Below, in pieces: positions 1-64,000 of a stretch of DNA of 64,000 bases. The position numbers and the translations under genes are program-made. Below the pieces are notes generated by a model. That model made no database searches, was not told the origin of the DNA, and saw only the letters and a list, made by a program, of their open reading frames with translations. Positions within the stretch are counted from its first letter, which is position 1, and every line of letters starts with the position of its first letter. The stretch lies in contig NC_087252.1 in the NCBI RefSeq assembly GCF_037042905.1, positions 124,001 through 188,000 on the forward strand, read 5' to 3'. The stretch is from Lytechinus pictus (taxonomy: Eukaryota).

Positions 1-223
1 AACGTTTTAATTTTGTTTTATCATCCCCGCAAATTTGACCCTAAACACGTAACTTTCCTAGCGAAATAGATACCCTTTTTCATTATTTTTGTGTTTTTGA
101 CACCCTTATCACGTTACGTACGTAACGTGCCCTATCTTGAAAAAGACATCCTTTTTACGTGTTTGTTTGGTCGCGCATGGTATCCACTCGTCAATGTAAG
201 TGGCCCCCCGGGATTGGTATGAG

Positions 224-406
224 CAGGGGCCGCGGAACGGTTTTCAAAGTGGGGGGGGGGGGACTGAGCCAAAAGTGGGGGGGGGGGGGCTGACAATGCA
301 AAAAATCACAACCGTATGGTCATTTTTACGTTTTTGTACATGGTTTTGGAAAAAAGTGGGGGGGGGGCTGAAGCCCCCCCAGCCCCCCCTGCTTCCGCGG
401 CCCCTG
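224..406 (+). mobile_element. MITE with CAGGGGCCGCGGAA TIRs and 5-bp TSD atgag
   Basis: TIRs and TSD read directly; second copy at 51285-51423. Confidence 0.85.
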
Positions 407-611
407 ATGAGTACTCTTTCAATTCTATATATATATAAGCAAACAGACCTAAAAAAAGGAACATGTAAAAAGACCCTTTTTAGGAAAAAGACGATAGGTA
501 TCTCAGTACGAGTGCGAAGCGCGAGCTTATTTTTGTTTAATAGGCCTATATTAAGATCTTAACAACGAATATTCTATGCACTTTTTGTTATAATTATCAT
601 GATGCATATTT

Positions 612-833
612 AAGTGGCCATAATCAAATAATGTACAAACTATTTTTTAAAGTTAATCATGATTTGGCAACCGCCTTGATGAAAATCTATAAACACTGAA
701 ATAGATTTTCATTAAGGCGGCTGCCAAATCATGATTGACTTCAGCGACATAAATTAAGCCTCACTTATAAGTTGTAGTAACCCTCTTCTGTGTATTCATA
801 TTCCGCAAATTTATTTGTACATTATGGCCACTT
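612..833. repeat. Hairpin/MITE-like inverted repeat
   Basis: Inner ~40-bp arms at 650-741; outer aagtggccataat / attatggccactt. Confidence 0.6.
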
Positions 834-1194
834 GTTTCTCTTGTACTTCAGATAGCTGAAGAAGGCCCATTTATGGCCGAAAGCTTGTGAGCGGAAGCGC
901 TTGTTCCGACTCTGGCACGCAAAACTCAATTCTGCTTTCAACAATGCAGGCTGATTTTCCATAATTTAGTTCCACCTCCCCAGGATGTTCACCCCCACCC
1001 CCCCCCCCCCTCTTACCACTTTATTTCCAGTCCACCTCGGATGTGCACCTCCTCATGCTCAAGCCAGCCTATATACGATTTCGTATAACTGTCATTTGGG
1101 TCTATTATGGCACGCTCATAGGGAAACAATTAAATATATGTTTCACTTGAAAAAAATATGTTTCTCTTCCACTAAACCATTTCACTCAAAGAAA

Positions 1195-1645
1195 TTTATA
1201 TTTCACTTATCAAAAAAATATGTTTCACTTTAAGAAAAAAAAATATATTTAACTTTTCAAAAAAATATATTTCACTTTTCAAAAAAAATATATTTCACTT
1301 TTCAAAAAAATATATTTCACTTTTCAAAAAAATATATTTCACTTTTCAAAAAAAATATATTTCACTTTTCAAAAAAATATATTTCACTTTTCAAAAAATA
1401 ATATATTTCACTTTTCAAAAAAATATATTTCACTTTTCAAAAAATATATATTTCACTTTTCAAAAAAATATATTTCACTTTTCAAAAAAAATATATTTCT
1501 CTTTTCAAAAAAATATATTTCACTTTTCCAAAAAAATATATTTCACTTTTGAAAAAAATATATTTCACTTTTCAAAAAAATATATTTCACTTTTCCAAAA
1601 AAATATATTTCACTTTTGAAAAAAATATATTTCACTTTTCAACAA
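1195..1645 (+). repeat. Subterminal tandem array of foldback left arm, ~22-24 bp unit aaaaaaatatatttcacttttc
   Basis: Directly visible; mirrored at 7805-8250. Confidence 0.95.
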
Positions 1646-2300
1646 TTTTTTTTTTAATTTTGAGAGAAAACAAATCCTTTCACTTTTGTTGGATAACACA
1701 TGCGGCTGCCGTATTCGACCGTACGTAGAATTCATCTATCTACCTACGTGATATATCTATCTATCTATCTATCTGTCTGTCTGTTTATCTATCTATCTCT
1801 CAAACTATTTATTTTTCTATCTATCTGTCTAATAATTATCTGATTAAATATGTCTGTCTATCTATCTACGAATCTATCTATCTGTCTGTCTGTCTCTTTA
1901 TCTATATATCTATCTAATATTTTTTAATATGTCTGTATATCTGTTTATTTATCAATCAATCAATCTATCTATCTATCTATCTTATGATTTATCTGTCTTT
2001 TTATCTATCTGCCTATTTATCTTTATCTATCTATCTTATGTCTATCTGTTCAAAATATGTATGTCTATCTGTATGTCTACCTTTCATCTTTCAATCTAAT
2101 ATCTATTGATCTGTTCAAATAATCATGTATGTTTATTTGACTGTTTATCTATTTAATATATATCTATTAAATATGTTTAATATGTTATTCTATCTGTCTA
2201 TCTATCAATAAATATATCGATCTATTTTCTCTCTATCTATACATCTATCCATCTATTTATCTATCTGTGTATGTACCTATGTATCTATCTGTCTCTGAAT

Positions 2301-4053
2301 CAGGGGCGGAAATCTCTCCCAAAAGGTAGGGGGGACACAGTGGCGGATCCAGCCTTCGCCAATAGGGGGGGGCGGAAATTTGTTTCAGCCATATTTTCCC
2401 CGATCGGCAGCTCGAAGAAGATTTTTGTTTGTTTCTTTGAAGGGGCAGTCCTCCTTAGTCACTTCTTAGCTTTATTCTTATAAATTAATATATAGTATCA
2501 TAATCCTTATTTATATGATGCGAGCGCGAAGCGCGAGCTAATTTTTTGGAAATTTTATGTATTTTTTCCTTAAATTTGAACATTCTGGGCAATGTTTGTT
2601 ATCCTGAAAAAGATGTGTATGCAACTTAATAATTACTACAAGCGCAAAGCGCGAGCAGAAATAAACTGATGGAAAAGATACCTGTTAAAGTAGCATTTAA
2701 CAATCAAATAATGCGAGCGAAGCGCGAGCTAATTTTTTTTTTGACATTTTCACCTAAAGAATTGAAACTCAAGCAGAATAGGTATATAAGTAAACAATTG
2801 ATGCGAGCGCGAAGCGCGAGCGTAAAATTTCGAGATTTAGTCCTATAATATTTACTGAACGAGACACTCTACTCATGTTTTGTAAATCATGAAAAGGATG
2901 AGTATTAATAATGCGAGCGCAAAGCGCGAGCAGAAAATTTTTATATACGTTTTGAACTGGTACCTGTTGAAAAGGTAACTGTTAAGGACTGCTTGCACTT
3001 AGCCATGAAGGCGTTACATATTTCAACAATCAATAAATGCGAGCACGAAGCGCAAGCTGAAAAAAAACGAGATTTAGACCTAAAAATGGGCCACTCCGTT
3101 CATGATGTACAAAAGGATGAGTAATATTGGGTCTTCCCACATTAATAATGCGAGCACAAAGCGCGAGCAGAAATATTTTGATATTGTGATCTGAAACTGG
3201 ATAATGATTTAAATAGAGAACAAGTTGAGTATCTGAATAAACATGCGCGCGCGTGTTTCATAAATTATTTAGACCTAGAATCTAAGCATTCTATATACAT
3301 GTACATCTTTAATCATGTAAATCATGAAACTTTGATACTCCGATCTGAAAAAAGAGTCAATTTCAGCTTTATATTTCAAGCACTTTGTAGAAAAATTGTA
3401 AGGCAAGCAGCAAATGTTAATATTCAGACCATAAAACTGACATTTTTACAGAGCACTTTTTAAAAATCAATTTGTAAATCACACAAAATAATGAAAGTTC
3501 GATTTCCAAGGTGAAATATGTTTTGTATATTGACTTCCAAACTTGACATTCGAGCTCCATATTGAACAAGATATGTAAATCACCTAACAGGCAATGCGAG
3601 CGCGAAGCGAGAGCTAAAATGTTATATATAGTGGCACGAAAGATTCTTTTTATTTTCCAAGTCTTCGCCTCATCTTGTTTTATGCACTCGTCGTCCTCTT
3701 CATTTTCTCCTCTCTTTTCCCTCTTTTATTCCTTCTTTCTTTCCGTTTTTTTTTCTTTTTTTTTGCTCCGCCAAGAGGGGGAGGGGGGGGGGCGGGCCCC
3801 TCGGCCCCCTGGTCCGCCTACGGGGACAAGGGGCGGGAACATTTGACAAGCAAAAAAAAAGGTTATCCCAAAAGTAAGGTCATCTTGTCCCAACTCGTCC
3901 CCAAATACATGTTTTATTTCGATTTAGAATGATGTATTTCTTACCATCATAAAAGACCAAAAATAGTAGGGGGGACATTTGATATTGTGTCCCCCCTACT
4001 ATTTTGAGTAGGGGGGACACGTCCCCCTGTCCCCCCTGGGATTTCCGCCCATG
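2301..4053. mobile_element. hAT-like non-autonomous element in foldback left arm
   Basis: TIRs caggggcggaaatc / gatttccgcccatg; 8-bp TSD ctctgaat (2293-2300, 4054-4061); empty site present in the right arm. Confidence 0.85.
2338..3822. mobile_element. Second hAT-like element nested inside 2301-4053, with repeated gcgagcgcgaagcgcgagc motifs
   Basis: Ends cagtggcggatcc / ggtccgcctacg; gggaca-type duplication on both sides. Confidence 0.7.
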
Positions 4054-5713
4054 CTCTGAATCTATGTTTAGATCAAATATATCATAATCACCGTTATCAT
4101 CATCATCATATTTGCCATCAATCATTATCAGCATGATCATCCTCCTCATCATCGTATATTTTTTCGTCAATCAATATCTATCTAATGTCTGTCTATCTAT
4201 CTAATACCTATTTATCTGTTATATATATATATATCTATCTATCAATATATATCTATCTTCTATTAATCTATCCACCTATCATTTATCCCTCCATCCATCC
4301 ATCTATTTATCTATCTTTCTTATATGTATCTGTTTAAATATGTATGTCTATCTGTCTGTCTATTTATCTTTCATACTTATATCCACTCATTTGTTTAAAT
4401 AATTATGTCTGTTTATCTATTTATCTACGACAGGCCACCTAATTCGTCCGCACGACGAATTAAAATCTAGTTTCACTTGTTACATTTTAAATCTGAGAGA
4501 AAACAAATCCTTTCACTTTTGTTGGATAACACATACGACGGCTGCCGTATTAGACCGTACGTAAAGTTCATTCCTCACGTAAAATCCATTCCTCTCGAAA
4601 AACATTTTACTCTTGTTGCAAAATTCATTTCACTCAATTGCAAAAAATACGTTCCTCTTTTTTCTCGGCCTGTAGGCGGCGCGCTTCATTGTTGGCGGGA
4701 AATAGAGATGGTTGCAAAATTTTCGCTGTGCTGAGGGGAGAAATCATGAAAGCGGTTGCAACTCACAAAATGACAAGGATATGGGGATATCAGCGAACGC
4801 AATTACGTCACTTTCCCACGTGCACGAGAATGCACCACGAGGTGGGCCCATGAACACAAAACGTGAAGTTTGATTTTATCACTGATTATGCACAATAGCC
4901 AGTGCAATCAGCCGTTGCATTCTGCCCTACGATCAATCACTAACCTTATCACGGTCTGGCTATACGTTTTGTAGGCATGGGGCATGAATACTTTATACAT
5001 ACACTATCTATAGAGCTGAATGGTCAAGGTAAGTGTTGAAATTTCCCTTTTCTCCATTCCGTCTGTCTTTTACTTCATTGACATACGATGATCGTAATGA
5101 TTGATTAAATGAAGCTTACAAAGAGCTACAATTCACTGGTCAACTCGCTTGTACCTGCACTGCAAAACCAAATTCTCTCCAGTTTGTCCGAGACATGAAT
5201 GGGGGGTTTTCCAATGCTACTCTCAGAACGGGCAGTACTTCACCGTCTTTTGAACAGACATGAAAAATGAGTATACGGGACTGAAGTTAAGTGATGACGT
5301 CATCGCTCAACCCTAAAAAGTTGGTGTTAGCCGAGAATGTCCACCGAAAGCGATGACGTCTTCACCCATTCAGTCATGTATGTTTACCGCCTATGTCTGG
5401 TTTGAAGAAGCACTGCCCGTGACAAAATGGTGAGAATTTGGTTTTGCAACGGAAGTACAAGCGAGTTGACCAGTGAAATGTAGCCTTTTGTAAGCTTCAT
5501 TTCATCAATCATCGCGATTATCGTATGTCAATGAAGTAAAAGACAGACGGAATGGAGAAAAGGGAAATTTCAACACCTTGTCCATTTAGCTCCGGAGATA
5601 GTGTAGTGCCATGCGTGGAGCTATTCATGCTTCATATCATGCCTACAAAACGTTAGTGATTGATCGTAGGGCAGAATGCAACAGCTGATTGCACTGGCTA
5701 TTGTGCATAATCA

Positions 5714-5876
5714 TACCTTGGTCACATTTGCTCTACGGCGGCCGTACGGCGAGTCGAAAACAGTCGTTTTATTCATTTTCATCCAAAGCACCTATATGTA
5801 GCTGGTACAATTTTTTTTTTAAACGGCTGGTTTCGACTCGCCGTACGGCCGCCGTAGAACAAATGTGACCAAGGTA
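5714..5876. mobile_element. PIF/Harbinger-like MITE in foldback right arm
   Basis: Long TIRs taccttggtcacatttg...gtacggcgagtcgaaa; 3-bp TSD tca; absent from the mirror site near 4885. Confidence 0.85.
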
Positions 5877-7292
5877 TCAGCAATAAAATCAAACTTTATG
5901 TTTTGTGTTCATGGGCCCACCTCGCGGTGTATTCTCAGGCACGCGTGGGAAAGTGTCGTAATTGGGTTCGCTGGTATCCCCATATCCTTGTCACTTTGTG
6001 TGTTGCAACCGGATTCATGATTTCTCCCCTCAGCACAGCGAAAATTTTGCAATCATCTCTGTTACCTCGTCCTGCCAACAATGATGTGCGCCGCCTACAG
6101 GCCGAAAAAAAAGAGGAACGTATTTTTTTGCAATTGAGTGAAATGAATTTTGCAACAAGAGTGAAATGTTTTACGTAGCGAGAGGAATGGATTTTTACGT
6201 GAGGAATGAATTTTACGTACAGTCTAATACGGCAGCCGCCGTCGTATGTGTTATCCAACAAAAGTGAAAGGATTTGTTTTCTCTCAGATTTAAAATGTAA
6301 CAAGTGAAAAAGAAACTAGATTTTAATTCGTCGTGCGGACGAATTAGGTGGTCGGTCGTAGATAAACAGACATAATTATTTATACAAATGAGTGGATATA
6401 AGTATGAAAGATAAATAGACAGACAGATAGACATACATATTTAAACAGATACGTATAAGAAAGATAGATAAATAGATAGATAGATCGATGGTTGGAGAGA
6501 TAAATGATAGGTGGATTGATCAATAGAAGATAGATATATATTAATAAAAGGGATTAATATATAGATAGATATAAACAGATAAATAGGTATTAGATAGATA
6601 GACAAATAGACATTAGATAGATATTGATTGATGATGATAAAAAAATACGATGAGGAGGATGATGCTGATGATTGATGGCAAATATGATGATGCTGATAAC
6701 GGTGATTATGATATTATATTTGATATACACATAGATTCAGAGACAGATAGATACATATATACATACGCAGATAGATAAACAGATGGATAGATATATAGAT
6801 AGAGAGAAAATAGATAAAAGCTAAGAAGTGACTAAGGAGGACTGCCCCTTCAAAGAAACAAACAAAAATCTTCTTCGAGCTGCCGATCGGGGAAAATATG
6901 GCTGAAACAAATTTCCGCCCCCCCCCCCCTATTGGCGAAGGCTGGATCCGCCCCTGTGTCCCCCTACCTTTTGGGAGAGATTTCCGCCCATTCAGAGACA
7001 GATAGATACATACGTACATACACAGATAGATAAATAGATGGATAGATGTATAGATAGAGAGAAAATAGATCGATATATTTATTGATAGATAGACAGATAT
7101 AGAATAACATATTTAACAGATTTAGTAGATAGATATTAAATAGATAAACAGACAAATAAACATACATGATTATTTGCACAGATCAATAGACATTAGATTG
7201 AAAGATAAAAGGTAGACATACAGATAGACATACATATTTTGAACAGATAGACTTAAGATAGATAGATAGATAGATATATAGATAGATAGCTG

Positions 7293-7340
<48 letters not shown>

Positions 7341-7804
7341 TATAGATAGATAGATATATAGATAAAGATAAATAGGCAGATAGATAGAAATTAAGACAGA
7401 TATACAGACATTTAAACAGCCGGATAAATCATTATATAGATAGATAGATTGAATGATAAATAAACAGATATAGACATATTAAAATAAATAAATAGATATT
7501 AGATAGATAGATAGATAGATAAAGAGACAGACAGATAGATAGATAGACAGACATATTTAAACAGATAATTGTTAGATAGATAGAAAAATAAATAGTTCGA
7601 GAGATAGATAGATAAATAGACAGACAGATAGATGGATAGATAGATAGATTTAAACAGATAGATATATATTAGGCAGAGAGATAGATAGATATTTCATGTA
7701 GGTAGATAGATAGATAGATGAATTTTACGTACGGTCTAATACGGCAGCCGCATGTGATATCCAACAAAAGTGAAAGGATTTGTTTTCTTTCAAAATTAAA
7801 ATGT

Positions 7805-8250
7805 AACAAGTGAAATTATTCTTTTCAAAAGTGAAACATATTTTTTTTTGAAAAGTGAAATATATTATTTTTTGAAAAGTGAAATATATTTTTTTGAAAA
7901 GTGAAATATATTTTTTTGAAAAGTGAAATATATTTTTTTGAAAAGTGAAATATATTTTTTTTGAAAAGTGAAATATATTTTTTTGAAAAGTGAAATATAT
8001 TTTTTTTGAAAAGTGAAATATATTTTTTGGAAAAGTGAAATATATTTTTTTTTGAAAAGTGAAATATATTTTTTTGAAAAGTGAAATATATTTTTATGAA
8101 AAGTGAAATATATTTTTTTTGAAAAGTGAAATATATTTTTTTGAAAAGTGAAATATATTTTTTTTATAAAAGTGAAATATATTTTTTTGAAAAGTGAAAT
8201 ATATTTTTTTTATAAAAGTGAAATATATTTTTTTGAAAAGTGAAATATAA
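7805..8250 (-). repeat. Subterminal tandem array of foldback right arm (gaaaagtgaaatatattttttt)
   Basis: Reverse complement of the 1195-1645 array. Confidence 0.95.
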
Positions 8251-8676
8251 ATTTCTTTGAGTGAAATGGTTTAGTAGAAGAGAAACATATTTTTTTCAAG
8301 TGAAATATATATATAATTGTTTCCCTATGGGCGTGCCATAGTCTATGCACGCAGACTAGGTAGGTCTGGCCTAGAATGTGAAGATTTATGACCATTTAGA
8401 GCCGGGATTTAGAGCTTACTTTGCTTGTGGAGCTGCCGTCCGATGGGGACCACACCCTGGTGGTGTGCCACGCGATCTGTCTTTTGATTGACACTGTTCG
8501 TGTCGTCACCACGAAAGCAAGAGACCCCCAAAACAGTCATTGAGATGGTTTTATCTCTCGATCCCATGCCCCCAATACTTCAAAGATGCACGTCGTCGTT
8601 ATAGTTTTCACGCATATTAGCCCTATAGTTTTCACGCATATTAGCCCTAATCAAATCACCTTCCTTATTGGCTTCA

Positions 8677-9260
8677 ATGGAGATGGTCCGGGCTGAAAGT
8701 GTTTATAGCTTAATAAATAGAGTAGAATTCACTGAGCAAAATGCCGAAAATTTCATCAAAAACGGATAACAGATAACAAAGTTATTGAATTTTAAAGTTA
8801 AGCAATATTTTGTGAAAACAGTCGTCATGAATATTCATTAGGTGGGCTGATGATGTCACATCCCCACTTGTTCTTTTGTATTTTATTATATGAAATTTGG
8901 TTTATTAAATTTTTTTCCTCCAAGAACTAGAAAATTTGGATTGACAACTGATTTAGTGCATTAGATATTTATTGCTGCAACTTATTTAATTATAAGGGAG
9001 ACATATTATTCACACCAGCATGAAATAAAGAAAAAAATATGATTTTATGTAATAACATAAGAAAACGGAAAGTGGAGATGTGACATCATCAGCCCACCTA
9101 ATGAATATTCATGACGACTGTTTTCATAAAATATTGCTAAACTTTAAACTTCACTAACTTTATCATTTGTTATCCGATTTTGATGAAATTTTCAGCATTT
9201 TGTTCAGTGAATCCTACTCTATGTATTAAGATATAAATATTTTCAGCCAGGACCATCCCT
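8677..9260. mobile_element. Palindromic Kolobok-like MITE
   Basis: gatggtccgggctgaaa / tttcagccaggaccatccct-ttaa; long internal inverted symmetry; left TTAA degenerate. Confidence 0.7.
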
Positions 9261-11316
9261 TTAAATCTGTTTAGATCGAATAATGTGATGAAAGCGGCCC
9301 TTTTCTGGCCTATCTCTAGAAAACCTATCAGTATTTTCGCAAGGTCGATCGTTGCAGGTAAAATTCTCGGGAAAAGGATGGAAGCAAATTACATGCTTTC
9401 GAGTTGTTTTAAAGTTTTTTTAGTTTAAAATTTGAAGTGACTCTCTTGGAAGTGGGTGTATCGGTTGTGTAGTCCCCCTACGACAACAAATCACGAGTGC
9501 GTGCGAACGACGCCAATCAATATGAATAAACATTAGCTAATTTGCATATGACTGATATCCACGCTCTGCAGAGCCAGTGCGTTGTACTCTTGTGTACTCA
9601 GTGACACGCTTATTGATCAGAAATGTTACCAAAACTTCTATAATATGTATTTAATTTTTAGTAAATATAGATTAATTTTTTCATATTAATGTATGTACAC
9701 CTATAGCATGCAGCATAGAATTCTAATTTGCACGAGTTATTTAAAAAATATGATATAGTAAAGTAGATTACGACGTGCGGTCACTGGTAAATAGTGCTTT
9801 AAAAAATTATATACATACTGATTTTGAACCCTCATGTATATCTTTGCGCAGAGGCAGTATCGTAGCCAATGAGGTTTATCCGAGGCGCGATTATTGCTAG
9901 TTGAAAACTTATCCCAATACCCCGCTCTGACGACGTGAAATACCGTCGGCTGTAGCAATTTTTCCAGATCTCCCAGGAGATCTCATAATCTAAATGAAAA
10001 GAAAGAATCATAAATAGAACACAACCTCCATAAATATATGGAGCATGGGCATGATGCCCTTTTATCTATGATAGATAAAAACAAAAGTTCCTTCTACCAT
10101 AATTCCTTATTTTTGTTTAGCTCTTAACTTCGATTTATTCACTGAATCAGAAATATCTAACCTACCGTTTTTGTTTGTTTAAATTCATTTATATTTCCTA
10201 TTGGATGTCTTCTTTCTCAGTTTAGACCATATTCAGTCATTCATTTATTAACAGACTCATTCATTATCATTTGTGTTTCAGATATTAGCCTTTTTTAAAA
10301 GGCCATTCTTCAGAAAATTAAATTTTCAAATTAATAGGCTTATTTCTTTCTCTAAAATAAGCCACAGTCAACACATTATGATGCCGATCACGTACATTAC
10401 ATAAATAAATATAGGCCTATTCACCATTTTTTTTTCAGCTAAACGATATTGAATTATTTCATTGATTGTTTTATTTAGTCAATTTCGTATCCGTTTTTAA
10501 TTTTATGTTTAATTTATTTATATTACAAAGGTAAAGGTCATGCATTATAGACGGTAGACTGAAACAAATATAAGTAGGCCTAAACTTTGAAAAATAAAAT
10601 GTGGTCTCACGCGGGTGAAGACTGAGCGTAGTTATCTAAAATGAATTAGGTATATAAAAACTATATAGGACTATACTGTGTCATGGCCTCGATCAAGGGG
10701 AGGCGGGGGCTTGGAAATTTATAGGCCTTAGTCAGCAAAATTGTTACTTAATTAGGGCCTATATACGTTAATGAGAAACAGAACTTATTTTAGAAGCAAT
10801 AGGAAAATCTCGAAAACCAAATCATTATGTCCTACAGAAACTGGTAGGACAGAAACTGGTAGGCCTACTCTTGAGGCCACAACAACAAAATAATTATAAT
10901 AATGATAATAATAATAAAAAATAATAATATAATAATATTGATAATAATAATAAAATAATAACACGAGGCGCGCACCTATAATTGAACCGTTATTCAGCAG
11001 GACTATAAATAATACTCTACATGTATGGTTATTGGCACACATTGGAGTATTTCCTTGAAAAACTAATATTTTGAAACATGATATGCCCCCAAAAGCAACT
11101 CCGCCTCATTATACATTAGGGGCGCCTGGGGCTCTAAAAAACGTGCAAAACTCTTTGGCCTTTTAGTGATCCACCAAGTCACTCATCAATCACATAAATA
11201 TTTAATAATCAGATATGCTCATAGAGATTGATTACGTATACTTGCAGTGTAGAGTGGATTAAACAAAAAACAGAATGATGAAATTTATGAGGAAGTCATG
11301 ATTTATTTATTAGGTG

Positions 11317-11377
11317 ATTGGGTTTGCGATGACGTGGATTTAGTAGCCCTTTTTACGTCCAATCGCAAACCGCCACT
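11317..11377 (+). promoter_or_regulatory. ER-stress promoter module of HYOU1: ATTGG, UPRE and ERSE-like element
   Basis: ATTGG 11317-11321; TGACGTGG 11330-11337; CCAAT-N9-CCACT 11359-11377 (ERSE consensus is CCAAT-N9-CCACG). Confidence 0.7.
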
Positions 11378-11429
11378 TTGCAATACGTAGAGGTCACTCA
11401 ATGACCTTTTTGTACACGTTCATCTAACA

Positions 11430-11535
11430 TGTGTTAGAGAAGAGAGCAAAAGAGAGGCACCGGCAATTCGGGAATAGACAACTTTGATGCGATTAGATCA
11501 TTTGAATTTACTTGAATCAAGGAATAAATTTCAGG
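11430..11535 (+). other. HYOU1: Probable non-coding first exon of HYOU1 (5' end approximate)
   Basis: Strong donor cagg|gtaagt at 11536, about 160 bp after the ERSE. The first coding exon opens with an acceptor 4 nt before the ATG, so an upstream exon is required. Confidence 0.5.
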
Positions 11536-13648
11536 GTAAGTGAATAAAGCCTGATTTAAGAGATCTGATATGAGTATGATGGAATTTGTTGGTGAGATTA
11601 TGTGTGTGTTGAGTTTAATTGAATCTTGCAATCTGTGGGGATCAGTCCCATACGTTCATTCTTTTGTACCCTAAACTAATGAACGACTCTTGTGCGTAAT
11701 TGCTTGTCTTCATTTTTGTGTGTCCTTGAATTTGAAAGTCTTAGTTAAAAAGTACTTATTTTTTATGAAAATTTAGAATCGTCCCATACGTATGGTGTTG
11801 TTTTAACATTATGCAAATGAGGAGTTTGATGACACCTGTTCTTGCATAAATTTGCATAATTTAACATTTGCTTTTCTGGAATTGGAAAAATAAACTTAAA
11901 ACTTAAACATAAAAAGTTAAAGTTTAAGTTTGACTCTTCTTTGGCTACAATCTAGGCCTAATAACAATCATTTGTACATTAAATCAAAATGAATTTTTGA
12001 CAGCCGATAGGAGTTAGGACATTGCCTTGGACTCCACCAAAATCATCAATTTCATATTTTGGTGGCCCGCAATTAAAAGCAAATTTGGTGGCCCTAAATA
12101 ATAGAAAACATTACATCAAAACTTTGGTAGCCAAGCAAACCAGGCCACCAACTGACCAAGTGTGGGATTTTACAGAATTTGGCTGCCCGTCTCTCATTTC
12201 TGGTTGCCCCGGGCCACTGTTAATAATAATATCGAGCCCTGTCATTCATTCCTTCCATTTAACAATCGACCCTTTTTAAAATATTTTTTCCAGTGTGAGT
12301 GTATGCTCTCTCTGTCTATGAAGGCAAAACTGAAAAATACCCCTTTCAACGCATTTTCTTTGGTCATGCATGTGTACAGTAATATTTGACTGCCCCCGCC
12401 CCCCCCCCCCCCACCCCGGGGGCAAAGCAGTACAGCTGCAGAGCTTGGAAAAATGTCACCAGCACTGATGAGATGCAGCGTCACTCTGGGGCGACACCGC
12501 TATTCCAACGCGTGTTGGAAAAGGCGACGCCAGACGGGTACGTTTTGGCCTTGAATTTCCAGCCCATTCCTCTAAATTACGGCCTAAATTTAGGTCTAAC
12601 TTATTCATTATATACTAATTGACTAATTATAATGTAAAATGGGTACTCACCGGTTCTTTTCTTTCCAAATTTTGTGTTTTCATCGCCTCTTCTGGCCAAC
12701 TCTTGCGGCGGCTGTTGTCGCCATAGGATCCTGTACATGCAAATCCAGGGCGAGTTGTTACATGACGCTCGCGAGTCTCTAGGCTTTATGGCCTTTAATC
12801 AAGGCGTTCATTTTGTTATAATTTTATAATGACGCTTAAATATCGAAATCAATGTAGACGAGTCTGTGCAGGGGCATAACAGAGATGTTATATTCATTGA
12901 AGTGGTTTATAAATCTTATCTCGGGGGTCTTTATGGACATTTATCAATTCTTTGTTCTGTGATATATTGTAATATAAATTATGAACGTCTGACAAAAAGA
13001 TAACCAACCGATCACCTGACCGATCAGCTGACCAGTACGTGAATCACATCGGAGTTGATCAGTCCTCACAGCGTTTGGAACGCTCACCAAGAATTCAATA
13101 AAAAAGACTGAAAATGTAACTTTAACCTCACTCCATTAACTTTTAAACATTGTAAAAGATTATTTACGATGTTAAGAACTAATTCATACCAAAATTTTTA
13201 CCATCCAATTTGTATTAAGGCGTACATTTGCCAAAGTCCTTGGGTGCAAATAGAAACGGCAATGTCTAACCGGTTTTATCACTTATGTTGCCTATGAGGT
13301 CCATACATGTAATGTTTGGACCTCATTGGTACTAGGAGTGTGCAGTGTTAATTGACTGGTGAATTGATGCTCTAAAAGTATCAGTCAGCATGACCTGTGC
13401 TCCAAAATCCAATCTCATTCAAGATTTCATTATCAGAATTTAAATAAAAAATGCCCTTTTTTCATTATGTTCATGATGCCAATATTGATGTCATCATATT
13501 GATCAGTTGAAATATTTCAAGGAGCTCCAGATCATGGACCCACTAAATGGTGATGACTCTGCAGGGGCAACTATCTCCATTTTTCTCCAAATATTTGAGG
13601 AAAAAAAATCCCAAAGTTTGTGAATTTCTCCACTTTCATTGATCTTAA

Positions 13649-14232
13649 AGGAGAATGAAACCCTTGAAACCAGCTGAATCCATATCAAAGAGAAAAATCA
13701 AAGAAACATATTGTTGAAAGTTTGAGGAAGATTGATTGAATAATAAGAAAGTTATGAGCATTCGAATATTGAGATCACTAGTGCCATGTAGATCCTCCCG
13801 ACGGCAATGCGACCAAGATCTGTGATATCACACACGTACAACTCCCTCATTACTTTAGTACTTATTTCACTTATATTCTCACTTTTATAGAGTCTATCAC
13901 AAGGTGAGGTGTTCTCTTTATGAGATGACAAGTACAGAGGTTCGTACAACATTATATCATTGATGAATCGTTTGTCATATGATTAGAATGAGCAAAAAGA
14001 GATGTTTTGGGGTATATTTTCAGTGTCCAAATGGGAGAGTTGTACGTGTGTGACATCACAGATCTTGGTCGCATTGCCAATGGGAGGATCTCCATAGCAT
14101 TAGTGATCTCGACATTCAAATGCTCATAACTCTTTTATTGCTAGTCCTATTTTACTCAAAGTTTTGTTGATCTTATTCTTTGATTTTTCTGCTTTCACAA
14201 AAGCTAACTTGCTCCAAGAGTTTCATTCTCCT
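13649..14232. mobile_element. Palindromic Kolobok-like MITE with TTAA TSD
   Basis: ttaa-aggagaatgaaac ... gtttcattctcct-ttaa. Confidence 0.8.
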
Positions 14233-14764
14233 TTAAAAACATGACCCACTGGTTAATAATTCCAAGTTCTTTATTATGAAAAAAGGATAGAAACCAAGTA
14301 TTTCATGTTTAATGCCCTTTTTTTATGGAAAGAACTTGGAATTTAATCCATGGATTGGTTCTTTATAAGATGATGGAAAATAACTTTGAATTCAATCAAT
14401 GGATCAGTTCTTATGATTATGAATAAAGGATGTAAACTGTAAAGTGCAAACTTTAGTTTCATTTCAAATTATTTAGAAATAAAATAAGAAACGCATTGTT
14501 ATTTGGAATGGTCGTGTTGTTTCATGGAGGCTTATTTTTTATCATTGAGAAACAGTGAAAATCGATAAAAGTCTTCAACAAAATTGGTATGATAGTCCAT
14601 TTTAACAAAATTTGGTCACAAACATAGGCAAATTTTAATAAATGAGTTTATGGAAATGCTAAAATATTGATCATTGTAACATCTTTGTGGAAAATTTATC
14701 CATGATGGAAATGAAAAAAGAAATTAAGGCAACATACTTCTTTCTCGGGCAGTCTGACACTGTT

Positions 14765-15360
14765 ATATTTTTCGATGAAAATTAAAACCTGACCAAATTT
14801 CTATCTCGTGCAGAGTTATGCAGTTTTCTGTAGCACGACTCAACTGGTCAAGCCCTACTGGTCAGTCATTGTCAGCTGGCCAATGGTCTGGCAGTAAAGT
14901 CTACAAGATCAATTTTTATTTTTGAATAAGATCTAGATATTTCTTAATTTATACAGCATGAATGGACTTATTGGTATCTATGGTCACTCTGGTCTTACTG
15001 GTCAGTCATCCACAACTGACCAGTGGTTTAGCAATTAGCAGTGATGTCTTTCATTCATTTTTTTCATCTATGAAAATAAAATCTTAACCATTTCTATCTC
15101 TTGCAGAATAATGCAATTGTCCAGCAAAGTGGGACTAGTAATTGTCACTCTGGTCCAATTGGTCATTCATACTTGGTTGACCAATGGTCTGGCAGTGATG
15201 TCTATATTCATATTCTCTATGAAAATAGACCTTGAAACATTTCTATCTCTTGCAGAATAATGAATTTGTCCAGCATGATTGGACTAGTATCTATGATCAC
15301 TCTGGCCCTAATGGTCAGTCATCCTCAGCTGACCAATGCTCTGGCAGTGATGTCTATTGA
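14765..15360 (+). repeat. Four diverged ~148-bp tandem copies of HYOU1 acceptor + signal-peptide segment
   Basis: Acceptor-like cag at 14813, 14959, 15106, 15255; shared ctggtcagtcat...gcagtgatgtct blocks. Confidence 0.85.
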
Positions 15361-15429
15361 TCTTGGAAGTGAATGGATCAAAGTGGCTGTGGTCAAACCA
15401 GGAATACCTATGGAAATTGTACTCAACAA
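15260..15429 (+). CDS. HYOU1: HYOU1 coding exon 1 (signal peptide, start of ATPase domain)
   Basis: cag|aata[42 protein letters not shown]...EIVLN; aa|gtaagt. Confidence 0.92.
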
Positions 15430-18275
15430 GTAAGTATCGATAATAATATTAACTTTCACATATATGAATGATGTCTCTATAAAGTACTATACCCCTGTCA
15501 AAGATAAATTTTCCTGAATTTAAAAATGTTTTGCAATCAGAGCAGCTTATAAGAATTTATTTTGGACTCATAATTTGAATCAGTTATGCTATATATTTTT
15601 ATAAATTGTCTGTTTCAATTAAATTCAATGATTCATTTAATCAGATCAGATTTCTCATGAAAGTGGAATGCAGTTACATAGTACATGTACAATAAGAAGA
15701 CCCAATAATAATGATAAGAACACAATCTGAAGGCCTGGTCACACTGCCCAAACTTTGTTGGAGCGTTCCTTGAACGGTAGGGAGAGGGGGCCAAATTTCG
15801 AAAACATGGGCGTTGCCTTAGCGGTGCACCGCTGAAGTAGGCGTTGCTTTAGCGTAGGTTTAACAGTAGCGAGTGTTGGTTTAGCCGTGACGCGAGCATT
15901 GATAGAGTGGCGTTAAGCGCATACGGGCGTTGGCTCGGCGGGGGTTTAAAGTTGGTTTAGTAGCGTACTGCTTTTGACCATGGAGCTGAACGGATCTCTT
16001 TGATGGAAGTTCCAATAGATTCCAAATGGGCTCCTGGTCCATTTCTCCCCGTATTTAAATAGCCAAATGCTGGTCCCGCTCCAACACCTCCATACCAACG
16101 CCAAACCAAAGTTCAGCACCGCAATGGATCGCTACTTCAATGCCCGACATCATTCCAGCAATCCCGTGTCCGCTCGTAAAACGCTTATAACCGCTCCAAC
16201 AAAGTTTGTGCGACGTTTAATCACCGCCGGGGCAAAGCTGGCGAAGCAGCGATGGTCCAGCGTTCAAGATTTCTGCATTAGCCTAGCGGACCCAAGCGTC
16301 CATGAACTTGCGTCTAGCAGTGCCAAACTTTGACCAGGCTTTGTTGGAGCAGTGGTAAACTTTGCTGGAACGGAAAATTGCCTGCTCCTCACCTCTCGCA
16401 ATATTTTGTGCAGCTCAAACTTTCGAAGTGGTAGGAGGGACTATCAGATGTGGCCGAGCATATATATGGCGTTGCATGGACAGGGGCCAACTTCTGTTAA
16501 ACAGTGGTGAACGGTAACGAGCAGTGATGATTTTTATTCACCGCTCCTGGAATGCTCCAGCAAAGTTCTGGGGGTGTGACCAGGCCTTGTCTATGAGGAA
16601 AAGTAACCTCATCACAGTCCTACAACAACTTTGTCTCAAATCTTTGTTGGTTTTATCTTTCAACAGAGAGAGTCGGAGGAAAACACCTGTTACAATCGCT
16701 ATTAGGGATGATGAGATGCTTTATGGAGACCCAGCATTATCTGTGGTAAGTGAAAATTCAACCTGATTTTAAAAAGTTTAATAGAAAAGGTCTTAAGGTC
16801 AATTTCTTTAGATCAGGATGAATATGGACCACAAGTTACAATCTATTACTATCTACAATGTTTGTAATATTTGTTGTAACATGATCAGAACACTTTGTGC
16901 TGTGTTTTTCTTATAACAAAAGTTTGGGAAATGAATAAAGTGTGATAAAAGAACAGAAATTTCATAGTTGAATTTCAAAATGTAAATTAAGTACACATGT
17001 ATGCCCTTCCAAGCTATGCAGTAAGAATTTCTTGAATTATTTTATAAGAAGTAAAACAAGGGGCAAATAATAGGAGGAAAGATTCGTCAAAGCTGTATAA
17101 AAACATGTAATATACAATCTTGGTTTATAATACATTATGCTGCATGCTAACAAGATAGAAAACAGTTTGACAGATTTTATAGTCCTTATGTACATGTAGT
17201 ATACTGTACTGTCCTATCAATAGTATCAAGTATGACATGCATGTGGAGAAAATTATAATTCCTAATATATCAGTGAGCATTTTGCTTTTAAAGTGAAAAC
17301 TATTTCCCCTGTTGTGAGCAAACAGCACAAATCTAATGAATAAAACATGATCATTATACTCCCCTGTATCACTATGGTAGTGTCATTGCCGTGACTCTAG
17401 AAGATTTAAAGTGCCATCTAATCTAATTGAAGAGATGACAAGATATTTTATCTCACTAGATGTATACCTACATGTAGTAGCATTATATACAAATGGCAAG
17501 ACAGGTTATATTGCCTTGCCAATTCACATGTAATGCCTTAAGAATTATGTTGAAATGGTAAGATGCGTTATATTGTCAAAGCAGATTAAATTCCTTATTA
17601 TTTTGACATGGTGAGATATGTTATCTTGTGAGACCTGTTGACTTTAATAAAAGAGATGTTGACATGGTATAGCAACAACGTGTCAATATTTTACTTTTTA
17701 TTAGTCGACTTGGCAAGATAAAATTGCCTTGTTGACATATTATTAAGGCTTTTAAGCTGGCGGGCAGGACTGAATTTCTAGCCATCTTCTTGTCAATACA
17801 GTCAATTAGATGGTACTTTAAAGCTTCTGTAAGAGACTGAGTGGCTGTTTTCATGGGTAATTTGATGAGAGCAAGAGTTCAGCATCTCCTGCCTGAGGCA
17901 TGCACTCCATAATAACAGATTATGATTCATTGTTGTAGCCAGCCATGCCTTGATGATTTTCAGAATATGTTTAGATTATCTTAATATGGAGGAAGGGGCG
18001 TGTTGACTTATACTTTATGATTGCTAGCAAATCATGTTATTTTGTTAGCGGTGGTGATGATTATGGATGATCATTTTCTGATAGTGATGAAAGTTTTAAT
18101 GGTTTGACTTACATGTAGAATGGTGGTGATTTTTAGCTTAGTCTTGGGGGTTATGATGATGATATCGATGGTGGTTGTGGTGATGATGATTACATGGTCA
18201 CGATGGTGATGATAATGGTAGTGATGATGGTGATAAAGGTGATGATGATGGTGATGATGATGATGGTGATGATGG

Positions 18276-18307
<32 letters not shown>

Positions 18308-18566
18308 GTGATGATGGTGATGATGATGATGATGAAGATGATGATGATGATGATGGTGATGATGGTGATGATGATGATGATGAAGATGATGATGATGATG
18401 ATGATGATGATGGTGATGAAGGTGATGATGGTGATGGTGGTGATGATGATGATGATGGCGATGATGGTGATGATGATGGCGATGATGGTGATGATAATGA
18501 TGATGAAGATGATGATGATTGTGATGAAGGTGATGATGATGATGGTGATGAAGGTGATGATGATGG

Positions 18567-18598
<32 letters not shown>

Positions 18599-21500
18599 GT
18601 GATATGATGATGATGAAGATGATGATGATGATGATGGTGATGAAGGTGATGATGGTGATGGTGGTGATGATGGTGATGAAGGTGATGATAATGATGATGA
18701 AGATGATGGTGATGATGGTGATGATGATGATGATGGTGATGAAGGTGATGATGATGGTGATGATGATGATGATGATGATGATGGTGATGATGGTGATGAT
18801 GATGATGATGAAGATGATGATAATGATGATGATGGTGATGAAGGTGATGATGGTGATGGTGGTGATGATGATGATGATGATGGCGATGATGGTGATGATA
18901 ATGATGATGAAGATGATGATGATGATGATGGTGATGAAGGTGATGATGGTGATGATGGCGATGATGGTGATGATGATGATGATGGTAATAATAATGAAAT
19001 AAATTGTTTAGGGTTTGTTATTACATGGTAAATGGCAATGAGGAGAAGAAGCTGGATGGCTATGATGGTGGTGATTGTCTTGAACACAATATTGATGTCA
19101 GTAGTGATCATAAGTAAACTCAAAAGTAAACTGTCATATGAGGACTGAGATTTGACAATAATTTTCAATCTTGAATATTAACCATGGAGCTCCGTAATAC
19201 ATGTAGCTCCATGATTAAACATTGCCTGAAGATGTGCCTAAGCAATGCTTCCTATCCTTGATTGTTTTTTTATTATTATATGCCCGTCTCGACGGGACGT
19301 ATTAAGGTTTCACGCTCAGTGTCCGTCCGTCTGTCTGTCTGTCCGTCCATCCGTTAACTTTTCCTTGTAAACGCGATAACTTCAGTTTAACTTAACCTAG
19401 GCTCATATAATTTGGTGTGTATGATACTAGCATGGATCCCAGGAAGCCTGTAGATTTTGAGGTCAAAAGGTCAAAGGTCAAGGTCACAGGGACATGTTTT
19501 CATCTTACCCTTCTGAAGTCTTTGTAAACACGATAACTTTACTTTAACTTAACCTAGGCTCATATAATTTGGTGTGTATGATATTAGCATAGATCCCAGG
19601 AATTCTATTGATTTTGAGGTCAGACAGTCAAAGGTGAAATCGCCACCTTCCACTTTTCTTGCTTGACCAATAACTCCATTTTCTGCTTTACAGGCAGGCA
19701 TATTATGTGCTCGCCTTAGCGACACTCTTGTTTTAATATATATTTTATAAATTTATTTTTTTTAATGCTGTATTTTTTCATCTTTCTTTTGTTGCTAATT
19801 TAGCACTCTGCATAGTAGGAAAGTACATAGATTGGTGCATTATAAATCATATCTATTATTATTATCATCATAAATAATGATACACAGGATTATAACATAA
19901 AGTTGCTAAACACATTATTAAAATTTATTGATATCATGAACACAGGGAGTAAGGTATCCTAAAAGTAACTATTACTACCTCCAAGATCTTCTGACGAAAC
20001 CTATAGAGAACCCTCTGGTCAAGTTACATCAGAAGAGATTTCCATTCTATGAACTTGGACAAGATGAAGACAGAGGTAAGTAATTATTTTTTATCTTTGA
20101 CCTGGGCCCGTTTCATAAAGGACTTGCAACTGTTGTAACTTTGCCATAATGGCAACTACCATGGCAACATGGCTCAGCAGCCAATCAGAATCAAGGTTAC
20201 CATGGTAGTTGCCATAAATACTTTGCCATAATGGCAACTACCATGGCAACATGGCTCAGCAGCCAATCAGAATCAAGGTTACCATGGTAGTTGCCATAAA
20301 TAATGGCAAAGTTACAACAGTTGTAACTCTTTATGAAACGGGATCGCGGTCTTTATAGGGATATAAATGTGAACAGCATAGGTCAAATCTGCTATACATG
20401 TATAGCATGCACATCAACAGAACTGTCTTTTTTCCAAGCACATTGTGATGTCATTCAGGTACACGTAGTGTATGATTTATGTTTTTGTATTCATGTCTTG
20501 TCATCCTTTGTTTATTAAATTACTTTATGTTGCTCACATTTTGGTATAAAATTTGTAGACAAGGACAAGGTTATGCATTAAATGGTTCTGTGACATTTGC
20601 TCTGGCGACAATTGCTCCAGAAATATGCATGTTAAGCCAAAATAAAAACTAACCTCCAAAAGTAAATAAACCTTAATCTTTATCTTTACATATATCAAAC
20701 CAAAAACTCTTTGGCCCGAATTCACAAAGGTGGTTTTTAAAACCCACGGTTGAATCCATGGTTTATGCAGATTTCCTGTATAAATTAGGCTTAATTACAC
20801 GTATCGGGTGCGTGTATAAAAAAAATGTCCAATGCTGATGCGCGCTTTTGTCACAGTGCGCCTAATTGACGCCTGTTACCATGATAAGATACGCAATTTT
20901 ATTCATGAGTCCACTGTTGTCTGTTTGAAGAGTGGACTCATAAATAAAAACTACGGCAACAGGCGTCAATTTGGCGCACTGTGACAACAGCGCGCATCAG
21001 CATTGGACATTTTTTAATATACGTGGTAAAATAAGCGTAATTTTGAATTCGGGCCTTTTACAATGCAAACTCTAACCCTATGCCCTCAGAGACATTGCCA
21101 GGAACACATGTTGCAGGAGTCATGTCACCGTATAATACTATTATGTTATAGTTTCTTTTGTCATCTCATCTTGTTGTTTCTTTTTGTAGGTTTTTCATCA
21201 AGAATAACAAACATTGTGTTTTGCTGTGTTGTGTTACAAAACGTTTTTACATAGTGTTATTTCTCCTTTTTTTCTAGGCACTGTGTACTTTAAGCACAAT
21301 GATGATGTCATCTTTCATCCAGAGGAGCTTCTTGCCATTGCCCTCAATAATTCAAGACAAAGTGCTGAAGGATTTGCTGGTAAATTCAAGTTCATTGTTA
21401 ATTTTGGTGTTGGCATTGGGCTGATATACATCAGCAGAGCTCCAAGAGTAAAATAGGACTGGGCCAGTATTCTATTCGATACCTCAGCCAGAATTTCAAG

Positions 21501-24500
21501 TAGTTTACTCAGTATTTTGCTAAAGTAAAATACTTATCCATCTTTGGTATTCAATCATATTTTTTGGCTCCATAATTTGCTTAAATCAAAGTCAGCAACC
21601 TTTTTAGGAAATGTCTCACTTGGTGTATTTCAAGTTCAATGTTGAAATTCCTGTGTTAATGCCAGGCCAACTTTTCATTTAGCATAGCACCAAAATGAAA
21701 ATAAGATTGGTCTTTGGGAACAGTCTCACTATGTTTTGAGCCATTGTTTTATTTGATTGGGACCATTTTTTTTACGTACTATGGAAACCGTGATTGTGAT
21801 TAGCTGCTGAGCCCTGTTCCAATGTACTACCATAATGCCAAAGTTACCAGTTTTTCTTATGAAACTGTTGGCTAACAGATAACAAAAATGATAATTCTCT
21901 TCTCTAATCTCTCTTACTCAACTTTCAATTTTCCACTGTAACCATTAGCTTCTCCAAATAAAGCAGTCCAACACTACTCAATTAATTAATTCATAATTTG
22001 TAAAAAGAATTTTAAGTTAAACAAATAGAACACTGTTTGAGGTAACCAGAGGGGGGGGGGGGGGGTGTTTCATAAAATGACTTGTCAGATGTTTTATCTG
22101 ACAGTTATAATATAAACTCAAGTTCTCAGCCAATCAAATCAATGAAAGTGGTCAGATCTGACAACTTGATCGGCAAAAAATTTTGATGAAATGCTCTACT
22201 GGTGTTATGTATTTTTTTCCCACACAGAGCAAATTATTAAAGATGCAGTGATCACATTACCTGCATTCTTCAACCAAGCAGAGAGGAGAGCCGTTCTTTA
22301 CGCTGCTGAACTAGCCGGTCTAAGGGTACTCCAGTTAATGAATGACAATACAGCAGGTAAATCAACTGTTTACATGCTAATGTTGCAAAGGCACTAGTTG
22401 CAATTCTGCACATTTGCACGTTGAATTCAACAATTGTAATAATTAGTTTTCTCCCTTACCTTCATGTGAGAGAAGCTTCTTGGGTAACATCAACATATAT
22501 ATATGTTGTAATGATTATCAGTCAGTATCAATGGTATATAATTGAAATTCTAGATTCAGAGCAAATATCATAAAAACAATTGCCAGTATTGATTCAATGT
22601 GGAAGGCCCTCGGGAAAGTTTATTTGAATAGATCAAAAATCAAACAAGTTTAATGCTGATTTTTATTCATATCCAGTTTATCTTTGGGTATGTACTGCCA
22701 GTGGAGGGCAAATTTCTATGATTAAGTTTATAGATCAATAAATGAATGTGTCAGAATCTACATGTAAATCTCTGAAAATTTTATTGAATATCTGATGTAA
22801 ATTACCCTGGTTATCGGATCTTTGCTCCCTGCATACAAGTATGCACTTTCTTTACTCCCTGGGGGCATTCCAACAAGAGGTTTACAGTATGTGGAAATTG
22901 ACAGAACCGTTCCACATTTTTTCGCTCAAAGTAACAACTTATGTTTTCTCCCAATGGGAGCCTAATTTTCCACAAGCTCTGCTTTTTATTTAGGCTCCTC
23001 ACTTTTATGACATTTTGAAGTGTACCTTGTGTTATATACTTATGTTAGATAGTTAATTTGATACACTGTGTATGAATACGTTTGTTATGTATATTTGTTT
23101 TAACCCTGATTCTCCCGGGGGGGGGGCCATAATGGCCCCCCCCCTTGACAATTTTCGCTATATATCTGCTGCGCAAAATTTTTGACCTCGCCGCTCACTG
23201 ACTTTTTACTTTCAAGTCTCGCGCAAATTTTGAGACCAAATTTGGGACGCCCGGGTACGCGGTTACGACATTACGCAACATTATGTAAGTGCATGTCAGA
23301 CCCAAAATTGCTCATAAACGTGATTTCATGTACAAATCCAATGCAAATTGTGTATTAAGCCAAAATTCATAAATGTATCATTATTTCTACTTTTACTGAT
23401 TAAACTTAATTAATTTTGCCTTGTTTATGATCAGAATTAAGTCTGGAACGATTTCCATCGAAAAAACAATAAAAAACAAAGAAATACATAAGAAATTAAA
23501 AAAACAATAAAATACATAAGAAATCGGTCTTGGTACCAGAATTTTTTCCATTCACAATTGTTAGGAATGCTATAAAGAATATTTACACCAAAAAATAGCA
23601 TTCTAGGAGCTTTATTTAGTGAATCAGAGCAAAAAGTATGATTTCATGAATAAATTAGCATAATTTATTCATATAAAATAAAAATATATGAATTATGTGA
23701 AATTTACCAATGCAACTGTGTAGATTACGTCATTCTCTACCATCATGCAAATTTTCGTTGTGATCGCGCAATCCGCGGCTGAGATCTTAAGGGGGGCCAT
23801 AATGGCCCCCCCCCCCCCCCCCCCCCCGGGAATGACAAGAATAAAAATAACCCGGGAGATTTAGGGTTAAAAGTGGAATAACTAAACGGTCAAACCAATG
23901 AAGGGAGTAGGTTATACTGATTACATGTAGAAGTGCTTTAGAAACACAAGTTTTAAAACCTTAAATTTACCCCCTCTTCAGTTGCTCTGAACTATGGTGC
24001 ATTTCGTCGCAGCGACTTCAACTCCACACCCCAGAACATCTTATTCTATGACATGGGAGCGGGAAGCACTACAGCTACCATCGTCAGTTATCAGCTGGTT
24101 AAGACTAAGGAGAGAGGTATACAAGAAACTAATCCACAGCTAGCCATCAAAGGAGTTGGGTAAGTTGGTCTATTATTCTAATTTATTACAGTATTATATG
24201 AATGACATGAAGCTTTAAAGGTGTTCATGATAGACCCAGTGTTGAAGCTGACTTGAAGCCTGCCATATTTCTAATGGGTGGTGCTCTAGTATCGAATCAG
24301 TGTTCGGTTATTTGAATCATCTTGCACATGCGCACAGATTCAATGTAATGTACGTCTGTACTAGCATTATGTCAAACCTAATAGGCCTACTGATCTTTTT
24401 ATGTCCATATGTTGTTATCAGGTTTGATCGTACCCTTGGTGGTTTGGAATGGGAGATCAGACTTCAGAAACACCTTGCTGAGATGTTCAACAAACAAGGA

Positions 24501-27500
24501 AAGACAGCTAACAAGGTGGAGACATCTAACAGAGCTATGGCCAAACTACTCAAGGAAGCTAAGAGGGTGAAGAAAGTTTTAAGTGCCAACAATGATATCA
24601 CTGCTCAGGTAGGGAAGTGATGATGTGAAGTTGGATTTGGTTAGGGATGTTAATGAGGAAGGGGAGGAGTAGGGAGAGTAGAAGTAGGAGAAGGGGATAC
24701 AAAGGGGAGGTGGAAAAGGAGGAGGAGAAGGAGAGGGACGAGGAGGAAGAGGAGGGGGATGACAAAGATGATTTTGAAGATGATGATGATATTCAGACTA
24801 TATACTTATTATGTGGCAATCCTTTTTCATTACAAGCTAACAAGGGAATCACTGCAGAATGCCAAGTAGAGATTATAAGAATTATAATTAAAAAAATTCC
24901 CAGCCATATTGTTCTCACCTTTGAACTTAAACCTTTGCCCTATCAGATTGAAGGTCTGCTTGACGACAAGGATTTCAAGGGTCATGTGACCAGGGCGGAG
25001 CTTGAAGAAATGACCTCTGACCTTTTTGAGAGGGTCGGTGGACCAGTGGAAAGAGCATTGAAATCATCTGAAATGATTATGGTATGTATTCATATACAGT
25101 GTTTGTAGATATTATGCATATGACGTCCTATTCTCATGGTACCCTTCATCAAAGGAGAAATACCTGTAAATTGAATTATCAGAGATGCACCAGCTGCAGA
25201 TCACCCATACATGCAAGACAATTGCATCAGCCTCTTTGTTGGCACAATGACGTAAATGCATAAGGTTTATACTAACTGAGATTGATTTGAGTTTTTGACT
25301 TTCACTATTTGTAAATGAACCTCTAAAAAAACAGGATTATAATCATAATTTAGCTTTTTGTCAGTGTCCATACAAAAAACATTTGAATTAGAGAAAGTAT
25401 GTATTTTTTTATTAACTTTGTTTTGTATTTATGTAGTGGAATTATATATGTAACTATATGTATTAAGAAAAACTGCTATATAAACACAGCTTATTGGGTT
25501 GGTGTTGAATCAGTATGTTTCCCCTTAGATTATCTTAAGTATTGTTTTCAATTTCATTCCATTTTATTTTCAATATAAAGACATAGAGTTTTCAAAGCAG
25601 CTGTGGTTAGCAATAGGGTGCTCTATTTAAACCAGTTTGTATTGGTTACATGATAACTGTATGCAACATTTCGCTTAATGCAATGCTTCTAAAATCTAAG
25701 AGAGCTCTGCAGACTGTTACCCCCAGCTTTAGCAAGGCCACCCTGACAGGGTGCTTCAGCATTCAAAGAATGCCTTCCTCCCAGTTTCCCATTTACTTCA
25801 CATGATAGAGAGTGGCAAATATAGATAACGCCTTTCCAAAGGAAGTGAGTACTGTGGTGAGATTTGAACCCCTGACCTTATGGGTTACTTACCCAATGAG
25901 CCATAACACCTCTATTATATATATATTTTTTTATTTGTTTAGGATGAGATTGATCAGGTTATCTTGGTTGGCGGTGGAACAAGAATTCCAAAAGTTCAGG
26001 AGACGCTGTTGAAAGTAACAGGAAAGTAAGTAATAACGTTCAGCATCTACAAATTATCAGTGGGTAATTGCAGATTATTGTATGTTTTCATGGGAATTTT
26101 TATTTTGATTTTCTGCATTCTCATCAGAGATATACAATATATTATAAAGAGGTAAAAAATATATAACAAATCAGCGATACTCTGGTTAAAATATTAGCAA
26201 TGAAAATAAATAACAAAGCGTTTTATTCGTTTCACAAAATGATCATTTAGAGGCATGCAAGAGACTGCCATCATGAGCAATTAGGCTTGATAACGATGGT
26301 GGCCTCGTAGATTTGACACTATTCAGATATTAATAACCCAGAGTAGAACAAGATTTATGACCAACAGAAGAATTTCTTGCTGGTACAGCGAGTTTGCTTT
26401 CCCCCCAAGATATCTCTGTTACATAAATTTCCAATGCTTTTCACAAAGGCTAGGGTCAGCAAATAATCGAATTCTAATGAAATCTTACGCCCATCTCAGT
26501 TTTGTAGTTAGTACTCATGTTATGAATGATAGTATACCAATGATGTACAGATGTGAGTGCATCGGTAGGTTTTGTGAGCGTAAGGTAACTATGGCAAGGC
26601 GCAGCTGAGTGAGATTATACTAGTTTCCATAGTTCCCACATGCTCATTAGTCCTACCGATGCTTAAACAAACCTGTGTATCATTTGTTTTATAGAATGGT
26701 GGATTTTTTTGCTAAAAATCAATTTTTTACAAGCATGCATAAGTGATAACTGACGCATGGCTAGCCATGCATCTGGTAAATTTGCCATGCATTAGTAATT
26801 ACCGGACACTTGGCAAATTTACCTGATGCATGACTGTCCATGCGTCGGTAATTATTTATGCATGATACCCATTCTATAATTTACTTTGTCCCATCATTTT
26901 CATCAGTGTTGAAGTTTACTCAACCCTTCATTAAATCCTTTCAGCAGTGAAAATGAAATAATTTTTTATGTATATGATGCAGGGAATAATTTTGCTGTAC
27001 AAATTCGAATAGCATTTTTGGTCATAAGAGAAAAGCTCTCAACTAAGTTATGTACAGTCCTATGTAAAAATATGCTATACAAAAGACTTTATGCATAGCA
27101 GTCTTTCAAAAATGTGAAGCAAATTACGATGCGATATCAGGAAAATTATTCCCTGATGATGAAGCAAGCAGCCTACCAAAAGAATGAAGGTCAATTTAAT
27201 TTGTCTAGTTCTGTCAGTCAATGGTCTGTAATCTGAAGTCCAGTTTAACTGAGGCCATTGTCTATTAAACTCTGTGCACAAATGATGGCAAGCCAATTAC
27301 TGTACATCAGGATTAGCAGTCAATTGTAAATTATGGGAAGCCAAAGATGTTAATATTTGGTTTATATTATTTTGTACTGTTCTCTTTATGAATATAAACT
27401 GTTTTAGTTATAATTCCCAGTCAGTGGTGAATGATTTGAGTGTCATATGAGCTGATAAATTTAACATGTACAGTAAATAGAGATGTTTGTCACATATATT

Positions 27501-30500
27501 CATAGTTTAAACCACAACAGTAGACCAGAGATTGATTTCAACTCAAGTTCAGAATATGGGCCAATAAGTTTTGATTGCGGTCTTATACTATAAAACCAAC
27601 TTCACCTTATTTTTAGAATGGCCAAATCTCTACATGCTTTCAAAACTTTATTGAAGACACATCTGCGTAGGGAAGCGTTAAGTAGATCATTTTTATTGTG
27701 TAGTATAAACAATAGGAGCAAGCGAAGCTCAGTAGAGTATATGTATAGAGTGACTGCGCTATACAAATTTATCATATTATTATTATTATTATATACTATA
27801 GAAAGGAGCTTGGTAAGAGTATCAATGCTGACGAAGCGGCGGCGCTCGGGGCAGTCTACCATGCAGCTCACCTTAGCAAAGGTTTCAAGGTGAAGAAGTT
27901 CCTTATCAAGGATGCTAATGTATTCCCTATTCAGGTGAGAGAGCGTTGCCATGGTATTTTAATAATGTTCTAGAGGTATTACATCAGGGGGTGTCTCACA
28001 AACAGTTATGTGTGACATACGTAGGAAAAAGAAAACATTGACAAGGGGGGTGCAAAGGCAACATGGAAATGAAGGAATAATGATGATAGAGGATATTCAT
28101 TAAGCGCATAATAACTAGTATAATTTTCTATGCGCTTTACAATTACAAATAAAAACAAAATATAAATACGCAAAAGACAGGAATGACAGAGAGAGCAGAA
28201 GGGAGATTACATGAAGTAGATAAAATATAAAGAAAAAATTGAAATAATAGATAGGTGGAGGTCTGTAATCATTCATCATTCGGGAGGAGTTCATATTTTG
28301 TTTTAAAAAAAATGAGAATTGATACAATAACCTTGAAAATGTATCATTGCATGATTTTAATGAAAATTTGCCTATTTGCATTTGTAATCAGTGATTTTTT
28401 TTATCATTCTTTCTTTAGGTTGAGTTTGAACGTGACATTGTTGATGACGACGGTCGTGAGGTGACCCGTAGCGTCAAGAGGACATTGTTTGGAATCGCCA
28501 ATCCTTACCCACAGAAGAAGGTCATGACCTTTAATAAACATTTCAATGACTTTGCTATCAAGGTCAACTATGGTGACCTTGAAAGGGTCATGAATGAGGA
28601 TGATTTGGAGTAAGTGAAAGTTAGAAATTTTTATTTTGATTTCATTTTATTTTGACCTGTAGTGATGTCATAGCAAACAACACAATTCTAATCAGGGGAA
28701 TAAATTACACAGTGGCTTGGAGATCTTGTCCACCAAAGGCTTCAAAAGAGCCCTGGAATTTCAGCAAGAATCTGGAAAATCCACATTCATTAAAGCTTAT
28801 CCAATATAGCACATTAAGACAGATGGTAATGAAAAGTAGCCCCCCCCAAAAAAAAAAATTTTGCCCGATTCATTCAAATCACTAGAATGAATGTGTGTCC
28901 TAAAAGCCTCATTATGCAAAGGTTATATTATAAAAATTATGAAAATAGATTTTGATTGAATGGCTAAGATCAGCAAGACAAAAAATACCAGTCTTTCAGG
29001 TTTTTCTTTTTTTTTTAGAATAAAAATTTCGGTGATCTTGGAGACTGCCAATTTTCAATCTTTCAGTGTTGTCCTATGAAATGGGGCCTTAATCCAGAGA
29101 TTAAAAACATAGCTATCAGTTTCTGAATGAAATTAGTATTGAATAAACAGAGGTTTGATAAATTGGTGTTGACAAGTATTGTTTTTCCCCCTGGTTGAGC
29201 CCCATTGAGTTCAGTGACATAAACTCGTCAAATTGTATTGAACTATTGATAAATGGCTGTTGCTCATTGAATAACTAAGTGATTTCATGTTCAATGATAA
29301 CTGTATTAATGTGGTAGATTCTGTAAAGTGGTGTCTATGAATAGGGTATTATTCCGTTTTCAATTTCTGTGTCCTTCATTGTTCGGATATTTTCTTCAGC
29401 TACATGCAACATATGACAAAACAGTGATAAGTTTCCATCTTTATTGAATTTTTCATTTCATGTTTGTACTTGAAGTATTATTTTGTTATTGTAAAATTGT
29501 ACACATGTTTTTATTCAGCCTCTGGCTGCGAGGCATGTTTTAATAAACCATTATTAAACTGAATTCCTAATCAATATCTTGATTTCTCTTTCAGTGCATT
29601 TGGAGCTCACAAGTTACTTGAGGTCAATCTGAAAGGAGTGAAAGAAGCGATTGATAAGAACTCTGACTCAGAAAACAAAGGAATCAAAGCTCATTTTAGA
29701 ATTGATGAGAGTGGAATCTTCCATTTAGATGCGGTAAGATTATAAAGTATATTATTATTATTAATATTATTCTTTGTTAGGGTTCACCTTAGCCTATAAT
29801 CTATGTTGAGGCTGGAGTTATTATCTTTGCTTTTTTTAATGTGATGATGTTCTGCGAAACGTCTGATGTGGAAGATTGTGAACAGTGGGTGTCCGGTAGC
29901 AATATTTTTTGTTTAACAATTAACCCACATTGTCATTGATAAAAAGAAAACAAAGCAAGACCCATAAACCCATAACATATTGTAGTCAATAAACAGAAAA
30001 CAAAAAATAAAAAGCAAGACAGGAGTATATAGTGGGTAATTACTTTGCAGCCACCATTTGTAGTCATAGGCATCCGATACATTGCTTGCATTTAGTGTAA
30101 TACATCCTTGTGTTATCATTGCCTTTAAAGGGAAAGGTCAACTGAATTACAATGACCCATGGTCTTTCCTCGGGATATAACTGATTGAATTCGGTTGGGA
30201 TTTGCAGTTACACAAAGGTTCCCTATATACTGTTATATGAATAGTGCAGTGGGATCTAAACATTGTGTGTATTATTGTTAGTGTATTATTAGTGGAGCAT
30301 TGTGGCCCAGTGGATTAGTCTTCTGACTTTTAAACAGAGGGTCGTGGGTTCGAATCCCAGCCATGGCATAATTTCCTTCAGCAAGAAATTTATCCACATT
30401 TTGCAGCACTCAACCCAGGTGAGGTAAATGGATACCCGGCAGGATTAATTCCTTGAATGCACTGAGCGCTGAAAGGCAGCTCGAGCTAAAGCTGGGGTAA

Positions 30501-33500
30501 TAATAATACTAAACAATGCGCCTCAGAATAGAATATTTCTAGATAGATGGCGCTGTATAAATGCCTATTACTATTATTATTGTTATTATAATTATCAATT
30601 TGCCATCTCCTACGAGTGGGCGGGAAAATTTTTACTTATTGGGGTGTGCAGATGGACCACTTAAACACTATTAAGCAGTGATATAATCCAAGTTACTATT
30701 TTTTTCCTTTTTTGCAGTGGGACTGAGTTATAAACTTATCCACCATAAACGCTTTTCAGAATTGATTTCGTAGATGTCCCTTACACAATGATATTCCCGA
30801 GGAATCTTGGTCATAACATGATGATACAAGTTAGCATGAATCTCAATATGTTTTGATTCTAAATCTAGCTTACCAAGTCTGATACTGCCAAGACCAATAA
30901 AAACAGATGCCAACATCCCCCACCCCCCCAAAAAAAAAATGAAATGAATGAAAATAAAGAATGCCCAGCATCTTTAGTACCATACTTCTACTTATGATAA
31001 AAGAAAAAGAAATTGAAATTTTTCAGTTCCAATGTAAGTTTAGAAGGATATACTATCAGAAATGTGGGTAAAAGTTGCCTGGTAATTCCAATATAATAGA
31101 ATTTGTCTGACATTCAAATCAGATGAAGAAAGCTTCTAGTAATTTGAAGTTGAATATGTAATTTTTTTGTTTTATTTTGCACAGGTGGAATCAGTATTTG
31201 AAACAATGAAGAATGTAACAGATGAAACAGAAGAAGAGCAGTCTACCTTAGCAAGTAAGGGAATTATTTGAAAGTTTGATATTAATCACCACAATCATCA
31301 TCATCCTTATTACCACCACTATCATGGTCATGGCCATTGCTGTCATTATCATCATCACCATCAACATCAATAACAACAACAGCATCATCATCATATCCAT
31401 CATCATTACCACCACCACCATCATCACTATCTTTATCATCATCACCATCATCATTATCACTACCACACCACCATCATCATCACCATCATTCTCCTCACCA
31501 TCATCATCACCATTAACATCACCATCACTATCATCATCATCGTCATCATCATCTACATGTAGACATTCCCAAAGTCAGCAATGCTGCTACATGTATATTG
31601 CATTGTGCATTGCAGGAGAAACTACCTGAGGTTTCCACTTGTAGTCAAAGGAAAATTCACACAATCAGCTTATATCCCGAGACATGTTCCCGTAAGGGAT
31701 TATAAGAACCTACAAAAATAATGAAGTTTGATTTTGTTGTACTTTGATGCATTTCAAACCTGTTGTTTTATTTGTAATTCCTCTGATATAAACACTTCCA
31801 TTCAAATGAAAAGCATTCGGTTGCAATGAATTGTTTATATATTTTTTTTTTCTTTAAAGAATTGGGAAGTACCATCAGTCGTTTCTTCTCTGGTGGATCT
31901 ACTACTGATGGAGATGATGATGATGCCCAGACAGAGACTGAAGAACAAGGAGAAGGAGAAAAAGAAGCAGAGGACGTAAGTAACTTCTTGCCAAAGGGCT
32001 TTGGTTTAGTGGTTTGGTTTCTATCATAGTCTTTACAAGCTAAATATATTACAGTGTATAATCATCATACTTAAATTTTAAGTTATGATAATGAAAATTA
32101 ATAATATTCATATTGTGCTCATTACACTTTGTGACTAAGCGCTTTACATTGTAATTATTAGTACGCTGGTCATCGGTTCCTGGGATGCTCGCACACAATG
32201 TATGCACTTTCTCCACTCCCTGGGGAGCATTCCAACAAGAGTTCCAAGACTCAATTGCTAAGCATGTTCGTAGGCTTTTGCATACTATCGGAACCCAATT
32301 AACACCTGGTTTGAGTGTGGCAAATTGTGGATTGATGCCTTGCGCTGCAGTGTGATTCATACACATGACCCTCTGATTGCATGGGGAGAATGTGAACTGC
32401 TACACCACGTTGCTTCCACATTATGGATTTTTAAATAAAATTGAGTATCTTGTGAAGCATGAGAACATGTTCCTTTCCTGCAAAGCAAAAGTCTTTAGAT
32501 TCGTTTCTTTCCTGTTTTTTTTTTATTGTTATTTTATTATTTATTTATTTTTTAATAAATCATACCTAGTAGAGATGATATTTTTCATACAATACATATT
32601 TTTCCCTTCAGCGTCTGCAAGATTATTCAAGTTTGGCACTCTGCATCTATGGATGAAGTGTACATGGACAGTTGAATGCTTATTAATGATATTTATGCTT
32701 TTAAACACTTGAAAAATGCTGATTTTCTTTGTTTTCAAATCCTCTGATTGCTTATATTATATATCTTTTATAAAGAAATGATGTTCATTCTGGCCTTTTT
32801 TAATTGTTTTTGTTTTTTGTTTCCTATCATGCCCAACAGGAAGAGAAATCAGATGAAACCGCACCAGAGGGGGAGCAGGCAGAGGATGGAACAGCCCCTG
32901 AACAGAAAGAGGAGAATGGTGCAGGGGAAGAGCCTTCTGATGAACCCCCTCAGGAACAGGAAACACCAGAGGATGATGGGAAGGAAGAGGAGAAATCAGA
33001 TACTGATGCTGAGAAGGTATTTTATTCAAAATGCTATCCTCTTCTGGTACTTTAGCAAAAATTGAACATTGTCACTTGGTCAACATTTCAAATAATAAAT
33101 TATGGATTTTCATCATTATTTTCATCATTTTCAATATCCACTGCCTGCTTTCCATTTGGTCTTATCCCACATACAGGTAGTCTAAAACTAGTTTGCTTAC
33201 AACCATTTAGCCCATATACCATAGACCAAATTAAAAGAGGAAGAAGACCAAGTGGGTTTAGCCATAAAAGTGTTACATGATGTGATCTGATAGTACACCA
33301 AGTGATATAAACCCCAAGTGTCTTAGGCATAAAGACATTACGGACTAAGGTTTGCTTCTTTCCGTTTTGAATCCAAAATATCTCCAATGACAAATCAAAC
33401 TTGGTTCAGGAATGCCACAAAGCTTATATACATGTACTGGACATTAAACTGTTTATCAACAGAAATCTGAGGAAGAAGGAGAGAAAGAAAGTACCAAGGA

Positions 33501-36500
33501 TGAAGGAGAGAAGGAAGAAGAGAAGAAAGAAGAATCAAAGGATGAAACACCAAAAGAAGATGTGAAGAAGGAGACCAAGCCTAAGATTGTTACCAAAAAG
33601 GAGAACATCACTGTTGACATCCAGATCCTGGACCTGAATGAGCCGACGAGAGCCAGCAAGAAGGCATCCAGGAACAAGTAAGTATACTTTTGAAACACAG
33701 TCATTTCCATGGTAATCAAAGAGCATTTCATATGAACGAGAAAAAGTGAGATATCACTTCAGGATGATCCAAGGTATAGGGGATTAATACTTTCATACAT
33801 TGTGGAATTTCTGTCTTTCTCTTTTACAGTGGTGTGATGAAGCTAGTTGTTTGAGCAGGTTAAGAATATGGGTGGACTACTTGGGACATTCCCGACCTTT
33901 CGTTGGAAGAACGCGAACGCCTATTTACGACGTTAGTTGATTTTAGAAGAGACTTTTGGGCCCGTCGTCATGGTCTTAAAACTCTGTCCTGCAATGCAAA
34001 TTGTGTGACATGATATTTTTTTTCGTTTCGCATTTGGAACGGAAACATTCAATTTGCATTTCGTGTGCATAATTCTGGTTGCTACTATGGTAACAGCGAT
34101 ATATATCCGATTTAGGACGACTTTCCTCCAAGAGCTTGAGAGTCCGCCCGGGGGGCCCAATTTCATTGAAGAGTGGATACCAGGCGCAACAACGCGTAAA
34201 AAGGGAAAGAGTGGGTAAGTACGTTACGTATAGGCCTATGTAACGTTATAAAGGTGTCTAAAACGATGATTAAAATACTGAAAAAAGGGATATATTCCCA
34301 ATACTTGTAGGGTTTCACAAGCCAAATAATTGTTAAAAGATGCATTTTCATAATCTGGAAAAGACTTGCTTCCCTTGTTTAGGGTACTTTTCGAAACCCC
34401 ATGGTCGTGCCTGGTATCCACTCATCAATGGAAGTGGTCCCCCCGGAATTTGAATCTAACCCCCATTTCTGGGGAAAGTAAAACATAATACACTTTTCAT
34501 CGTGTGCTAGAGGCGTATCGTTTGTGTAGAAGGAGTGAACAAAAGAAACAAAAGAAACCCGCATGCAAACGTATTGCATACGCTGTGTACATATGCGAAA
34601 TGGGTTCGGCTAGAGAGTTGATCTGACCCATGGAATCAATTGCCAGTCATCCACCAATAATCCACATTAAATGCAATATCGATTCGATGGACTGTTATGA
34701 TCTATATGTAAGCCTTAATTTAGTAAGTTTTTCCTCACTTAATATGTACTCGATTTGTTTGAAAAAGCACTTTCTTATCCATGTCATATTCTATTTTAGG
34801 TCCTGCATTTCGAATATCTCCAGCCATCAGTCGTAATACATGCATGTATGGCGCGCGGGTGTCGCGGGAAAGAATTTTGCACATGAAAAGCAGATCTGTA
34901 GGGCCTGTAACCCCCCTGTAACACAAATCTTAGCATTGATTGTAGAGCAGTTTTCTACGTTTGATTCTATTGACTATAATGTATAATCAATCTTAAAAAT
35001 CAAGTGTATGATTAAGCGTCAACTTTTGTGTTAGGGGACCCTAATATTAGCGTCCGTGATGATTGCGAAAGGTGGCAATTTACAGGAGGGAAGGGAGGTG
35101 GTCGATAATGATTGATTCTAAAATCGATGATTCATTTTGTAATGAAGTCAAATATTAGAGATATTAAAAAATATTCTATGAGAAATACAATGTGTTGTTT
35201 AAAATGAAAAATGATGGTGATGATGGTGGTGGTGGTGGTGATGATGATGATGATGATGATGACAGTAATGGTGATGATGATGGTGATGGTGATGATGATG
35301 ATGATGATAGCAACCGCGTAGCCAGGATTTCATTTTGGAGGGGGCGGTAAATGCACGCTTCGCGTGCCAACACTTACAGAGCGTGCGAAGCGCGCTCCCT
35401 AGGGGGTGGGTGCAGGGAGGGGGAGTTTCTCCCTCCTGCGCGAAGCTTTCGGTGTTTCATAAATTAAAATGAAAAGGAGCCGTCTCTCTTGTCTCTAGTA
35501 CCTATATCAGCTCCATTTCAGTTGACTATATTGTGATTTTGAACCTTGTTTTCAAAAGTGATTGTGATCGCACAAAAAAGGGATAACATGGAGGAAATTG
35601 AAATAATAATAATTACCCCGCGCAAGGCGCGGAAGCTTAAGCATTTTATCAAGTTTTTTTTTCCAAAGAAAAGGGTTCCGAGATAAGGGTTCTCTAAGTT
35701 AAAATGAATGCGTCCCTTGGAAAGATCAGATTTGATTACAAACAATTATATCTTTAACTCGCAAAACAGAGGAGAAGAAGCTAGGGTATATGCCGGGAGG
35801 AAGATATTCCTCCCCGCCCTGAGCAATGAAACTCTGAAATTTCAAAGGGCGGACGTTTCATCAAATGCAGATATCTCTAATACCCCATCGGCTCTAATTC
35901 AATTAATTTTCTAAGATTACTGAACTTCATTAAAAGAAAAATAGTGCACAAAAAATTGAAACTCCTGTGATTTATTTAAATTATATAAAAAAAGATGATT
36001 TCTTTGACTATTATCCTGAAGCGCTTCATTTTGAATGATAAAGAAACTTAGGTGTCATTCAAAATTTAAAAATGAGGGAGCAAAACAGGACAGGATATGA
36101 ATGTGCAGGGAAATGAAGTTTAATAGAATTTGATAAAAAAAATATTGTACTTTTTTTATTTAATACGACACGAATTGTATACCTTCCTCTTTTAAAATAG
36201 GTACCTGTTTGCCCCCAAATTATGGTTGTTGAGTAATGAGCTGAAAAGCAGGAGAAGTTGCCTATATGGAGGTGATGGCATAAATTGATATAAAGATTTT
36301 ACCCGCCCGGAGTCGACCCGACCAGAAGTTGCGCGATCAATTTGAAAAAAAAGATAACTTCATATACTTACTTTACCTTACTCTAATTCCATGCCCTAAT
36401 GTATAAATTTGAACTTTAACTGGCAAGAAACACATATAGCTGAGGTGGAAAAACAGGGTTAGAGAAAGAGCGAGGGGATACAAAGGAGAACTGCAATATT

Positions 36501-36797
36501 GTCATTTAACCGCGCACAGCGCGGAAGCAACATTCATATACATTTAGAGCAAGAGTGAATAGTTTCTCTTTTGAGAAAAAAGAAAAAGAAAAACCCACAA
36601 AGCTACCTTTCTTCCCTTTCCTCCCTTCGCTTTTCCTTTTCTCCTCTCTTTTTCCCTTTTTTTTTTTCTTTTTGGGGACGTTTTTTGGGGGCGACCGCCC
36701 CCACCGCACCCCCCCCCCCCCCGGCTACGCGCCTGGATGATAGTAATGATGATGATGATGATGATGATGATGATAGTGATGATGATGGTGGTGATGG

Positions 36798-36846
<49 letters not shown>

Positions 36847-36875
36847 AGTGATGATGATGATGATGGTGGTGATGG

Positions 36876-36906
<31 letters not shown>

Positions 36907-39900
36907 GATCTATCACTTTTCCTGATACTAAATCCTGGCATACTTTACTCCACCACCACCTGTACAGATTAAAGGAACTGCAAAGAAAAGAGGAGGAGCG
37001 TGTTGAGAGAGAGCAGGCCCTCAATAGTCTTGAATCCTTCATCTTTGATGCCCAGGATAGGCTGTATAATGAGGATTATGAGAAATGCTCTACGGAGGAA
37101 AAGAGGGAAGATATTCGGTCAAAACTCAGCGAGGCATCTGATTGGCTCTATGATCAAGAGCCTGATACACCCATACAGGTATGCAGATTGGAATTAAAGG
37201 GTGAGGGGAGGGGGGGGGCACAACCATCTTAATGCCTCAATTACTTCATGTCCGTGATAGCATGAAAGGTATACCAATTTTTTCCAGATTTTTGCAATTT
37301 ATATTATAAACTTATCAATGTAGGCAGGTAATTCGCCCAGCTGGGATAAACAACATTTGTTACTATCTTGCTTTTGTTTACGAGATTGATATTCACTTTG
37401 TATTTGCTGTAGCCTCCCTCATTCCCCACCTTACTGGGACTCGTTTACATCTGAATTTGAAAAATCCCATAAGTTTTCTACTCCATCCTGTTTCATAAAT
37501 GTTGAACAAAATGATGATCACAATCAAGGTTTCCATAATGGCAATGAACTATAAATGAGGTAATTAATTTCATGTTTAGAAAATAATACAATGCTTCAAC
37601 ATCGTTTTTCATGGTCACTTGCGGCAAAATATGAAATGAAAGGAAATAGTTATTTCCTTTCATCATGACAGCTATTTGTCAGGTGTTTGTTTGAATCATA
37701 TAGTAGTCTGCCATTCTAACTCTGTTACATTTATGAGTGCTTAATTTCTTTTCCTCTTTTTATCCCTCTGTCAATTATAAGTGAACGCCAGAGGCATTAT
37801 GATGTTGGGTTGTTGTCAATCCGTCCCATTTTCATCATCAATTTTGAAAGTTCATTGCAAGTGCATGAGAGATAATAACATTAATGTGCTATACAATGAC
37901 AGTGAATTATTATTTCAAAATCTCTTAGTTACTTTGCTGGAAGGACCCCATGGAAGAACAGTATAGTCATGTCGATTAAACTTAATATGGGCTATCCATC
38001 CATTTTGCATTTTTTTTTTTTTTTTATACGGAAAATAAATACTATGTTATACTATACTGTACTATATTATACTATACTATAACAAAATTAAATACTAGAA
38101 AATGACTTCCTTTCAAGTATAGGCATACAAAGACAAGCTCAAAGATCTGAAGAAATTGCTTAAGAACCTCGAGTACCGAGTAGATCAGCTGCGACGACGA
38201 CCCGCTGCCATTGAGGCAGCCAAATCAGCACTCAACGCTTCATACCACTTCATGATGGCAGCCAAGAACGTCACCGGCGAGGACTTACTTTACACCGAAA
38301 CAGAATTTGGTCTTCTGGAGAAAGCTTATAATGAAACCAATAATTTTTTTACCACTAAGTTGGAAGAGCAGGAAAGGACTGCATTGACAGAGAAACCTGC
38401 TTTAATAGTTTCAGAATTAGAGGAGAAACTTCTAAGCCTTGAGCGGGAAGTGAGGTATCTTGTAGGCAAGGCAAAGTCAACGCCGAAATCAAAGCCAAAG
38501 CCAAAGAAAAAGACTGATAAAAAGAAAAAGACAACAAATACAACAGAAACAGATGAAGGTAATGGAGAGAATGGTGGTGATGAAGAAGGAGAAGAAAAAG
38601 AAAAAGGTAATTTTTAGTTCTTCTGTCTTTGAATTTTAAGTCACTTTTGCAAGTTGTAGCAAACTTGTGAAACCCTGCTGACATTTTTTTAGCAAAATAA
38701 ATTGTTATCTCGCCTGAACACAGTTCGGTAGAGACATAGTAATCACTATTCCTGTTAGTCTGTACCAAAATGATAGTCTTTGCTCAACTTGATCTCATTT
38801 CTTTATTTCTGCATCAATTGTTTACACTTGTATAAATAACCATTGGGTAATGTCACATGTGTGTTTATGAGGATGATAAGGTCAAAAGATCATATTGCAT
38901 ATTTTATTGATCGCTATATCAGGCTAGACTTGTGGTTCGTGAACCACCTGTTTGATCTACTCTTTGTTGGAAAGTCGCAAGTTTGTCTGTTTTTCTGATT
39001 TTTTTTTCACAAAGTGGGACTGAATTTTCTAAAACCTTGATCAAGAATGACAAATTACAAGTATTATTTTTTTTTTTACAATTGGGTGATGGAAGTTATT
39101 AAAAATCTTATGAAGCACCCAAGAACATGTTTCAATGGTGTATAAAGTTGAATGTAAGTTTTGAACAGCTTCATGCCCTCCCACCTGATCAAACAAATGT
39201 TTTATTGTATGATTTCTTCTTACTTTCGCTTCCAACAGTTGTTATCCCTCCCCCTGAGGAAGGAGAGGAGGCCACTGATAATGCACAGGATGAGGATCCT
39301 GCTGCAGTAGATGTTGAAGGGGGTGAGGAGCAGGAACAGGAAGAGCCAACTGAAGCCACACCCACCGGGGAGGAAGAACAAATACCAGAAGAGCCTTTAC
39401 AATTAGAAGCACCTGAAGAAGGTAGAGTAAAGTCCAAACTTTTTTATTTAATTTAATAGGTACATATACTCTCTATTTTCCATAAGTTAAAAGGGGACTG
39501 GGCTATTTGAGATGTATTGAGGAGGGGGGGGCCTTCTGATCTCGGCCGCCGGTTGCGTGAAATTTGGCACGCACATTCTTTACCACATGAACTACTAGCC
39601 AGTATTAAAAAAAATTCTGAAAATAACTATTTTTTATTCATTATGAATGAAGTACGCATATTTATTCATGAAAAACATTTACATATTTAACTCCCAATTT
39701 CACTTATTCTCTTATTTTTCCAGATGTCATCTTTGTAATCTAATTTAAAGGTTTCCACAAAAAAGAATGGTGAAAGCCAATTTTTTCCTTATGTATTTCT
39801 TTGTTTTTATAATTTATTTTGTATTTCGTTGTTTTTTCATCTTTAGTTTTTCATTGTTTTTTCAAAGGAAATTATTACAGACCATTTAACAACTAAATTA

Positions 39901-40521
39901 AACTCTAAATTAATTAAGCAGACCAATTAGAACCAAAAATAATCACCCTTTTATGAATTTCATTTTCCATAGACTTTGTACACAAAGTATGAGCCATTTT
40001 GCATGACATTGTCTCGTAAAATGTCATGTGACGTCGCGATGCTATACCCGTATGTCGCGAATTTGGTCCCTGAAGTTGCGCAAGACTTCAAAGAAAAATG
40101 TCATAACATTTTACGGGGCTACATGTATCTTTTTGCATTTCAGAAATATTGTGCGAAGCATTGAGGGGGGGCCATGATGCCCCCTCCATCCTTTTAGGGT
40201 TAAGTTAATCCCCTTGAAGTGTTGGTAGTGTCTGTCAAGATATAGTCTTTGGTACTTATAAAAGAGTTGATACATTTTACAAACACAGGTCCCAGTTATT
40301 GTTTTAAAAATAAATTTGAATAATTTTCACGGATTACTAAAAGCATCTATAGCCTCTTGAAGGAAGGAAAGACAGTCTAATTTGATTTGTAAATTTTATA
40401 CATTATTTTTTTTATTTCAGAGGTGACAGATACAGCACAAGAAGAGGCTGCACCAACAGAAGCCCCTACGGAAGAAGTGAAAAGTCATGCCGAACATTCA
40501 CATAAAAACGGGGATTTGTAA
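15260..40521 (+). CDS. HYOU1: Hypoxia up-regulated protein 1 (GRP170/ORP150), ER-luminal Hsp70-family chaperone/nucleotide exchange factor; 20 coding exons, 3213 nt, 1070 aa
   Basis: Signal peptide followed by [37 protein letters not shown]. Other motifs: [55 protein letters not shown], acidic insert, [10 protein letters not shown]-terminal KNGDL. All introns are GT-AG with consistent phases. Confidence 0.96.
15731..16587. mobile_element. Harbinger-like non-autonomous element
   Basis: TIRs aggcctggtcacac / gtgtgaccaggcct; GC-richer interior. Confidence 0.75.
16667..16745 (+). CDS. HYOU1: HYOU1 coding exon 2
   Basis: [26 protein letters not shown]; cag/gtaagt. Confidence 0.93.
18150..18995 (+). 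repeat. Long compound (GAT/GGT/GAA)n microsatellite in HYOU1 intron
   Basis: Directly visible; generates spurious poly-M/H/S ORFs. Confidence 0.97.
19277..19732 (+). mobile_element. Helentron-associated (HINE/DINE-1-like) element
   Basis: atgcccgtct / aggcaggcat subterminal IRs, (gtcc/gtct)n microsatellite, ~125-bp internal repeat with aggtcaaaggtca-like motifs, 3' hairpin ending cttgtt. Confidence 0.7.
19946..20075 (+). CDS. HYOU1: HYOU1 coding exon 3
   Basis: [16 protein letters not shown]...[13 protein letters not shown]. Confidence 0.92.
20102..20345. mobile_element. MITE (ctgggcccgtttcataaag) with an internal ~71-bp duplication; relatives near 41550-41700 and 50355-50510
   Basis: gtttcataaag / ctttatgaaac ends; shared gttaccatgg / agccaatcag core. 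Confidence 0.7.
20713..21056. mobile_element. Palindromic MITE (ggcccgaattcacaaagg) nested in a gacaattgctcc-type repeat spanning 20590-21130
   Basis: TIRs ggcccgaattca / tgaattcgggcc; uninterrupted host copy at 44105-44305. Confidence 0.75.
21278..21379 (+). CDS. HYOU1: HYOU1 coding exon 4
   Basis: [33 protein letters not shown]. Confidence 0.92.
22228..22356 (+). CDS. HYOU1: HYOU1 coding exon 5
   Basis: [42 protein letters not shown]. Confidence 0.95.
23104..23866. mobile_element. piggyBac-like non-autonomous element
   Basis: ttaa-ccctgattctcccggg ... cccgggagatttaggg-ttaa. Confidence 0.85.
23982..24159 (+). CDS. HYOU1: HYOU1 coding exon 6
   Basis: [34 protein letters not shown]... Confidence 0.95.
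24422..24608 (+). CDS. HYOU1: HYOU1 coding exon 7
   Basis: [14 protein letters not shown]...[20 protein letters not shown]. Confidence 0.95.
24947..25081 (+). CDS. HYOU1: HYOU1 coding exon 8
   Basis: [30 protein letters not shown]. Confidence 0.95.
25690..25910 (-). mobile_element. Degenerate antisense SINE; similar fragments near 32140-32415 and 53085-53200
   Basis: Reverse-complement similarity to SINE head and core (gagtggcaaat, tttgaaccc, gagccataacacctc). Confidence 0.55.
25943..26025 (+). CDS. HYOU1: HYOU1 coding exon 9
   Basis: [22 protein letters not shown]. Confidence 0.95.
27593..27791 (+). mobile_element. 5'-truncated L2/CR1-type LINE 3' end with (TTA)n tail
   Basis: Encodes [13 protein letters not shown], typical of the ORF2 C-terminus; gcgctatacaaat then tta tail; TSD tatactata. 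Confidence 0.75.
27802..27934 (+). CDS. HYOU1: HYOU1 coding exon 10
   Basis: [33 protein letters not shown]. Confidence 0.93.
28419..28609 (+). CDS. HYOU1: HYOU1 coding exon 11
   Basis: VEFER...[22 protein letters not shown]. Confidence 0.93.
29595..29733 (+). CDS. HYOU1: HYOU1 coding exon 12
   Basis: [15 protein letters not shown]...[19 protein letters not shown]. Confidence 0.93.
30294..30590 (+). mobile_element. tRNA-derived SINE
   Basis: A box tggcccagtgg, B box ggttcgaatcc, core gcactcaacccaggtgagg, (tta)n tail. Confidence 0.88.
31185..31254 (+). CDS. HYOU1: HYOU1 coding exon 13
   Basis: [23 protein letters not shown]. Confidence 0.9.
31277..31555 (+). repeat. (CAT/CAC)n low-complexity tract
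   Basis: Directly visible, intronic. Confidence 0.92.
31860..31975 (+). CDS. HYOU1: HYOU1 coding exon 14
   Basis: [12 protein letters not shown] followed by an acidic stretch. Confidence 0.9.
32840..33016 (+). CDS. HYOU1: HYOU1 coding exon 15 (acidic insert)
   Basis: [16 protein letters not shown]...; phase 0-0 with good splice sites. Confidence 0.85.
33463..33677 (+). CDS. HYOU1: HYOU1 coding exon 16
   Basis: KSEEEGEKE...[15 protein letters not shown]. Confidence 0.88.
34148..34446. mobile_element. MITE with ccgggggg...gagtggatacca TIRs; related end at window 1-212
   Basis: cattgaagagtggataccagg / cctggtatccactcatcaatg. Confidence 0.7.
35311..36735. mobile_element. hAT-like non-autonomous element inserted in a (GAT)n tract
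   Basis: caaccgcgtagcc / ggctacgcgcctg; 8-bp TSD gatgatag; (GAT)n continues at 35210-35310 and 36736-36910. Confidence 0.85.
36968..37178 (+). CDS. HYOU1: HYOU1 coding exon 17
   Basis: [32 protein letters not shown]...SDWLYDQ. Confidence 0.94.
38123..38606 (+). CDS. HYOU1: HYOU1 coding exon 18
   Basis: [12 protein letters not shown]...RPAAI...[13 protein letters not shown]. Confidence 0.93.
39239..39421 (+). CDS. HYOU1: HYOU1 coding exon 19
   Basis: [10 protein letters not shown]...[10 protein letters not shown]; phase 1-1. Confidence 0.87.
39490..40199. mobile_element. Diverged relative of the 23104-23866 piggyBac-like element, opposite orientation
   Basis: 40020-40105 is the reverse complement of 23200-23280; ends taggg-ttaa. 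Confidence 0.65.
40421..40521 (+). CDS. HYOU1: HYOU1 coding exon 20 (terminal)
   Basis: ttttatttcag|; [35 protein letters not shown]. Confidence 0.87.
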
Positions 40522-42830
40522 CAGTATTTAAATTAGATGTATCTATGTTATAATGATTTACCATGAAGTGTGTTCACTAAGTGCAAGTATGGTATTATTT
40601 TTCATGAAGCATTGTATGGTTTTATCATTTAGAATAACCACATATATGTATGTTGCAGAATAGCAGTGGTCTTATTACACTCGCTTTTGGTCATTCCAGA
40701 TGTATTTTGGTAGCGTTCCACAAAGTACAAGTTTTATGAATCTTGAAACAAAGTGTATGCACCAATCACTATTTCGAATAGCACTGGTCCAGTTCACTTC
40801 CTTGGGGTACTCCAATTTGTATGTACTTGGTGTGTCCACAAGTACAAGTTTTGAAAACGTTATGGTTAGGCGTGTGGACTAACCATTACATTCACAGACA
40901 TTGGTTGTACTGCACTCTCTTGGTTGTATTTATGAAATTGTACAGTATTGTCATACAGGATGTGTTTCATGTGGAAAGAGTATTGGTAGTACTGCCCTTG
41001 GTATTCTGAACATTGTTGTGTAATTTGTTTACAAAATTTTCAGGTCTTTGTTATGTGGAATGAGGTCTATGATGAAGAGCATTGGCCCTAATACAGTTCC
41101 TTAGGGTTGTTCGCGATAAATTATGTTTATTGCTGCTATTTTAGGATTTTACACAATTAGCAATTACTAGCATCTTGCTTGTGTTTAAATAATACTGAAG
41201 TACTTTCAACTTCATCTTTGCCACTGTTTAATATAGTTTAATATACATGAAACGTACTCTTAACAATATCTCTTTATCAATTTCTTGATGATAGTAAAAC
41301 CATACAGAACACACTTCATGGTACAGAATAGTTGTAAATGTGGAATATTTTATTAGACTGATTCTTAAATCCCAATTTTTGGAAGGATTGTAGGATTCCC
41401 TCTACTACCTCTCTAAACTTATAACTTTTGACTTGGTCTAATCCATTCCATCTATTATCAATTTAGTATCGTTTGGTCTATTATCAGTTTAGTCTCATTG
41501 CCACAAAGTGGCCTAACATTACTTGGACTGTCGTTTGTTCTAATGCCTAGAGCCTCGTTGCATAAAAGTTGTTATCATATTAACTTAGCTATCCACTGGT
41601 AACTGCCATGGTAACAGCCAATCAAAATCAGGATTCTATGAAAGTCAGTATCAGATTGTATAGTTACTATTACAGTAACTTTCATGCAATGCGACACAGA
41701 CGGACTACTTTCCATCTCGTGTATTTCCTTTTTTACATTTTTTTTTTCAAATGAAAATTTGCATCATAAACAGTTATTTTATCAAAGATGGTTTTAAAAT
41801 GAAATGGTTATAGCCTAAATGGGAGTTAGACAAAATGGTAAATGGACTAGGAGGCAATTCTCCTAAATGGTTAGTAGACAAAATCAGATATGATCATGTG
41901 GGATGAGAAAAGCATAAATGAGGCAAAATGGGTTTAGACCAAATGGTAATTTAATGTTAATGTTACTGGATTTCCTAGGGCATTAAATCATATATCATGT
42001 GAACCTCACTTTGAAATAAAAATAATCTTCTAAAACCTTTCACATTTACCGCTAGTATTAGACGACCAAAAGATTACTAAAGTGCTAAAACTCTGTTTTG
42101 TACATGTATGTGGCACATGGCAACAAAATGAATTGTGTTTGTTGAAATTATGGATACTATTTATGAAAAGAGTTGTGCCAATGGAAAGATATACTATTCA
42201 CTGTGAGTGAAGAATGTTATTAAATAAGAATATTGATAGATGCTCAGATAATGTAAATGTTTTGCACAAATTTGCTTTCCTCTATGAATGCTTTACTAAG
42301 TTATTATCAGTGTTTCATGAAGTATTTTGTCAGAGATTTCCACTAACAAATTTGTTCTTAGCCAATCAGATGCAAGGATTTCAGTAGCTTATAACAATAG
42401 TCAGTGAACATCACTGATTAATTGTTTCATGAAAATGCTCCCCAGGCGTTTCATGAAAGCTGCTGTCAGGACTTACAAATCTTCATTCTCTGATTGTTAC
42501 CATAGCAACGGTCAGAGACCAGTGCTCAACCAATTGATACCAAGGATTGCACTGATATCATCGGAGCAGACAATGTCAGTGATGACAGCTTTCATGAAAT
42601 ACCTCTCTTGGTAATGTAAGATAGTAGATATTATCAGTTAGAGTAATTGGAAGTCATCTTACCAAATGTATCTTTCATGCAATATTTCTGCAAGCATCAC
42701 TTCATTACTAATTCTCATTACAATACACTAAACAATTGGGAATGCAGTAAAGTCACTGTGATAGATCCATAGCGCCTCCAACATTCTTGCTAAAAATAGG
42801 CTCTGACTTCTTACGTGCCTAACATAAAAA

Positions 42831-43620
42831 GCCAGAATTCACAAAGGTGATTTTAGAAATCATCGGGTGAACCCATGGTTTATGCAGATTTACTGTATAA
42901 ATTATGCTTATTTCATATTTGCTTTTTTTAAAAATGTCAAATTCTGATGCGAGATTTTGTCAAAGTGCAATAAATTGATGCCTGTTGCCATGTTGTGGAG
43001 CGTTGTGGCCCAGTGGATTAGTCTCCGGACTTTGAAACAGAGGGTTGTGGGTTCGAATCCCAGCCATGGCGTAATTTCCTTCGGCAAGAAATTTATCCAC
43101 ATTGTGCTGCACTCAACCCAGGTGAGGTGAATGGGTACCTGGCAGGAATTTATTCCTTGAAATGCGTGTGCGCTGTAATCTTAGTAATTACGGCTGCCAA
43201 GCTACAGCTGGGGTAATAATATCCAAGTCCTTTGGAAGCGCATAGAGACATTATTCATAATCGTGATATGCGCTATACAAGAACTGTTTATTATTTATTA
43301 TTATTATTATGGATGAGCACGCTATTTTAGTCATGAGTCCACTGTGTTGACTGGACATCCTTGGTTGAATCATGGACCTACTATGTCAGAGTAGTAGGTC
43401 CATGGTTGAATAAATGAATCTACTGTTCAGCAGTGAACTCATAAATAAAATGGTGTGCTCAACAATGCCAACAGGCGTCAATTTCGTGCACTGACAAAAG
43501 CATGCATCGGCATTAGACATTTTATTTAGTATATGCTGTAAATTAAGCATAATTTATACAGGAATTCTTCATGACAGATGGGTTCAACCGATGGTTTTCA
43601 AACCACCTTTGTGAATTCAG
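42831..43620. mobile_element. Copy of the 20713-21056 MITE family carrying nested insertions
   Basis: gaattcacaaaggtg / cacctttgtgaattc ends. Confidence 0.75.
42997..43310 (+). mobile_element. tRNA-derived SINE nested in MITE 42831-43620
   Basis: Head nearly identical to the 30294 copy, different 3' part, (tta)n tail. Confidence 0.88.
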
Positions 43621-45654
43621 ACGAAAGCGTATAATTATCCTCGCAATTGTTATCACTTGTAACCTATTGCAAACTGTACTGTAGAGCTTGATTGTAAAAC
43701 TCTTGTCAGTAGCGCCGGAATATCCTCCTCAGATAAAGTGTTAAGGAGTCAAATAATTATTTATGCACAATAGCTCTCCCGTCCTTTGATAAAAATGTTC
43801 TGACAACACTAATTGTTGCATTTTATTATACATGTACATGGTTCACATTTCTTGTTTATGGTTTAAACCCTTCCTTACTGGAACTGGCTGGTCCATGTAC
43901 AAAGTCCTATAGGATTTACATAACTAGCGGTTACAGGGTTAAGCAATGATTCTTGGTTTGTTTAGTGCAAGTGGGTTTGTAAACTAGACGCAAGGTTTTT
44001 ATTAAAGAAATCTTAAAAGTTTATAGATTTTTATGTGAGTAAATCAATCTCTTTGATTATATGCAGAGTGAATTCTACTAGTTTGATCATTAGTTGGCAT
44101 CCATGACATTGCTCCCTGACAATTGCTCCGATGGAAAATCTGTTCATTAAGCCAAACGTAAAACCTGACCTCCAAAACTAAATAAATCCTCATCTTTACA
44201 TTATTCTGAACCCAAAACTCTATTACAATCCTAACTCTTACCCTATGCCCTCTGAGATATTAAGACCGGAGCAAATGTTACACGAGCATTATGTCATGTC
44301 ACCCACTTGTTAATTTTTTGCCCCTCCCCCATTTTTTGTCACAGACATGTTTTTGCCTATGTTTATATTTATAGAACTTTCTTTGTGTATATTCCTAAAG
44401 GGCATGGCAATGATAATTTTCTCTCTTTTTTTTTAATTTGTGTAATGAGGAAAAAGTGCATGCAATTATTTGTGCTTTTGGAGCACATTGACTTTCCTTC
44501 AAATTTTGTCTGTCTCTTTGTTGTTTTTTGTACTTGCTTTTGCTCCAAGTTGTTTTGTTTACTGTGAAGTCCAAGTTTTGTGCAACTCTAGTCCTTCATG
44601 TGATTCTTCAAAAAGAATTCCTCGAAAATTCACTATAAAATGAATTTGAAAACTAGGTCATGTATTTTGTGTCTTATTAATGTCTGGTCTTGTGTGGTAA
44701 TAGCATAGACTTATAACAGTGAGTTTTTGCTCCATGATGCGCCATGGATTCAAGAACATAGGAAATGTATTGTCAAATACCCTTCATGACAATGAACAAC
44801 CAAGAAGTCTTAGTCAAAAGTTGGTCAATCAAAACAGCAGTTTCGTCCTGAACTCTAGACAAACAACATATTGTAATTTTTATCAGCTTCCATAATTAGG
44901 ACAAAACTGCTGTTCCCATTCACCAATTTTCGACAATGACCTCCCAGCTTTTCTTTGTCATTTGATGGTGTTTTCAATAGATTTACTGTGTTTGTGAATT
45001 CGTCCCCATTGCAGTTGCAAAAACTCATTGTTGAAACCAAGGAGAGATATTTGGGCTAGATGGGGAAGAGAGAGATAGGGGAAGGAGGTTCAGTTGGAGA
45101 GAAAAATAATATGCAAATACATTATGTAAGGTGAGGTAATATAGAGAAAGGATGAGAGATTAAAACAGATTAATGGAGAAGGGGCACATGCAATGGGAGA
45201 ACAGGAAAGAAATTTGGGGAAATTATATAGAGGGGGAGGGCGAAAAGGTTATCGTGTTGAGAGAATAAAAACCGGTGGTAAGATCGATTAATTATTGAGA
45301 ATAATACTTCAAATGAGAGAGATCAAGATACTAGAGATGGAGAGAGAAAAAAAGACATGAAGATGGCCGGTTTTAGTGTAAGGATTATAAGAGTTTGTAA
45401 AACTAAAAGATTGAAAATCAAATTGGAAAGAGATAGATCTTGGTTTCTTCGTAAGCAATTAGAGACCGGGGTAAGAGCCCAAGAGATCAAAACAAGATAG
45501 CTCAAAAGATTGTGATTCAAATTTTACATAAAGATAGAAGCTATTTAAGGTCTGAGTCAACTAAAAAGCAAAGAGAACTATTAACCGGCTTGTTCTCAGC
45601 TCTCCTCCCTCTCCTATCTCAAGTTCCACCAAAATATCAACTTTTCTCGACGTA

Positions 45655-45705
45655 AAGTGGGCGTGGCCCCTAACTCCAGCTGTTGAGGGGGCGTGGTCTA
45701 GCGCG
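45655..45705 (+). promoter_or_regulatory. GC-box promoter of TEN1
   Basis: Two GGGCGTGG Sp/KLF-type boxes in a locally CpG-rich patch, 30-70 bp before the TEN1 ATG. Confidence 0.55.
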
Positions 45706-45728
45706 TACACATCTCTGAAGAAGTTACT

Positions 45729-47354
45729 ATGGCGGGTAATTTGCCTCCACACGGCGAAATTCTCCGTTTGAGTGAAATCCATGAACGGGGACCTCTCATC
45801 ATGGCAGGGAAATCCGTCAGGGTTATGGGAAAGTGAGTTTGACTGCTTGATATGATTGGATGATCAATATAAAATAATAAAATTAAGTTTTAACGAAGCG
45901 ATTCCTGGACTGGCCTGATGATAGTCCCACATACTGACGCATGATGTTGGCCACTTCGGACAGTTACAACTTGATGACTGGCTGCTCGGCCTGGGCATGT
46001 CATGCATGTTGGGAGTCCAAAGAGATTACTAGATCTGTCAGCTTGCATGGCTTGTAATTTTTTAACCATCTGATCATTGATTTCGTTTTTATTGTATGTA
46101 TGTTTTATTCTATAAATTGAAATAGAACTTGAACTTGAATTAACTTTTTTTACTCCGTATTCTATTCAGTATTCTAATTCAATACTATAGACTAGTGAAC
46201 AGGAACTTGAGAAGGAAGAAGGGTTATGTTCTTTGAAATTAATTGTTATTGCAACATACTGATTATTTTGTAGATTTTACTGAAGAAATTTAGGCTAGCT
46301 CTCAGCTCTGCTGGTACAAAGATAAAGGAGAAAACTTATAAGTTGAATTTAGTGCAGTTTTACAACATTCACATGTTTTCGTTTTTATTGTATGTATGTT
46401 TTATTTTATAAAAAGCAAAAGGGTTATGTTCTTTGAAATTAATTGTTATTGCAACATACTGATTATTTTGTAGATTTTACTGAAGAAATTTAGGCTAGCT
46501 CTCAGCTCTGCTGGTACAAAGATGAAGGAGAAAACTTATAAGTTGAATTTAGTGCAGTTTTACAACATTCACATGTATGGAATTTGTTGATGATTTTAAC
46601 ATTTTCTTGGGGACTCTAATCAAATATCAATACTAAACCTATTCATAATAGCTAGATCTGTGACATATTATTTGATTTGAGAAATTTGAATAATTCAAAT
46701 TCTTTTGAAACTCTGATCTTTCCCATGTCTGGGCCTGGCTTGGAATTGAAGAGAGGAAAACGGTACGCCCAATATCAATTACCAAATGATAACCTAATGC
46801 TTTTTAGATCCATGCTGAGGATGGGACCTATTATTGAAATTTGTGAAGTTTAATAATACGGCTAATAATGAATATTCTGAAACGGGAAAAGGGAGAGTAG
46901 CAAAAATAATAATTTAAGAATTAAGGGTTTTTTCTTCTTTCTTTCTTTCTTTCTTCCCCTTCCTTCCTTCCTTCTTTCAAGTTCTTTCTTTCTTTTTTTT
47001 AAGAATAGACTAGATCAAGTCATGCACATTTAACTTTTTTATACATACAGGCTTACTCAGTATGATGCTGTCAAACAGTTAGCTGTCATACAGGCCTCAG
47101 AACGCAATGCAACCCATCGCCTTCATGTCAACACTCGTCTTATTGAGCCATTCCAGTCAAGAATTGGTTCCATGTTCCAGTTTATTGGTGAGATGCCTTC
47201 AGAGATGAAGAGTGAAGCAGACATGATTCTTCTTGCAAAGGTTGTCCGATGTGTAGATGGCATTGATGTGACTATGTACTACAATGCTTGTGACGTCCAG
47301 AGGAACTATTTGGCTTCAAGAGTATCAGCTGCATCAACATCTTCATCTTCTTGA
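45729..47354 (+). CDS. TEN1: CST complex subunit TEN1 (OB fold), exons 45729-45832 and 47051-47354, 135 aa
   Basis: MAGNLPPHGEILRLSEI...GKSVRVMGK|LTQYDA...LHVNTRLIEPFQSRIGSMFQFIGE...LLAKVVRCVDGIDVTMYYNACDVQRNYL resembles recalled vertebrate TEN1 (LPKPG, LRTFGRL, LVEPF, GSLYIVLGE, ARVLTCVEGMN). Splice sites aa|gtgagt and cag|g keep the frame. Confidence 0.88.
46219..46576 (+). repeat. ~158-bp near-perfect direct duplication in TEN1 intron
   Basis: 46219-46376 repeats at 46419-46576; the spacer copies 46081-46115. Confidence 0.9.
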
Positions 47355-48815
47355 CATTGATTTTAGACGTTAGCCTGTTATCTGTGACTGTCAAGCGTTC
47401 ATCATTTAGTTCTGTGCTGACGAGGCAAAAGGACATAATCGTTCTTACCAGGCTGGTCAGGGTGACAACATGCACTTGAGATGTTCAGAAGAACTTTATC
47501 AGCATCATCAGTATCAGAAGAAGGCATCATCATCTTCTGGAAAATTGATCCAAGTTGTTAGTCTGTATCCAGTCAGAGCCTGCCACTGTCCAATGTTCAT
47601 CATGAGTTTTGTGGTGATTAGGCATACATGTAAACATTGTTATTCCTGCCAGGTTGGTCGTCGGGGTGACAACACTTGTCATGTATAGAAGAGCATTCTC
47701 GGCAACGTGAGACTCAGAAGGCATCATCAGCTTCTTAAAAACAATTAGAAACATTTGCCTACAGGTATACAGTCATTCTGTGATGGTCAAAATATATCCA
47801 TTATCTTAGCCCCTCTAACAGACAGCCATTCTTGCCGTGGTCATCATTGTGATGTCACTTATACTCAGGAACAAGGAAAAAATCACATTAGGGCCCGGGG
47901 GCGATTTTGTGCCGAAATAATTTCGAGAGACCTGAAAACTTCAAAAAGGAGCCCTTGAAAATCCTTAAGCTTATCCATTGTTTCAGATTGAGGCAGTATT
48001 TCGTAAAAAGTAGCCTCCAATTTTTTTTTATTGCCTGCTCTAGAAAGAATTCCTTCCTCATGATAATGTACCTGCATTTAAAAAAACTGGATGTTCTGCA
48101 TGCTAAAAGATTACTGAAGAATGGGCAAATCAATTGCAAATGTGTTTCTATTGACAATTCAGGAATGTATCATGATAATTCATGTTACTAATATTGATCA
48201 TCTAATTTCATGCTGCTTATGAACCTAACATTGTCATCAAAGATTTCATAGGGAATAAAAGGTGAAAACATATGAAGTAAGAAATGATAATAAAGTATTT
48301 AGTTTTGATAATTATTTTTTTATTTTTTGATTAAATTTCTATAATCAAAGTCTTCAAGAGTTTACAGACTATTTTTTTTCTCTAAAGCAGTAAATTTGAT
48401 TAATGAGAAGGTTATAGTGGGAGGCACTGTCACATACACCATCCTCTAATACATGAACTTAATAGGATGAAATATATAGGATCTTTTCAATGCACCTTTC
48501 CATGGAACTCTTTTCATTCGCCAAGTCGTGGCAAACAATTATACATTGTATATTAATTCAATAAACAAGCTTAGTATGTTATCCATCTTGTAATGGCAGT
48601 ACCAGACCACTCAGCCCAGCCTGATTCATTTTTTTTTTGCAGAGCTGCATTCATACCTAGGCCTATGCATCAATAAGTATGATTTTTTTTACACTAAAAG
48701 TGACATTCATGGACTTGTTTTCTTTCCAAACGTGCAGTGAACTAATCTATAGGGAAACAAATGTCCTCCTTCCCCCACAATGTATACTGTGAGATGAGTC
48801 CTTGGTATTAAAGCA

Positions 48816-49764
48816 TTTTTTGTCTCACCTGCATAGCAGAGTGAGACTATAGGCGCCGCTTTTCCGACGGCGGCGGCGGCGGCGTCAACACCAAATCTTA
48901 ACCTGAGGTTAAGTTTTTGAAATGACAGCATAACTTAGAAAGTATATGGACCTAGTTCATGAAACTTGGCCATAAGGTTAATCAAGTATTACTGAACATC
49001 CTGCCTGAGTTTCATGTCACATGACCAAGGTCAAAGGTCATTTAGGGTCAGTGAACTTAGACCATGTTGGGGGAATCAACATCAAAATCTTAACCTAAGG
49101 TTAAGTTTTTGAAATGTCATCATAACTTAGAAAATATATGGACCTAGTTCATGAAACTTATACATAAGGTTAATCAAGTATCACTGAACATCCTGCATGA
49201 GTTTCACGTCACATGACCAAGGTCAAAGGTCATTTAGGGTCAATGAACTTTGGCCGAATTGGGGGTATCTGTTGAATTACCATCATAACTTTGAAAGTTT
49301 ATGGATCTGATTCATGAAACTTGGACATAATAGTAATCAAGTATTACTGAACATCCTGTGCAAGTTTCAGGTCACATGATCAAGGTCATTTAGGGTCAAT
49401 GAACTTTGGCCAAATTGGGGTATTTGTTGAATTACAGCCATAAATTTGAAAGTGTGTTGGTCTAGTTCATAAAACTTGGACATAAGAGTAATCAAGTATC
49501 ACTGAACATCCTGTGCGAGTTTCAGGTCACATGATCAAGGTCAAAGGTCATGTAAGGTCAAAGAACTTTGGCCACGTTGGGGGTATTTGTTGAATTGCCA
49601 TCATATCTCTATAAGTGTATTGGTCTAGTTCATAAAACGTGGAAATACGAGTAACCAAGTATCACTGAACATCTTGTGCGAGTTATAGTAGTTTTTAAAA
49701 TCAGCACTGCTGCTATATTGAATCGCGTGATGCAGGTGAGACGGCCAGAGGCATTCCACTTGTT
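48816..49764 (+). mobile_element. Helentron-associated (HINE-like) element with ~160-190-bp internal tandem repeats
   Basis: Subterminal IR gtctcacctgcat / atgcaggtgagac, (ggc)n, repeats containing aggtcaaaggtca, ends cacttgtt, T-run insertion site. Confidence 0.85.
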
Positions 49765-49824
49765 GTTACTTCACATGTGCATTTTTAGGTGACATAGAAG
49801 AGGGACTTACCATGGAGTTATAGT

Positions 49825-50108
49825 CCAGGGAGCCAATTCATAAAGCTGTTCTAAATTAAGAATGACTGGTGATCCTTTCTAGTGGTAAATGATATTCACC
49901 ATTAAATATTTATTGGTGATTATGTAGCGCATAAGAAAGGATCACCAGTCGCTCTTAACTTACAAACAGCTTTATGAAACTCAGACCAGGGGGCTGTTTC
50001 ATAAAGCTGTTCTCAGTTAAGAACGACTGGTGATCCTTTCTTGTAAATGATATTCTTCATTAAATATTCATTGGTGATTATTTAGCGCATAAGAAAGGAT
50101 CACCAGTG
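49825..50108. mobile_element. Two adjacent copies of a short MITE (ttcataaagctgtt...gactggtgatcctttc); others at 57357-57540 and 63770-63900
   Basis: Shared palindromic core actggtgatcctttc / gaaaggatcaccagt. Confidence 0.7.
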
Positions 50109-51284
50109 GAATGAAAGTAGGGTGTTTTCACAACAGCATCATGGACAGATTCAAGAGAGAGAGAGATAAAGAGATCGAGGCCAAGAGCTGGAAGGAAGGG
50201 AGACAGGGAGGGACTCGGGGGATGTTGAAATTTAATTAATAGGGAGTTTTGGCTCCGCGATGCACGACATACTTAAGAACACAGTAAAGGTATTGAAAAT
50301 GCCCATCAAATGACAAAGAACAGCTGGGAGGACTTTGTCGAAAATTGATGAACCTGGGACCCGTTTGCAACTGTTGTAACTTTGTCGATCATTATGGCAA
50401 CTAACATGGAAACCTTAATTATGATTGGCTGCTGAGCCCTGTTACCATGGTAGTTGCCATTATGGCAAATTCACAGCAGTTGCAAGTCTTTTATAAAACG
50501 GGGGCCCAGAACAGCGGTTTCGTTCTCAGTTTCGGAGCTAACGAATAATATTTAGCAAATATGTTGTTTGTCCAGTGTCAAGGACGACACTGCTGTTTTT
50601 ATTCACCAATTTGACAAAGACTTCTTTTTTATGCCTTGTCATGAAGCTATGGCATTTGACAATACATTCTATTTTCTTTTTAATCTGTCTTGCATCGAGG
50701 AATCAAAAACTCCCTAATGATGACATCGAAAGGCCAGAAAGAGGAAAACGAGAAAGAGAAAGAGAGGCATTTTTTCGTATTAAGATCAGGCAATGTCCTT
50801 CATATACTAGTACACATCTCTGTACCACTATGCAACTGTTCAAATTTTCAGAGTACTTTGAACTATAGATGATAATATTCCGCTTTATGTATAGTGCTTA
50901 AATCATAGGAACAATGCCTCTTAGCACTTCATTATCCTGATTATCAGATCCTGGCATACACATGCATGCATCTTCTCTACTCCCCGGGGAGCATTCTAAT
51001 AAGAATTCCAAGACTCAAATATTTATAAATAATTATAATATGGATGATATGAAATGAAAAAGTATTATGATTTTTACATTTGATAGGTTGCCCAATCAAA
51101 GCAAAATCTCTTTGAGATTCTTCTCTTTGATATCAAAACCATTTCTATACTATAGCATGGAATGGTCCAAACATTTCAGGATACAATCTTTGCCTCTAAA
51201 TTGCCTGTATGCTTCTGATATTCAATCACTTTAATATGAGATAGGTGTGCTTGAAGGGTAAAGGAATATTTAATCATTACTGAT

Positions 51285-51423
51285 CAGGGGCAGCGGAAGC
51301 TTTTTTTCTAAAACTGTACAAAAACGTAAAAATTATATGATTGTGATTTTTTGCATGGTCAGCCCCCCACTTTTGGCTCAGCCCCCCCCCCCCCCCACTT
51401 TGAAAACCGTTCCTTGGCCCCTG
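51285..51423 (-). mobile_element. Internally deleted copy of the 224-406 MITE, 5-bp TSD ctgat
   Basis: Reverse-complement similarity to 224-406; ctgat on both flanks. Confidence 0.8.
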
Positions 51424-54400
51424 CTGATAGAGGGCGCTAGATAAGTAATAAATCCAAATTTTCAATGACTATATTAGTATGCATATATTAAAGATTGAAA
51501 TATTAGATGATGACTTGAGTATGATTCATATTAATGACCCTTACAAAAGATTTAGACTGACTTTTAAAGAAACAAATTGAAAGTAATCTTTAATTGATAG
51601 GGAGAATCCTGACTGTGGTTAATTCATCCATATCTGTCATATGCAAATGTCAAGTGGCTTTTTTCCTTTAAAAAAAGGATACATTGAGCTCATTTCCTTC
51701 TTTGTCATTTACTTCCCTCAAATTTTCTCTCTTTCTGTTAAAATGCAAGTAAATGTCACTACCTTTCCCCTTCTTCCCCTTGTTTTTCTTTCCTGTTTTG
51801 ACATCTTGTTTCCACCAGGACAGAATTAATGTACTCTCCGGATCTAACCTTCCTTCTACCTCACCCCACCATACCTGGCAAAGATTCTGATTTATATTAA
51901 TCAACTATTGGTCTTGAAAGGAATTGAGAAAGGGCAAGTGTCTCCAGTTGTCCTTAAGTTAGTGATCCTCCGCAACATAATTCGCTCCTTCATGCTCCCT
52001 CTTGAATATAAACAGTAACCCTTCAATGTTCGGCCAGCCCAGAAAAAAAACGTACTTGAATGTAATTTATTAAACATAGCAGAACACTTAAAGTATGTTC
52101 ATATTCTGATCGGGTTCACTAACTTTTTAGCACCACTGTATATGCAATTGGAAATACTCTAATTCAGTTCAACATTTATGTAGTTTTTATTTGATTAATA
52201 ATTAAAAAAATGAATGGGGTTCCCCACTCTACCCTCTGCTTAATGGTACATGATATAAACTGCCCTGATAAGCAGATAGTGTTATGTGGATGAGTGAATA
52301 GTAATTTTTATGACCTGATTATCAAGTTTCAGTTCCTGTTTGGTATCCCGGACAATGCATACGCATGTATGATGACATTCTAAATATAAGCTCTTTTTGT
52401 GATCTTTAGTTTGTTGCATCATTTAACAAGACCTACTTGGGAATGGGAAATATTTCCCTATCATTGCTCCTAATTGCAGCTTCATTTTCATTTATTCCTT
52501 TTCTCTTTATTTACTCTCGACCTTTGTTTCTCTTTTCATTCTACAGGTGACACTACCTATTAAAAAAGATGAAAACCGTGGCTGCGAAACCAAATAAATG
52601 TAGGCTAGATCTGTCTGTTTTCTCTCTCTCCATTATTCTTTTCTCTCTTTCAAGCTCTCCTGTCTCTATTATTCGTTCTCTCCAGCTTTTTTGGTATCTC
52701 TCTCTCACTCTCTCTGCCATGAAGCTGTTAATAAATGATGCATGACTTTATAAAATGACTGGTATATGCTCTTGTACATAATAAGATAACCGATATTTTC
52801 TGTCTTAACATAAATGCAACTGAACTTCTTATAACCCTGATCAATTTTTTACAAGCAGCAAACTTTGCTTTGAAATGATTTTTGAAAGGATTTTCAGTTC
52901 ACAAAAAGATTGAGAATTTGATAACAGCACTCAAGAACATACTCCAGTCATACTGTACATAAAGACAAGCATTAAGCTTGTGTATTTACTTCAGAATCTA
53001 TTTTAAAATGTATGGTAGTATGAACATTGTAAAAGTGATATTATATTAATGTGCAACATTTATATAACATTTTTTATTGTTTCTAATTGCTGCATTGTAT
53101 TACCCAACTTAAACATGGCTACCTTGATCAGGTGCTGAAGCATTCAATGAATTCTTTCATTCCAGGTATCCATTTACTACACCTGGGTGGAGAGTGGCAA
53201 ATAAATATAAACACACAGTTTCATTTTTATGCCCTTTTAATTCACCAGTGATCACAAAAATATATGATAAAATTTGATACAATTATAGTGTTTGAAGCTA
53301 CAATGAGATATAATCATACTATGGAATGCCAAAATACAATGTTACTACAAGTAGATTTATAAACACATGAAGATTATATGGAAAACAAGGCGGGCAGGGA
53401 ATGAAATTACAATCATTTATATTTTACAATATAAAAGGGGAATATATCTATGTTTATACACAGAGTGCATTCATATATTATTATCAATTGACGAGGAAAT
53501 CATTCAGAAAATCCCCAGATCACCTGAGGGAAATTTTGTGTGTTTAAAAAAAAATTAATTTCTTTCAAACACAGCCCAAATTCAGGATTTTTGCAACTTA
53601 TATAGAATACTTTGTTATTATCAGACTATAGAGATGAAATGGAATGTACATTGTAAACAAACTACCTCATGCTCTGTATAAAAAAAAACATATATCACCA
53701 TTTTAGGTTAGGAAGTTCATCTTGAAACAGGGGGAAGGCCATTTCCTGATTTGCTGGAATGTATATTACATTGGGCAATATGACTTGCTAATTTCAAAGG
53801 GGATTTTTTTTATGGCTTAATGGTGAAAATAAAATTGTGTATAAATAAACCCAGGGACAAATATTTAAAAGGTATTATGACATATTAAAAATTGAAATAA
53901 AGGTTGTACTTTGATATCAAATAAACCTTTAGTAAATTCAAATTATACATATCATGGTCATTTAGATTGGTAAATGTCCGAGGGTGTATATCCACATTTG
54001 TTAATACAAATATTCTTTCTTTCATGTATTTGTCTGAGATTGATTGTATAGACTTTACAGAATTAAATTTTAAATCAAAACTTTAATTTTAAAGACTCAT
54101 GGGGTCGATATCTTTTCCTTCAAACTGCCACGTTTTTTCTATATTTCTCATCAATTTAACCAAATCTAAATATTCAATCTCAACTTTCAATTTCAATGCT
54201 TCACATGACTTAATATTGATTGCATAAGAAATTTGTAAAATGAATAAAAAAATCTGAAGGTGATCCCCTTATATTATTTTTGATGAAATAAGATCAAAAT
54301 AAAACTATTAATTGAGGAGTGATTACATAGGTCATTCATAAACCTTTGGACAAAGTGAATTAACATGTTGGATTTTGGAATCATTATATTATATGTTGTA

Positions 54401-56307
54401 AAGCAGAGAGCATCATTATGAAAAGATCCTGTTCATCTGGATTAAGACCTGTTTATTTATATACATGTATTTAAAATCTATACGTTCTAATTCGAATTGC
54501 TACATAAGATAACCATAACCTACTATATTGTTCTTATAAGAAGGTCAAAATAAAATATTTACAACAAAGGCATAATTTGCTTATTTACAGTGTTACTTTT
54601 AAATTAATACTCATTAATAATTGAAATCATCAATCTACAGTATATTGGTTTCTCCGTTACAAATATATACATTATCTTATAAGAATAATTTGAGGATAAT
54701 CAGGGATGTCAAATATCAACATAAGGCAAGTTATAAACATTGGAAACATCTTCAAGATCATTAAAGTGGAATACATTTACAGAAATTGGGGGGGGGGGGG
54801 CTCCAAAAAAAAAGAGAGTTGTGTGTCAAGTTTCAAATTAGCCTACAAAATAGGGCAAGTTTAAGGGGAAATAGATCACAGATTATCATATGGGGAGGAA
54901 CTTTCAATGCTTATACTCCATAGTTTAGTTTCCTCGTTTGATAAAAAATTATTTAAAAATATGGATTTATTATCAATCTATAACTAGGATGTTACGTATC
55001 AGAAGGCAGTTTCTGAATTTATACACAATTACAGATATACATGCAGACAAGTTTGACTTGTGACATAATGTACACACAACAAAATAGTTTTTTTTTATAT
55101 ACACACAAGTTTTGCTTCACAACTTAGTGATATAAAACAATCACAAGTGTTTTACATGATAAAATATTTTCAAACATCTTTAAAAAAAGAAAGAATATCC
55201 TTTAATTTTTAAAAGGATGATAAGGGATGGATGAGAGATCAAAATTCAACAAACCCATTTGTAGATTGGAAAGGCAGAATACAGCTTATATTTTTTCCAC
55301 TTTTACACAGCAAACAAATAGTATTCATAAACAAGTTTTAATCATTCTTATTCGTTGTGAAGTTTGATTTTTTTTTAACACATCTATTGATTATCAAATC
55401 ATCATTTAGGTTTTGAAATCATAAATCAAATTTTGTTACAGCATGTACTTTGATACATTAATTACAGTCATATAATACCAAAATACATGTACTCTGTTAC
55501 ATTTCCTGCTTAGGTTCAAAAGGGTAACAAATTAATTCTCTGGGTGACAGTACCCTTATCTTTGCTCTACTTCCTTATAGAAACAAGGCAAACTCCTTTT
55601 TATGCATTAGAGTAGGTTATATATAATATAAGTGAAACCATTCAATGGCTTTTGAAAGTAGATCTATTTCAGATAATTGGAGTAATACAACTTTAATCTT
55701 AACAAAAATAAAAGAGGCAAAAAGGGCCAAAAACTTACCATGATTTACAACTCTGTAAATAGAGTTCAATGTCACTTTAAAATACATGTACCACAAACAG
55801 ACTTCCTCGAAAATATAAAAATCTCTCTCTCTAAATGGAAAAAAAAACCGAGGGAAATAACTTTTAGTGTTATTGTTAAAGCATTTTCATGAATGCAGTC
55901 ATATTGATAGAATTGCCCATTCCTTGATAAAAATAGAAACAGTTTGATTGAATAAATTGGCTCTCTACATGAACTAGGACTGATTGGCCTTGGCAACACA
56001 AAACCTATCCAGTTAATTGGTTAAAACATGCCCCTCAGACAGGTTCTCCAATAACTTCCTCCGCCCCCCCCCCCCTCTGTTTTTTTTCTTCACAAAGATA
56101 GCTGTACACTGTTTTTAGTTCACAGACATAATTTGAATGCATCATAATACAGTCGACAGACTACAATGTAATAATAATAAATCACTTAGTAGCGCATAAC
56201 AAACATACCAAACAGAATGTTTCTCTATGCACAAATTGGTATACTTTCGAGTGACACGACAAGCTGTACAATATATCTATATTTTCTACAATGAATTCAG
56301 GCAACAG

Positions 56308-56504
56308 CAAAGACTACTGACTATGCAGTGGCGTATCAAACCAGGGCTGCAAGGCACAAAGACTACTGACTATGCAGTGGCGTATCAAACCAGGGCTGCA
56401 AGGCACAAAGACTACTGACTATGCAGTGGCGTATCAAACCAGGGCTGCAAGGCACAAAGACTACTGACTATGCAGTGGCGTATCAAACCAGGGCTGCAAG
56501 GCAC
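56308..56504. repeat. 4 x 49-bp perfect minisatellite
   Basis: Unit aagactactgactatgcagtggcgtatcaaaccagggctgcaaggcaca, period 49. Confidence 0.95.
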
Positions 56505-58669
56505 TCACTCACACACCCTCTATCTAGTCTGCAAACACAGACTCATATTTGACACTTAGACCAATAACAGGTCTAGAGTAAAGACTAGATGCCAAATGTC
56601 CCTTGGTAGAGCCAGCCACAATACATGTACATAGTGAATCTAGTCTCACTACTTCAGACTCTACATTATGCACTATGAGAATTGTGAAAACCAAGGGTCT
56701 GTGCCTTCAGACTAGGTACCCTCTATCTTTAGAACCATCCCTAAATCTAAAACTCTCATCCTGCAAGCTCTCCATTTTTGAAATCTTTACGCCCCATTTC
56801 ATTTCAGTCTCCTGGACATACAGTACCACTATGATCTGATTAATATTACATTTTTACATGAATAAAACTTGACCACTTCTATACGCAGTATAAACAAGGA
56901 AATTACAGAATAGTGTTACAATTTAAACAGAAGGATATATGAAGTATTTGAACAAATTGCTCAATAAGTGCATGTTTTGAGACACAAAGTGATTGATTTT
57001 TTTTTTCCAAGATACTGTAATATGTACATATGCATAAAATATATATGCCTAGATAGTTATTTATATCTAGGGGACATTTCAAAGTCAGTACCAAACTATT
57101 GTTTAAGCTACTGATAGTCTTGAATCACGACAGGCATAAAGCAAATCGGTCACTTCAGTGTAAATCGTTTGTTTCTATGTATAAACACTCCTCTCGAAGT
57201 GGTGTGAGACCTTATCATCCAAAACAAGCATTGGTCAGTTTGGGAGTGAAGAGTGAGACAGAGAAATATAACAATATTTTTGTTTCAAGCAATATAACAT
57301 GGTACACTTTTACCACAAGTATTTGTATCCAAAGAAATACCAGTATCTGAAGCCTTGGGGCCATTTCATAAATCTGTTTGTATTAAAGTTAAGAGCAACT
57401 TTAAGAATGACTGGTGATCCTTTCTTGTGGTAAATGATAATCACCATTAAATGTTCATTGGTGATTAGCATGTAAGAAAGGTTCACCAGTCATTCTTAAA
57501 GTTGCTCTAACTTACGAACAGCTTTTCTGAAACAGCCACCATGTTCCCCATAAATTGAACACATATTAGGCCTATTTAACAGGGGACATTTTCACAGACA
57601 GAGATACAATTGAACTGAAACACAGACTGAAGCAATTTGATCATGATGTTGCATTCATTGACATCTCATAATCACACATTGTACACAAAGATGAAAAATA
57701 AAAAAATCCCTAGAAATTTGTGATTCATTCCTAATGCTGTATAACACGCTCACAGATTGTCCTAAACTTAATAAGTCAAATAATAAAGGCATGTTTTTAT
57801 ACACCCCTCTTCTCTAATACTAGAATTCAATTTTCAAAATTCCAATCAATCACACTTTCATGGTCCCATTTCATTCATATCCATACTCAGTGATGACATT
57901 TCCAATTTTCATCAAGTTTGAGTTGTTTAAGAATTAAGATATACCGTGTGAAATATTGTCAACTGCTTAAATTTTTGGTTCCTCTTTATGCAATGCTAAA
58001 TGACATTGGAAGCCAAGTTATAAAACTGAATCTACACATGTATATTACACTGAATGTATATTTATACAATTTCATTTTGACATTCCAACACACAGTAGAT
58101 TCACTGTCAATTAAAACCATTTGATATCTGTAGTACATTATTTTAAAACAACAAATCAAAAATTCAAATTCATTAAAAGTGCTTAATCTAAGCCATAAAA
58201 AACCTTTCTTCCACATGATAAAGACATGCCTTGTCATTTTAAATTATCTGTTTATTTACAATACTGAATCCTCATCATTCCAAATTATAATTATATTTTT
58301 TCTCAATATTTTACAGCTAAATGACTATTCAAATTGAAAGAAATTATCCTCTCAAATGTTAATTTTATTATACAGAGAGTATCTTTTTTTTAATCAAAGG
58401 AAAATCATTCATGTTTATTATAAAATTCATATTCAGGAATCATGATGGTTCATCGAAAGACATAAAATATATACAGTACAATAGGCTTTTATAAGGCCAT
58501 ATATTCAGATATTACCAAAAATATTTCAAACATACAATACATCCAGGAATCTCTGAGCATGCAGTTGAAACGCATGTCTGTATTCATCTAATGAAACATC
58601 TCCTATGATTGGTCACTTGCTGCATTGTTGATGAAGGTTGATTTTTATCAAGGCCCCTGATTGGCTGCT

Positions 58670-61600
58670 TCACTTTCCTTGAAGATGGTCTCCTGTCAAT
58701 CTTGCAAAAACCTGAAGAAAAATAAACACAGAATGGAAACAAGTTTGAAAATGTGTAAATCATCATTGCAGAGTTTCCCTATGCCATGTAGGATTTAGGT
58801 TTCAGATCCCTGGAAACCAAATGGAACTTACAAATACAAAGTACAATGTAAATGTAAATGTACATGAAATCATGTCAGAAACTTTTTCACATTCCTTATG
58901 ACATTTCTTGTTGGTGTGAGAAGAAGAAGCTCTAAGAATAAAAGCAACATGGTCAGAATTTGAAACTTCGGATGGCCTGACAACTTGGGCTAATATAGAC
59001 TTGTTTCAACTAGTTGATTCAGTGACAATAAAGGCAGTGGTTGTTATGTTAAAATAGCACAAATTGTCTTTTATTGTCTCTATTGCATTTAAGTACATGT
59101 AGATCCCAGCAAAACAATATTAGGAGGTTCAAATTAGCAAAAATAAAAATCAGCTCGCCGCTTTACGGCTTGCAGGTGATGGTCCTTCTGGTCACCCCCC
59201 CCCCCCCCGGTAAAAAAAAAACTAGATCCACCCCTGAAAGGGTTTGTGTCTGTATACCATAATGGGTCACTAGTCCCATACATTTCCCCTTCAATATGTT
59301 ACACAAGCCTAGAACTACAGCATTGGTATGTACTTGTATATTTAATAGTTGAAGTGTTTCCTTCGCATTACCGGGTTCAAAGTCCAAGAATTAAATGAAG
59401 CCTACTTGGTATTTTTCATGAAGCAGGATTAATAATAAAAAGGAGAGCCTTGGGAGGGGAAATGAGAACGGGGATCTAAGGCAGAAATTAGAGAAAAGTA
59501 TTGCTGAAGAATGTTGAAGATTTAAAACATTCAAAAGAATATTGAGAGTTAAGGTTTAAGTTTTGAATTAACATGTATGATATGATATACATGTACATGT
59601 AGTTGCACAATAACATATTTCAAAACGTAACAGTAGTCATTCACTCGAATACCTGTAACAGGAAGAATCTGCAAAAAATGAGTACTACATACTTGCTTGG
59701 CAGGGCTTATATGTTTTCATTTCATTGTTATTTAAGCCAGCCCCCCCCCCCCCCACAAAAACTTCCCCTTTCAGGTCCAGGCTATAGATCTATTTCATTT
59801 CTATTGTGTAGTCTCAAGGATACACAATAACAATTCAAAACAACCCATAAATAGACTTTATGAAACTACCAGTATTAGAATGAATTGGCAAAGCAAATAT
59901 AAGTACATGCTTGCTTGATAAAAACTGGTCAAAAACAAACATGACTACTAGGGACCCCGCCCTAATGCTTGTTAGGTAAACCTTGGCTTGGAGCCAAACA
60001 GGATGTTGGCTCAGAGAGGTGAGGTTGGATATTTCAATAAAAGGATGTGTTTACAAGAAGCTCACCTCTTTTTCATGACAGAGTGCTCCATTTCCCTCAA
60101 AGCTTTTCAGCCCCCCCCCCCACCCCCCACTTTTTTTAGATTACCGGTATACTTGTTGCAATCACGGAGATATCTCAATGTTTCCAGTATTAAAGCATAA
60201 TTACTGATTGGACAGGGTAGAACAAGGGACATGTACTCTGTACAGATAATGGCATATCAAAGAAGTTGGGATACTTCTTCAAAAGATAAATTTAATATAA
60301 GAAAGATATAATATTTCATTTATATTTGCTGTTCAAGTACTTTAATACAAAAGGTACAAATTGACTTGATGCATTAAAACATGACTTTCTCAAATACAAG
60401 CAACCTTTTAATGAAATTAGGTACTTCTCATTGACAATATTTTGATTAATCTTATTCAGTATACTCAAGGGCAGGAAAACTACACTTAACATGAATGATG
60501 GCTGATTGAATTAAGCCAGGAAAACGACTCATACATACAGTATGTGGCCAATTTGAAGTGGGTACTTCAACAAAGATGAATAAGTTACAAATTAACAATT
60601 TATTAATAATATCCATGCAACCATAGTTCAGTTTGAAAAAAAATCTTATTTTGAGAGGTATCATGTTCTTGATGAGAGCATTTAAGCTGTTGCATTCGGA
60701 AGAGAAGCAGAAAAGAAACAAGTGGAATGCCTCTGGCCGTCTCACCTGCATCACGCGATTCAATATAGCAGCAGTGCTGATTTTGAAAACTACTATAACT
60801 CGCACAAGATGTTCAGTGATACTTGGTTACTCTTATTTCCACGTTTTATGAACTAGACCAATACACTTATAGAGATATGATGGCAATTCAACAAATACCC
60901 CCAACGTGGCCAAAGTTCTTTGACCTTACATGACCTTTGACCTTGATCATGTGACCTGAAACTCGCACAGGATGTTCAGTGATACTTGATTACTATTATG
61001 TCCAAGTTTTATGAACTAGACCAACACACTTTCAAATTTATGGCTGTAATTCAACAAATACCCCAATTTGGCCAAAGTTCATTGACCCTAAATGACCTTT
61101 GACCTTGATCATGTGACCTGAAACTTGCACAGGATGTTCAGTAATACTTGATTACTATTATGTCCAAGTTTCATGAATCAGATCCATAAACTTTCAAAGT
61201 TATGATGGTAATTCAACAGATACCCCCAATTCGGCCAAAGTTCATTGACCCTAAATGACCTTTGACCTTGGTCAACTGATGTGAAACTCATGCAGGATGT
61301 TCAGTGATACTTGATTAACCTTATGTATAAGTTTCATGAACTATGTCCATATATTTTCTAAGTTATGATGACATTTCAAAAACTTAACCTTAGGTTAAGA
61401 TTTTGATGTTGATTCCCCCAACATGGTCTAAGTTCATTGACCCTAAATGACCTTTGACCTTGGTCATGTGACATGAAACTCAGGCAGGATGTTCAGTAAT
61501 ACTTGATTAACCTTATGGCCAAGTTTCATGAACTAAGTCCATATACTTTCTAAGTTATGCTGTCATTTCAAAAACTTAACCTCAGGTTAAGATTTGGTGT

Positions 61601-64000
61601 TGACGCCGCCGCCGCCGTCGCCGTCGCCGTCGGAAAAGCGGCGCCTATAGTCTCACTCTGCTATGCAGGTGAGACAAAAAAAGGAGGAAGAAGAAGAGAA
61701 GGAGAATATTGAGGGGGAAGAGGAAGGGAAATAAGAAGAATGAGAAAGAGAGGAGAGGAAATCTAGAAGACGAAAAAGAAGAGGAGAAAAAAGGGGTAGA
61801 GAAAGAAGGAGAAAGGGAGAAGAAAAATGAGAAGGAAAGGGAGGATGAGGAGAAAAAAAAAAGAAGTAACAGTATTAGAGGAGAGGAAACTGAGGCAAAA
61901 GAAAAGAGTGAGAAAATGAGAAGATCGAAATGAGACAGGGCAAGGGGGGGGGGGATAAAGAAGTTGAAGATGAGGAGAAAGACAAAAAAAATATCCCATA
62001 CCTTTGGTCTCTCCTTCTTCTTGACCGTCGCTAAATCACGAGGTAACTGCTTCTCTTGGTTCTTCACATCGATGTCAGCACCAAAGCTGATCAGGTGATC
62101 GATCACGCTCACCACGTAATCCTCATCAAACTCCCTCCCAGCGATGACGTGGAGCGGAGTGTTGCCGGCGTAGTTTTGCATCCTGAGGAGTTGTCTTGCG
62201 TCAACGCCAGGCCATTCTAGGATGTTCTTGAGGATGTGCGTGTTTGGGGTCACATTGTTACAAGGTGGCAGCTCAACTGCATAGTGGATGGATGTGTAGC
62301 CACTCTTCCTGTCCTGTGGGGAAAAGGTGATAACAATCGGTATAAACATTCAAAGGCAGTAATGATAAATGAAATTTTACAATACAATAGAAGTATATAT
62401 TTAGCGCTCTTCACAATGATTGTATCACAGCGCTTTACAAATTGAGCAAAGTCAAAATTGTGGAGAAAAAAAATTTATGAAATTCAATGCAGAAAAAATT
62501 GCACGATTGCATTTTAAAATTTCTTTCAAGGTATTGCCAATTTAAAAAGCAACAATGTGCAATGGAATAATATGATAAGTTTAGGTTTAAGTTTATGGTA
62601 GGGTATGGTGTTAAACCAAGGGTTGCGGTTGGTCATTCCATTAGTGTGTGGAATTTAGAGCGGAGCAAATGTCATGAAACCGTTTTAATTGGGCATTGCT
62701 CCAAATTATTATTAGAGAAACTGATTGTAGACGAACTAGGACTGGACCAACTAGGATTGGACCAACTGGGATGAGACCAAAGGAATGTAGACAAAGAGGG
62801 TGTAGACCAAGTGTCTGGTTGTGGACAAAATGGAATTAGTCCATGTTGGATGAGACCAAACAGGAAGTCCAAGGCCCAATCTTACAAAGAGTTATGATTG
62901 ATCCAATCAACCTCAACTGTAAGGAAATCCATCAATGTCATGATTTTATTCTGCTGGAATTTCAGACAACGTCCTTTGTAAACAAAGAGAAGCTCACTGG
63001 AAACTCAAGAAAATGATGAATGTATGAATATACACCATATAGAAAATATTTTGAATACACATATACTTTAGATGTTGGCGTTGCTGGCTTTCCATAGTTG
63101 TGATTAATCAGATCAATCGTAACTCTTGGTAAGACGGGGCCCAGGTGATAACACTTACCTGGAATGCAGGATCAGCCCCTAGGTAGAGTAGATTCTTGAT
63201 GGTATCCAAACTATCCACCATCTTATCAACATACATGCATTGAGTACCATCATAGACACGGGCAAGGCGACCATGAGCTTGAATAGCACACTGCAGTGGG
63301 GACATGCCTGATGAAAGACAGAGAAAGAACATGTAAGTATAGATTCAAGCTGCAAAGCTTCAAAGCTATTGTTCAGGGGGAATGATCAAGTGTGTCATCT
63401 ACCCACTTCTCCTTTTCCTCTATCTTCACCTATGCCTCCTCCTCCTTCTCCTCCTTCTTCTCCTCCTACTCCTTTATCTTTTTATCTTCCTACTACTACT
63501 ATTACGCCTCCTTATCCTCCTCTTCCTCCTTCACTCCTACGCATTTACAAAAAGTCCATAAATGTCAATAAATGACATCTGACTGCAAACATAAGAATCT
63601 CACTTGTTTGGCACAGGCTTTCTACACTGAGGACCCTTGTTCAACTCTCTTTCTCAATCCTTCATCCCAGCTTATTATTGGTCTTAGACTCTGGCATCTC
63701 TGTGACTGTATCAGACATATTGAACTAATATTGAGGGTACATCAATTTTAATAAAACCCATTGCCTATTTGATCTGGGGCTGCTAAATAATCACTAATTA
63801 TTATTTAATGGTGAATATCATTTCCCGCAAGAAAGGATCACCAGTCATTCTTAAAGTCACTCTTAACTTACAAAAAAGCTTTATGAAACGGCAACTAGGA
63901 CGATCTCTGTGCATTATCTATGGGAATCACAGAATTCAGTAGTCAACGGGTTATGAAATGCACAATTTGAGAAATCGGTAGACTCACCATTCTTATCTTC
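58670..64000 (-). CDS. Atypical nuclear IkappaB (IkappaB-zeta/IkappaB-NS-like) ankyrin-repeat protein, 3' part; exons >64000-63988, 63307-63159, 62313-62002, 58711-58670
   Basis: EDKNG|MSPLQCAIQAH...SLDTIKNLLYLGADPAFQ|DRKSGYTSIHYAVE...NYAGNTPLHVIAG...LISFGADIDVKNQEKQLPRDL...|VFARLTGDHLQGK*. This matches the recalled NFKBIZ/NFKBID C-terminal ankyrin pattern (insert in the repeat, DRKSG, GNT-LH, N-E-E-P). Splice phases are consistent. Confidence 0.85.
60717..61682 (-). mobile_element. Near-identical inverted copy of the 48816-49764 element, in the last IkappaB-like intron
   Basis: Reverse complement along its whole length. Confidence 0.87.

Follow-up and report, generated by a model that had tools for sequence, protein, structure and literature searches.

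We identified a 7,235-bp foldback element in a 64,000-nt stretch of Lytechinus pictus DNA (hereafter the window). It carries no detectable gene and is probably a non-autonomous, mirror-armed transposon of the IS3EU/GingerRoot type that was moved in trans, and whose arms grew by the uptake of other elements and by repair copying between the arms. The element clearly exemplifies a design already known and represents no new kind of element. The construction of long mirror arms can be read from it, since it preserves an insertion, the empty site opposite it and a half-finished copy.

Both mirror termini begin with TATGGCACGC, at position 1106 on the forward strand and at 8340 on the reverse strand, and exact copies of GTCTAT lie directly outside them (Table 1), confirming the 6-bp target-site duplication (TSD) reported in a first-pass annotation of the sequence. 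The chance probability of a 6-bp match at a fixed position is 3.8 × 10⁻⁴, the evidence here being a single insertion with a single duplication. We rejected TGG..CCA ends flanked by a TA duplication, a reading that would not account for the 6-bp match. The termini had also been described as mini-palindromes; stems do exist (5 bp on the right, 4 bp on the left), but the left 25 nt fold with only −0.2 kcal/mol. Self-BLAST yielded three collinear inverted blocks (1106-2473/6817-8340, 4054-4886/5876-6742 and 4883-5188/5421-5713), and 2,461 columns could be aligned per arm. The earlier term "fully palindromic" goes too far: ~4.9 of the 7.2 kb are paired and ~2 kb are one-armed, with 1,583 bp present only in the left arm and 166 + 255 bp only in the right. 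Without the one-sided insertions, the left arm measures 2,442 bp and the right arm 2,570 bp (2,825 bp minus a 255-bp patch). The proposed arm length of ~2.5 kb is thereby supported, as is the reading as a foldback DNA transposon of the non-autonomous kind.

Table 1 Features of the foldback element (positions in the window).
Feature	Position	Strand	Remarks
Whole foldback element	1106..8340	.	7,235 bp; termini TATGG..CCATA
Left target duplication copy	1100..1105	+	GTCTAT, 6 bp
Right target duplication copy	8341..8346	+	GTCTAT; run X2 contig aligns outward from exactly 8341
Left terminal segment	1106..1196	+	TTTCACT motifs; 5 substitutions in 115 columns vs 8226-8340
Right terminal segment	8250..8340	-	Repeated in three of the four public runs compared
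Left outer tandem array	1197..1642	+	22-bp unit, 19.8 copies
Right outer tandem array	7808..8249	-	22-bp unit, 19.5 copies
Segment X, outer copy	1637..1734	+	~100 bp, start approximate; mirror 7719-7818
Segment X, inner copy	4471..4570	+	Mirror about 6207-6315
Helitron-like (CTAT)n unit, left arm	1735..4470	+	TC start after A, 9-bp hairpin, CTAG end before T
Helitron-like (CTAT)n unit, right arm	6316..7718	-	Both ends as in left arm
Nested MITE 1	2301..4053	.	Whole in left arm only; 8-bp duplication CTCTGAAT at 2293-2300 and 4054-4061
Nested MITE 2	2338..3822	.	Inside MITE 1; imperfect target duplication; 6 copies of GCGAGC-type motif
Nested MITE 3	5714..5876	.	Right arm only; 163 bp; TA..TA ends; 3-bp duplication TCA
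Left inner domain	4571..5308	+	Initial 90 bp similar to outer subterminal segment
Central spacer, unpaired	5309..5349	.	41 nt
Right inner domain	5350..6206	-	
Older right-arm copy of left 2220-2300	6735..6815	-	Ends in MITE 1 empty site; CTCTGAAT once
Right-arm patch	6816..7070	-	255 bp; copies left-arm 2220-2470; stops inside nested MITEs

Within the arms, the left terminal segment is a likely candidate for a transposase-binding end. The motif TTTCACT points inward in each arm, with 24 forward and no reverse occurrences in the left arm and no forward and 28 reverse occurrences in the right; it is absent from the Helitron-like units and occurs 12 times in the remaining 55.7 kb to the right. 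The outer tandem arrays noted earlier are present in both arms, but with a consensus unit of 22 bp and not the ~23 bp first given. The resemblance of the inner domain to the outer subterminal segment reached a local score of 39, matched by 0 of 2000 shuffles (mirror copy 6100-6215 tested). Symmetry does continue to the ~40-nt spacer: the innermost block scored 34, compared with a shuffle maximum of 28 (n = 2000). This block is in part a self-palindromic 12-mer; with the 12-mer left out, the score is reached in 5 of 2000 shuffles. The arms differ at 4–9% of columns, more in the inner part (44/499) than in the outer (70/1,624; p = 0.0002), a contrast that gives p = 0.048 once CpG-type changes are removed. 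The substitutions that separate the arms are not strongly biased in one direction (A/G 12, G/A 20, T/C 13, C/T 15).

The (CTAT)n-rich domain had been taken for a native module of the arms. Helitron ends in both arms, together with its position between two ~100-bp copies of segment X, suggest that it is probably non-native and more likely a Helitron-type element nested in each of the arms. The left-arm unit comprises 975 bp once its nested MITEs are removed. The units have a 5′-TC after A, a 3′-CTRR before T and a hairpin near the 3′ end, which are Helitron end criteria (PMC4344730). The window has two sites at which a hairpin is followed by CTRR and T, each of them at the segment X boundary of the element; shuffling gave an expectation of 0.45 per window at a 7-bp stem, and the actual stem is 9 bp. 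A plain Helitron insertion is not known to leave a target duplication or a 100-bp flanking repeat. Because a ~100-bp host segment lies on both sides of the unit, departing from the Helitron mark of no target duplication, we name it only "Helitron-like"; later recombination could be the source of the segment X repeat. No second copy of the (CTAT)n unit was found elsewhere in the window, and the Helitron-like 3′ hairpin gave no matches in JGI metagenome contigs.

Three further elements lie nested in the arms. MITE 1, which contains MITE 2, is whole only on the left and MITE 3 is found only on the right, and the opposite arm holds the empty site of each, that of MITE 3 lying in the left arm. Judged by its 8-bp duplication, MITE 1 appears hAT-like; hAT elements are described with 8-bp TSDs and short TIRs, given as 10–25 bp (PMC3942097).

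The right arm also carries the 255-bp patch, which stops inside the nested MITEs. Over the tract 2193-2470/6820-7097, the arms differ by 2 substitutions in 274 columns (99.3% identity, compared with 95.7% elsewhere), against 70/1,624 columns in the other outer segments (Fisher p = 0.0017). The 81-mer duplicated in the right arm differs from the left-arm sequence at one position in its new copy and at five in its old copy, and the two right-arm copies differ from each other at five. This near-exact tract points to an aborted arm-to-arm copy with the left arm as the likely donor, although another copy of the family could have served instead. We also considered that MITE 1 was once complete in both arms, with a later deletion of the right-hand copy and local filling of the gap. 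This history was rejected because the inner right copy differs from its neighbor at 5 of 81 positions and that neighbor from the left arm at 1 of 81.

We then compared 8250-9840 with four of 17 listed public sequencing runs. In three runs of organism A, the summed contig depth of the terminal bin (8304-8357) was 2,620, 2,435 and 11,733, with flank depths of 0–140 over 17 bins outside a neighboring MITE; these depths are sums over contigs and hence give no copy number. In run X11 (organism B), the terminal bin had a depth of 0. An 853-nt contig from run X2, with a depth of 39 (flank level), aligns to 8341-8524, and at least 218 nt on its element side diverge from the terminus; this contig is probably an empty site. 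The best runs contain 0.15 of the window's words and differ from it at many shared flank sites. They probably derive from a relative or a distant population, so gaps in their coverage carry no evidential weight.

Searches for coding content agreed with the earlier report of no transposase ORF. From 37 stop-to-stop frames of ≥35 aa across the inner domain, the longest four were compared with Pfam without any match above a curated cut-off; a sub-threshold match to Agro_virD5 (15.4 bits, cut-off 25) was rejected. Five short IS3EU core motifs had no matches in a six-frame translation of the window, a weak test that had no positive control. Rfam returned no match in 900-9000 at E 0.5, and no tRNA was detected in 1-12000. 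The terminus pattern had no matches in metagenome contigs or genome contigs, and two viral-contig matches to a terminus 17-mer were dropped as chance, since they extend over 17–18 nt only. Among the other DNA windows compared, no stretch resembled 1-9840, the inner domain or the terminus.

The assignment to an unclassified family in the first-pass annotation is probably wrong, as the TATGG..CCATA ends and the 6-bp duplication fit IS3EU/GingerRoot, whose marks are TA..TA termini and usually a 6-bp duplication (PMC10045372, PMC6839031). Fungal IS3EU termini read TAYGG..CCRTA (PMC12730594), a rule stated for fungal families and not for animals; TATGG at both ends of the element fits it at 5 of 5 positions. 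No sea urchin label appeared among the 14 IS3EU alignment entries in the PMC10045372 supplement, of which 30 of 34 places were examined. Because no transposase was found in the element, we only infer its IS3EU membership, and TA ends with a 6-bp duplication carry little information, since hAT6 elements and Polintons also make 6-bp TSDs. hAT elements often have TA termini together with subterminal repeats, and hATx makes a 6-bp TSD. A hAT transposase of such a lineage (hAT6 or hATx) as the mover, which would leave the arm-copying history unchanged, is nevertheless unlikely: the 6-bp TSDs of hAT6 families, placed within an animal hAT lineage (PMC12730594), agree with the element, but hAT elements are described with TIRs of 10–25 bp and 8-bp TSDs (PMC3942097), and the ends match TAYGG in full, hAT6 having been weighed by its description. 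We likewise give little credence to the first-pass proposal of a not-yet-described transposase group, which would make the IS3EU match a coincidence. No transposase was found, the collections searched (Repbase and Dfam lying outside their scope) held no DNA relative, and none of the publications listed by a literature search linked IS3EU with a foldback structure; both structural marks of the named superfamily IS3EU/GingerRoot are nonetheless present.

An origin of the palindrome by inverted duplication at its present site, without movement as a unit and with the GTCTAT match due to chance, is very unlikely. Only a single copy was seen in full, as such an origin would have it, but a chance duplication has the low probability given above (3.8 × 10⁻⁴), the probable empty site begins at the duplication, and the arms have already diverged by 4–9%, inside more than outside. 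An assembly fold-back artefact, which the first-pass annotation had also thought unlikely, is scarcely credible, given this divergence and three one-sided insertions, two of which have matching empty sites in the opposite arm. An origin as a non-autonomous Polinton/Maverick derivative is highly improbable. Polinton termini are AG and those of the element TA, and no Polinton protein remnant was found among the four frames scanned. Polintons do have 6-bp TSDs and long TIRs, both seen in the element, and are present in sea urchins (PMC3014272).

The probable history of the element is as follows. A transposase encoded elsewhere, of IS3EU/GingerRoot type, would bind the element at its TATGG ends and at the oriented TTTCACT motifs, inserting it with a 6-bp staggered cut. 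The (CTAT)n element, of Helitron type to judge by its ends, would have entered a core arm of ~1.4 kb and ended up in both arms between the copies of segment X. A broken right arm may then have primed on the left, copied ~280 bp into the MITEs, been released and rejoined; the copied sequence is present in the right arm, and the aborted copying would have left both the 255-bp patch and the 81-bp duplication. The element has no shown host function and would be maintained by parasitizing the transposase.

Sea urchins are known to contain foldbacks, and both sea urchin TU and Drosophila FB are modular long-TIR foldbacks. Tentatively, and with less than even confidence, we suggest that sea urchins harbor a class of giant IS3EU-driven foldbacks, absent from the papers searched, in which the paired arms act as a ratchet that copies insertions across, the present element having been caught halfway through one such event. 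If true, the classic sea urchin foldbacks would derive in part from IS3EU. Family-wide, half-copied tracts would then make it possible to measure, for an animal germ line, how long such tracts are and in which direction repair runs between inverted repeats. The structure and function of IS3EU were called largely unexplored in 2025 (PMC11934779).

Compared with known systems, the nested unit resembles the Hel-2-type non-autonomous Helitrons of Lepidoptera in its 5′-TC, 3′-CTAG, flanking A/T, stem-loop near the 3′ end and tetranucleotide repeat body, but unlike them sits within a ~100-bp direct duplication (PMC4344730). The element as a whole shares TA..TA, TAYGG..CCRTA, the 6-bp duplication and TIRs of >30 bp with IS3EU/GingerRoot (PMC10045372, PMC6839031, PMC12730594, PMC11934779). 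GingerRoot TIRs measure 100–150 bp (PMC6839031), whereas the arms of the element are ~2.5 kb and meet at a 41-nt spacer; the passages covered of the IS3EU papers describe no foldback member, and the element also lacks a transposase.

Closer in architecture is Galileo of Drosophila willistoni and D. mojavensis, of the P superfamily, which includes two-TIR copies without transposase (PMC4168063, PMC3573991), up to 9,021 bp long with TIRs of 4.2 and 4.7 kb. Galileo TIRs were extended by tandem repeats, insertions spread from one TIR to both (PMC4168063), and repair that uses the opposite TIR has been proposed as the cause of TIR lengthening (PMC3573991). As arm copying had already been proposed for Galileo, the element illustrates this process and overturns nothing. 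Galileo differs in its 7–8-bp TSD and P-type transposase, and an interrupted copying tract with its empty site, as in the element, is not described in the Galileo passages covered (PMC4168063, PMC3573991). The element also has the structural features of foldbacks, namely TIRs with tandem-repeat and inner domains, no detected coding capacity and a flanking duplication; foldbacks such as Tetris of D. virilis have the same long, modular, noncoding TIRs with an outer tandem-repeat and an inner domain (PMC4079207). Tetris is assigned to Mutator and has an 8–10-bp TSD (PMC4079207), the length expected of Mutator-type foldbacks (Tetris, FB), whereas the element has a TSD of 6 bp and a middle of only 41 nt. 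Most published foldbacks have been placed in Mutator, Galileo being a P-type exception (PMC4079207, PMC3573991); as a probable IS3EU/GingerRoot-type transposon, the present element would link the foldback design to IS3EU.

The element at 1106-8340 is real and is probably a non-autonomous foldback with IS3EU-type ends, enlarged by three MITEs and a Helitron-like unit. Self-comparison of the window revealed it as a large inverted repeat in which GTCTAT adjoins both outer ends (chance of the match at a fixed place, 3.8 × 10⁻⁴) and the mirror symmetry ends precisely there, bearing out the 6-bp target-site duplication (TSD) proposed in the first-pass annotation. Segment-wise alignment of the arms gave 2,461 paired columns per arm around a central spacer of 41 nt, in agreement with the earlier estimates of ~2.5 kb and ~40 nt; the description "fully palindromic" was too strong, because ~2 kb of sequence is present on a single arm only. 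Searches for genes in the element found none (four longest inner-domain frames against Pfam; Rfam, tRNA and IS3EU core-motif scans), and its terminus had no second occurrence within the 64-kb window.

Contigs of 4 of the 17 listed public sequencing runs were aligned to positions 8250-9840 around the right junction. In three runs of one source, organism A, summed contig depth was 2,620, 2,435 and 11,733 in the bin that covers the final 37 bp of the right arm, whereas flank bins clear of the neighbouring MITE had 0-140; these sums are no measure of copy number and are taken only as evidence of a repeated terminus. In the run from a second source, organism B, the same bin had a depth of 0. One organism A run (X2) contained an 853-nt contig of depth 39 whose alignment starts exactly at 8341 and extends to 8524; on the element side, 218 nt or more show no match to the terminus. 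This contig is probably an empty site of the element. Differences in the flank shared between runs suggest that these runs come from a relative or a distant population. Elsewhere, the genes of the window are intron-split and of animal type, as seen in the Hsp70-family and Ten1 exons.

Features of the element and its surroundings (window positions)
Feature	Position (strand)	Remarks
Foldback element	1106-8340	left arm from 1106 inward, right arm from 8340 inward
TSD	1100-1105; 8341-8346	GTCTAT
(CTAT)n unit	1735-4470 (+); 6316-7718 (-)	left arm; right arm
MITE 1	2301-4053	exact 8-bp duplication; contains MITE 2
MITE 2	2338-3822	inside MITE 1
MITE 3	5714-5876	right arm only; 3-bp duplication; empty site in left arm
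MITE 1 empty site	end of 6735-6815	right arm
Patch, 255 bp	6816-7070 (-)	just outside 6735-6815; repeats left-arm 2220-2470
Near-identical tract	2193-2470; 6820-7097	left arm; right arm
Self-palindromic 12-mer with TGACGTCA	5294-5305; 5353-5364	either side of central spacer; right copy with one mismatch; TGACGTCA presumably CRE-like
Target site	8341-8352	just past right end; similar to the terminus of the element itself (GCACGC after TAT in both); possibly target preference, or chance
Perfect 24-bp tandem duplication	8600-8649	260 bp outward of right end
Palindromic MITE	8682-9264	very abundant (summed depth 1e5-1e6 in organism A); loose ends with TTAA-type flanks, which suggest a Kolobok-like element
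Similar layout to preceding MITE	13645-14236	
(GAT)n-type microsatellites	18071-19177; 31248-31629; 36544-37075	long tracts; yield low-complexity open frames
Hsp70-family gene exons	~24250-39460 (+)	Pfam HSP70 in two frames; presumably HYOU1-like
Ten1 gene exon	47034-47354	CST telomere-capping; Pfam Ten1_2, E = 6e-30
0.95-kb repeat	48816-49764; 60717-61681	97% identical, opposite orientation, 11 kb apart; internal repeats; probably separate insertions, because outer flanks have no common duplication
Frame with ankyrin repeat	61645-62349 (-)	terminates within one 0.95-kb repeat

Inward from its end, each arm begins with a 91-bp terminal segment and an array of 22-bp units. Next come two copies of segment X (a ~100-bp flanking duplication) with the (CTAT)n unit between them, then a stretch that resembles the outer subterminal segment (none of 2,000 shuffles reached its score) and finally the inner domain. 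Indels are common to the two outer X copies, and likewise to the two inner copies; the duplication of X thus predates the most recent homogenisation of the arms. The (CTAT)n unit between the X copies starts at A|TC, and at its other end a 9-bp hairpin precedes CTAG|T. Scanning both strands, we located this 3′ signature at only two places in the window, the two X boundaries, whereas 20 shuffles averaged 0.45 per window even with a looser 7-bp stem. These marks are listed for Helitrons in PMC4344730, where Hel-2 likewise carries a tetranucleotide repeat. Counting against a Helitron are the bordering 100-bp duplication and the failure to find another copy elsewhere in the window or in JGI metagenomes. 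Speculatively, the duplication could have arisen if two insertions lying 100 bp from each other recombined, or if a circle that carried X did so. Subtracting the Helitron-like unit and a single copy of X leaves a core arm of ~1.4 kb.

The patch breaks off ~170 bp into the MITEs. Across the near-identical tract, only 2 of 274 columns differ from the left arm, far below the 4.3% of the surrounding outer segments (70 substitutions in 1,624 columns; p = 0.0017). In the 81 bp that are duplicated, patch and left arm disagree at one position, and the older piece differs from each of them at five. On sequence comparison, the simplest reading is an interrupted arm-to-arm copy, in which the right arm would have broken and primed on the left arm, ~280 bp would have been synthesised from it, and release and rejoining would have followed; a donor elsewhere in the genome is conceivable. 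Under arm-to-arm copying, the direction is left to right. The inner domain is more diverged than the outer segments (44 of 499 columns, 8.8%; p = 0.0002, or 0.048 without CpG-type changes), with 9 of 64 columns differing beside the centre; the higher inner-domain divergence would fit, modestly, more recent copying near the ends.

The termini read TATGG..CCATA, with a 6-bp duplication. In print, fungal IS3EU termini are TAYGG..CCRTA (PMC12730594). TA..TA termini are described as invariable in complete IS3EU families, the TSD as usually 6 bp, and GingerRoot as the same lineage (PMC10045372); of 77 GingerRoot copies, 72 have TA..TA, with a TSD of 6 bp and TIRs 100-150 bp long (PMC6839031). By structure, the element is IS3EU-type; membership is unproven, because no transposase was found and a single TSD was seen. 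Duplications of 6 bp are also made by hAT6 (PMC12730594) and Polinton (PMC3014272). All TTTCACT copies in the arms, 24 in the left and 28 in the right, face inward, with 0 on the opposite strand; by analogy with the internal repeats of Galileo (PMC4079207), TTTCACT may be a transposase-binding motif.

Our literature searches brought up no paper on IS3EU-type foldbacks; Repbase, Dfam, the original TU papers and Repbase Reports were beyond the scope of this search, and a record may exist. PMC4079207 sets out how foldbacks are organised, cites examples from sea urchin and describes most foldbacks as seemingly Mutator. Because its TSD length differs, the element lies outside Galileo and the Mutator-type foldback families. 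It works like Galileo and other foldbacks: for Galileo, a two-TIR copy of 9,021 bp and insertions that entered one TIR and came to lie in both are described (PMC4168063), and repair from the other TIR is proposed (PMC3573991). The element offers a clear trace of copying between arms in a foldback with IS3EU-type ends.

Follow-up and report, generated by a model that had tools for sequence, protein, structure and literature searches.

The right arm of a 7.2-kb palindromic foldback element (positions 1106-8340 of the window, the whole 64-kb stretch of DNA that was analysed) carries an extra piece of 255 bp at 6816-7070, which consists of an added A, a mirror copy of the start of two nested insertions that lie in the left arm, and a second copy of the flanking sequence. 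Its letters indicate that this piece was very probably copied from a left-arm-type template of the same element. Break-initiated, one-sided copying from the left arm followed by end joining is the explanation that we favour, with moderate confidence.

The foldback element and its nested insertions

The host element and the two insertions in its left arm are as follows.

1106..8340, no strand assigned: host foldback element with long inverted arms and TA..TA termini
2301..4053, + strand: outer hAT-like element inserted in the left arm, with an exact 8-bp TSD CTCTGAAT (2293-2300 and 4054-4061)
2338..3820, + strand: inner hAT-like element nested within the outer one, with TSD copies alike at 7/8 letters (2330-2337 and 3821-3828)

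The ends of the host element read TATGGCACG..CGTGCCATA and are flanked on both sides by the 6-bp repeat GTCTAT (1100-1105 and 8341-8346). TA..TA termini and a 6-bp TSD, both found here, are given for IS3EU/GingerRoot elements in PMC10045372. The host element may thus be termed IS3EU-like, a resemblance that concerns its ends only. Inspection of its open reading frames found no transposase and no credible ORF in 1106-8340, and the element is non-coding. Contigs of public sequencing runs indicate that the host family is multi-copy, as are both inserted families.

The hAT superfamily is characterised by an 8-bp TSD and short TIRs, and we take the ends of both nested elements to be hAT-like. The outer element has the TSD given above and TIRs of 14 bp with one mismatch (CAGGGGCGGAAATC / CATGGGCGGAAATC), including a perfect 11-bp core; the inner element has a TSD conserved at 7/8 letters and a decayed right TIR. 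No ORF of at least 120 aa was present within 2301-4053 in the ORF list.

The arms of the host element are modular in build. A 22-bp tandem array is found at 1197-1642 and 7808-8249, and a unit of ~90-100 bp occurs twice per arm (1652-1735, 4485-4571, 6206-6295, and 7718-7818), bounding a microsatellite-like block. A 165-bp hairpin element at 5713-5877, presumably Harbinger-like, occurs in the right arm only with an apparent 3-bp TCA duplication; family contigs without it run on at 5883. Further small inverted-repeat elements were seen at 8682-9257, 218-404, and 13645-14236, with a relative of 218-355 at 51302-51429. A large inverted repeat (48816-49764 and 60717-61681) has ~950-bp arms that are 97% alike, 11 kb apart, and built of 160-190-bp tandem units, with no clear TSD on a quick look. 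A frame with an ankyrin repeat (61645-62349, - strand; Pfam Ank, E 1.5e-5) overlaps the outer end of its second arm. Exon-like frames of an Hsp70-family gene are located at 24252-25108 and 38123-38617 (Pfam HSP70, E 1e-7 and 4e-6 for the first two frames; the third had no Pfam match), and we take them to be like HYOU1/Grp170.

The extra piece, its donor and the divergence of the arms

In the orientation of the left arm, the order of parts in the right arm is outer flank, flank copy B (7070-6990), fragment (6989-6817), extra base (6816), flank copy A (6815-6735), and inner arm. The features concerned are listed below.

2220..2473, + strand: left-arm donor tract, as far as it is visible, with the homologous entry point somewhere from ~2188 to ~2241
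6735..6815, - strand: flank copy A, the original right-arm sequence, with 5/81 differences from the left arm, which is typical of the arm
6814..6817, no strand assigned: non-homologous junction, with AT microhomology at 6814-6815 and the added A at 6816; putative break position
6817..6989, - strand: mirror copy of left-arm 2304-2473, made of the outer element start (6957-6989) and the inner element start (6817-6956)
6990..7070, - strand: flank copy B, the new, left-arm-like copy, with left-arm letters at 7048, 7035, 7022, and 7014
7049..7102, no strand assigned: putative interval of the invisible homologous junction, from the outer-arm alignment

The structure itself was described correctly by the original prediction, which had been made from the letters of the window. 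The right arm retains the empty counterpart of the left-arm insertion site, as a single target site at 6735-6742; in a search of the first 10 kb, ATTCAGAG was found at 6735 and 6990 and CTCTGAAT at 2293 and 4054. The partial mirror copy is the reverse complement of 2473-2304 with 168 matches, one substitution, and two changes in G-run length, and it spans the junction of the outer and inner elements (left 2337/2338 corresponds to right 6957/6956). Chance is excluded by the strength of this match within the window (BLAST E 8e-79). The flank is present in two ungapped 81-bp copies that differ from each other at 5 sites. Missing from the mirror copy are the first three bases of the outer element (CAG, 2301-2303), a detail that the prediction did not contain; nor did it mention the added A with its microhomology or the unequal origin of the flank copies. 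Donor and acceptor lie ~4.3 kb apart, and the arms show no differences between a 2-bp indel near 7103 and position 7048.

The two flank copies are not equivalent. Copy B agrees with the left arm at 80/81 sites and copy A at 76/81, and at the five sites where A departs from the left arm B has the left-arm letter at four; at the fifth all three differ. A local tandem duplication as the origin of the 81-bp repeat was rejected, since it would have made A and B alike. Copy B and the fragment together show 2/250 substitutions against the left arm vs. 62/1212 in six other arm segments, copy A among them (Fisher p = 0.001). Neither count includes the 32 bp immediately beyond B, since the entry point may lie there. 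When indel events are counted, the values are 5/253 for the tract vs. 76/1096 for the rest of the arms (p = 0.002). The asymmetry of A and B and the low divergence of the tract thus identify 6816-7070 as the new piece, of recent age, in keeping with the predicted copying from the opposite arm.

Public sequencing runs were consulted for relatives of these sequences. Among 21 runs the best share of the words of 2200-9300 was 0.26, none reaching half, and four (X1, X2, X4, and X7) were aligned to 5880-7250, all as contigs and with both flank copies masked as repeats, so that the lack of a contig across the 6816 junction, and in X2, X4, and X7 of a joint that leaves out the piece, carries no weight. 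The organism label of X1 differs from that of the other three, and 35 of its contigs were placed, vs. 3100-3900 in each other run. The inner element family is abundant and dispersed, with 155, 145, and 180 contigs (X2, X4, and X7) leaving the mirror terminus at 6956 for unrelated flanks. The left-arm letters that the fragment shares at 6871, 6881, and 6908 make up 0.5-1.1%, 26-34%, and 23-29% of inner-family contig depth in these runs, shares which come from summed contig depth and are a rough measure. Such rare shared letters tie the fragment to the left-arm copy and not to a random family member. As had been predicted, the copying postdates both nested insertions, the fragment holding their junction together with these three minority letters. 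None of the X1 contigs has the left-arm letter at 6871, and position 6908 is not covered in this run, which is not read as absence of the left insertion.

The tract and the left arm of the window are separated by 2 substitutions and 3 indels. This divergence (0.8%) is indistinguishable from that between the right arm and the right-arm-like X1 contigs (1.2%; p = 0.74), so that an older copy made in cis and a younger copy made from another allele are both compatible with it. No second copy of the element junction was found within the 64-kb window, and the donor is unique there.

Both arm types are present among the seven X1 contigs listed. Records 1, 4, 5, and 7 are right-arm-like and records 2 and 6 differ to nearly the same extent as the left arm does; X1 has both types at a depth of 3-8 despite its few family contigs. 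Record 7 aligns at 6569-6736 and 7104-7250, with 2 and 3 letters other than those of the right arm (5 and 8 for the left arm), and has 110 letters between these two blocks. The window has 367 letters there, or 112 without the piece, and a right-arm-like sequence without the piece therefore probably exists. Record 7, aligned at these two blocks and not between them, is too short to hold the structure, which is accordingly unlikely to be shared by all family copies. We infer from the length of this one X1 contig, which derives from an allele or a close paralogue, that the 255-bp piece is not family-wide.

The same contigs bear on the wider claim of the original prediction, that the arms are homogenised by intramolecular gene conversion, and homogenisation was not supported. 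The arms differ at 5.1% of sites and by many indels (one event every few tens of bases), and they retain arm-specific insertions, namely 2301-4053 on the left and the hairpin element at ~5713-5877 on the right. Over 1096 columns, from which the satellite and the worst microsatellite parts were left out, a second conversion tract was not detected (the longest stretch free of differences is 69, permutation p = 0.39; for dispersion p = 0.23). The right arm departs from the four right-arm-like records at 9/723 letters and from its own left arm at 37/723 (p = 3e-5), and is thus nearer to the former, provided that the X1 contigs are allelic. Neither of the two marks of concerted evolution, arms closer to each other within a copy or repeated conversion tracts, was found. 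The copying event lowered the symmetry of the arms. A copying scar does not, then, imply homogenised arms, and in the copy at 1106-8340 mutation has far outrun conversion.

Matched arms may nevertheless belong to the earlier history of the family. At 19 sites, taken from the 39 rows listed of 109, X2, X4, and X7 are all unlike the right arm at a depth share of at least 85%; here the left arm has the right-arm letter at 8 (one of them in the tract), the family letter at 9, and neither at 2. Outside the tract both arms stand against the family majority at 7/18 sites, again among the rows listed (39 of 109). Letters common to both arms against the family point to a progenitor copy with matched arms and not to present-day conversion, and this leaves room for homogenisation that may have occurred at that earlier time. 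At site 7163 both arms have T, with G in X1 record 7 and in 97-100% of family depth. It could be a micro-conversion under 25 bp or a reversion, and as a single site it is not evidence.

Repair, template switching and other possible origins

In the one-sided copying that we favour, a germline break would have occurred in the right arm, putatively at ~6815/6816, and its outer end would have paired with the homologous left arm in the region of 2188-2241. Synthesis would then have covered 81 nt before reaching the left-arm target site and continued for ~170 nt within the nested insertion (~254 nt in total). The new 3' end, for which the right arm has no counterpart, would have been released rather than annealed and joined directly to the inner break end with 2 nt of microhomology and one added base. 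The expected product, in left-arm orientation, would be outer flank, copy B, fragment, copy A, and inner arm, with a duplication whose length equals the interval between break and target site. Direct end joining accounts for the 81-bp duplication equally well as the proposal originally made, in which synthesis ran into the insertion and switched back. We infer the break, the direction of copying, SDSA, and theta-type end joining from the form of the product. The sequence gives no direction of synthesis, and the same product is obtained from the same chromatid, the sister, or the homologue.

Two details bear on this scheme. Microhomology of at least 2 nt is offered by 9% of the possible exit points in the insertion, and the 2 nt observed are for that reason weak evidence under either model. 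The loss of the terminal CAG falls exactly at the TSD/TIR boundary, which one-sided copying does not predict, and a separate slip or a later deletion is therefore needed. As a cause of the stop, a G-quadruplex found little correspondence in the donor, where only loose G-run motifs were present at 2303-2375, ~100 nt from the tract end.

A fold-back template switch during replication, running in the opposite direction and truly intramolecular, would give an identical product and is the strongest of the other explanations, if an unlikely one. Here the nascent right-arm strand would fold onto the left arm, forming a hairpin from which the 1.75-kb insertion loops out. The 3' end of this strand, at 6815, would slip into the loop at 2474 through microhomology and copy back through the element start; after missing 3 nt where the loop meets the stem, it would return to the right-arm template by homology. 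On this model the CAG loss coincides with the boundary of loop and stem and does not touch the perfect 11-bp TIR core, and the four changes in the fragment are all confined to G-rich 2301-2372, which the switch would have used as template strand. However, G-run changes are also common as slippage or consensus errors, the first step would be primed by only 2 nt, and a kilobase-scale hairpin would have to form from arms that are 5% apart. That the scar stems from such an intramolecular switch, with the asymmetric insertion looped out and captured as template, is in our view slightly more doubtful still. If this reading were true, the building and lengthening of the long mirror arms of foldback transposons would leave such scars as a by-product that can be counted, and the rate and direction of arm-to-arm copying could be measured directly in a genome with many of these elements.

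One-sided copying could also have used another molecule carrying the insertion at this site, either a dispersed family copy or an allele whose insertion had reached the right arm through a crossover between the arms. The differences between the tract and the left arm, and the multi-copy nature of the host family and of both inserted families, speak for such a donor. Yet an extra event is required, the tract differences fit allele-level divergence (2/250 vs. 9/723, p = 0.74), the 64-kb window has no second junction copy, and X1 record 7 joins right-type inner and right-type outer flanks just as the window does. We regard this donor as improbable.

Palindromes are known trouble spots for assembly, and the 6816 junction is known here from the assembled window sequence alone. 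A chimera of the assembly or of a long read should nonetheless be a letter-for-letter copy of the left arm, but the piece departs from it by 2 substitutions and a 3-bp deletion outside homopolymers. Family contigs that extend to 6956 on the right-arm version also hint, if weakly, that the family letter at 6953, a site at which the left arm has another one, is retained in the right copy. An artefact of this type is very improbable.

The least tenable explanation takes the piece for a truncated repeat of independent origin or for an insertion made by a transposase, the 81-bp repeat being its TSD. It has in its favour that the piece is built of transposon ends with a direct repeat on both sides, but it is largely refuted by the 5 sites at which the repeat copies differ, one copy tracking the left arm, by the joining of the element end, without its terminal CAG, at the homologue of the left-arm insertion site, by the 8-bp TSD of the outer element itself, and by the rare letter at 6871 common to the fragment and the left-arm copy. 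A dispersed repeat with a TSD of its own, which would have spoken against the original prediction, was thus not seen, the 81-bp copies sorting by arm.

Other duplications were noted elsewhere in the window. A 158-bp direct duplication (157/158 alike) with a 42-bp spacer lies at 46219-46576; most of the spacer matches 46078-46116 just upstream (39 bp, 95%), and from its sequence this is a probable second repair scar. Exact tandem duplications, 100% alike, are found at 20138-20302 (82 bp, two copies) and 56308-56504 (49 bp, four copies), and such identity means that they are very recent or assembly-made.

Comparison with known systems

The scar belongs to a known kind, that of the repair-mediated duplications, and resembles the products of aborted SDSA with end joining, a route that starts from a double-strand break and depends on RAD51 and polymerase theta. 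It is a single non-coding event with no known function, in which the donor can be recognised by its nested insertion and the states before and after are preserved in the two flank copies. A literature search, with subscription papers mostly outside its coverage, found no report of such a scar in a foldback element.

Pace et al. (2009; PMC2671141) described 824 closely linked repair-mediated duplications in human, occurring as insertions in transposons. Their donors lie mostly within 5 kb, the proximal ones have a mean size of 162 bp and a maximum of 619 bp, and microhomology and filler are found at the breakpoints. The piece described here is likewise a germline insertion in a transposon, with a donor within 5 kb, a size in the same range, microhomology plus filler, and no polyA tail. 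Its donor is near-identical and close by (2/250 against left-arm 2220-2473, ~4.3 kb off), and of its two junctions one is homologous and one has microhomology plus filler. An empty allele or orthologue, another feature of that set, may be represented here by X1 record 7 (110 vs. 112 letters), a single contig that is either an allele or a paralogue. The target duplications listed for that set are of 4-21 nt, whereas the first junction here is a long homology between inverted arms, with 81 bp of flank duplicated. That survey covered vertebrates, and the present host is an animal outside these.

Experimental counterparts are known from two animals. In C. elegans, duplications of the copied stretch arise when a failed SDSA intermediate is end-joined directly, their junctions showing microhomology and the route depending on polymerase theta (Kamp et al., 2021; PMC8654963), and in the Drosophila P{wa} gap repair assays aborted SDSA with alternative end joining also occurs in wild type (PMC8951532). 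The resemblance lies in an extended end that fails to anneal and is joined directly, so that the copied stretch is duplicated, and in a junction with microhomology. Those events were experimental and used a sister or homologue template at the allelic site, whereas the present one is known from sequence alone and its template would be an ectopic inverted arm whose heterology marks the donor.

Copying from one TIR to the other that runs on into internal sequence has been proposed for Galileo (PMC3573991) and for maize Mutator (PMC10401008). These models share with ours a break in one TIR that is repaired from the other, the copying entering donor-only sequence. They explain completed symmetry or the extension of TIRs from populations of copies, in contrast to the single aborted event here, which kept the original sequence of the recipient and added asymmetry. 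At the level of sequence, the scar is evidence that an arm of a long-TIR transposon can template the repair of its partner, as these models propose.

Gene conversion from arm to arm has been described for the palindromes of Caenorhabditis, in which the arms are closer within than between genomes (PMC1803023), and for those of primate sex chromosomes, in which the arms are over 99% alike (PMC8981503; PMC8600007). The foldback element shares with these palindromes a non-reciprocal transfer between inverted arms and differs from them in its divergence, which is 5.1% between its own arms and 1.2% to the right-arm-like contigs of X1.
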